A stretch of DNA of 64,000 bases from Lingula anatina (Eukaryota > Animalia > Brachiopoda): the NCBI GenBank assembly GCA_051362555.1, contig CM120644.1:13290567-13354566 (forward strand), given 5' to 3'. Positions within the stretch are counted from its first letter, which is position 1; every line of letters starts with the position of its first letter. Shown here piece by piece: positions 1 through 64,000 of the stretch. A program made the position numbers and the translations under genes. A model generated the notes under the pieces. The model worked only from the letters and a program-made list of their open reading frames with translations, did not search any database and had not been told where the DNA came from.

Positions 1-832
1 AGATCACATATAAAGTTTTCCAACTTTTTTGCTGAAGTAAAATTACCACGCTCAACGTCTAGTATTTTGAGATTTGGAAAAGATGACATGACGTCAGGCT
101 CCACAGAGCTAAAGGCACAGTTAATAAATGCAAGCCTTTCTACTGGATTGTCTTTCAATGACATAAACGCTTGCCTCTTTAACTGCAAGTCGGAAGTTCT
201 GCGAAACGTATCGCTGAAAACCAAAGTTTTCAGCGAAGTAAGATTACTGTAACCAGGACCAAGTGAAAGGTCACCTAGTGGAATATATGGAAGAAAAAGC
301 TGTTCAAGCTGCCCTAATGGTGCCATTGTACGGTCTATGTAATCTCGCTGAATGAGCTGAGATCGTTCCACATCATAAAGAAGTTTAAGAATTTTCAAGC
401 TGACCAAGTCCTGGGCAGGCCAGGTGGTAACAGAGTATAATCGAGGTTCACATCATAGGGGATAGGGGACAAATCTAAGTATTCCAGGGTCTCCAAACCA
501 GCAAAACTATACTCACTGAACGCTTTTATGTTATTCCCTCCCACATAAAGAACTTTGAGTCTTTTCAGTTGACTGAAGGCGTAAGGGCATAATTCGTTCA
601 ATCCGGCATGACGAAGATCCAGGTTCGTTGTATTTCGTGGCAAAGCAAGCGGTGAATCGCCGATCGAGCTACCTGAGCAGTCCACGATTAACTGCGTTTC
701 CGGAATATATTGACACCGACACAGTGATGGGCACGTATTCAGCGCTTGGTTCACAATCACAGTCGCCAAAGTGTTGCTCAAGTTCCACCACAGTCCCACG
801 AGGAACAGAGTTTCTTTTTTCACTGCCTGCAT
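1..832 (-). pseudogene. Intronless LRR ectodomain gene (Toll-like receptor type), 5' part only; 1-bp frameshift near 412-416 (pseudogene, null allele or sequence error)
   Basis: ATG at 832, signal-peptide-like N-terminus, LRR-NT cap (CPSLCRC...IVDCSG), then LRRs (TNLDLRHAGL, LKRLKVLYVGGNNI, LETLEYLDLS). The frame stops at 395. The shifted frame continues without a stop to the window edge as QDLVSLKILKLL...LGQLEQLFLP...NLTSLKTLVFS...FPNLKILDVERGNF...LENFICD. TM/TIR domains would lie outside the window, so TLR identity is inferred. Confidence 0.75.
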
Positions 833-1412
833 TGTCTTGGTGTCCCTTTCTCTTTATGTAAACGAACGATACTTCGTCTCTCACATGAGTATTTCGACCA
901 AGTTTAGACAAGTTTAGTAATTGAATACACCGTCACATTCATGCACACAAGTCGTTTGTGAACTGATTGATGTGATCAAATACTTGATCTCTCACTTAAT
1001 TATTTCGAACAAGTTCCGACAGGTTATGTTGCTTCTCTTCGTCTTCACGTACATGCTCTCGTATATGTCGTTTGTGCATAGATTGATTTGACCAAATAAA
1101 TACCGCAGAGACACTAAAGATCTTGGTATTTAAGAGCTAAAATCTATTTTATAGTTGCAAACTCTCCTTTGAGTCACTTCCTTGACAATTATAAGAAAGA
1201 TCTCGTGGATTGCTTGAATGATCACCCGATTTGAATACTCGTTCTTTTTTACAGAAAATGTCTTCCGTATGCGCGTTTTGTTGACGAAAGAATGAAAGCT
1301 TTGTGTGATTTCGTCGAATGTTTGTAAGGGCTTTGCGTGTAAACTTTGTGTGACTGTGTTTTTCTTTGGGGCTAAAATATAGTGGGGACTCCCCAGCAAG
1401 TTTGTTGGGTAA

Positions 1413-1628
1413 GACCCCATTCTCATACCTAATGCGATAAAGCAGGATCGATCAATCTTCGAGGAGATTCTCGCTAAATTGAATTTAGCTTTAGCAGAAC
1501 TGATGTCTGGCACACTTACTGAAGCTGCTAAACGACAGTTAATTACCCACTTACAGCTTCAGTAGGCGTGCCAGACATCAGAAGTTGGGCCGATTCTGCG
1601 AGATCTATCTAGGAATGGGAATGGGGTC
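1413..1628. mobile_element. Palindromic MITE, PIF/Harbinger-like
   Basis: Terminal inverted repeats GACCCCATTC...GAATGGGGTC flanked by TAA on both sides; internal inverted repeat at 1500-1527 versus 1554-1581. Confidence 0.65.
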
Positions 1629-1985
1629 TAAGCTGTAGAGATTTATCTTAAAGTGTGACACACGCTTTGAGGAATACGTCAATGAATTTTAAATACTTAA
1701 AGAGACTTTTCGAATATGTAAGTGAAGGTTAATCTTTTATGCAAAAATTTCAATTGATCACGGTGGCGGTAGACCGTAAAACCTTTTTTACAATTAACCC
1801 CGTGTGTTTTACTATCCTGGTATCCTTTTCTTGTCTTAGGGAATTTATGCCTTGCACTGCAGTAAAATACCACTACATTGCTGTTAGGTTCGAATACTAA
1901 AACAAAGCCATATTTTGATCGTTAATGTTTGCGAAACTTACTGGAGGGTTGAACACGTGCACCAGGACGGACACCTGTTCATTAA

Positions 1986-2463
1986 GGGCCCCTTTTCACT
2001 GGACGGCGTCCTTTCTGCGTCCAGCAGTCCGGCCCCATTTGAGAGTTAAAATTTTTTAATATTTTACGTGCCGACAACTGGCTGATCATTGAGCATTCAT
2101 TCTGATAAAAAATTAATGCTCGTGCCTCCTTATTAAGACCACAGCGATGCCAAATTTCATGGTCGCAGAAAGGACGCCGTCCAGTGTAAAGGGGGTATAA
2201 GAAAGCGGTTAACGGCACTGCATAACACAGAGTAAAGCCCCCTTTACACTGGACGCCGTCCTTTCTGCGTCCAGCATGCGCAGTCCGGCCCCATTTGAGA
2301 GTTAAAAAATTATAATACTTTACGTGCCGACAACTGGCTGATCATTGAGCATTCATTCTGATACAAAACCAATGCTCGTGCCTCCTTATTAAGACCACAG
2401 CGTTGCCAAATTTCATGGTCGCAGAGAGGAAGCAGAAAGGACGCCGTCCAGTGTAAAGGGGGT
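1986..2463. mobile_element. Two tandem copies of a ~210-230 bp MITE (about 1986-2196 and 2237-2463)
   Basis: Each copy has ~30-bp TIRs (CCCCTTT(T/A)CACTGGACG(G/C)CGTCCTTTCTGC ... GCAGAAAGGACGCCGTCCAGTGTAAAGGGGG) and near-identical internal sequence. Confidence 0.8.
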
Positions 2464-2937
2464 ATTACCAATAAAGTGGATTGTTGAGCTTGAAGGGGAA
2501 TTCCCTTTCAGGTAAACTTCATTCAACACTATACTTCCTATTCTCTTGATCAAATCTTATTAGAGTTACAAGCAAAATGCCAGGGGGGGCAGTAAGCGGA
2601 CACGAGGGGGCGAAGCCCCCGAGGGGGGAGGGGGTGTCCCCCTACCAGTGTGGAAAATTCTAAATCCCAGGGGGGCAGTTGCCCCCCCCCCCCCCCCCCC
2701 GGGAGGCTACGGCCCTGGTATAAACGGGTGTAAACATATACATGCACGAGCTTCCTTTAGTAATAGGTATACAGCTTTATGTTAAATTTAAACGAACAAG
2801 ATTTCTCTGCGTGTAGCTTTCTGCTCTTTTGGAAACAGATAAGAAGCATATTGGTTTATAGAAACCATGGAAAGAAGAAAGTACCCGTGAAAACTAGTTG
2901 GTCATAGAGTGTGAGTGGATCGCTGGTGCATCTAATG

Positions 2938-3342
2938 ACCCTATTTCACACAGATCACGAATCCCACGAATCGTCAGGAATTGACAAATTTCAAGATTCG
3001 TGAGATTTTGCCCATTTTCTGTTCTAATTCGACACGCTCTAAGATTCAGTTACGATACAGGTGCGATAGTGTTACAAATATTCGTGGGACTCGGCTGGAA
3101 CCGCACGAATATTGTCCAGAAATTCGCTACGATTTTTTGGAATCGGGAGTTCGTGGCCAAAATTTTGACCAGCTTAAAAATTTTTGGCACGAATTCCCGA
3201 TTGATCAAAAATTGCAAGAACTGACTACGATTATATGCGAATCTGTTTAGAACTTCACGAACTGATTACGATTCAACCACGAATCCTGAAATTTTCAATT
3301 CCTGGCGATTCGTGGGATTCGTGGTCTGTGTGATATATGGGC
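2938..3342. mobile_element. MITE with ~60-bp TIRs and CACGAAT/ATTCGTG subrepeats; a second right-end copy lies at about 3761-3849
   Basis: CCCTATTTCACACAGATCACGAATCCCACGAATCGTCAGGAATTGA at the left; its inverted match TCAATTCCTGGCGATTCGTGGGATTCGTGGTCTGTGTGA at the right, and again near 3800-3849. Confidence 0.7.
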
Positions 3343-3418
3343 ATGAAAGTTTTTTGCCACTAATTCCTGTTGCTCAAGGAGTGCAAGAAATGACTACATA
3401 TATAAAGGAATTTGTTAA

Positions 3419-3753
3419 AGGGATAATAACTCTTCGCCTTGGCAAAAAAATGAATTTTCCTGGTGTAAACAACAATTTTCCCATACTTACCAATGGTTAA
3501 TGAATCCATTTTTATATTCAAAGTTAGTCCCTGTTTTTTCTAAAAAGTTTGGTTTTTTTGGTAAAATCTCTTAAGAGATTTTAACAGAGTATAGCCATCA
3601 ATGGAGGTCACGTGGTCTAAAGACAAGCTCAGATATCAGAATAATAGCTATAACTGCCGTTTTGTGGTAAAACAGAATATATTATATTTCTATGAGTTAT
3701 TCACAATGTTTTTACTGTGAAATATAGATCTCAAAAGAAGAGTTATTATCCCT
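3419..3753. mobile_element. Non-autonomous Kolobok-like DNA transposon
   Basis: Perfect 16-bp TIR AGGGATAATAACTCTT...AAGAGTTATTATCCCT flanked by TTAA at 3415-3418 and 3754-3757. A TTAA TSD with RR..YY termini is the Kolobok signature. Confidence 0.8.
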
Positions 3754-4447
3754 TTAAGCATCACGAACGGATTACGATTCAACCACGAATCCTGAAATTT
3801 GTCAACTCATGGCCATTCGTGGGCTTCGTGGTCTGTGTGAAATAGGGGTATAAGCAGGATGCATGTTCAGTTCGGAAGTAAAATGTCTATATTTTAATTT
3901 ATTACTGTAAGGTTTTTACTACATAATAAAAAAAATTCGAATATTCGAGAAATTATACTGTTGTCTTGAAGGATATATCTATATATATATCCTTATCTAT
4001 ATACTTTTTAGAAGTAGACGTCTTCGTTGCTGCGTTATATTTAGGAACAATAGAAAAAAAAACTAACATGTCTTTCACTATAATTATTGGTGGAATTCTA
4101 GAGTCGCAAACTTTCTGTTCAGTTACTTCCTGGTAAAATGCCTGACACAACCCGATTCAAATATGACCTAAAACGCCCTCTACATTGTGGATATCGGTAA
4201 AAACAGATTGAAATTATTGCATGAAATAAAGCAACCAAGACACAATGCACTTTTGTGATAATGGAAAACGATATATTGAAAAAAAAATATATATATATTT
4301 GTTCCTCACTAACTTTGTTGATTGAAATTTTGGTAGTCGCAAACTAAACTTTCGGTTTAGTCACTTCCTCATTACAAACACGTGAAACGCTCGACATCCC
4401 GATCGTAATGCAATTTTTATGACCTAATATTGTGGTTTTATACCTTA

Positions 4448-5027
4448 GGCCACACTTTTTTATTTTTATAGATGACATCCTCTGGGGACCCCAAAATCGG
4501 TGCGAGCGGGCGAAAAAGAAAACAGTCCAAAAAAAAAAAAAAAAAAAAAAAAAAACTGCTTAAGAAAAGTTATGTTTTCAGTACACAGCTGGAAACACTA
4601 ATTTACCACAGAAACACATATCAAACTAACAACATGTCTTTATCCATGCTCTCAAAATTAAAGCATTGTGAATAGGGCCTACTTCGTAGAAAGGTAAAAA
4701 GTCATGAATATATATGATGCATATTACCAAATCTATTTAAGGTTATTTCATTCATTCTGTTGGTTTAGAAATCAATAAAATAAATATCAAATAAACACCG
4801 TGTCTTTATTTGTACTCTCAGAAAATTAAAGCATTGTGAACACTTCACAGAATTGTTAAAAAAAGAAGCAAAGATAGGCCTATGCTTCCTACTACCAAAT
4901 CTAAAAAAGTTAATTTCGGTCGATGCCATTTTGTCTACTTCGACTCACACGTAGCAGCCAACTATCGGGTGGCCTGTCCGACCTTCAGTCCACCAAAGAC
5001 CACGAAGCTCTTGTCGACCCTTTTTTC

Positions 5028-5076
<49 letters not shown>

Positions 5077-5474
5077 GGTATGTGCTGCTTTGGACAGAAT
5101 GTCACTGAAATTTTCCGGGCGATGATCGCTGGCCGCGGCCAGCCTTTCGTATAACTGTAAAAAGGTGATATCTCCATGTCCAATATCAATGGCAAACCAA
5201 TCCAAAACGACGGCCCCCGTTCTCTTTATGGCTTGAATTGTCGTGTATTTTGAAATTTAATTTATATAATGCTAGAGATGAATTTGACGGCAAAGCGGCC
5301 ATATTTCCACGTGGTGATAATACGCATGCGCAGAAAGCTCATTTTCCGCACTCGGAACTACTCGGACGTCTCCGCAGTCGACAATGACAGTATGGAGCTT
5401 GCAGAATTAGCCGAGGATTGCCGATTGCATTTTCCGGCAAATTCAAATAACGACGTTTGCGACAACCGACTTCC

Positions 5475-5509
<35 letters not shown>

Positions 5510-5591
5510 GAGATTTTTTTTTTTTTTTTGAATACGGACGAAAATCGGTGCGCGCGCAGGATGTCATCCATAAAAATAAAAAAGTGTGGCC
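4448..5591. mobile_element. 1.14-kb non-autonomous PIF/Harbinger-type DNA transposon
   Basis: 34-bp near-perfect TIR GGCCACACTTTTTTATTTTTATAGATGACATCCT / AGGATGTCATCCATAAAAATAAAAAAGTGTGGCC with TTA TSD at 4445-4447 and 5592-5594. No transposase ORF; internal poly-A and poly-G runs. Confidence 0.85.
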
Positions 5592-7028
5592 TTAGATGAA
5601 AAATACGGAGGGAATGCAAGTTCTGTTGAAACTAACAAAGACGCGCAGTCAGGTGAAAATTTAGATCTTAGTTAAATGAAAGCAAAACCATTAGTTACAT
5701 ATGGCATCACATACATATTGCTCGACCTCTCTTTCACTACGGGTATAACAAATTCGTTAAGATTACAAAACATGTCACTTTATTTCTGTCAGGAAGATCC
5801 AGGGATCAAAATAGCTACATTTATGATTTTTTCAAAGCAATTTAATAAAAAAAATTGCAAATGTGTTCACATTGTCTTTCCTTATTCCCCTACCTCCCTC
5901 CCTACCCAAAAAATACAAGTTCAACTTTAGCTTACAAGTTAGCACACGGGACACATCCAATCTTTGATACTGACTTGACTAAATTAATCAATAAATATAC
6001 ATTTATCAATGCATAAATTAACATATATTTACCTATTTACTCATATGAATAAATCAATAAATAAATGTCAATCTATATATCCATAAATGAATAGTTATCA
6101 TCTTATTTATTCATTTAAATCAACTCAAAATAAAGCATGGTTCACCTGGTTGTGTGTAATGTAAAAATGATATCACCTCCCGATACCAGAACATCTGCGC
6201 GGAAGAAATACATACATCTACCCTTATCAAACCTCAACACATTCAACCAATACAAAGATAAACAAAAAATGAATAATAATAATAATAATAATAATAATTG
6301 AACATATCACACTATAATGTAGCCATTGTCTTAAGAGATGGGGAATGGGGGGCAATTCTTCGTATCAAAGCAAACCAAGTCGAGAAATATCACCAGTAAA
6401 TATCTCAAATTTGCAGTAAAGAAACAATTTTAACGAAAGTTGGGAATAAAGTCTCCCAATATGACATGATGACCAGAAGACCATGAAATTGTTTCCCTTA
6501 ATTTTTACCATTTTTTTGTCTAGCGACACATCCCCTACACCTTAATAACTGGATCAGTCATTTAAAACAGTCACAACAACAATTCTATATGCTTTGCTTC
6601 AAAACTAAAGTGCATTATCAATATGACTTAATTCACTTCAAGACATTGCTGTAATAATTTTATAAGAAATAAGGTTTTTATCAAGCAAGAAAGTCAAAAG
6701 GCAGTTGACAGGAAAAAAAATCATCTAGTCAATTTTCACAAATATTCTTGTACAGTATTCTTGAGCAGAATCAAATCAAAGTAACCAATAATTAAATAAA
6801 AATAACAAACAAACGAAATAAATCAATTCATTTAAAATAAAATGAACATACAAAAAATAAAAATCCTACGAATTTAAGCAATTTTCCCTTCATAAACAAG
6901 GTACATCTCACCCACCGCCACTGACAAAATTATCACCTGTCAGCCCATTCAAGTTTTAAATTTATAATTGTTACCATACATGATCATGATTTAGTCCCCA
7001 TTCTTTACCTCCATTTGCAGACTTAAAA

Positions 7029-7072
<44 letters not shown>

Positions 7073-7592
7073 ACCATACACACTCAGAACTCAAAAAATG
7101 GCATATATTCATTGGATCATATTTCCGAGAACATGTTACTCGATACCTTGGTGGATAAGGAAAAAAATGTTGAAAATTTTCGGAACCAAGTAACTTTTTT
7201 TTCATAAAGATCTAAACCTACTTGTTGCCTTTGAGCATTTCCCCTTGTACAATTAAACAGCACAGGAAGAAACCCCTACGTAAAATTCTTAGGCCAAAGA
7301 CTGACAGCTTCAATACTCTTACTGTTGCACAATAAAGATGCAACTTCTTTTCTTCCCTCAGTTACCACATTTTACAACACTTGTAAAAATAAAATTAAAT
7401 GAAAAAAAAAAAATTGTTTGACAGCACTAAAAAAGGCTGCTTAACTGTTAAAAGACTACACGACTATATAAGGTAACAACTTAATTCGTAAATGACCATA
7501 CATGGTTATAATAGTACTATATACATGACCATATATGGTCGCAGCTTGATAAGCTGTTTGTAAAAGGTGCAAGTCTTGGTGATTTTGCTTAA

Positions 7593-16241
<8,649 letters not shown>

Positions 16242-16455
16242 GATGCTGCTGCTACCGGACTGCAACTGACACCGCTGTCCTTCAGTCCTCGACTCGTCTG
16301 CCTTTTTGTTCTTCAAAAATGAGAAACATTTAAACATCTTGTCTAGCTCTCCAGAGGATATTGTTTCTAAAGAGAATATGTTGTCCTCATATAAATTGTA
16401 TAATTATCAGTTATGGTATTGTTACAACCCTTTAAGCCAATGATGAATTTCTTAC

Positions 16456-16582
16456 ACCTGATTACTTGATCACAGGTAGACTGATAAATGCTATTAATTG
16501 TCCAGATGATACATCCTTGTCGAACTCTCTGAGAATAAATAACAGCGTATCTGATGGCGACTGCCCCTCCTTTTTTTATACC
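16456..16582 (-). promoter_or_regulatory. Candidate internal TATA promoter and short non-coding first exon of a long Ral isoform
   Basis: TATAAAAA at 16580-16573, Inr-like TCAGAT with +1 near 16552, GTAAGA donor at 16455, 89-nt intron, acceptor TTCTCTTTAG ending at 16367, then an in-frame ATG at 16337. Confidence 0.5.
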
Positions 16583-17479
16583 TACTTATGTGTAGGATCT
16601 ATTTATAATATTGTGTTACTCATACCTACTTTACCATGCACTACTCCCCTACACAGAGTTCTTCCTAATTTATGGCTCAAAAACAACATAACAGTGTAAT
16701 TAAAAAAAAAATAGTTTTGTGTATTGAATAGCGAAATGCGTAAAGCCTGACTGCATTCAGTGAGTGTCCCTTGGGCTTAGGCCTAATTCCAGTCTTTTCA
16801 TGTATTCATTTACTTGTATGGGCATTTCCTTCTTACTATATCTATGCTATTTTAAGATTGGCAGGAAATCTCCAGTCTATAAACTATTTCTCACTCTGAT
16901 ACTTTTCAAATATCAAAAGTAAATCACTTTAAAATAAGGCAGGTGTTTTTACCAGAGACATGATTGATGATCCTACACCATTACCATTTTTACACAAGCA
17001 ACAACAACAACAAAAAATTTTAATGTATAATGTAATTTTTCACAATATTTGTTATTTTGCTGCTAGTATTTTGCAAATAAATTCATTAAATAGAAGTCTT
17101 TTTAATAGACTTAATTCACATTTCATATGACATTTTGACAAAAAATATCAATAAATAAAAGCAGCACCTGAATATAAACAGAAAAGGTCCCTTTAATCTT
17201 ATCTAAATCCGGTCCAGTTGGCAAACGCTGATTCATTAAAATCCTGTATTACTGATTAATTAATCACTTGGCAAAGAGGACGTGTCCTCTAAATTTTCTT
17301 TGGTACAGGTAATACAACAACAGGCAAAGCCCAAAACAAACTGACTCATCCCAATCTCATGAAAAGTACAGAGGGTAGTCCTACATAGTAATCATTTTTT
17401 TCAGTGAGGTACAAAATTTAAGTTATTATTATTACCATTTCCACAAAATAAACCCGAGATCATATTGTCTGTAACTCAG

Positions 17480-17738
17480 GGTTTGTTTCCAATAAAACTA
17501 TCATTCTACTTAGATCAATCCATCTTTGCAAACTCTCACAGAAAGAATGCTATCAGTTTAACAGATTCACACACCCCTTCCTGATACCTGTTCACTAGAG
17601 TACTGAAAAGCTGGTGATTATACAGGTATATTGGAAATAGGAGGCATGTGAATCTGCTAAACTGATTGCATTCAGCCAGAGTCCCTACAGAGTTGGACTG
17701 ATGTATCTAGAACGATAGCTTCATTGGGAATGAGGCCT
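17480..17738. mobile_element. Degenerate palindromic MITE in Ral intron 1
   Basis: GAATGCTATCAGTTTAACAGATTCACAC versus ATGTGAATCTGCTAAACTGATTGCATTC, plus weaker outer inverted arms. Confidence 0.55.
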
Positions 17739-19431
17739 TACATTATGGATCTGTTTTCTGGAGCTCACACTGTGCTCTGTTTGATGATAATATTGCACTT
17801 TCTTTTGCTGCTACAATCATACATGCTTTGAGATACTTGAGAAGATAGATAGTGTCTTTCATGTCAAAGTATTGATCCACTACTGAAAGCATAATGATTT
17901 AGGATACATTCCAACTCTGAAATTAACGTAATGGGATTTTTGTCCTGAAGATATTTAGCCAGTTCTGAAGATTTTTCTTTCCTTTCCTTTTGTTTTTTTT
18001 TCATTTTTTTTTTCAAATGATACTTCTCATATATTGATGTTTTGTTTTTTTGATATGTTGAAAATAATAAATTATTTCATTTTTCCCTATCATCAGCATG
18101 CCGTCTGATTTTATCTGCCAACCATCTCTTTATAGCTACAAAAGGTGCTTTGTGCCACTTTCATTAAAATTCATTTTTTAATAAAAAAAGTCTCACTTCA
18201 CAAAAAATGTTAACACAAAGAAATTATACCATCAGATTTTTTTATCCAGCTTATTTTCCTACCACTTCAATGACACATATTTTTTCACAATTCAATTTTT
18301 TTAAAAATTTTACACCAGTGACAATGCAAGCACAATTCTACTACTTCATTTCTGATAACACATAACAATAAGAGACCCAGAAAACCGCAAAACCTTGAAG
18401 GAGCATTTTAAGATAAATAACAAGTATGGAATGATATAGCCTTATAGGTCAAATACATGGAAGTAGTGGTATGAGGACCATTGTTATGCATTAGTAAACA
18501 AGCACTTCCCACAAAATAAATACAACTCTTCCACAGAGCACAAAGACAGGGCACAAAGTTGATTTGTTCCAACAAAATAATTATTTTTTTAATATGAACA
18601 TTCAAAACATAAATTTGTGTTTTACGTGAAACTGATTGTCAAGAATTTTTTTATGGTTTACAGATGGTAACTGTATCTTCAATACACAAATGTTGAAATA
18701 TTAAATAATTTCAATCAAACCTTTCTAAATCTACCAAATTATTAAATGAAATTTCAAATAAGAACACATAATCAAAGCTTAGTCATCAGTAATATTTATC
18801 TAAGTCTTAAAATTTAACCAACAACCACACACATTATTTTTAAGTGTCTGTAAAATTAGGTCACATTTATAAGCTTGCATATAACTTTAAGATAACCTTA
18901 GCTAATACCAAGCTCTCACTGCCAGGTCCCTATGGCTGAGACACCTGATAAAGCCACAGGTAAATCACGACCAAGTAAACAATACAATCTAGAGAGGAAA
19001 ACTACAACAACTGCGTATGACTCATACTTGTGTACTCAGGTATGGAGACGAGTCACTGCTGGGTGGTTGATACAGGTAATTTTTTCTCTTAGCCAAATCA
19101 GTACTTTTTTTATCTCCAAATGGTTTAAATTTGACTAAAACAAGTCAAATCAACCATTTTTATTTAGCCAACTCAAGTCAGTTTTAGCATTTGGCTATAT
19201 CGGTGAGTGACTACCCCAGCTTATATGTTACAGAACATATTTATAAATACATACACATGTATAAAGGTTTCTGTCTTTCTAGTAACATAGAGGTGCATAT
19301 ACAAAATTGATCAGCCTCTTCTATAAACCCTCTCCTCTGGGTAAGCTTTGCTATTTTTGCCCTTTGGGAATCTTAACATCAGCAAACCTATCCCAATTAA
19401 ACAAATCAGGTCTTTCATGTCAAAGTATATG

Positions 19432-19462
<31 letters not shown>

Positions 19463-19493
19463 CATGTCCGGGGGGGGGATTGTCCTGATACCG

Positions 19494-19639
19494 TATGGGG
19501 GCGTCTCGATAGTCCGAAGGTTCATTGGTCCGAAAAGTGGTAACATTTTCATCGATTTTTTAATCAAGGGTTCATTGGTCCGAAGGTTCTATAGTGAACA
19601 TTCGGACCAATGAACCTTCGGACTATCGCTACGGCCCCA
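19494..19639. mobile_element. Small MITE with GGTTCATTGGTCCGAA subterminal repeats
   Basis: GATAGTCCGAAGGTTCATTGGTCCGAA versus TTCGGACCAATGAACCTTCGGACTATC; ends TATGGGG/CCCCATA. Confidence 0.7.
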
Positions 19640-20547
19640 TACCGTATATATACGAAGTTGATATCATATACTTAATCCTTTAATAAACCATGGAAGATGT
19701 CATGATCAAAGACCTTTTGTGTTGGATCTCACAAACATATATCTGATGTGCCTGAATAGGCATAAAAAACAATAATTGCCATTTGAGTCTGATTTGTGAT
19801 TCGCAACTCCAAATTTATGCTTAAAACTTGGATATTAAGTTGAACTACTAAGCCTAGGTCCTCATATTTTCTAGGAAACTTCAGACCCCCCCCCCCCCTT
19901 TGTATCCTCAAGCCATAGATTTTCAGCCTCTCTGAACTGATTAAGCAAGCTCAGATTCTATATCTGACAAGCTCTGATTCTATATATTGTTTCAGTGTAA
20001 TTATCAAAATGGCCATTTATCTGTTTGCCATAAGCCTAAGCATGTTATCTATGTCCATGAAAGTTTACTGACCCCCCACCCCACACAAACACACCCCCAT
20101 CATCACATTATACCAGTATAAATACCAGAACAGTGATATTCCCTGCAAAACCCGTGGAAAGAATTCTTGGAATGTGTACTATTTCATCACAACCCAGGGT
20201 TCGTTTTATAAACATACTAAAGCTAGCCGCCCAGACATGGGTTTTCCCTTCAACATGAAATTTCCATTCCAATAAATTGGGCAAGATCAACCGAATATTT
20301 GTGACAGCACCTGTTTTTACCTAGGCACCTATCAAAAAACATCCCCGGGAGCTTAAGATGGTTTCTATCAAGGCAGGGAAGACACTAACCCTAGCCCGGT
20401 TGAATGACCCATTTGCATATCCATTTACTATTTAGAATGTAAATTGCAGACAACATTCTTCGTTTCTAATGCACAAATACAATTGAAAAATCGATCAACG
20501 AGTCTAAATGTAGTCGGTTAACGAGCTGGTACACAGAAAAAAATTAC

Positions 20548-20920
20548 CTCGTAATTCTCCTTCTTTTGGGCGGTTACCAGAACGAACAGGAAGCAAGCAA
20601 ATTGTGATTTACTTGAACTCTTGACAACTTCCCTTTCCTTTCTCGCATAAAAATGGCGGATGCAGCGAATTGCATTGTGGGAAAGCTGTGACCTAATATG
20701 ATGACCTAATTAAATATTCGATGGAAAATAATCTATGAATTCGACATTGGATTAAGCTTTCTAATCAGAAACTTAAAAATAGAATCTATTCATATTTGGC
20801 TATGATGTGACAGGTGATTTAAACAAGATGAACCCAAGGAATTTAAGACAAACAAACAAATATTGAAGTATTAAAATATTCCCGCTAGAGGGCAGTTAGG
20901 TAGATCCAGGGAAAATGGCC
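20548..20920. promoter_or_regulatory. Bidirectional TATA-less promoter shared by Ral (-) and MED1 (+)
   Basis: The Ral first-exon donor (GAG|GTAATT, 20548) and the MED1 ATG (20915) are 367 bp apart. YY1-like AAAATGGCGG at about 20650-20659 and AAAATGGCCG over the MED1 ATG; ZNF143/Staf-like TGCATTGTGGGA at 20671-20682; CTCF-like CCGCTAGAGGGCAG at 20882-20895. Confidence 0.75.
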
Positions 20921-23900
20921 GCTTTGCTAGGGAGCCTTTCGGCCCCAGCAAAATCAGCTCCCGATTCTGATGGTAAGTGAAATATTTTCTTGGCGATCGC
21001 CTCGCCTACAGATGCATTCTAGTCTGTGTCCTCTATACCAGAAATTTCAACGCCTGGAGCGATTTCTTATTGTCGTAGATTGCAGGCCATCCTCCGGATT
21101 TCCCCAGAACTCCCCAATGTAAACAGATGCAGCCAGGAGTTACTTGATACTCAGGACCTGGGTTTTCTTGGCATAGGTCATGTTTTGTTCTTTTTCCTCC
21201 TATTTTGTCAAAATGTATGTATACATGAGAGGCAGTGTAGTTTAACTATTACAGAATATACCAGGGTTTCAGTTCAAATAGAGAAATCATGCGGTTTTGA
21301 TAACCCTCCTTTCATTATCAAGGCCATGGAAAGGGCACAGATACTGAAAACATATATTATATAGTCTCTTGTATAATGACTCAACAGTGATACATGAAAA
21401 AATATCTATATATGCATTGTGTTTATTATATGCTTTTACAAAAGGAGTGCAATTTTGTGTTGCATGGGATATGTTTTTAGGTGTTTGGAAAATGAATCCT
21501 GTGCAGAGGTTTCCAGATATCTTGTGGCACACATTTTAAAGCATAGAAAGTTTGTTAGATTTTTTAGAGCAAAGTGATGTTTTTCCTAGAAATTTTAGTT
21601 ATTTCCCTAAACCAGTAAGGTCTATTCTACTCAAAACTGTTCACAGAATTACATTTCAATAAAGCCCTTGTTTTTGAGTTTTAATTCCCACTCTCACCAT
21701 TACACCACCTCTATTACCATGGTGACAAAAAATTATGAAACTTGGAACTCAGCAGATTTTACAGATATTGACTTTTTCATATGTCAGATACTCCTTATGC
21801 ACCTTAAATGGGTTTTAGGATCTTAAACTGTTTTTTTTTTTTTTTTTTTTTTTTCAAAATCTTAAACTTCTATTAGTACTCATGTAGATAGACATTTTTA
21901 TATCCATCAAATACTTTTATCAATCTGGTAACATCAAATATCATATTATATCTTGGGTAAAGCTTACCTCTCTAAACCTCCCCCATTGTGCCCCCCCCCC
22001 CCCCCTCCCCTTTGGAGTTGAAGTTTAATGTGTTGTCTCTTGATTTGAGTTGGCCCTAGCCGGTGCAGGATTACTGTAGTAGCATGGTTTAGTGTTCCGA
22101 TTCATGCATTTATAAATATTTTTATTGATGTTCCTTAAATTTAAAAAAACTTGTTTCACAATTTCCAGATTCAGAACCGGGAGAGAAGCTTGGCCTACTG
22201 ATGGAGAGGTTGCGGCAGAAAAGAAGTCAACTCAAATCTTGGGGAGAGACATCAAAGATGTTAAGAATTGCTATTAATGTAAGTGTCTTAACAGCCAGAT
22301 CCTAATATTTTATCCAGTACTGGCCCTTTGATACTATACTAGTACTAAGGCTTCATTCATGATGAGCCGCAGGCTAACAGATCTGTAGATCAGGTATGGC
22401 CAACCCACTTGAAAGCTACTAATAGCCACATAATGCCCGTGGAGAGTCTATTCAGTGTTTGTTGGGAATTATGCAGCAAGCTTTCATGTGGGTTAGTCAT
22501 ATTTGGTCCGTGTATCTGTTAGTCCACAGATTATCTCTGCTATGGATATGCTCTAATACATGGGTCTGCTCTGATCTACGATCCCAAAGAAGAAATAGGG
22601 GGCAGTGTCAGAGCATATTCCAGACATGCTGAAAACTTTTCAGAATGGCGGGACATTTGGACCAGCAGTAATGAAGAATTTGCCGGATCAAATGGATTTT
22701 TGTCGGATCGAAAATCACTCTATTCGTTTGAGACAGATACTACCAGTACAATTAGGGTAGCTGACTTTGTTTGTGAATGTGATAGTTTTGAAATGGATGG
22801 GAAAAAACGCTTTGGGTTTTATATAATTTTATTAGTGACGAAAGATGTCTGTCAATTCAAAATTGCGGTTCTTAAAACTCTTGTCAGTCCTTTGGACCGT
22901 CCAAGTCCAATTTTCTATCGGTCCAGACAAATTTTCCCAGTCATGACCGATCGGACCGACAGTTTCAGCATGTCTGATATTCACACTTTGTTATAAACCC
23001 TGGTTTTCTTTTACTAGTATTTAACATTGGACCAATGGCAAATACCACATACTACATCTTAATTTAGGACTTGATGTCTATCATTTTAGAAAATATAAAT
23101 GTTTTGTATATAAAAACCCTAACACTGGTCATGACTTTTTGATACTGTGGGTAAATGTCATTTTCAAAGGGCTAGATATAGCTTCTGTGTTATTTATTTA
23201 TTTATAATTTATTTATTTTAGGACAAAAGACAACAGTCTACAGCATTGGAAAAAGTTCAGTTACAGAAGTATATGGAGACACTGCAGAAGGCTTTGAAAG
23301 GTTAGTTTTGAAATCTTATTATTTCCTTATTTTTTTGCAACTATAAAGTGCAGACCAGTACATTTAACTAGAGCATTATTAGCTAGGCAACCATCAAACT
23401 GTCTTTTGGATTTGCTATTTCAAATTTGATTGTTCTATTTTTTAAATTTTATTTCATTTTATTTTTATTATTATTATTGTTGTTGTTGTTGCTTTTGTTG
23501 TTATTAGTAATAATATTGAAACATACAGGGTCTAGACAACCTGAATCAGATACTCATAGATAATTAATTAAGACTCCCCATTTCAAAATTATGATAAAAG
23601 CCAATACATTCTGCCAGTAAATGACTGTATGCTTGCAATAAAAGCTTGTTAATAGTATGTATATTTATAAGGCTATAGGAAATAAGAGACATAAGCTTTT
23701 TCGTGGAAATGAGGAATTTCGTGTTTTTTTAATTCAATTCTGATGGTTCCTGAGATTCCCTGTGGTGTTGGGTCCCACGATAAATGTTCAGGTTTTTTTT
23801 TTTAACCTGGCCTCATGTCTGTTATAAAATATAGCATTATGCACAGCATGTAAATATCATTTGTTGCATCATGTATAGTACTTTGTTGGATAACATTGTT

Positions 23901-26900
23901 TATTTTAAAGCACAAAATTATTAAGGCAACAAAAGGTATATGCTGCACTAAATGTTATATACATGTACAAATCATGGTTTTAGTACCTTAACCAAAGACC
24001 TTTAAGCTATAATGACACATTACTGAACAAATCACTTGGCTTAAGGCATTAAAGATCTTCATAGATAAGAGCACATTCAGAACAGTGGACTAACAGATCC
24101 ACAGATCAGATATGGCCAATCCACTTAAATAAGCTTGTTGTATAATCCTCGCAGGGTGTCTAATCAGGAATTAAGCAGCAAGCTTTTAAATTTGTCGTCA
24201 TATTGTATTGGATCCATGGACTAGCCATTTTTTTCCTCTTGTGCGATATCACGCCACCAGTCGATTCACATCTTTCTGTCCCTCATTTTCAAACCTTCAC
24301 ATAAACTAGTGTATATATTTCCAGTGAATACAGTACCAGCCTTGTTAGAGAGACTAGAGACCATGGCAGTACAGACTGGCTTGAAGTACACCCCGAGTGC
24401 CATGGGGTGCATCATAGCTTCTGACCTGTTTAAAGTGGAGGTCCTCTTCGATGGCACTGGGGTTTTCAGGGATGTCCGTGTGGCACACTGTGGGAGAGAT
24501 TCAGAAGTGAGATTTGTATTTTATTTTTAAAGTAAAATAATTTCATATCAGAGTTTTTTTTTTTTCAAGTAAATGGTATACTGATATAAAAAAGTTTTTT
24601 GAATTTATGTCACTGTAAGATGGTGGTTGTTAATTTAACTGCTATAAAAGTTTTTTATGTTTTGAGCCATTGCATCAACTTTAATTATAATATGTAAGTT
24701 AGATATAGAAATTTTAGACAACAGTGACCAAATGTATTTCCTGTTGAACAAATTTCATTATTTATTGTATTAACAAATAAAGGGAGGGTAACTTTTCTAG
24801 AACCAAACTTTAACATTTGAAATGAAATGATGTGTTAGTTACCAGATGATTTTTGAAAAGTAAATGCATTTGTTGACATTTTTGTATATAATTGTTCTTT
24901 CTTCTTATAGAGTTGCCCAGAGATTCAAGAAATTCTCAAGTAAGTTGAGATTTTTATTGTTTATATTTTGCATGATAATGCATAGTATGATTTAATTTCA
25001 ATATATAAAGCAAATATATATATAATATGTATGTTTTGGTCTGGCTAGGCAAATGCTATATATTTGCGTTATTTGGTGTGTTTTGATTAACAGTGAAGAT
25101 AATACTTTGCACTTTAGTATGATTAAATTTCAATATGTCAAGCAAATTATTGTTATTATTATTATTATTATTCATTTTCCCGTAGGGCTGGAAATCACTC
25201 TGAGTTTTTGGAACATTTGAGAGGTCTGGTTTCCATGTATCAAATAGGAGACAAAGACAAGTCAGTATTCCAGCCTTTTTTCAAATAGTTTGCATGGGTA
25301 AAGATTAAAACTCACATTTACCCCATCTTATAATTGGTTTGTTTAAAGGGAATCAACAAGTTTCTGTCAAGAGTTTAAAAAGATTGGGTTAATTGAATTA
25401 TTTATTAATTTAAACTGGAATTCTCTTCAGAGTCAGATAAAATTTCAATAACCTGCAAGCTTCAGAACTCATTTCAGATTCAGTTTTCATTGTTCCTCAA
25501 CTTTTCTTTAGTATAAAGATTTCCTCTATGATGTAAATATGAATTTGATCTGTATTTCTTTTATTTCGTCTACTTTTATGTTAATATTGCTATTTTTATA
25601 TTTCAGGAAACTTAGAATCAAGGGTTTTATGGCTTTGACATCCCTGGAGTCAGATCTCAACAGGGTAGCCCAATTCCAGAGGTAATGTCTAAAATGATAC
25701 GTTATAGATTTAAATTCCCACCTCAGGAAGAAAAGTTCCATTTAGACAGGAACATTGATTTTAGTAAAATTCAGTCTTCAGACTTTTTTCTCCCCTATTA
25801 TTCAGAAATCTGATTTTTTGCTTGGTGGTTTTTCATATTAAACAGCCTTAGATAGAGGTCATCGGCTTGGTATGCTTCAGTAATAAAAATCTGGAAATAT
25901 GTCAGTCCAAAGTTGGTATGTGGAATTCAAGAAAGAGCCTGATGGTTGCACCTAACACTTTAAGCAGATCTACATTAAAACTCATTTTCTTTCTTTTGCA
26001 GTTCAATTAGTGGGGTTTCAAGTTATATACACAAGTCTCCTTTGGGAATATTACAGCCAAGATGTGGAGGTGGGTAGAGCTACTCAGATCATTGAGTCTT
26101 TCCATTCTTGTAAGACCATTCTCTATTTGCTTTGCTTTATCAGTTGGATGTTACTCTCTGTGTATTTTAGATGAGATTTAGATTGTGTGTGTCCTGTTTA
26201 CGCCAGTATTGACTTGCACCAGAAATGGACCAATTGATTTCACCAGCTGACCAGATTGCACATAAATCCTCTATTTTATTGATTTTATGACTATATGTAT
26301 TTGATTTTGTTGGGATTGGTGAAAAATATGTAGAAAAATTACATAACATGCTCAAATGTATTTGGTTGATGATGTCAACAATTTTTGCCCCATTCAAATC
26401 TATTCTTGTCGAACTCAGTAGACCCTCAGTATGCCATAACAATGAAATATGGGTTGTCTGTACTACAGATATTTCAAACAATGCACCATTTATATATAGA
26501 TTAAAAGTAGGTCATAGCAGCATATGAAATCAAACTTGAAAAAAATTTGTATCTGGGTTATGTATTTTGTAGTAGCAGACAGCAGGGAAAGTTGAGATGT
26601 TCTTCAATTTTGTATGAGTAGCTGAGCAATATGGATTTTTTTGGTAAACTGTAGGAAAATGAGCTTTTTATCTCAACGAGTGGGCATCGTTACTAAAAGC
26701 ATCCTGCTTTTGATACATACACATTCACCTTAAAGGTTTGAATTTAAGAGCATGCCTTTAAACCTTTTATTAATTTTCTTTCAGGAAAACCGATGAGGTT
26801 AACATATTTTGTAGCACCCTATGACCTTTTAGATGGAAAAGCCAAGAAATCATTGCCAATGACTGTAGAAGGTATTTCTTTATTTATTTTTCATAATGAA

Positions 26901-27458
26901 CTTCTTGTGTTATATGTTTTAATTATTAGAATTAAATAAGTGATAACAATTCTTGGTGGTTCAGTTGGTTTCTCTCCTTATTTAATAAATGATTGTGAAA
27001 TAAATAATCTTTATCAAGGCAGGCTTTTATCTTGGTGTAATATGGATAAACACCATTGCTTCCACTGTAGAAGATGATAATATATGATAGAATGACCCCC
27101 CCGCTTGTGTACTTTTAAACAGTAACAAGGTTTGACAACTAATTGGTTTCAGCCAATTTTCTTTCAGCCTATGATTGTGATCAGGCATGTGAATATTGTT
27201 GTTAAAGCATAGATATATTTCATGTTCTTTGAAATCTGATCAGGTTATATATAATGCTGCTGTTTATTTATTTATTCATTCATTCATTCATTCATTCACC
27301 AGCTATCACTGAGAATAACCTGGGTCATAATGCGGAGGTGTGTATATCACCCAGCAGTGGACACAAACTCCAGACCATGCCACTAATGACCATCAATAAG
27401 ACAGAGGGGAAAAGGTGAGTGACCACATTGACCCTCCTAAACCGGCCATCCATCCAGC

Positions 27459-27495
<37 letters not shown>

Positions 27496-30400
27496 GATTA
27501 AAAGAAAATGTTCATTTTAATTCTATAAAAGCAGGAGATAACGTTTGATTGATTTTTATTAGCATTATAGGGAAGTCTTTTCACGAAAGTCACAAAACAC
27601 TTAATAGTGAGTTTATAGATTAATATTAAACACGAGTCAAATATTGGAATTGCTGCACTTCACTTATTTAAATATATAATGTTGACATTTCAGCCTTCCA
27701 CACTTTGCGGCACAAACCAGTTTGAACAGTGTCACACTTCCAGCACAATTTATCCTGAAACTTGGCAAGCCTATCCCAGTGGCTGTCTGTATATTGATGA
27801 AAATACAGCAAACTACAGGTACATGTGTGTGTGTGTGGGTGGGTGTGTGTGTGGGTGGGTGAGTGTGTGTGTGTGTGTGTTTTGGTTATTTTTTGTAGTC
27901 CAATTTGAAAAAATCACATTCTCACATGGTCTTAATATTTGAAAGTCATGTTTAAGTCATTATGAACAAGGTCTTAATATAAAACATCAGTTTCTTATTT
28001 ATCATCATCAATATCTGGCTCTGTCCACCCCTATATATAATGTGTATTTGATAAAGAAACAGATTGAATAATTTTGGTCCATTGTCTCCAGGTATCCAGT
28101 TTGTGAACATGTCCCAAGCACAACCATTGGTGAATCTTCTCATACAGGAGGTGTATGGTACCAAGATGGACACACCCAGGAAAGGAATTTCTGTGGTAAG
28201 TTTTTTTTTTTTTTTCTGCTGTATCTAATTGAAATTCTTACAAATAGAATTAACATCTACACTGTACAATACATTGTGTTCCCAAGTCCAAAAACAGAAA
28301 TACATGTAACAGGTGTGTTTTCATGCAACGTGTGGGTTTTAAACATTGTGTGATTTGTGGTGATTTTCCATCTGTTTTTCTCAATTTTTGTGAAAGTTTG
28401 ATTTTTTTTTTATGTGAGATTTTTTCTGCTTAATGAGATGCTTAATAAAATGCACTAATTGACATTTACAGGTGTATGTTTAACCCATTTAAAAGAAAGG
28501 CCAAGGTCATAGCAAGGGAGCATTCAGCTCATTATTGAATGATTTATATTTTGAAAAATACCAACATGTATTATTCGCAATCTCACCCTAGAGTAGTTGC
28601 TGTGACCTCAACCTTATATTTTTTAATATATGATAAACAAGGAAAATGTTGTTTATATTTATTAAAAACATTTGAAAATGGCTCTTCTTCTCATTCTCTG
28701 TAACACTTTGATTTAATCTTTGCAACTTGCTTTTTATTTTCACTGACAATCTCCTCTTGCAGAAGTTACCAGGGCAGCAGCATACATATGTGATAAACGA
28801 TGGCAGCGCGGAGGATATGATGGGCATCGTAGTCGATCAAATCCCCTTCACCCTTCCAACCAATGTCCCCAGCATTCTACAGAGCCTTCGACAGCAACTT
28901 CTGTTCAATACTCTCATTGCTAGCTGTGTGAGAGGAAAGAGTGTAGAGGGTAAGTTTGTTGAGTATGTGCCAACGTATGATTTGATGCCTGCTTACCAAG
29001 AAGTGTGTGGAGAAAGTTGTAGAAGGTAGGTTTGTCTTTAGAAGAATGGAGAAGTTAGGTATGTCGTGAAGACAAGATGGAGATTGGGTAGGTTTGTCAT
29101 GGGGAAAAGATGGAAAATGAGTTTTGTCATGGGGAAAAAATGAAAATATGGAAAAGATTGTTTGTCATGGGGAAATACAAAGATGGTAGGTTTGTTGTTG
29201 GGAAAAGATGGAGATGGTAGGTTTTGCATGGGAGATAGATGGAGAAATTGGGTTTGTCATGGGAAAAAGATGAAGAATTCAGGTTTTTCATAAAGAAAAT
29301 ATGGAGAAGGTATGTTTCTCATGGGGAGAAGATGAAGACGGTAGGTTTGTTGTTTGGAAAAGATGGATATAGTAGATGTAACTTCAGGTACATAACATTC
29401 ACTGATATTTTAAATGATGTCAGCACGATGACAATGCATCACAATACAGTATGCTATTGCAATTTCAGGTGCATCACAACACTGATATTTGAAATGATGT
29501 CAGTACCATGACATTTTGTTACAATACAATACTGTTATTGTTATTTCAGGTACATCACATTCACTGGTATTTGAAGTGACACCAGTATCCCTACAGTATA
29601 TAACTGTTGCATTTGAACATCCGCTCCATACTTCCATGGCAACAGGTATGGTATATTATCAGATAATTGGTTGAAATTATTACTCATATTTAGTTCCATT
29701 GTAACTTTTTCTGAAATGTACATGCATTATATAAACTAAAAAAACAAAAGATTTATGAATGAAATTAGTTTTTAGTGCTATGTAACCAAAGAGGGGATAT
29801 AAGATTGGTAATAATTTTTTCTTGCGGAAATAACAGTAACTTGTTTTCTTGAATTATGAAGAAACGTGCTCAGACATTTCTTTGAATTTTAGAAATTATG
29901 TGAATATTTCCGTCATTCAAATTTGCTCCAATATTCAACCAAGTATAATGAAATATGCTTGAATATCTTCTTCCATACTGTTCATTTACATTTGCTCGTA
30001 TTTTGTTTTCAGCGGAGCTAGACTTGAGTGATGTCACTACTGTGAAATGTAAGCTGTACACATTGTCAGGAGATGAGACAATTTGCTCTGATGACTACGT
30101 GTGCAGAGTGATTCAAAGGTAACTTGGGTATCGGACCATAGATCTCAGCACTGGAATTTGGTCCTATTCCCACATAAGCTTAGTGTTGCTTTACACAAAA
30201 AGTGTTCATTAATGAATTTATGTGTCTTTCATGGCATATGAGTTTGTTTCTTTTGCTCTTTCTATTAGCACTTACAACGTGTCCGCCTGAAACATTGTGT
30301 GTGTAGATTTTTTTGTAAGAAATTGACAAATTTCATTTTCCATTTTATTTTGTCAGGCAACTATCTGAGACAGCATCATGATTCAGTAGTAACTGCAATA

Positions 30401-33400
30401 TTTAATTTTAATTTATTATTGTGTATTCATTTACTTACTTTTGTTACTATTTGATATTTGTTTTTCTCCATTCCAGGTGCTTATCCATCCCTGTGACAAT
30501 GCGTGCCATAATTCGCAAGGTGTCCAGTCAAATAGAAAAGTTGCGCCCGCCACCTGCAGCTCAGCCAACTGCAAACATGCAAAACTTATTAGCCAAACAA
30601 ATTATGGATAAGAGACTCAGTTATTTTGAGGCAACAATACGAAATCCATTACTTTTAAATGAGTTGAAAATGAATGAATTTTCCACAAGGGAGAATATCA
30701 TTGGCCCCTTCACTCCTGGTTTGATGCCAAATCATCCAATCGGATCGCAGGGGCCAACGAGCATGTACAGGTTTCCCAATGTGATGGCAGGGGGGGCTCA
30801 GTACGGTAACCATTACGATGGTGGTGGACATGGTCAGTCGGGTCTAGTCACACCTGAAATGGAGAGTCTAGAAGAGAAACGGGAACGGGTAAATAAGAAT
30901 CCCATGCTGGCTAGTCTTCTTGATCAGGACACTCCAAGTCCTGACCCACAAATTCAACAACAGCAAGTGCAACAGCAGCAACAACAGAACTCTATCTTGT
31001 CTAGCTTACTTGGAGATCAGCCCCCCACCCCCATGGCAGCACCTACAAAGCAAAGAAAAAAGCGCATGAGACGTTCAACATCCACCACCGACGGCGGTCG
31101 AAGTCCAGGTAGCAGCACAGGCAAAAGTCCCAAACGCAAAGTCAGCGAGGCCGAGGAATTTGAAAATCGGCTGAAGGAAATGGAAGTTGACCAGTCAGCG
31201 GGAGACCCGTTTGATTCTTCAGTTGGAAGTAGCATCAGCAATCCTGCATTAACAAGTTCCCAAGTTTATGGGGATCAGGTGGATCCGTTCAGTGTCCCAG
31301 TGGAATCCCAGATTGATAAGCTGAAAAACAGTGTAGATAACTTTATCAAAAAAGAGTCCAAATCCATCAATTCCTGTCAGGGGTCGTCTGAGTTGTCAAT
31401 GTTGCTCAGTGATATCGAGACTGACACTCAGGTAGGAGGCAGCATGATCAGGCGACCTAGCTCCGGAGATGCCAGACCGGGTAGTGCACATAGTCTTGCG
31501 CGAAGCACCAGTGGTGCCAGTGTTGAAGAAATTCTCACGAATCGTACGACTCCATTAGATCCAGATGCATTTCAGGGTAAAGATGGAGGAACGTTCACAC
31601 CGACACAGTTTCTAGGGGAGCCTGGAAAAGTAAGCAGGAAATTCAGCAAAGGCTCTACAGAGTCAATGGAGTTCAATGCAGATCTTTTAAATCCAGATTC
31701 AAGTTTTGCTGACAGTTTGATAGAGAATGCAACTGATGAGATGGATCTGGACACTTGTGATGCTAATGCCTTTGGTGTGGGGTTTAACCCAGTAGCCATC
31801 ATGGCTTCCAAGATGGCTGCCAAGGTAGAAACTGCTGACTCTCAGCAGGGGAATGGTGCTAGTAAAAGTCCAAGCAGGAAAACGCCTGTACAGAGATCCA
31901 ATTCTCGGACAAATCATAACTTTGAGCACTCCAACTCCCTTGAGGAGAAACCTGTGGAAACATCAAGTACCCCTAATAAAAGCCTGGTTATGTCATTAAA
32001 ACAGTCAGAACTACAATCCAAGGTAGACTCACCACAAGAAGCCCTAGATTTATCCAAATCTTCAAAAGATTTCACTATGAACGATGAGACTTCGGGGTTA
32101 AAAAATGACCTTGGGCCATCCCCGTTAGACCTGACCGCGGACATAGAAGTGGCCAAAATAACCGGGTCAGGTGGAGAGATGGCCGCAAGTAAGGGCATGG
32201 AACTGGTCAGTCCTCTCAAAATCCCAGCATTTGCAGTCAGCCAAAGAACAGGAACATGTGCGAAAAAGGAAAGGACTTTGTCAAATAAAAGTGGTAAGAT
32301 TCCAAAAGATGCCAAAAGGCGGAACAGTGATCGTGAGGGTGGGAAACGTAAGAAGGAGGATTCAGGAAAAGAGAAAACTGGCAAACGCAGAAAGACCATT
32401 TCGAGTATCGAAGGTCATCCTCAGGGGGATCAGATTTACAGCATTGAGCAGGCAAAGAAGCCAACTGCAATTAAAATCACAACCAGTAAGCTGAAAAGTG
32501 TAAAGTCGTCAGTAGATGGCAGTACTAATAAGACAGACTTATCCAAAACATCAGTGTCTGCCAAACCAAAAGTAACAGTCATACCTCCAATGAGCTCAAA
32601 GAAACCAGAATCTGGTCAAAAAGGCATGATGTCACCTCCTGTTGTGAACAAATCTGGCCAACCAGTCATGTCGGGTAAGACGCCAACCACACCTTCCCCC
32701 ACGCATAAGCTTCTGTCATCAAAGATATCCCCCACACAATTTGGGAAGTCACCAACCATAGGAAGGAATTCACCATCTTTAAAAAACTTATCCGGGAAGG
32801 CCTCCCCAATGTCACGATCGCCTAGTGTTGGTGGTAAAAGTAGGAAAGCTAATAATCAAGTGACTGTAAGTAAGCAGGACTCAAAACTTATGAACAAGAC
32901 CCCGACTATTAAACTTAAACCTATTGCCCTTCCTGCCAACCAACCCCCAGGCACAGGAACAACAACATCATCTGCCTCCCCTGGAGCAACTGGGAAGCAG
33001 CCATTCACTCCCACAACACCAACAACGCCTGGGAAAATCAAGGCACGGAAGAAGTCACTCTCAGCAGTTATTGACAACCTTACAAAGCAAAGCAATTCTG
33101 TAGTTCTTCCGCAGACTGCAGAGCCCGGTGTTGAGAAGAAAGAAGAGGAGAAGAAAAAGGATGACAAAACTGGTTTGGATGTCTTGAAACCAGACACAAC
33201 TGGTTTCTTGTCTAGTTACAAAATTCCCAAAAAGGTGAAGTCGGAAACGCCTGTGACTACCTCGAGTGCTGTGACAGCCTCTCAGGACAAACCATCCAGT
33301 ACTGAGAGAATGAACGTTGAATTGAAATCTGCTGACAGAAATACCTCTGATTCGACAAGCAAAACCAAAAGTGAAAAAGTTTTAAATGCAGGCAACCCAA

Positions 33401-34722
33401 GTACTAAACCTGTTAATATTACCTCCAGTCCAGGAAGAGCTCCACTCCCTCCCAGTCGTGTAGGTGGCAGCACATCCTCATCGCCCAGAGCATTCAAACC
33501 AAATTTTGGAACAAGTGGGGCACCTTATAGCACAAACAATGTAAATAGTTCTAAAAACAATGGAGATGAAATAAATAATAGGACAAGTATTGGGGCTAAA
33601 ACCAACCCTGTCTCAACTGGGGCAGCCACAAGATTAGACTTTACAAAGCCACCAGCAAGCCCACCTCCATCCGAAACTCTGACTCAAAAACCGCAAAAAG
33701 AAATTCCATTGAAAAGCATTAGTGAGAAAGACAGTGTGGAAAAGACTCATGTATCTGACTCTGCAGCTAAATCTCTCCAGTCCAAAAACGTGAATGGCTT
33801 GAATAACAATAATAATAATAATGGAAAAACTGGCAATGGTGCTTCCCTAAAGAGTGGAGTAGAAAAAAGGCGAGGTCTGTTTGATTCTATAGGATTCGAA
33901 CCCAAAACTGAATCTACAGATAAGGGAAAAGACTCGGAGAACAGGGTAAATTCAATAGGTGGGTTTACATCTGAAAAGCAAGATTCAAAACAGCAATCCA
34001 GCTATGATGGAATAAGTAACCAATTGACATCAAGTTTTGACATGACTTTGAACTCTCAAAAATTGGGGTCATCTCCAAGAGTCTCTTCTTCATCATCGTC
34101 ATCATCTTCTTCTTCATCACAAACAAGTAGTAGTAATCTTAGAAGCAATCATGTTGTTGGAAATGACAGCACAAATAGTCCCACTTCAACCAGTACTGTC
34201 AGGCCTCAACAAAGTGACAAAGACACTGATAACATTTTTAAAGCTCCGACTCCAAAACCTCCTGAGTCCCCAAGTCCTGCTGGCACAGTGTTAGAAAATA
34301 ATAAAAGAGACGATGGGTCACCTGCACCCAAACGCATAAGAATCGAGTCTCAAAAACCAGTCTTAAGCCCAAGAAGTGACGCTAGTAGTCCTGATAACCT
34401 GATTATCGACTATCCATCAACGCCAAAGTCTTCTCAGCAAACTGGCGCTGTCAGATCCCCTACAGCGAAACTCGGTAGTGAGTCCCCTGCTATTGGGGCT
34501 ATCCCACAATCCCCTGCAGAGGAGGCAGCCATGCATTCTCCCGCTGCCGTAACCTTGAAATCACCAGCTCCAGCAATGCCCATCAAGTCTCCGTTGCCAC
34601 ATGCTCCTTCGCCTTCTCCATCAGCCAATAATAAATCGAGTTCTGCCAGTAGGGGAACGTCACCAGGCGATACAGCTTGTGATCTGGATGATGACTTGAT
34701 GGATGCAGCATTAATGAACTAA
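20915..34722 (+). CDS. MED1: Mediator of RNA polymerase II transcription subunit 1, 1912 aa
   Basis: Exons 20915-20972, 22169-22278, 23222-23300, 24325-24506, 24911-24939, 25186-25260, 25607-25681, 26002-26069, 26785-26871, 27303-27414, 27694-27818, 28092-28195, 28763-28949, 29550-29645, 30013-30118, 30477-34722; 5739 nt in one frame, all GT-AG. Matches recalled human MED1 segments (LLMERLR...WGETSKM; ETLQKALKV; SDLFKVEV; CKLY...CSDDYVCRVIQRCLSIPVTMRAI). LxxLL boxes NPMLASLL and SILSSLL; long S/T/P/K-rich disordered tail. Confidence 0.96.
29020..29372. repeat. Degenerate ~32-bp minisatellite in MED1 intron 13
   Basis: Repeated GGTAGGTTTGTCATGGGGAAAAGATGGAGAT-like units, about ten copies. Confidence 0.8.
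29381..29590 (+). repeat. 81-bp tandem triplication that includes the MED1 exon-14 splice acceptor and exon start
   Basis: TTCAG|GT(A/G)CAT(A/C)ACA..CACTG.TATTT.AA.TGA begins after an AG at 29388, 29469 and 29550. Confidence 0.85.
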
Positions 34723-35692
34723 AAGGTGCTCCTTATCAGAATCGTGAAGCTTCAACAAAATGAGGGATGAAAACCAAGCTTGTAGGTACCAAGTGACTGT
34801 CTATTCAACCAGGCCTTGTTATAATCAACAGGTGAAAAACCATAAAGTACCAAGAGAGTGTAAGGTCAACCAGGTGATGTAAGTGGACCTTTTCAAGACC
34901 AGTCTTTGCATCAGTATAGCCAAAGGCCCTGAAAAGAACACATAATCAGGACTCGCATCACTCTTCAATGAAATGCGTGCAAAATGTATTGCAACCGAAC
35001 ACCACCATTTAGGGCTGAGACCTGAGCGAATAGTTTGGCTTGATGTGGTAACCAATCAAATAGGATGCTGAGCACCATGGAGCAACCACACTTGGTGTAC
35101 TTGGTGCTGTTAGATCTTTCAAACCAAGATGGCTGGAAGATGTTTCAAAGACGGTCCTTTAGGAAGGGAATGGTTCATGATGAAATGACAAACTAAAGAA
35201 GCAAGTTTGCTTTAACCACTTCCGAATATCACCGTTGTTCCTGGTAAAGAGAGGTCATAGCAACAGCATTTTTTAATTTTTTTATTATTTTTTAATTTTT
35301 TTAAAATAAAATATATACAATGCACATGTAAATCACAGACATCAAGGTGGCTAGTTCTAATTATTTTTAGAATTAAAACTAATGTAAGGTTGCCAAAGTG
35401 AGCATAAGACTAAGGACATTTGGAGTGTATAGTTTGCATTCAGTGGTTTGTAAGAGATGTAATTAAGAGATTATTTCAGTGATTTGACAAGTTTTAAAAG
35501 ATGTTTGCCACAATGCACCACTTTTGACACAGTGATCTCGTTACTGTGTAGTGGAACGATGCATTTTACCTACTAGTGCATATCCAATGAGTGTAGAAGT
35601 CAACCGAAGGAGCAGGATAGCATAGTAACCAAAACTTGTGTAACTTTTAACCAAGCTGAACACTTGAACACAGATAAGTATTCAAGAAATTC

Positions 35693-35728
<36 letters not shown>

Positions 35729-36283
35729 ACTCTGCAGATTAAATTAAGAAGTTTGGATTTCATAATAGGTTGGGACACATGGTGTGGTGTTGGTGGGTGG
35801 ATATGTACCTGTCACAGCTGAGACCGAAGGCAAATGTGTTAAGAAGCATTTTTATCTCAGATGAAATGCACTGTCCTTGTAGTGACCAGAAATAATAAGG
35901 ATTTGACAAGTGAACTGAAATCAGAAATTAGTGCCGAGTTATATGAGCACAACAACAAGATTTGGCTTCAGGTTGGAGTAAGTAGAAAGTTACCATCTTA
36001 AGCTAGTTCGACCTTAGATGGTTTAAGATTTGTAATTGGAATTTGTGCCGAAATGATGCCAAAACAATAACAGAAACCTTAAAGTGGAAAGATATCAGTA
36101 AATTAAGTGATGTATACAGTCAACTTCTACTTAATCAACAACATTTGGTGTTTAGGATAAACAAAAACAAATTAGTGAATGAAGTGTAAATGTGTTTATA
36201 ATCAGTGAGGAAGGCAGTGCTTGCATTGGTCATGAGGGCATAAATATGAAATCTGAAAATGTTTGCCTTATGGACCCCCCCCC

Positions 36284-36324
<41 letters not shown>

Positions 36325-38431
36325 GTAAAAAGGCTTCAGTACTCCCAACTTTTTCATTTACACTGAATCCAGCATTTGCAAGATTTCTCTCACATGCACT
36401 TTTCTTGAACTCGGATTACTTTGGTTGGTTTCCTAGAGCTATAGTTTGTTCTGTCATGGCCTTGGCTTGACTTGGTTCCTGTAAGCTGACTAATGTGGTG
36501 GCAATTGCCATTGACAGATAAAGCCTTAGGCTTGATGCTAGTGTCTAGCGTGGGGGAAAAGTTGTGCAAGATAAGGATGAAATATCAGTCAATTTTATGT
36601 GGAACAATAGGACTTGGCAGTTGGGTTATAAATTGGAAGGACTTGTAGAGTGTCTTAGCAAAAAAAGTGATTTAGTTTGAGGGAAATTCAGTTAGAGCAA
36701 TGAATGCTGGATATATATATATATATATATATTTGACAGTCTTGGCTAGAGAAGGATTCATTATGGAATATTTTGTGTGATTATGGGATATGTTGTCACA
36801 CCAACACAACATGTCTCACCAAATACATTTTTATTTTGCAAAGGTAAAAATATGTAAAGGTAAAGTTAGTAAAACCAGCTTTAACATTTAGCACGAACTG
36901 TCTGCAGCATTAACTAATTTTGTATTACTTTGTGTTATTTTAACATAATTCCCAAATTAAGAATGCTTTTTAGCATCCTGATTCTCAAAGAATATTGTGA
37001 GCCACATGAATACCCCAAGTTTCGAAAAAAACGGTATGCGATTCATCTTACATAATTATATGAGGTTCTTGTTCCTTTGAATATTATAAACGACATCTGC
37101 TTCAACTAAAAAAAAAAAAACAGTTATACCAGGTGAAACTGTGTTATTAAAAGAAGCCCATAGCCACCTTGGCTATTGTGCAATTCAGTCCGTGCTATGA
37201 GGTTTAAGGTTTTTTAGTTCTGATGCCCAAATGACTTACTCTAATTTCAGAACCAAAATGGGAAATTTTAAATTTATAAAAGTGGGAGTTGAAAGGAATT
37301 TATTGTAAATCATGTGAAAAAGACCACCCCTTCATTATTATTATTATTATTATTATTTGTCTGTATCTCTTTCATATTTTTATTTGATGGTTACCCTGAA
37401 TGAGAGGTTATTTTAACACTCTTTTGAATATCTACACCCTATTCAGTGTATCAATTTCAAACTGTGGAATATTGTCACAGTATAAATCATAAAATAGCGG
37501 GCATTTTTAATCAGTTTCATATGACATCACCCCTTAGATTAATCTCAATTTAGAGTCAGTCATTCTTAAGCATACAAGCGATTGAGGCATGACACAGCAG
37601 AACTAATCATAATTTCAAAGAGTGTTTCAGAGAAGAATCATCAGTCTGTTAAGGCAAATAGTATCTTTGCTGCTCTTGTGAGATCATGCTTACAACGTTA
37701 TACAAGGCTACTCGAATATGGGACTGCAGCAGTCATTTGTGGCCTGGAAAATTGGCCAGTAACAATTGGGTAGGAAGTAATTTGTAGCGTATTAACCCCA
37801 AGTATGCAAGGTGGGCGAATGTGATATACATGACATTCTGTTTGTTGTGATTGTGTTAGCAAAGATTGTATATTTGACAGAGCAATGCATGTACCATGTA
37901 ACTGAAATAACAGTTTCAGTCATTTCTAGAATTTTTTTTTTTTGTTTTTAGATAGTTAATGTAAACTAATTTTTCTATTTCATTGTGATACATCAAGAAT
38001 CAGGCAATCCAAGAAATATCCAAAATCAGCATGTTCATGTTTGTGGGTATTTGGCAACTGGTGTGCCGATACTTGAAAGTCTTCTGACCCGCAACCCTTC
38101 TTTGGACATATCCACATCATGAGAATTGGCAAATCTAGTCTAACAGACACTGCCACCTTAGTCTGTATAACAACAGTTAATGCATAAAAATTTTTAATTA
38201 AAAAGTTTTGGAAATTTCTGTGGGTTGACTCAGTATGTTCAACTGTATATTAAGTGTCTTTGCACAAATAAATGTAACAATTAACCTTAATGCATGTGAT
38301 TTTGTATACTATTCATAATTGTTCCTCAAGTAAAATTATGTGCACCCAGTGATTGTATATGTTAATGTATAGGTAAATACTATAGTACAGGGGATGTGCA
38401 TTATTTATGGCTAGGAGTGCATAATATTGAA

Positions 38432-38590
38432 ATGACCTTGACCCAGAAAATCACCCTTAGGTTCAGAGTGCTTGGGTTGTGACCTTGACCCAGTTAATCA
38501 CCCTGATGTTCAGAGTGCTGGGGGTAAATGTCTTTCACCCAGAATCACCCTGAGGTTCAGAGTGCTGGCGGTAAATGACCTTGACCCAGC
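38432..38590. repeat. ~47-49 bp tandem repeat, about 3.3 copies, containing TGACCTTGACCCAG
   Basis: TGACCTTGACCCAG...ATCACCCT.AGGTTCAGAGTGCT repeated downstream of MED1. Confidence 0.8.
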
Positions 38591-40059
38591 AGGTGCTCTG
38601 TGCTACTTTGCAGTGATATACCTATGCTGATAATAAATGTGGGATTTAAAAATACTCTGAAACTCCGGGTGCTGCTGTCAGTTTGTTAACTGTCAGTTTG
38701 AAGGGGACTTGTCACCTGAATGTATAGTATTCACAGTGGAGACCTAATGAGGAAAACTACCTGGAAGATGCTACCTTATGGACTTTAACCCTTACAATTA
38801 AATAGCTTAAATTGTTATTGTGATGTAATGTCTTCATGATTGGGAATTGGAGGGAGTTTGCATAATTCTTCTTCAGCTTTTTTATCATAAACTTGTGTGT
38901 CGACATCTGTACTTCTACCTAGCATGTGTAAGTTTGATATAAGAAAACTTTTGTATCACAAGATCCTTATAATTCACCGGTATCAGTGGTTAATTCGTAT
39001 TTATATGGATCAATATAATGAGTTGCAATATGACTCTGTCAAAGTTCTTTGCAAAATAACTTTCAGCTTTCATGTCGGTAGGGCAACCATGAGGTCATAC
39101 ACTTGTACATATTGCGTAGTACGCATAAACCAATGACGTCACTAGCCCAAGCCGTCTCAAGGTTGAAATATAATGTTAGAATGTAATTGTTAATTGTTAG
39201 CATTGCCAATCGACCCGAAGGTCTAAAGATTGGAATTTATCGGTAATTAATTAATAAATTAATTATGTTTCTGTTGAGTAATTCATTAAAGTCTACCTAT
39301 GTATATGTGGTAGGTAGTATTTTTACCTCTTTTACCTATTTTGTCTATTATGTCAGTCTCGAATAAAAGACGTAATGGTTGGTTGTCATAGAAACTAAAC
39401 AGTCGTTCGACTTTTGTTTTTTTGTGTGGAATGGTGTTAACACATTATCTTGGGACAGGTTTTGTTTTACCATTTAACAGGCGTAAATGGATTTTAAAAA
39501 CATAAATCATAATACAGAATTTAAAGCTGTAAAAATGCTTATATTCTAAACCCTTTCAAGTAACCCAACATTCGAACCATTTTCTAAGAAATCAATATCC
39601 CAGAGCCAAGCAAGTGCTTAAACACGAGGGATAAACTAGAAATGATGTCCATTTGGCCACATTATTTTGCAGTGCTCTCAGTCGTTTAATTAAACCCTGG
39701 AAGTCATATATCTACTGATTGGAATTCAAGTACCAATTTCGGGTATCAATGAGTTATCGGAGAACGTAAAAATTACGTGGTAGGGGTACGCCTTTGTTGA
39801 TTGACTGTATTGTGGACCTATTTTAGAGGGGTCACTTCTGCCCAAGTGCCGTACGTCAAGACCCTTATAGTGCGCCTGCCCCACTTGCATAAGTACGATT
39901 TTTATGGTATCCGTACGAATCATTTCTTTTTATAACATAAAACACGAATTTTGCAGGAAAAAAACAACACTCAAGACAGCAAAAAAAAAAAAAAGTAGAA
40001 ATAAAAAAGAATTAATTGGAAATTAGTGTTTTCATTCCTGTCACTGCCTATTTCTCTCT

Positions 40060-40100
<41 letters not shown>

Positions 40101-40732
40101 CAAACGGCCAATTTCTCGGTAATGCAGAAACCAATCTCTATTCTCTGTTCTTGCTCACGCTGGCATCTCGTAGTCCAAAGCAATCGGCCTAATCGACATT
40201 TGTAATAAAAATGCATCTGCACATTATTACACAACTAATTCTGGATTGAGTATAAAAAACCAGATAATGGTCTGCTGACAGCGTCAAAGTCCCAGTGAGA
40301 ACTAAGATCGAATGAACACGGTCCATTAGAGCCTGACACGTTCAGAAGCTAATTCGCCTAAGCGCGTTACTATCCACACGACAAGTGTGGAATCATTAAA
40401 TGAAGCTGGAAAAGCTCAAAATCGATTGGACTCTTCTTAATTTTGATCAGGGGCCTATAGTCAAATAAATTACGAATGTTTGCACTATTAAATGGGAATT
40501 GGGAATAATCCGCACGCCCTTGCGCAAGCTTTGCGCACGTATTCTTGCCTATATGTATCCTTGAAACTACTCGACTTTTATTTAAAATAATAATTTTCAG
40601 GTAATATTCTTAATTTCTGATTGTATGAATCGGGCTTTCGACTTGATGGTGTGTATTGATTTAACGATAAATTGGGTTTTCTTTAAAAACTTAAACTCCG
40701 CACAAGTGATTCCTCACAATACGCGCATTCGG

Positions 40733-40740
40733 TATATAAG
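40733..40740 (+). promoter_or_regulatory. TATA box of the CAP-domain gene
   Basis: TATATAAG in GC-richer context about 130 nt upstream of the ATG at 40868. Confidence 0.55.
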
Positions 40741-40867
40741 GAGCAGCATCGCATCCTCGCAGGACATAATTTTCTAGAGGAAGCTAGGAGTTTAAGTTTA
40801 GAGCATTTCACACAGTGGCGTCGCTTGTGTTATACATTTACAGTTAGACGTCACTTAAAGAAGAAAG

Positions 40868-43800
40868 ATGCAGAAGAAGGTTGCTGGTGTGCTCTTTGTA
40901 ATGGCGGCGTTTGGCGTGTTAAAACTGGATGCCGCTGCGAAACTTCCGTGGCAAGGTAAGCTTAATTTGTTGCCTTATGTACATAGTTGCGCACTGACAA
41001 AGACGTAGACCTGGGCCGGGTTGATTTGAGTCAAAATGACATCACCATACTACATAGGAAATCATATCAGTTTAGACTCATAAAGGAACCGAATCTGACC
41101 GCGCTTTTAACAGCCACAAGTAAGTTGGGCGGCGTCAAGCTGTGTACTCAAAAGCAACGATGTCACCAATGGCACGTTATTCTCTGAAAATACGGTAGAA
41201 GAAATAGCCCGACGTGTTAAAACATAGGTGTTGCTTTAAAAAGGCCATTGACTCCGAGCAATTAATCAAGGGCCATTTATTCGGCTAGTGGCTTTTCTAT
41301 TGAGATCTATGCAGCTTTTATTCACAAGAATCCCATTAGTGAATTTTATGAAGACAGGCGACGGAGAGGGCAGTTGCACTGCCAGACTGAAAGGCAGGGA
41401 GAAAAAAATAGCATCAAGAGTTAGGCGGACGGGAAAACGGGTCTTTCAATTAAGACAGACAAAAATCAGATAGTTTAAAGATTTACTGATAGAAGGACGC
41501 CTGCAGTAGGCCAGGCAGGCAGACTAACAGACAGACAAACAGGCAAATTAACTGACACACAAGCAGACAGTTAATTTTTTTTCTTATAGCTTTTTCAGTT
41601 AGAAGACTACAAGCCCACCTTTTTATTTTCATTTTGTCAGATAGCACGTTAAATTTTACATGGATATAGGAACGCGCTTTTTAAGCGAGCAAGACTCAAT
41701 TCATTAGAACTGTCGCACCTCCCACTTCATCAACATGCGATTTAGTAAAATATATTACAGCATAACTTGTTATAAACTTACTTTTTTGTTGAGGATAGGT
41801 TTGCTTAACTTGGCAAATACATGCATACAATAGTAGACGAAAGAGATTTAACAATAATGGGTAGACCATAAGGATGTAAAAGAAAAAGAGCGCATTCAGA
41901 ACATGTTGATCCGCGGACTAAACATGGCGGACCTACTTAAAAACGATGCCGCTACATTGCCTGATGGTCTCCCGGCCTCCACAAGTGCCATTAAATATTT
42001 TAAATCTCGGCTCCGAGGTTTAATTGCTAGGCCCCTGCAGCGACGTCCATTTTTAGTCGGCACATCAGTTAGTTCGCGGATCATCTCTTCCGAATGTGCT
42101 CAAGGTTGCTTGGTTTTGTTTGTTAGTTTGTGTCAGGGTGACCTGTTACTTTTTTATTATCATTTTGTTGGGGGGAGGGGATAAGAGGATCCTCGGAAAA
42201 TGAAGGAAGGTGATAAAGCTCACTTTGTTTTTTCTTGACCCGACACTGATTTTACCACAGAGTAAAAATAACTATTTACAGTGTACAAGCGAACCTCTTC
42301 TGGTTACACGACAAGAGAGGAGGCGGCGATCTTAAAGCGACACAACGAGATGAGAAGAAGCGTTAGTCCGTCAGCTTCAAACATGAGATCTATGGTGAGT
42401 TCTGTTAATCTGTTTTACAAGCTACCGTCTAGACCGATGGGCATAGACTTAAATATAAACTGATGACATTAGCGTCGCTGGTTGAATACCGGTGTTACGC
42501 AGGCGTACTGTAGACTCTACTAACTAGCGCATACGTCACTTCCGGCCTAGTAGCAAACTTCGAGATGTACCGTTGCCAATAAATGAATAAAGTCGTTTTT
42601 TTAAAGGTGATTTTACCCTGACTCCTAAATGTTTGAAAGGGTATACGCTACGAAACATTGGCAGATCAGGAGCTCCTTTTATAGAGGGGCTGTGCTTATT
42701 TCTCGAAACTAATGTACATGTGATGTCTCTTTACCTGCCGCTGGGGAAGAGTTGCTCTCTTGCCGTCATATTCATCAATCTAAGACATGTACCAACTGAC
42801 AATTTTAGGAAGTTTGTTGCTAAAGTTAGTATATGCGATGTTTCATTTTATTTCCGTTTGTAATGCAGAATCAATATGAAAACTATCCGCATCGGAGCTT
42901 TTCTACCTCCAGCTTACGGGCGTGACGACACTTCCTATATACGTCATACAGGAACCAGGAGGCACTACACAGCAACAGTTAGTTATGTTTTGGCCGATCT
43001 GCGTTCATATTACTTTGAAATGCAGTTTGTCTTTGGATAACGTGCTCTCAGATGCAACTGAATCTTGCAATGGATAAACTTCACGCTTTTCTCGGATTAT
43101 CTAATGATCCCATTACAATGTACATTCCGTTTTGCCTTATCACTTTACGCCTATGTGCATATAAAGCCTACTGTACGCGAATAATTTGATGAGATATTGT
43201 GAGAACCATAACAATAACATATTGTGTTTTCTGCAAAAAAACAAAATTATATTAATTCGAAGATATATTATAAGGGATGTTTGCGCCAAATTTTTTTCCG
43301 AGAAAAAAAGAAATTTTCTTCCATTACAGATAATGGCTCGACCCGTCCCCGCATTTAGATTCCTTCTGTCTTGCACCAATTCTAATTACATAACTTACAT
43401 GTAGTCCTGTAGTCCATGGCATTAAAATCTCAAACTTCTGAAGGAAAAATCGACATCGGGTAAGCTTCAGATTAACTTTTGGTGGGATTTATGGGTTTTA
43501 GATTTAAACATAAGTAGCTTTGCAAGACAATAAGGCATAGAAATATGACCTTGTATATAACTTTTGTGTAAACGCATACTTTATTGTCACTTGTTATTTA
43601 TTTTAAAAAATCATTAGAGAAACATCGCACTGTCAACGAGAACATGTTTTTTTCTTTTGATGATATGAAAAGATAATCTTTCAAAAAGGTGAAAGAACCG
43701 CCCGTTTTCTTTACGTCTTTGGGGATTTAACATTGATCATAAGAGCTCGTGACATGATTTTTTAGAACTGCATTTACCATGAATGATGCTCATCTTTATC

Positions 43801-46800
43801 TTCTTAATCAAAAGTAAACTATAGATTTTATCTGTATATATCCACCATGATGCTGTACATTCGTGGATAACGTCTGCAATAAAACCAATTCTTGTGATGA
43901 GCATTATGCCCGAACCTTGTGAAACCGTCTGAGAAGCGATTGGCATTTATTATGATTCGTTTAAGCACATGGAACTTTATTGGAATAAACGGGCGCAGTG
44001 GCGGATTTAAAGGGGAGGGGGGGAGGGGTCAGGGGGGTCCTTCGGTTTCTGAAAAATATATCACACCAATATTCCTCTCTTGAAATTAGAATTTTGGCTA
44101 GCTAAAATATAGTTATAAACCGCACAGAGGGAACCGTTTGCCCTCCAAAACACCAAAATATTTTCGGGGCCCTTGAGCAGACTCCGAACCCCACGCCAAG
44201 GGGGCGATGGTCGGCTTCGCATCCGAGGCCTGTCGTTGTGGACCCCCCTTCAAAAAATCCTGGACCCCCCTGGGGTGGGTGGGTGGATAGGTGGGTGGAA
44301 GGCTGAGTGCCATAGCATGGGTGGTGGGGTAAGGACGGAAGGGTTTTCTGCTATTCTAGTCTTGTACGAAGTTTAAAAATCCCCAGTATCATATAATACC
44401 ATATTCACTTAAAAGTTAAATATTTTGTGCTGTTGTTTCATCCCACAAAAGTCTAGGGGTCGCTGGGGTTATTCCTTCAGTGGAGGTCCGCTTCGAATTT
44501 ACGAGTACGTTTCTGTTCGTGTGCGACGTGTGATGAAATAGTCTATCTTTCAGAACCCCCCCCCCCCCCTTCTAAATTCCAGTTATCGTCTCACAGTTCA
44601 ATGTGCTATGACGCATTAACTATACAGAATTACGCTGATACTGGCTCATTCAGACTGAGTTTATCGCTTCTCGACCTGTCTGTATTTGATAAACAGCAAT
44701 CTTCAAATCAGTTTTGAATTATTGTCTTGGTATGTGCTGAATATGACCCGATATAAAAACGATTTCTAAGTGATTGGCCGTCAAATGACCTTGTCCAGTG
44801 TGTGTCGATTATAACTGTTCTGAGATTAGACTAAATATCCCATTAGGAGTTAAATAATATTGAACATAAAATTGCCGTTTTTTATTACTTGATATTGGAT
44901 TATTATTATTATTATTATCATATTTGTTAAGTTTGGTGGTCTGCTTGGTAAAATTATCTAACTCAGAGGAGTGACTCTTCAGAATTTTCTCTCACGGATG
45001 TTAAAAACATCATACGAACTGTTTATTATTTCACAAAAAAAAAGACAGAAAGAAATAGAGAGTGAGAAAAAAATTGATAAATCCTCCTCATGTTTATTCT
45101 GCTTTCTTAAGTGGATTGTTCGTCAAATTGCAGACTTATTAAAAAGGGAATTAAGTAAAAAAAATAATAAAACCTCAGACAATTAATTGCATTGCATCCT
45201 CACTACACGTCCTTTCTTACTGTTTTGTGTTTGTATAACCGTCAATTAATACCCGTAGCCTTCTCATACTTCGCTGATTTTAATCAACTCCTCGAATCTT
45301 GGCTGCGGATTTACGAGGTATTAAAATCAGGGCGCAATGTTTGTTGTAGGATTTCAATTAAGTCCCCAGACGTACTCAGTTGCCTTCTCCGTAGCAATGA
45401 ACCTGAAGCTTCTCAACGTGTAACGGAAAAACGGGTAAGGCGAAAGGAAACGGGAGGACTGGGATGATATTTTAGCCTTGTTATCATTGTATTTTTTATA
45501 TTATTTCTTTTTTTTTCTTTAATGTGTGTGCATTGCTAGGTGCTGGAGAAACAAGCCTACGTTGTAAGATCTGTAGATGGCTTCCATATTACCACACATT
45601 CTGTTCCCTCAAAAGATCTCCCCTCATGCACCAAAATTTAAAGATTTAGTGCCACTGTCAATAGTCTAATACCATAACTTTCATCTATGTAAAAACTAAC
45701 CATGTTCTGATGATTATATAGCATAATTTACATATACACAAAATATTCAGCTATATCATTATACACGCTACTTATGTACTTGTTTGGTCATAACTTTTGT
45801 AAAAAATATGCTAGAACTAATTAAAATTATTATTATCATTCCTGCCCATCTTGCGCGAGATTTACTGTTAGATCATCGCAACAGTGACTTTATGGTGTAA
45901 TTAAACAAACAGTTGCAATTAAACAAACAGATTCGCCTGTGAGAGAACTGTGAAACTAAGCACGCCTACGCCGCCCAGATTTCTTCATCATTAAATTGCC
46001 CTCAAACATGTAATATTAAAAGAGACATTCTAAACCATCAGCACACCTAACCCCGGCAACCTATGCCCATTAGGTAGGAAGTAAGCATCGGACTCCGCAG
46101 TGATTTTTCACCCACGTCTATTGAACCGTCAAAGCCCCAGGTTGACATTGCAAACAATCGTGAGTGGCCTTATGAGAAAATCATGGCCTGTGTTTTAATC
46201 TATAAATGTATGTAGGTGGCGATAACGAGCTTTATTATCAGTCTTTTAAACAGTATTATTATATCCAGGGGTGTTGGCACCTTTAAGCCATTTCGCACTT
46301 TTGTATGACATGAAAAAGTTATAAAGTATTTTAACTGTGTATTTCATTGAATAACTATAATAAAATATACAAGGAATTATTACAATGAATGTTTCCTTTA
46401 AGTATTTTTTTTTTATCTTTTTCGTCATTACGTTTTTGTTTTTATGCTTTCCTATTCCCTCTTAATTCATCATCTTATCATCCATATAGATTTATGCATA
46501 TTTACTAATGAAATTGTTTTTTTCTTCGTTTGAATGAAAATTCGTTCTTTTCATTTTAATCACTCCATAATGGTACTGTTTCATTTATTTATTTATTTAT
46601 TTATTTATTTATTTTCACAGGTATGGGACAACGACCTGGCCCTGATAGCCAAACGCTGGGCAAACAAATGCGAATGGCGACACGGGAATATAAAACAGGG
46701 GACGCCATACGCCAACGACTACCTCGGCCAAAACCTTTACTCCTCCACCCACCCGCCTTCGACAACCGTGGAGCCCATGAACTCTTGGTTTGCAGAGAAG

Positions 46801-48364
46801 AAGGACTATTCCTATGCCAGAGACACGTGCAAGCCCGGTGAAATATGCGGGCACTATACTCAGGTATGTGCAATCATATGGGAGATTTAATTGTAACTGT
46901 TGTACCGAAAATGCCTATTTTTATTTGCTATATTGTAGGCCTATACGGTCTGTAATTAGGGAGGTCCAAAAAGTCTGTGTAATATTTTGTGAAAGAACGC
47001 AAAAGCCTTTGTCCATGTTTTTTTAGTCATTATTTATTCCCACGCTCTATCTTTCCACGTGGACGTTCATTTTGATCCGAGATGTGATTTCCGTTGTCTG
47101 TTTCTCTGGGATATCTTCACAGTCATCCTTGGAAAGCCTAGCCAACAGCTTATGATTATAACTAGTTGAATATGAAACCGCATTCATGGTATTTGTCATT
47201 GCCATATCTGGCGTAGGCCTAATAGAAAAATCAGTGAAAAGGTAGGCCTACATCTAACTGAAAAGTTGATGGTTGGGTCTATTGTAGACTTTGTTCAAAT
47301 GCCTCTTTACCAATTGAATAGGTTGCAGTGCGTTTTGTTCATTTGCGACAGTTTCGTTTCTGTTTTTGTCAGAGAACTGTTCTAGCTTTTCCTATGAGAA
47401 ATCCAAAATGAATATTACACTCAAAACAGTTTCCTCACTCTATCTGCTAAATGTCATAAGTGTCATATATATTGGAATGTTTTCACCCAACCAAAGCGTT
47501 CCCCGACCACGAGATGCCCATAATTGTCAATGGCAACGGCTCTCGGATAACGTATCCCATCATCCCTCTGAACCACCATGCACTTGAAATGTCCATCCGC
47601 CGTGACGACTTGCACTCTCTGATTTGTGTACTCCGCGATGAAAATGAGACCGAATTTGTCGGTGCAAACGCCAAAGGGACTGTAGAGAACATGCTGTTTC
47701 CGCGGAGCGAATGATTTCACCGGTTGTGCCTGGTTCACCTCGCTTCCGTTCACTTTAGGCGCCTCCTCTTTGACAACATTTTTTTGGTCACGTGATTTAC
47801 CGTTTTGGTGATGCTTCTCGTCGGAATGGGAGTCTTTTCTTTTCTTCCTCCCGAAAAGTCGCTCGCGTAGACTGCTTTGTCTTCTTATATGTTTGGTTTC
47901 AACTTTTTCAACGTGTTCAGTTGCCGGGTCTGCCTTCATGTGGACCTTGTCTATGACGTGAGCATTTGACGTCGTATCTTTATGCATCGAAGCCTCTTTT
48001 TCGTCCCCGTCGTGATGTGACGTCATCAGCGTTGCTATGTCAACGCCGTAATTATAAAGGAAGTTGCCCTCGGAGTCGAATACGGTAAGGCAGTCTTTGC
48101 CGTAATCAGAGACGATAATGCTGTCAGTGAGGCGATTCACCGTGACGTGGAACGGTTGGACGAATAGTGGCCCCTCGTCTTTGGCACCTGAAACAGATCA
48201 TAAAGACAATATATTGTCACCCTCCTGTTATCTATATAGGCTTACCTCCCTGGCCTAACTGAAGGTATTTCTGATGTTTAATGGTCACTTAACCCCCCCC
48301 CCCCCCACACACACACACACACCACCACCACCACCACCACCACCACCGCCACAAGCACCACCAC

Positions 48365-48400
<36 letters not shown>

Positions 48401-49954
48401 TCTCTTTCTCTGGCCAAAATTCGTTTCGAAGCTAGATGTATGCATCAGTTCACCTTTAATGACATGCTCCAGCTTGCTCCCATCTGCTGAATACACGTAC
48501 ACACACTTCACCTGGGAGTCCGTCACTATAATGTTCCCTGGAAAATAAAATACCGAAAATGAGTCACCACGTTGTGATAGGTGAGGACACGTAGTGATGA
48601 TCCAGAAATGACCGAGTTGGATTGCTACCATTGTGTTGGTTGAGAACTTAAGACCATACTATTTAAGACCTTGTCGTCTGTTTTGTGATTAACTTTGTTG
48701 TTAATAAAACTGGAACAAAAAAGACGTGAGAATATTGACAATTAGGCTATTCAATAAGTTGAGTGTGTATGTGTGTGTGTGCGCGTCAACTGTACACTTT
48801 CAGGTTTACAAATAAAGCAGCGCTTAGAAAGCAACTTAAACTTTAAACACTGACTCACTGCCGCAAAAAAAAAAAAAAAAATGTATAAATGCTCCACCCA
48901 GTAAATCCTCTAAAAGCTTGGCTCCCAAGATATGTAAAGTGCAAATATACACAACTTTTAAAAGCTGTGGTTTATTTACAGTACTTATTACAATTTAAAT
49001 CATAGCAAAAAAAAAATTCTTCATTATGCCAACTTAATATTAATAATATTTCTGACAGCTTTATCTGATAAGTTTTATACGGAGATATCAGAAAGGATTC
49101 GATATTGGACAATCATCATTTCCTTAAAAAGACCGAAAGGAAAAATGAACAGGTATAGGTTCGCAGTACCTTGACTGTTGACCGCTATTCCTCTTGGGCA
49201 TTTCAACTCTTGACCATGTATCGTGCTGACCACTTTGCCGTCTGCAGAAAATATTTTCACGCATGCATCGTGGGGCTCCGTGACGGCAAAATTTCCACAA
49301 GGCAGGGCCGCCACGTCCCAGGGGGTGAAGAGCTCGTCTGAACAAAGCCCCGGGGTCCGTGAGGCTGGAGAGGTCCCAACTGTCCCCGGCTTGTAAACCT
49401 CTATGCAGGGATAAGACTTGTTGACGAGGAGGACGTCATTTTGTGACGTCACACTCATGCCGGTCATCATATCTGACCGGAGGCAATATTCGGACAGCAG
49501 GATGCCCCTCATTTTCTTCCTTTTTCAAATTTGGCGATGTGCGTTCACTTCCTTCATTTAGTTGTTCAAGTGACCAGTAAAAGTACAGCTCGCAACTTAT
49601 TTGAGAGTCAGTCGATTTTGTGCTTCCTGGAAAAATAACAGAATAACTAAAAATTGTGATACACCGTATATGTAAATGTTGCTGGAGTTAACATAGAGAT
49701 TGTGATGTAAGAAGTCTACTCACAGCACTGACAAGAGACTCATAACGACAGGCTCGTAGCAAGGGTGGTTTGAGGGGGGAGGGGGTAAAACGAACCACCC
49801 TTTTGTTAGCAAAGGTCTTCTCTGGGTATAAATTGATCTAGCTATACCAAGGCTTCCATGTAAAAGGTACTCTTTTTCAGAAAACGCCCCCCTCCCTTTG
49901 TAATTGTTTTGAAATTGCTGGGTACGGGCCTGTAACGATGATCATCGAATATGC

Positions 49955-49995
<41 letters not shown>

Positions 49996-52900
49996 GCACA
50001 TATACACAAGTACACCCACATCCTAAGTAAGGCATACACTCACCTTGTTTTCATGCGCGCTAGGCCTATATTCAAAAGCTTTACCTGTATATCCAACCCA
50101 AACCAGCTGTTGCACACTACAGCGCGCTGATAACGTCCCGTTTATGCAGGCACGCCCCCGTATCAGACAGGTTAACAAGCGTTCACGTGCACGTTTTAAC
50201 AGTCAGAGCTAAATGTCTCTGCTATCCTTGACGCGGTGAGAAAAGATGCTGAGAAATGCCATTACTTCCTGGATCAAAATATTGACAGTGTCGTGACTGT
50301 GACTGAACCCAGGTGTGTGTAGTTGGATACAGAGTCCTTCAGTTAGGGTTAATAAGTGATTTAGAGACTAGTCGCTTAAATGGTGACACGTTATCAGTTG
50401 GCTTGTTATCTGTCATCTGAACAGCGGTGAACTAGTAACACTTATACCGCTATACCTGAACAGTGAGGCATCTGATCAACTGCCTGATACCATTCATCGT
50501 CACGTGTCTTTGATCCAAGTCCAAAAGTCAAAACCCTTCAATAGGTAGACAGGAGGCCAACGGGGCCTTCATGCATACGCACCATTGTGGACAATTCCGC
50601 TCGACTCCACAGAGCCAGATGTATTTTTCAGTCTGGATTAGGTGAAACTCCTAGAAAAGTTCCACGATTTCCGTTACTTCCACCCTCATGTACCCGGAAT
50701 CCCAGAGATTACTGGAAATCAGTTTCTGCACATGTTCCCAGCGTGTAAATGGTGGATGTTATTTCCCATGTAACTCCCATGCACATATATACCACTTCCT
50801 ACTATAATTCGTAGAATTGAAATATCTTAACCCAGTTAAGCCAGGTACCTTACAGATAAACACTGACTCTAACTTAGGCTAGATTTGTACTATATACCCT
50901 TAATATAATGAATCACCTTTCGTCCCACAGTCGACTAAAATGGCCGTTCACATTCATGTGCCTCTATGTGTTTGCCCCTGTATAGATTGAACCATAGTAC
51001 TACTTTGTAACGCCCAATATACCCCGCCAGTCAAAAAATAATCGATGCCAATATTTGATGTGTCTTTTAAGTGCCTTTCATAGTTAAAGAACTGTGGTCT
51101 TTATTCTGTACGTTTGCGGGTCTATGGCATTATGTCATAGTTTGTCTCTTAACCAAGTATTCAATTTTGCTGTCATTCTAGTAAGGCCCTTTTATTAGTA
51201 TGATAATCAATTATAAATACTACGTGCCTGCGCATTTTGTTACAATAGGATTTGACCTAATTGTGAGTGACAAAGGTGCGTATACAAAATGTAGGGCGAT
51301 TGGGTCGATGTTTCTTTATCTGAAAAGGAATGGGGAAGTTGGGAGAGACATAAAAGGATAATTTTGACTAGGGTTCTACCAAGGAGTTATAACTGTTATA
51401 ACTCCTTGGTTCTACGCACTACCGTTGTCACACATTGAATTTTGTTCCTCGCTTACACACTTTCAAAGTACCGTCTAATTAAATGAAGTATTTTTTAAAG
51501 ATTAGGTATCATTAGAAATAAGTTATATGTAGAGAAAGAAGACACTTGCACACATTTTCCAGTTTAAATCTTTCCTCTGAAGGAAAACACGAATAAATTT
51601 TCAAATAGCTGCCCCTTCGACCCCTCACTTAAAAAAATTAAGACAAAAAAAAAAAAAAAGAAAGAAAGAAAGAAAAGAAAAGAAAACTTGCAAAATGTTA
51701 TTGAACACAATAAGACTAACTTGTATTGATTATACTTTATGGCCACTGTCCACTCTAGTAACGCTTTATGAGGCGAACAGATTGTTGCACATCAAAAATG
51801 ATTGATTTAACCTTTAGGTCTTGGTCGTTAAATACGACAATAATTTGGATTAATTGGATTATTAAACCGCACAAAGCAAGCTCAGTTGAAGTACTTAACT
51901 GTTGCTGGGCGTCGTTGCTCAAAGCGCAAATACTCCGTGGAAATACCGATCTCAGTGTAAGAACACTGGGATTTCTATCCTTTAAAGTAGATACTATGAG
52001 AAAATGTGATAGTCAACGCATGAAATTCATACATTAATGTTAATGAACTTTAAATATTACATCTTAAGGGTGTATTCAGAACAAGATGGTCCGCGTACTA
52101 ACAGATCCGCGGATCAAATGTGGCCGATCCACTTTAAAGCTTGACGCATAACCCCCAAAAGACACTTAATAGATTCCCCGCTATAACTCCGCGGTAAGCT
52201 TTCAAGTGAGTGGGCTTGATTTGTGAATGTGGCCTTATTTTTTGTTATTTATTTATGACAGTGTGTCAAAATCTCAGACAAGCGATCTCAGGTAACAGTG
52301 ATCGGCAGGGCGATGACGCAGTTGCTGTGCAAAATTCCTCTCCGGACAGAAATGTGCCCAGTTAGTGAATAACTAGACAAATATCCGTGAATATCTAGTG
52401 AAAAAAGATTTACTCTGTGACCCTGGTAGAGTGTGCATGGTCACTAACTTGAAAGTAATAGGGATACATTGTTATTGCAAAAATCTAAATGGATCAGATT
52501 GTGAATCGGTCTTTCGACATTATTTCCCCACTGTCCAATGTCAATTACATGTCTATTTCATTTATCCATTCAAAGTAAATCATTGCACGGAACAGATAAA
52601 ATAGAATTAAGACCCTTTCAATTAAAATGTTTTCTTGAGATAAATTATGTACTCGTCAACACTTAATTCTTTTACATTACACTTATTTTGTTTCAGCTTG
52701 TATGGGCCAACTCGTACCGCTTAGGCTGCGCTTTCAAGGAATGTCGACGAAATTCTCCGTTTGGAACCTCGAAGTGGTACTACTCGGTGTGCAACTATTA
52801 TCCTGGGTGAGAGGCTCATTGACAATGGAAGCGACATCCTTTGTGTTTTTTGCTTTTTAAATAGATGTCCCAACGGAAGAGGTCCTGTTTCCATCAGCTT

Positions 52901-55900
52901 TGGTCTGTCTGTTTGTTCATCTGTCTTAGAATGGATAAGTAACCCCAAAAATTTTTTGAGAATTCTTGAAGAAAAGTTTTCACAACAGACATTCATTTAA
53001 GAGATGACAATTTTAATTTAGTTGCCTTTTTATTTTTTGAAGATTTTATTGCTCTTTTCTAAGAGGGAGGCCTGTGCCTTTGGAGTGCTGTTTAGTTTTA
53101 TTTATTCATTTTAATTTATTGATTAGATACGTATCTTTATTAAGATAATAAAATAATTCAAACCCTACCTTGATGGAACAGGCTGTGAAAGCACAGTTGG
53201 CCTGACAGCAGTCTCAGAGCTTCATATCAAAACTTTTCGTGATACGAAATCTGAGATAATAAAACAGCCTCCTAACGTAAAAAATTGTGCAAGAGTACAT
53301 TTTTATCTATTATTTCAGTGGAAACATCATAGGAAGAAAGCCCTACAAGACTGGAAGACCATGCAGTAAATGCGCAGCACAGGGAAACACGGGAGATTGT
53401 GTGCAGGGATTGTGTGGTACTGAGAAGTCATTTTAATATTCTGGATATTCAATGACGGCTCCACGAGTTTGCCATAAGAATTTGGGCAGGGAAGGGGGAA
53501 AAGTGGGCGTACATAAATAATAAGCAATTTTGCCCCGATTCATTCCGAAAAGTTTTACCCCTCTAATATATAGGGCACAGGGGTGGAAATAGATACGTGT
53601 AGGACTGTGTAGTTTCGTTTTGATCCTTACTTTTTTTTTTTTTTTTTTTTTGGGGGGGGGGGGGGGAGTGGGGCTGGGGGAGGTGGCAAGCGGTGCCTCA
53701 AAAGCTAAGGGAACGGAACATGACATATGTGCCCCTCTCCTTATTTCTTATATAGGATATTTGATCTAAATTTCTATTTGATTAAACCACTATTTAAACT
53801 GGTGCAATATCAATCAATGCCATGGGGTAAATTAAGGAATCGTTTTATAAAAACACTACCGAGTGACGCTTGGTGGTCTTTATACATGGCAGTTATTGGT
53901 AGTTTGTCTCTACTAACGCAATGACCGTGTCTAATATGCTTGTTCTTGGTCTTGCTAAACCAATTATATATCAAATAGTTCCTGTTATTTTGCAGATTGT
54001 TTTATTAAATTTATCATTTATTAATTTTTTCTTGAATAGACATTGTTTACACTACTTTACAAGTAATTCATTTTTCAATTCTCTCTCAGCCACTACCTAC
54101 CAGTGTGATCGTGAACCAGAAAGCTGTGGTATGTTATTTATTTATTTATTTATTGCTACTTTTGAGTTTCTCGGAATGTGTTATATAAATGCGGTTCAGT
54201 ATTTAAAACTACTTTCATTACTGTGCGAAAACAACTTAGCATAAATTGTCCAGAATAGACACACACACACACACACACGCAGTCATTTTTCGTACCCTGG
54301 ATTTATCCGTGTACATGTCAAACCATCATTTATAACCTCCTTTCTAGGTCTTGAAAACACCTGCGGCCGTGTCATCGAGTGTGACAACGGCGGAACCCCT
54401 GACTACGACACCTGCGGCTGTCGCTGTCCCCCAGCCTTCGGCGGAAGAACGTGCAGAGCAGGTATGATGCGCAATTACCCATTACGAAAAATATCAAATT
54501 TGATATTTATGCATCGGATATTGAACGATGGGCCTTTGCTTGTTTTTCGCCATTTAACAAGCCACGACTCAATGCAATTATCCTAGAGTTTGAATTATTC
54601 ACCTTTCTCTCTTTTTTTTTTAAGTTGTATGCCTTATTTCAAACAATGTGAAGGTTTTAAGTCATTGGTTGTCACTTCGGGAAAGTTCTTTCTTATATCT
54701 TTCTTGATTATAAAGTATTTGATTTACATATGAGCTTCCTATATGTTTTCATTTACAGCGAAGTGTTCTGCGGTCTATAAGTGTCAAAATGGCGGGAAGT
54801 TTGATTACGATTCCTGCACGTGTCAGTGCACAGAGTTTTTTGCAGGAAGGACGTGCGAGCGAGGTATGAGTTTACACTGATTCATTTTATTACTTTGCTC
54901 AAATGAGTTATAAAGACTTGGCTTTAAGACAAACATGAATATCTTAACCGTATTTTGTACTTTGTCATATTGCGCCACATATAAAATTGAACTTGCCGTG
55001 TGTGTGTGTGTGTGCGTGTGTGTGTGTGTGTACAAATATACATAGGTATCTTTATTGCAGACGAGATCAATATTACTTTTTTTTTTGGTTTGAACACATT
55101 TAGACACATGTACATGTATTCAAAAGCAACCACGCGACCTCAGGTGGGATATACATTTCAGCAACATTCAAATTGATTTTGATAAACGATGTTTAATTAC
55201 ATACTGAGTGCCAACCAATTGCTTCCAGCCGAAAAAGAAAAAAGCGAAGACGACCAAAAACGTGTGTCCTAATATTTTTCTTGTTTCTTTTCTCTGCCCT
55301 CCACTCTTTTTCATTTCATTTTCTCTTCACTTAATTCATCTAGTTCCATGGACACAGCGAAATTCTCTCTCGTGACTTGCATGTCGGATTCCACCAATCG
55401 CTTTTTTGGAATAAAATCGGCCTATCCATTTTTTCATGTTATCAGTGCTTTACATTTATATGGAAGATAAGTTTTTGCACGATTTTTGCTTTTAGAAGAG
55501 AGCGTTGATGACAATGACATTTTATCCTCTAAAATCAGCCCATTTCTTTAAATGGTTGCATTTATTTTTCCTGTCACATCAACAAAACGTATTTTCCCTG
55601 TGAAGTGGAAAAGGGGGAAATGCAAGTATCCTTTCGCTTGATTTTAGTTGAAAACGGGAATTCTAAAAACGTATATTATTTATAGGATGCTTTAATTTTT
55701 ATCTCATTATTGAGGTAAAAGTTAGGATCGAAAAATCTACCAGTTAGGCTGGAAAAATTCTTTTCGTGTTAAAATCTTTTCGACGGACCATCTGCATATG
55801 GAAAAAAAGATACTTTGATATGCATGGATAAATCATATGTTTATATGATGTTCTTTATGTATCTTCTAATACCAGGTGCATGTTTTATTATATTTAGACT

Positions 55901-56404
55901 GTGACATGCATGTTTTTACATATTTTACCCGTTATATCTCTTTTTGGTTGTATAACTTCATACGGCCCTATATTGAATGCTCTTTTTTTAAGAAACGAAA
56001 CCTGATGCGTTATCATTTATATAAGGGAAAATGGATTTAAGTTTATATAATCATCTCTGTATTTTTAAGTTAATCTAAATTCAGGGGGTTGAAAAATGAT
56101 GTGCGGATTTTAAAGTGATCGAAATTGACACTAGTAAGTGACTGAAGCTTAGACACTATCAATGGAAATATTTTTAATGCAATTTGATGAATAGTTCTCA
56201 CGCAGTTTGAATTACATTACCAGTACAGTGAATAACAATCGACTTTCAGCCAAATGCAGCGAACTGGGTCAATCCGGAAAGGACGTGTATTGGTGCTCCA
56301 CGGTCGGTCCGGAATGGTGCCAGCCAGGATTCCATCTTGTAGGAGAACCCGAAGACCAAGAGATTCGGTATAAGTACTGCCCCAGGAAATGCGGGATATG
56401 TTAA
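40868..56404 (+). CDS. Secreted CAP/SCP (CRISP/venom-allergen-like) protein with hinge, two EGF-like domains and a C-terminal ShKT-like domain, 354 aa
   Basis: Exons 40868-40955, 42282-42394, 46621-46863, 52697-52806, 53319-53416, 54090-54128, 54348-54461, 54759-54863, 56250-56404; 1065 nt in frame. Signal peptide MQKKVAGVLFVMAAFGVLKLDA. CAP motifs HNEMRR-V-P-ASNM, WDNDLA, GQNL, CGHYTQLVWA, LGCA, VCNYYPGGN, PYKTGRPCSKC. EGFs CDNGG..CGCRCPPAFGGRTC and CQNGG..CTCQCTEFFAGRTC. Ends CPRKCGIC*. Confidence 0.93.
43996..44272. mobile_element. G/C-run-rich MITE with CAG...CTG ends (hAT-like); a related fragment lies at about 2575-2717
   Basis: Starts CAGTGGCGGATTTA, ends TCCTGGACCCCCCTG; imperfect TIR, no clear TSD. 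Confidence 0.45.
47463..49512 (-). CDS. Stand-alone NHL-repeat beta-propeller protein (TRIM2/3/71-type NHL repeats, no RING/B-box seen), 383 aa, nested antisense in CAP gene intron 3
   Basis: Coding exons 49512-49170, 48537-48454, 48187-47463; 1152 nt in frame. NHL motifs LFTPWDVA, LKCPRGIAVNSQGNIIVTD, FVQPFHVTV, LYSPFGVCTDKFGLIFIAE, IRYPRAVAIDNYGHLVVGE. 5' UTR acceptor at 49626 and upstream donor AAG|GTGAGT at 50044. Confidence 0.9.
49749..49932. mobile_element. 184-bp MITE with CAGG...CCTG ends and a 6-bp TSD (hAT-like)
   Basis: CAGGCTCGTA/TACGGGCCTG imperfect TIR; TAACGA directly repeated at 49743-49748 and 49933-49938. Confidence 0.7.
51380..51408. mobile_element. 29-bp perfect palindrome with a 7-bp TSD (minimal TIR-TIR relic, P-element-like termini)
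   Basis: GTTCTAC|CAAGGAGTTATAAC-T-GTTATAACTCCTTG|GTTCTAC. Confidence 0.7.
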
Positions 56405-58301
56405 AGTATTTGGGGCGTGGTCGAAGCAAGGATCACGATCTGTGAATTATATCAACGTGTGATTATTGTGAAGTTGTTGTGCTAATCTCCAGCTGCAGCG
56501 AATCGTAATTACGCTGTATACAATATCCCTGGAAGAACAGTTTCTCTAGACAGTGTCTGGTTATTTCATTTTTATACAATGCTGTTTTGACTGTCGTTGT
56601 GAACACATCCTTGTAGCTATAGCGTGATATCAAAATGACAGCTAAATGAACTACTTTTGCCACCACGAATTTTCTGGGATAAGCTAAGGCGTATAAGTAA
56701 CGCAATATTTGCGCGAGTGTAAAAATATCGACACATAAACTGCCGACATGTGATGCTGTATATCTATGATTCTACCGGTATAATTATAGTTTTGACGTAT
56801 ATATTCATGTGATATTTTATATTGTGTTAATTTTCATTGCTGTTTTGATTAAAATGTGTATTTATTTCTTTGAAAACGTTTCTGTGTCATTTCAAAATAC
56901 ATGTTCTTGACAGACATCGAAATATTGGAGGTAAACAATTTCGTTTATCAACTTGAAGAAAAAAATATTACTTCATATTCATAACATGACACAGCTGATG
57001 AAATTCTCTTCTCACATGCTTCTACCATTTTTATATAATCTAGTGCTTGTGAAACGTGCTGAAATTGTGAAATTGAAATTGTGAATTTGATTGATATAGA
57101 CTGAACTGTAGAATCCTACTATAGGACTATGCATGTATTATCAAGGAAAATATGGATTGACTTTCCCCTTGGCCGAGAACATACCCACATGATACTCGGG
57201 TGTTCGGAAAAACAACAAGATATTCATGAAATCACAAAAATAAATAGAGAAAATTTTCTGAATCAACAGCGGAATACTTAGTGTGCCTTTAGCAATATGC
57301 AAACTATCCGGGTTACCGCTATACGCAGGCATCTTTTTAAACCACCGACCGCAAAACAGGTAAAATCACAGATTGTGTCTGGCTTATTAGTAAGTATATT
57401 GAAATTTAAACCGTGTAATCTCCTAATGACGGGTTTCGTTTACCAAGGCTCACGGAGAGAAAAATGAGAAGACAACGTGCTTTGGTCTATGTCGTCGGGC
57501 GTGATCAGTTTGATGATGTATTCACGCTCTTCTATCATATTTTGCTGAAGAGGTGTTTTTCGTTATCATATTTGTCATTTTTTCATCGTCGATAAGGTGA
57601 AAAATTGAAGAGATCGTGAACAAGTATACACATTGCATTTTGTGCATAGCATGAAGATTTTAAACTGCTCCAATTGTTTTCAAAACATATTGGTAAATTA
57701 GAAGGCAAAGTTTGTCTGAATAATACCAAAACCAGCTTTATTCCCTTATCAGGCATATTTTGAGAGTCAGCTCCGTTCTCTATATGTTATTCAATTGTCC
57801 TGTGACGATTTACACATTATTGGTTATAGATCTGATAGTTTTACAACTACATCATACGAATTATCAAACTTTTAAAACTCACAATGTTCGTGAAACTTCT
57901 GCATAGTAAGCAGTTATTTTTCTTTGAAATCTCAACTCTTTCCCCTAATGAAATGGACCTTTTTATCTTTTTTCGTAATCACTTTTTTGTTAAAGCCCTC
58001 ATTAAACTTTGATGTCTGACGCAAATGGGCTTTAATATTTCAAAGCATTATTCCTTTTGTTCTTTTCCACTAATGCAAACAATAAATTTACCTCTGAAAA
58101 TTAAGCTACGTTTTGTTCAAATCTTTGAAAATCTGAGACGGTAATAGCTTAACAAACTTTGGGTGGATGGGTGGATTTTGAGTCTTTAAAAGCGGCTGTT
58201 TAACAGGGTTATACAAATAGCGCATTTTGCACAGCAAAGAGCTTTGTGGTGAAACAGTGCAGACAGAGATCTTGACCGGTGCTTGCCCAAGAGTTGTCAC
58301 T

Positions 58302-59010
58302 ATGAAGATTGTCTTCCTACACATTGTAGTAACGTTACTGTTTGTTGGCCTTGAAAAAGGTAAGATCCCTTGATTTATGGTTATCAGATTTATTGGTTGA
58401 TTGGTGATTCATTGATATGTTTATTCATTTTTACTCAGTTATTTGTTCATCCATTTCTTCATTTATTTACTTTTTAAGTCATACTAGCTTGTAAATCTGC
58501 TTTTATAGCTTTGTCTAAATCAATTAATACCGATGATGGAGAATTTCCATTTCAATGGAACATTCATACTTCTATTTTTCATTGCTTTTTCCCAACATCT
58601 TTTTTCCCCAAAATAGTCTTTAAAAATGATTTATTTTGTGTGCAGGCACATGGCAAGTATATTCGAACCCAATACCGGGCGAGCGGTTCTCTCCCGAGGG
58701 TGGTAGATTTCCAGACAGCGGGGATCTCACGGAGAGAGACCCTGGTTACGTTAACGTCGAAAGGCTACTCAGTCGAATTGAGAAGCCCTCTAAGCCAGGT
58801 GATGAAGGGAGGGGGATCATACAGGGTGGAGGAGTACCGGCCAAGGGGCTGAACCGGATCCTACTCGATCGACGTGATGGTGGGGTGCTTGATGAGGAAA
58901 CTCTAAAGAAAAAGCAACTGAATGAAGGCACTCGTGACAATGTCGACTTCAAGAGACTGTGTACGGCTTACGAGAGCGTGATTTGTGCTTTGAGGTACCT
59001 TAGCCGCTGA
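58302..59010 (+). CDS. Putative prepropeptide A, 140 aa; predicted C-terminal peptide LCTAYESVICALRYLS(R)
   Basis: Exon 58302-58359 (MKIVFLHIVVTLLFVGLEK, donor G|GTAAGA), phase-1 intron, exon 58646-59010. Hydrophilic pro-region with an RR site, then KR and a two-Cys peptide at the extreme C-terminus. TATA-like sequence near 58210; AATAAA at 59304-59309. Confidence 0.8.
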
Positions 59011-61213
59011 GAAGAAGAATCTTACCGTGATGACAGTAGATATATTTGAATGACATTTTCAATCTCGGTTTCTACATCCGCGTTGGACATTAACTAGTTG
59101 GAGACATTGTTTAATACCCAATGCTTAATTAACATAATTCTATATTCATTGCAACTTATGCACCGGTATGCACTGGCAAATATGTACAGTATGACAACAG
59201 AATAAGACTAAACTACAAAACAAAGACACCAGGCTATCATAATAATCTCTTTAAAGAAAAGTTTCAGCACTGTTCTATTGAGCTGTCTCTCTTTGACTTC
59301 CAAAATAAACGTGGTCATCGCAACGAAAGTGCGCTTTTTTGCACGTCTTACAAATTTGACAAATTTCTTTGTAACTGTCGATATTAAAAAGTGAGTCTTG
59401 TTACTTTACCATTGGCACAAATAATTTTCATAATGTAAGCACATTGTGGGGAAGTGACGCATATCAAATTGGCATAATTTGACACTTCCAAAACTAAAAT
59501 TAAGCTAAGGGTAGCCGAAATAATGGACAAGGAAAAAAAAGACAGATGTAGGTTTATGTATTTTCACCAAATGTAATTAAATGAAAATAAAAAAATGTTC
59601 ACTGCAAACCAGATGAATCATTAGGTCGGTATGGGATTAAGAAGATAGTTAAGGGATCTAATTGTTATGAGATGCTATGAAAACTAAGTCATTGAAAATG
59701 ATAAAGCAAGAATGGTAAAGCATCATTGCAATAAAAGGCAAATACATCACTAACAAAAGTACAAATTCATCTACTGTACTTTCTATTTTTTGTTATTTTA
59801 GACACAAAAGGCAGTTCATCATTCATAAACGCGTGGCCTAAAAAGCCAATCTATTTCACGCAATCAACAGATGCGTCACTGCACGCTTCGCCATCTTTCG
59901 CGTTAGATTATAAGGGTGTGTTCCCGTTGAAACTATCGTACTAGGTAGATCACGAAGATTGTCGCTGAATGCAATCAGATTGACTATATGACGCCTCCTG
60001 GAACCGCTAGGGGTAATTAACTTCCGTGCGCGTTCGGTCGCACTCTAAACGAAATGAAAATGCTTCCAAAGGCCAAGAGCTCAAGATAAGGCTAACACTT
60101 CTAAAGTCCCCAGAAAATTTATTTCTCAAAAATATCTCGATCAATAGAAATGGCGTCACCGATGTGTGGCGACCCCCATTTCGTGCTTGTGAAACAACAC
60201 ACATCCACAAAACTGAATATATACGATGCTGTGTGAGGTCAACATCAACCCAAGGAAAGTTGAGCAAGAGTTTTAGGTATGTGGGTCCTTCACGCTGATT
60301 TGTATCGTACTAATCAATTTATATCGAAAAACATTGCCAATATGATACACCCTTTTACAGACCGGTGTGAAAGGAACTGCAGTCCGCTAGGAACCGTCGT
60401 CAAATTCCCAATGCTTCGTACTAGTACCTTTTATAGCTGATATTTGTCCCATATACTGCCCTTAATACTTCCAGTGAAACGTGACACAGAGTCCCCCATT
60501 ATAGAGAGTCCGCTTCTCATTCATTTGTACAGGTAAGTGTTTGACCCACGTAGGTCAAGCTAACCCTAACCATTACAACTAAATTGAGAGCAGACATCTT
60601 GTTTCACGGACCTTTAGTTTCATTACACCGGCTAGCCTTTACCTGTGCTAATCATATTGGAACCAGAAATTCCTAACCAAGGAATACCATTCTTTTCACA
60701 CTTGTCCGTTTCTAAATTTCTTTAGGTAAAGATCACCGAGAAGTCTGCATTTCTGACTTACATATATATCTGTTGAAACTTCGTCTTATAATCACTAATT
60801 TTATATGACTAATATAAAATACAACGAGATACCACACGCACTGAAGATGGAAGGCCTACAGAGACAAGTTTCAAATTCTTGAAAACAGTTTTGCATTTCT
60901 TCTCTCGGAGAAATGGTACATTTTACATTCTTTACTCCTTCCCTGCAAATGAAAGTTGTGGCATTTGTTCCACGGCATTATAATAAAGGATTTAATGGAT
61001 TTAACCAGCAATGCATCTTGATTTGTCAAGTTCAAGTTACGTGAAAGAATCAAAGTCGTCTGGATAAGATTTAGGTATATGTCATGGTATTGGCTCTGCA
61101 ATCTGATTAAAGTACCACAAACTCAGAAACCAGGGCCTCCTAAAACTGTGAAAATCCATAACCGAAACCGAAACAAATAAAACGATCAAGTGCAATGTCC
61201 TGCAGACGACGAG

Positions 61214-62182
61214 CTATTTCCCTCTTAAATGCTCTAAGCGACAGAATACATTTTCAAAAGCGGTGCAATATGGTTTGTTTGTCTTTTGGCGCTTGTGAAA
61301 CTCCGAAAGTACATCAATGTCAAGGATGAAGTGGTCACTGCGCTTGCGCCGTGAAGACTTCTGCGTAGGATCGTGGTTATCACGTGCTGTTGTTCCTCGA
61401 AAAAATTCGGTGGTAATTTGAGGTGGTTTCTTGCTCACGGTCCATTTCCAAACCGCTCTGTCAATTTTGTGCTTCGATAGGATTTTCGGCATGAGGGTAT
61501 TTTTAAGCGGTAGTGCTGCAGTCGGCAAAAGTGCTAAGAATTGCCAAAAAAGTACATTATTATTATAAAACATTCATTTCTTCCAAGGGAACATAAACTA
61601 TCGAAAAAAATACAAAAATATTTGTAGTCAGTGAATTTTGCCAATTATTTTTTTATTAGTTATGCTTTTAATACAACTTTTATAATTGTTCCAAGCCTTA
61701 TACTTTTTAAACGTGTTATTGAAAACATCAAATAACTGTATAAAGAGCTTCCGGGAGCGCATCCATTCGGCGAAAATTACCTTTTGATACAAAGTTAGTG
61801 TATCAAACAATCTTCTGTTAATTTTAAAAGGGTGTGCGATATTCTCTTGATCCGTTAAAAATTTGTCACTGTGAATTTGCTTTCAAGAAATTACTTCTGA
61901 ACCTAACCATGAAAATTATCATCCAAGCATTTACGTAAAAAGCAAACGCAAGATATTTGTATTGGGTTTCGTTGTCTACTGTCAGTTTTTCTTTACTTTA
62001 TTTTTTACGTTTCCTGTCGTGTTAAATGTAATATTTTGGGGTTTATATCGTCACGGGACGAAGAGCATTGAATGAATGAATTACAAAACACATCTATTAA
62101 CCTTCATGTACGTTTACTTACCGCTAAAGTAAATCACGAAGACAAACGCTATTGCAAAACCTGGCAGGACACGCGCTGGCAT
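61214..62182 (-). CDS. Putative prepropeptide B, 126 aa; predicted C-terminal peptide QKTNKPYCTAFENVFCRLEHLR-amide
   Basis: Exon 62182-62122 (MPARVLPGFAIAFVFVIYFS, donor G|GTAAGT), phase-1 intron, exon 61533-61214 (acceptor TTCTTAG). Contains RRKR and KR sites and a terminal GK amidation signal. ATTAAA on the minus strand at 60996-60991. Confidence 0.8.
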
Positions 62183-62510
62183 TCTGACGCGGAATTTCCT
62201 TCTTCCTGAGCGGCAAGACAATCACTGTACCTACTTTTTAGTGAACGTGGAATATGGCATCGAAATAAATCATCACTTATATTTGTTATGATATTTCCGG
62301 TCTTAATATGATTACGATAGCACGTGAGGTTGGTTTTCTATTACCTTTCTAAAGATTCGTCTCAGTGACGCCAATAGGTATCATGTAAGGTGTATTGTCA
62401 CATATTGTATTGCTATCACAAGAACTTCACTTACATTGATTAAAATCGCAGCCAAGACACGATTCGACCATAATTCCAGGAGGTTTACTCCCAGTCGTTA
62501 TCAGGGACAA

Positions 62511-62572
<62 letters not shown>

Positions 62573-63279
62573 AGACATACTGATGTCATCTTATGTAAGG
62601 CGCACTGAGAGTGTAGTGCGTTTACAAGAACAAAACTCAAGTTTTGTTTCTTTTTTCTTTCTTTCTTTCTTTCTTTAATCGTAGTCACGAAAGTACAGTT
62701 AAGAGGGCTTTTTTCGTTTAAATTCATAATAACCTGATAGTCACCACCTCAGTGGGAGTCCACCTCGGCACAGCTTCGACTCAGTCGATGAAATGACATC
62801 AAACAGAATGGTTTATAAGCCGGGAAGGCAGGCAGGCGTTCCTTGGACGGAATGTCATGTAGGTTTAAATCCAAAATATCAATGGTTAAGGCAAGGGTTT
62901 TGATACGGAGGTGAAGCAATGCACATGTAAAACAGTAGGCCTACATGACTTTTTATATAATACATGTACACTGTATGTAGGTCACAGTAAAGGAAATTGC
63001 TTGATTTTGTCTCCTTTCCCCTGATCATATACTGTTTTTGACTTTTATTCACGTTGATTTTATTATATTTTACTTTTCTTTTAATTCATATATCTTAAGT
63101 TCAATTGATTGATAGAATCGGAGGAGAGAACAGGAAGATCCTTCGTAGCAGATGGAGAAAACTGTCAGGTGTGCCCACGTTAGAATTTTCCATTGATTCA
63201 CCCACAGAAAGTAGCCCAAAGTATGACTCACGGGAAAACATTGTTTGAAACGCTTGCATTTGTAGCCATAACACATGAA

Positions 63280-63560
63280 GTCATGAATGTAAAATTAATA
63301 TATAGGAATAAATTAACTAACGTTGTTAAAACTGCAAGCAAGATTATCGGACAGGATCTCCCCAAGCTGTATGATATTTTTAAAAACAGAATGGAGAAAA
63401 GAACTGGATACACGATGAAAGATTATTCTCACCCAACATCATCACTTTTTACGTATTTACCAAGCAATAGTAGACTGTTAACTTTTAAAGGCAGTAAACG
63501 CTTGAAAAAAAAAAACAGATTTTAACCAAGTGCAGTAATTTGATCTCAAAACCAAATTCC
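63280..63560 (+). mobile_element. 5'-truncated LINE remnant (C-terminus of a Rex1/Babar-type ORF2)
   Basis: RNKLTNVVKTASKIIGQDLPKLYDIFKNR...KDYSHPTSSLFTYLPSNSRL resembles, from recall rather than a search, the RxxLQRVVxxAxxIIG..LP.L.DI...DxxHP...LF.LLPSGRR tail of Rex1/Babar elements. It decays into stops near 63525. Confidence 0.7.
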
Positions 63561-63921
63561 AAATTTATCTATTGTATTACTTTTACTCTATATATTATCG
63601 AACTCCAAAAGGAAAATTATTTCCGATTTTTATAATTGGCTAAATAAACTCTTATCTCTCTTATCCCTTAGAAATAAAAGTGAAATAAACATACAGAGTA
63701 ATTTTGATTTTGCTTTATATATCAAGTTCATTAAGTGCCCAGAGAATTTGGAAATGTATGTTTGAACCTTTTTTTATCTGCACACTTATGTCTACCCTCC
63801 TTCCGTTTTGAACTTTCCTCTCCAGTTGCTTCTGTTGTCTTTACCCTCAAGTTCTCTTCTTCTTCTCATCAAGAAGGTGTTTATGCCAATGTTAAGCCCA
63901 TTCAATTTTCTCACATTTATA

Positions 63922-63957
<36 letters not shown>

Positions 63958-64000
63958 CACAATTACCAATAACAGACATTGCGACAGTAGGACAAATGTA

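Follow-up and report, generated by a model that had tools for sequence, protein, structure and literature searches.

Two convergent genes of Lingula anatina are predicted to encode related two-cysteine peptides, probably for signalling

RESULTS AND DISCUSSION

In a window of 64,000 nucleotides of Lingula anatina DNA (the whole stretch that was analyzed), we found two genes, A and B, that lie tail to tail and share a conserved terminal peptide with two Cys. On balance, we think that they are old duplicates, whose precursors would be secreted and cut to give related peptides for signalling, in a family that matches none described. The genes are of a well-known type, and the family is likely a signalling-peptide family that has yet to be assigned.

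Anatomy of the two genes

A sequence-only reading of this DNA had proposed two tail-to-tail genes with phase-1 introns, and we confirmed its coordinates, strands, and introns, which have canonical GT..AG boundaries in both genes (Table 1). Gene A lies on the plus strand (58302 to 59010) and has a predicted precursor of 140 aa; gene B lies on the minus strand (62182 to 61214) and has a predicted precursor of 126 aa. Both begin with a hydrophobic leader, the top 11-residue hydropathy being 2.9 in A and 2.8 in B, in each case inside the first 20 residues. The basic pairs of A are at precursor positions 95, 107, and 122. The pro-region of B is strongly basic (net +11), in contrast to the acidic spacers reported for starfish precursors, which speaks against the signalling-peptide reading.

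KR followed by a two-Cys peptide had been claimed for both genes. This arrangement is present in both, but its spacing differs: KR lies one residue ahead of the first Cys in A, whereas seven residues separate them in B. The predicted form of peptide A is a free acid once the last Arg is removed, and it has no amidation signal. Peptide B carries an N-terminal Gln after KR (a pyroglutamate signal) and an Arg-Gly-Lys-stop end (an Arg-amide signal), and these predicted modifications are detail beyond the earlier reading. Each gene has one further in-frame acceptor close by, at 58658 in A and 61515 in B. The dispersed-repeat fragment listed in Table 1 has one copy within the 64-kb window. Neighbouring genes include MED1-like, Ral-like, and CAP/NHL ones.

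Table 1. Coordinates of features of genes A and B
Feature	Coordinates	Strand	Description
Gene A exon 1	58302..58359	+	ATG 58302, GT donor 58360; hydrophobic core of predicted signal peptide
Gene A intron	58360..58645	+	Predicted, 286 nt, GT..AG, phase 1; splice sites restore one open frame
Gene A exon 2	58646..59010	+	120-codon open frame with pro-region, RR and KR, terminal peptide, and stop
Predicted mature peptide A	58957..59004	+	16 aa, C-x7-C; after KR, before Arg-stop; putative processing
Candidate polyadenylation signal of A	59304..59309	+	AATAAA, motif scan
Dispersed-repeat fragment	60370..60590		Between both 3' ends, outside either gene; many reads fit in part, with loose ends at either side
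Candidate polyadenylation signal of B	60991..60996	-	ATTAAA, motif scan
Gene B exon 2	61214..61533	-	Open frame: signal peptide end, basic pro-region, RRKR and KR, terminal peptide, Gly-Lys-stop
Predicted mature peptide B	61223..61288	-	22 aa, C-x7-C; between KR and Gly-Lys-stop; putative processing
Gene B intron	61534..62121	-	Predicted, 588 nt, GT..AG, phase 1
Gene B exon 1	62122..62182	-	ATG 62182, donor GTAAGT; hydrophobic core of predicted signal peptide

Conservation is confined to the terminal peptide

The proposed core, CTA[YF]E[SN]V[IF]CxLxxL, was confirmed in both genes as 14 codons at 58960-59001 (+) in A and 61267-61226 (-) in B, with 8 of 14 residues identical. Local alignment of the second exons gave a score of 58 that was reached by 0 of 20,000 shuffles, a figure that is flattering because the pair was picked after the fact. 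A less circular count comes from the open reading frames of the window (stop to stop, at least 70 aa), of which 2 of 160 have a dibasic site and two Cys at their end, and these are A and B only. A pattern scan of the window (2 matches; 0 in 100 shuffles) is circular, since the pattern was derived from both cores. The pro-regions had been said to lack obvious similarity, and their alignment is indeed at chance level (score 22, reached by 2,971 of 5,000 shuffles). Between the gene regions, blastn gave no match better than E 0.42.

Codons of the two cores agree at positions 1, 2, and 3 in 9, 10, and 3 of 14 cases, respectively, and 6 of the 8 identical residues are encoded by different synonymous codons. 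Because residues are kept with different codons while the pro-regions are at chance level, the pattern is that of presumptive old paralogues in which purifying selection acts on the terminal peptide. The phase-1 intron common to A and B adds little to the case for paralogy, since such introns are generic in secreted proteins (PMC13542836). The pair also has class features of neuropeptide and peptide-hormone prepropeptides: a hydrophobic N-terminal leader, a peptide flanked by convertase sites or stop, and a conserved peptide with a diverged signal region and spacers, the last as seen between these two paralogues only.

Gene B is transcribed at a low level

We read 6 to 30% of each of seven RNA runs, out of nine identified by species label; two of these, X1 and X4, had zero reads on the window and hence are no test. 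Gene B is transcribed at a low level, with coverage in 3 of the 7 runs (X7, X8, and X9; about 25 read-equivalents together) that includes slight depth in the bin of exon 1. The mostly-intron bin of B held 340, 280, and 247 bases in X7, X8, and X9, where 335, 271, and 156 are expected if the exon alone is covered and 1,136, 917, and 527 if the intron is covered as well. Thus, the bin depths fit exon-only coverage. The reads of B lie on both mate directions, so they do not fix the strand of its transcript, and the tissues of the runs are not given. A single difference is listed in the X7 reads over exon 2 of B, at position 61277, and it is synonymous. The sequence-only reading had called for an RNA check of the junctions 58359/58646 and 62122/61533; no splice junction of A or B is listed in the seven runs. 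Gene A had no reads in any of the seven, among them the three in which B and splicing of a neighbour are seen.

The silence of A in these runs and the lack of relatives in our searches would fit a non-functional state of one or both genes, with A a pseudogene or the match between A and B due to chance. We consider this highly improbable. The exon of A is intact and comes with canonical splice sites, a leader, and cleavage sites, residues of the core are kept despite saturated synonymous sites, and B is transcribed.

A and B could instead be secreted peptides that serve in defence, against microbes, or in venom, or one gene could have arisen by copying the other and be expressed in a gland as its mimic. 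A short amphipathic helix and the amide and pyroglutamate of B, all of them predicted, would suit such a role, and an LRR protein and a protein of CAP/ShK type are encoded nearby. However, the cores have a net charge of +1, which is low for a membrane-active peptide. Just two copies are present in the window, their third positions are saturated, and expression of B is weak in these samples. Excerpts of PMC10501145 report that cone-snail mimic toxins match the parent neuropeptide in the peptide region only. Nevertheless, conservation of the peptide together with divergence of signal and spacer is what is described for signalling peptides, and the reverse of what holds in conotoxin families (PMC10501145 and PMC9048919, in part). 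We regard a defence or venom function as quite unlikely and retain signalling peptides as the preferred explanation.

Searches for relatives

Database searches yielded no accepted relative of either gene. A word search with exon 2 of A gave 17 candidates, none at E<=10, and a search with the two-sequence alignment against proteins of 82 to 2,000 aa gave 35 candidates, again none. Nothing meaningful for A or B was found in Pfam, NCBIfam, PDB sequences, or Rfam. In the ESM Atlas, the best value for A was 0.83, to bacterial hypothetical proteins, and B was without a usable match; scans of metagenomes confirmed 0 of 334 stretches. Candidates were also set aside: the two matches at E<=0.001 in a HMMER search of 1.84 billion representatives were repeat proteins whose score was the sum over five stretches, and all five metagenome pattern matches were in short or unrelated frames and were judged to be chance.

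The sensitivity of these searches can be gauged from the pair itself. A and B have no 5-mer in common, and A scores B at just 9 to 13 bits, which corresponds to E values of 1e4 to 4e5 at database scale. These database searches would have missed a relative at the distance that separates A from B, so the novelty and range of the peptides are unproven. Accordingly, the claim of paralogous prepropeptide genes stands for selection on the peptide and transcription of B but not for a family that extends beyond two genes, for which these weak searches gave no orthologue. The core motif was not described in anything found by full-text searching of the literature, and the portions of the supplements of PMC8557429 and PMC6425005 that were searched held no match to it.

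Comparison with known peptide families

We also weighed whether A and B belong, after strong divergence, to a described family such as allatostatin-C, calcitonin, or elevenin, or to a lineage-specific peptide that is already listed. The insensitivity of our searches favours this possibility, as do several likenesses. The comparisons that follow draw on portions of the cited papers and supplements.

The precursors of allatostatin-C and echinoderm SS1 resemble A and B in having a single C-terminal two-Cys peptide with aliphatic and aromatic loop residues, and an Asn occurs in the loop of B (PMC9048919). However, the allatostatin-C loop has six residues in protostomes and ten in echinoderm SS1, against seven in A and B, and its phase-0 intron is in the pro-region, whereas the models of A and B have only the phase-1 intron in the signal region (PMC9048919). 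The protostome somatostatin/urotensin-II-like peptides (SSRP) likewise have one C-terminal copy, a disulfide loop, and a C-terminal extension, but they carry a WK motif in a 4-residue loop and have another intron pattern, and the loops of A and B are without Trp or Lys (PMC9048919).

Calcitonin-type peptides have a disulfide ring followed by a helix, and B shares an amidation signal with them (PMC6283891). They would be the best working model for the shape of A and B, taking the ring as putative and the helix as predicted. Nonetheless, calcitonins are about 30 residues long with a Pro-amide end, whereas A and B have 16 and 22 residues and no terminal Pro, and A is unamidated (PMC6283891; phoronid precursor in the PMC8557429 supplement). 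Six residues follow the ring in A and B, where calcitonins carry a long tail.

Elevenin/L11 likewise has a single two-Cys peptide and a short tail after it; one brachiopod elevenin has a C-T-x-F start, and C-R follows the loop as in B (PMC8557429 supplement). A loop of 8 and P-x-C-R-G, found in all of the sequences compared by eye (places 1 to 22 of 106), are absent from A and B (PMC8557429). In addition, elevenin is placed near the signal peptide with a long C-terminal pro-region after it, whereas the peptides of A and B are C-terminal (PMC8557429). Excitatory peptide and CCHamide share two Cys, a dibasic site, and an amide, but lophotrochozoan members have a loop of 8 and a GGN/GGH/GAH-amide end, and A and B have neither (PMC12969411). 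The DREP families are a finding of a similar kind, unassigned secreted Cys-peptide precursors of marine invertebrates in which conservation is confined to the peptide; compared by eye in Data Sheet 10, the families Triangle, CHH, Tail, Medial, and Hairpin had no C-x7-C core or residues of A and B (PMC10501145).

One unassigned peptide, starfish Arn24, is an amidated two-Cys peptide of 14 residues near the C terminus of an 83-aa precursor; this likeness, compared by description only, favours a listed peptide, but the lengths differ from those of A and B. MCH-type peptides, endothelin, CCAP, and oxytocin/vasopressin have their own loop sizes or motifs, with four Cys in endothelin and a neurophysin in vasopressin-type precursors. 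The precursors of A and B have two Cys each, no neurophysin domain, and no Pfam match. In their predicted form, A and B do not fit the two-Cys families checked. The mismatch to known families that had been asserted from the letters was upheld, in that allatostatin-C, SSRP, EP/CCHamide, elevenin, and calcitonin each fail a defining feature. Since the searched supplements also lack the core motif, we consider membership in a described family unlikely.

Ring, helix, or dimer

Single-sequence models of A and B, which are unreliable for short peptides, have a helix across the core. For A (mean pLDDT 77), the model has both Cys within one continuous helix; this fits an intramolecular bond poorly, because the two are eight residues apart there. 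For B, the model has the first Cys just ahead of the helix, which permits a ring. The claimed C-x7-C ring is thus borne out as a spacing in both genes but not as a ring in the model of A, and the disulfide ring in both peptides is putative. The helical hydrophobic moment is 0.49 in A and 0.50 in B, values reached by 335 and 918 of 10,000 shuffles, which makes B only weakly amphipathic by this measure. Fold searches with a 41-residue model of B gave no Foldseek match, and the top Z of 3.8 was to helix-turn-helix domains, which is uninformative.

The awkward spacing within one helix, as in the model of A, and the conserved hydrophobic residues on one face would suit disulfides that link separate chains, so that short helices pair as an A-B heterodimer or as homodimers. 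However, B has reads where A has none in X7, X8, and X9, albeit at low depth, and the model of B permits a ring. We consider such dimers very unlikely and continue with the ring as the preferred form.

Proposed maturation and significance

If A and B are signalling peptides with a ring, signal peptidase would take off the leader, and furin-type and PC1/2-type convertases would cleave at RRKR/RR and KR. A nine-residue ring, closed by the two Cys, would then cap a short amphipathic helix, and the conserved face (Y/F, V, I/F, L, L) may contact a receptor, for which a GPCR is the likeliest kind. It is possible, although we hold this only tentatively, that the pair represents an old, undescribed ring-plus-helix signalling family conserved across an animal group, with saturated synonymous sites, paralogues kept adjacent, and an orphan receptor, which annotation and neuropeptide surveys have missed. 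Many invertebrate peptide receptors lack a ligand and many peptides lack a receptor (PMC8557429, in part). Because two paralogues give the constrained motif directly, it is straightforward to search whole genomes for it and to screen receptors with the two short natural peptides. Widespread orthologues would mean one more signalling system among animals, and restriction to one lineage would make this one more lineage-specific precursor, of which surveys have found several.

The two products would differ in their ends. Gene A would yield a 16-residue free acid, with a calculated monoisotopic mass of 1801.87 (one disulfide assumed), and gene B a 22-residue peptide with both ends protected and a calculated monoisotopic mass of 2676.31 (disulfide, pyroglutamate, and amide assumed). 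Through this difference in end protection, the paralogues may differ in lifetime, tissue, or receptor preference.

Genes A and B encode paralogous prepropeptides

The window has the composition of animal genomic DNA (~37% GC, with spliceosomal introns). Reexamination of the sequence bore out the tail-to-tail pair that the sequence-only reading had described, including coordinates, strands, and the phase-1 intron of each predicted gene model. The two stop codons lie 2.2 kb apart. Because secreted proteins generally carry a phase-1 intron, according to the accessible part of PMC13542836, its presence in both genes is weak support for paralogy. A second in-frame acceptor lies near each intron (58658 in A and 61515 in B), and its use would merely trim the leader region.

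Basic sites are RR and KR in A and RRKR and KR in B. The claimed KR followed by a two-Cys peptide holds for the KR in both genes; the first Cys follows after 1 residue in A and 7 in B. The tail after the second Cys is six residues in both. Predicted peptide B begins with Gln and is followed directly by Gly-Lys-stop; by established processing rules, these are the usual signals for pyroglutamate and for amidation, respectively.

Coordinates of genes A and B, their predicted peptides, and other features of the window
Feature	Strand	Position	Details
Gene A	+	ATG 58302; GT donor 58360; AG acceptor just 5' of 58646; stop 59010	140 aa; one candidate polyadenylation signal
Gene B	-	ATG 62182; GTAAGT donor after 62122; acceptor before 61533; stop 61214	126 aa; one candidate polyadenylation signal
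Peptide A (predicted processing)	+	58957-59004	16 residues, from last KR, final Arg trimmed
Peptide B (predicted processing)	-	61288-61223	22 residues, from last KR
Leucine-rich-repeat gene	-	1-853	Has leader; extends past window edge
Local direct duplication		1985-2507	
Near-identical translations	both	9718-10109	
Ras-family gene (Pfam)	-	15386-16337	In-frame ATG 16337, 32 codons upstream of usual-looking start 16241
Multiexon gene	+	~22500-34722	Last exon ~1400 codons
CAP, EGF-like/ShK-like exons	+	46534-56404	
NHL-repeat gene	-	47466-49524	RNA-supported joints 48184/48451, 48536/49169
Dispersed-repeat pieces		52097-52135; 52373-52405; 56918-56988; 60370-60590	Many partly fitting RNA reads
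113-codon frame	+	63184-63522	Pfam match below threshold

Similarity between A and B is concentrated in the terminal peptide

We recovered the same identity in the 14-residue C-x7-C core as reported before, 8/14. Alignment of the second exons scored 58, which none of 20,000 shuffles reached. Without the terminal peptides the score was 22, equaled by 2,971 of 5,000 shuffles, in agreement with the claim of divergent pro-regions; the sequence separating the basic sites gave a faint, nonsignificant echo. The pair had been selected post hoc before the shuffle test, and a count of stop-to-stop frames was added as a second check: of 160 such frames of at least 70 aa in the window, two have at their ends both a dibasic site and a pair of Cys, and these are A and B.

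Core codons agree at 9/14 first, 10/14 second, and 3/14 third positions, different codons encode six of the eight identical residues, and blastn between the gene regions gave no match better than E 0.42. Together, these comparisons argue that the duplication is old and that the terminal peptide is kept by selection. That the genes are nonfunctional is hardly credible.

In signaling precursors the peptide is conserved while signal and spacer diverge, and conotoxin families do the reverse (PMC9048919 and PMC10501145, accessible parts). The A/B pattern is thus that of signaling peptides. A defense or venom peptide seems improbable, as does a mimic copied from a neighbor, although such a mimic would likewise match in the peptide alone. 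We lean toward secreted signaling peptides in which the ring would cap a short amphipathic helix and which would act on a receptor, probably a GPCR. Genes of this type are already well known. That the family is widely distributed and its receptor an orphan is conceivable, though we put it below even chances.

Single-sequence AlphaFold models place the core in a helix in both, at residues 27 to 40 of a B 41-mer (pLDDT 70) and 7 to 42 of an A 44-mer (pLDDT 77). In B, the first Cys immediately precedes the helix, which is compatible with a ring; in A, a single helix contains both Cys, which is not. Since one model allows the ring and the other does not, we infer a disulfide ring rather than read it from the models. 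A putative interchain dimer is very unlikely. Conserved hydrophobic residues make up a helical face (moments, 0.49 and 0.50; 335 and 918 of 10,000 shuffles were as high).

Searches for relatives of A and B

Word searches gave 17 and 35 candidates, none with an E of ≤10, and no relative of A or B appeared in the ESM Atlas, Pfam, NCBIfam, PDB, or two metagenome scans. A full HMMER search returned two matches, both spurious repeat proteins. As a sensitivity control, A detected B at just 9 to 13 bits, which at the size of the databases corresponds to E 1e4 to 4e5; the two have no 5-mer in common. Because A itself barely detects B, the blank searches exclude near-identical relatives only. The earlier interpretation is partly supported: the paralogous prepropeptide genes stand, and no relative beyond them was found at this low sensitivity.

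We then compared the pair with described peptides. Protostome AstC always has a six-residue Cys loop, SSRPs have a WK motif, and both have a phase-0 pro-region intron (PMC9048919, accessible text); A and B lack all three. They also have neither the loop of eight nor the GGN/GH-amide end given for EP/CCHamide in the open portion of PMC12969411. Elevenins differ in their loop of eight, P-x-C-R-G, and a peptide near the signal peptide (PMC8557429, in part). Calcitonins, which consist of a ring, a helix, and a Pro-amide over ~30 residues, resemble the predicted shape of A and B but differ in length and end (PMC6283891, in part). The mismatch claimed for these families thus held in these sources. 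The core was absent from ~1,300 precursors in the consulted PMC8557429 supplement by exact short-motif search, which diverged relatives escape, and from the searched part of the PMC6425005 supplements. Among the unassigned two-Cys peptides in the accessible parts of PMC4772807, PMC6586643, and PMC8398477, loops are of four residues or the spacing is not given; one of them, Arn24, was compared by its description. From the text and supplements consulted in the open literature, the pair appears to fit no described family, and a diverged member of one is unlikely. LxRx, pleurin, and CLCCY were considered and are unrelated (PMC8557429, in part), and the five DREP families of Cys-peptide precursors did not match in the available text and Data Sheet 10 of PMC10501145.

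Expression of gene B

Of nine RNA runs that carry the species label, seven were aligned to the sequence, with 6 to 30% of each run's reads. At 95% identity, five reads from run X7 fell on exon 2 of gene B, and their sole difference among those listed was synonymous. At 88% identity, X7, X8, and X9 covered all three bins of gene B (~25 read-equivalents in total), and X5 covered none. The bin that is 70% intron held 340, 280, and 247 bases, against 335, 271, and 156 expected from its exon part alone and 1136, 917, and 527 with the intron covered; this is about exon-only coverage. No A or B splice junction reached three reads in the seven runs, and the reads are unstranded evidence for B. Gene A had zero reads in all seven runs, of which X1 and X4 are uninformative on this point.

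The neighboring NHL gene has spliced joints in X7 to X9, and differences from the window are common to these runs; the joints show that the runs include reads from this animal or from one closely related to it. Across 46000-62450, sites differ in common among the differences listed, coding exons included, which suggests a diverged population or cryptic species under the same label.

Other features of the window

The NHL gene lies antisense between the CAP-domain exon and the EGF-like/ShK-like exons, apparently nested in an intron of a presumed single CAP-EGF-ShK gene. The leucine-rich-repeat gene, possibly Toll-like, changes frame at ~398-452; either a short intron or a frameshift could explain this. 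We take the Ras-family gene to be Ral-like and, by motifs, the multiexon gene to be MED1-like; Pfam gave no match on the last exon of the latter. CpG observed/expected is 0.42 to 0.45 in these two regions, 0.80 in gene A, and 1.27 in gene B, which would fit methylated housekeeping gene bodies versus unmethylated tissue-restricted genes. The frame at 63184 resembles the C terminus of ORFs in non-LTR retrotransposons, and the near-identical translations from both strands suggest a long, MITE-like inverted repeat.
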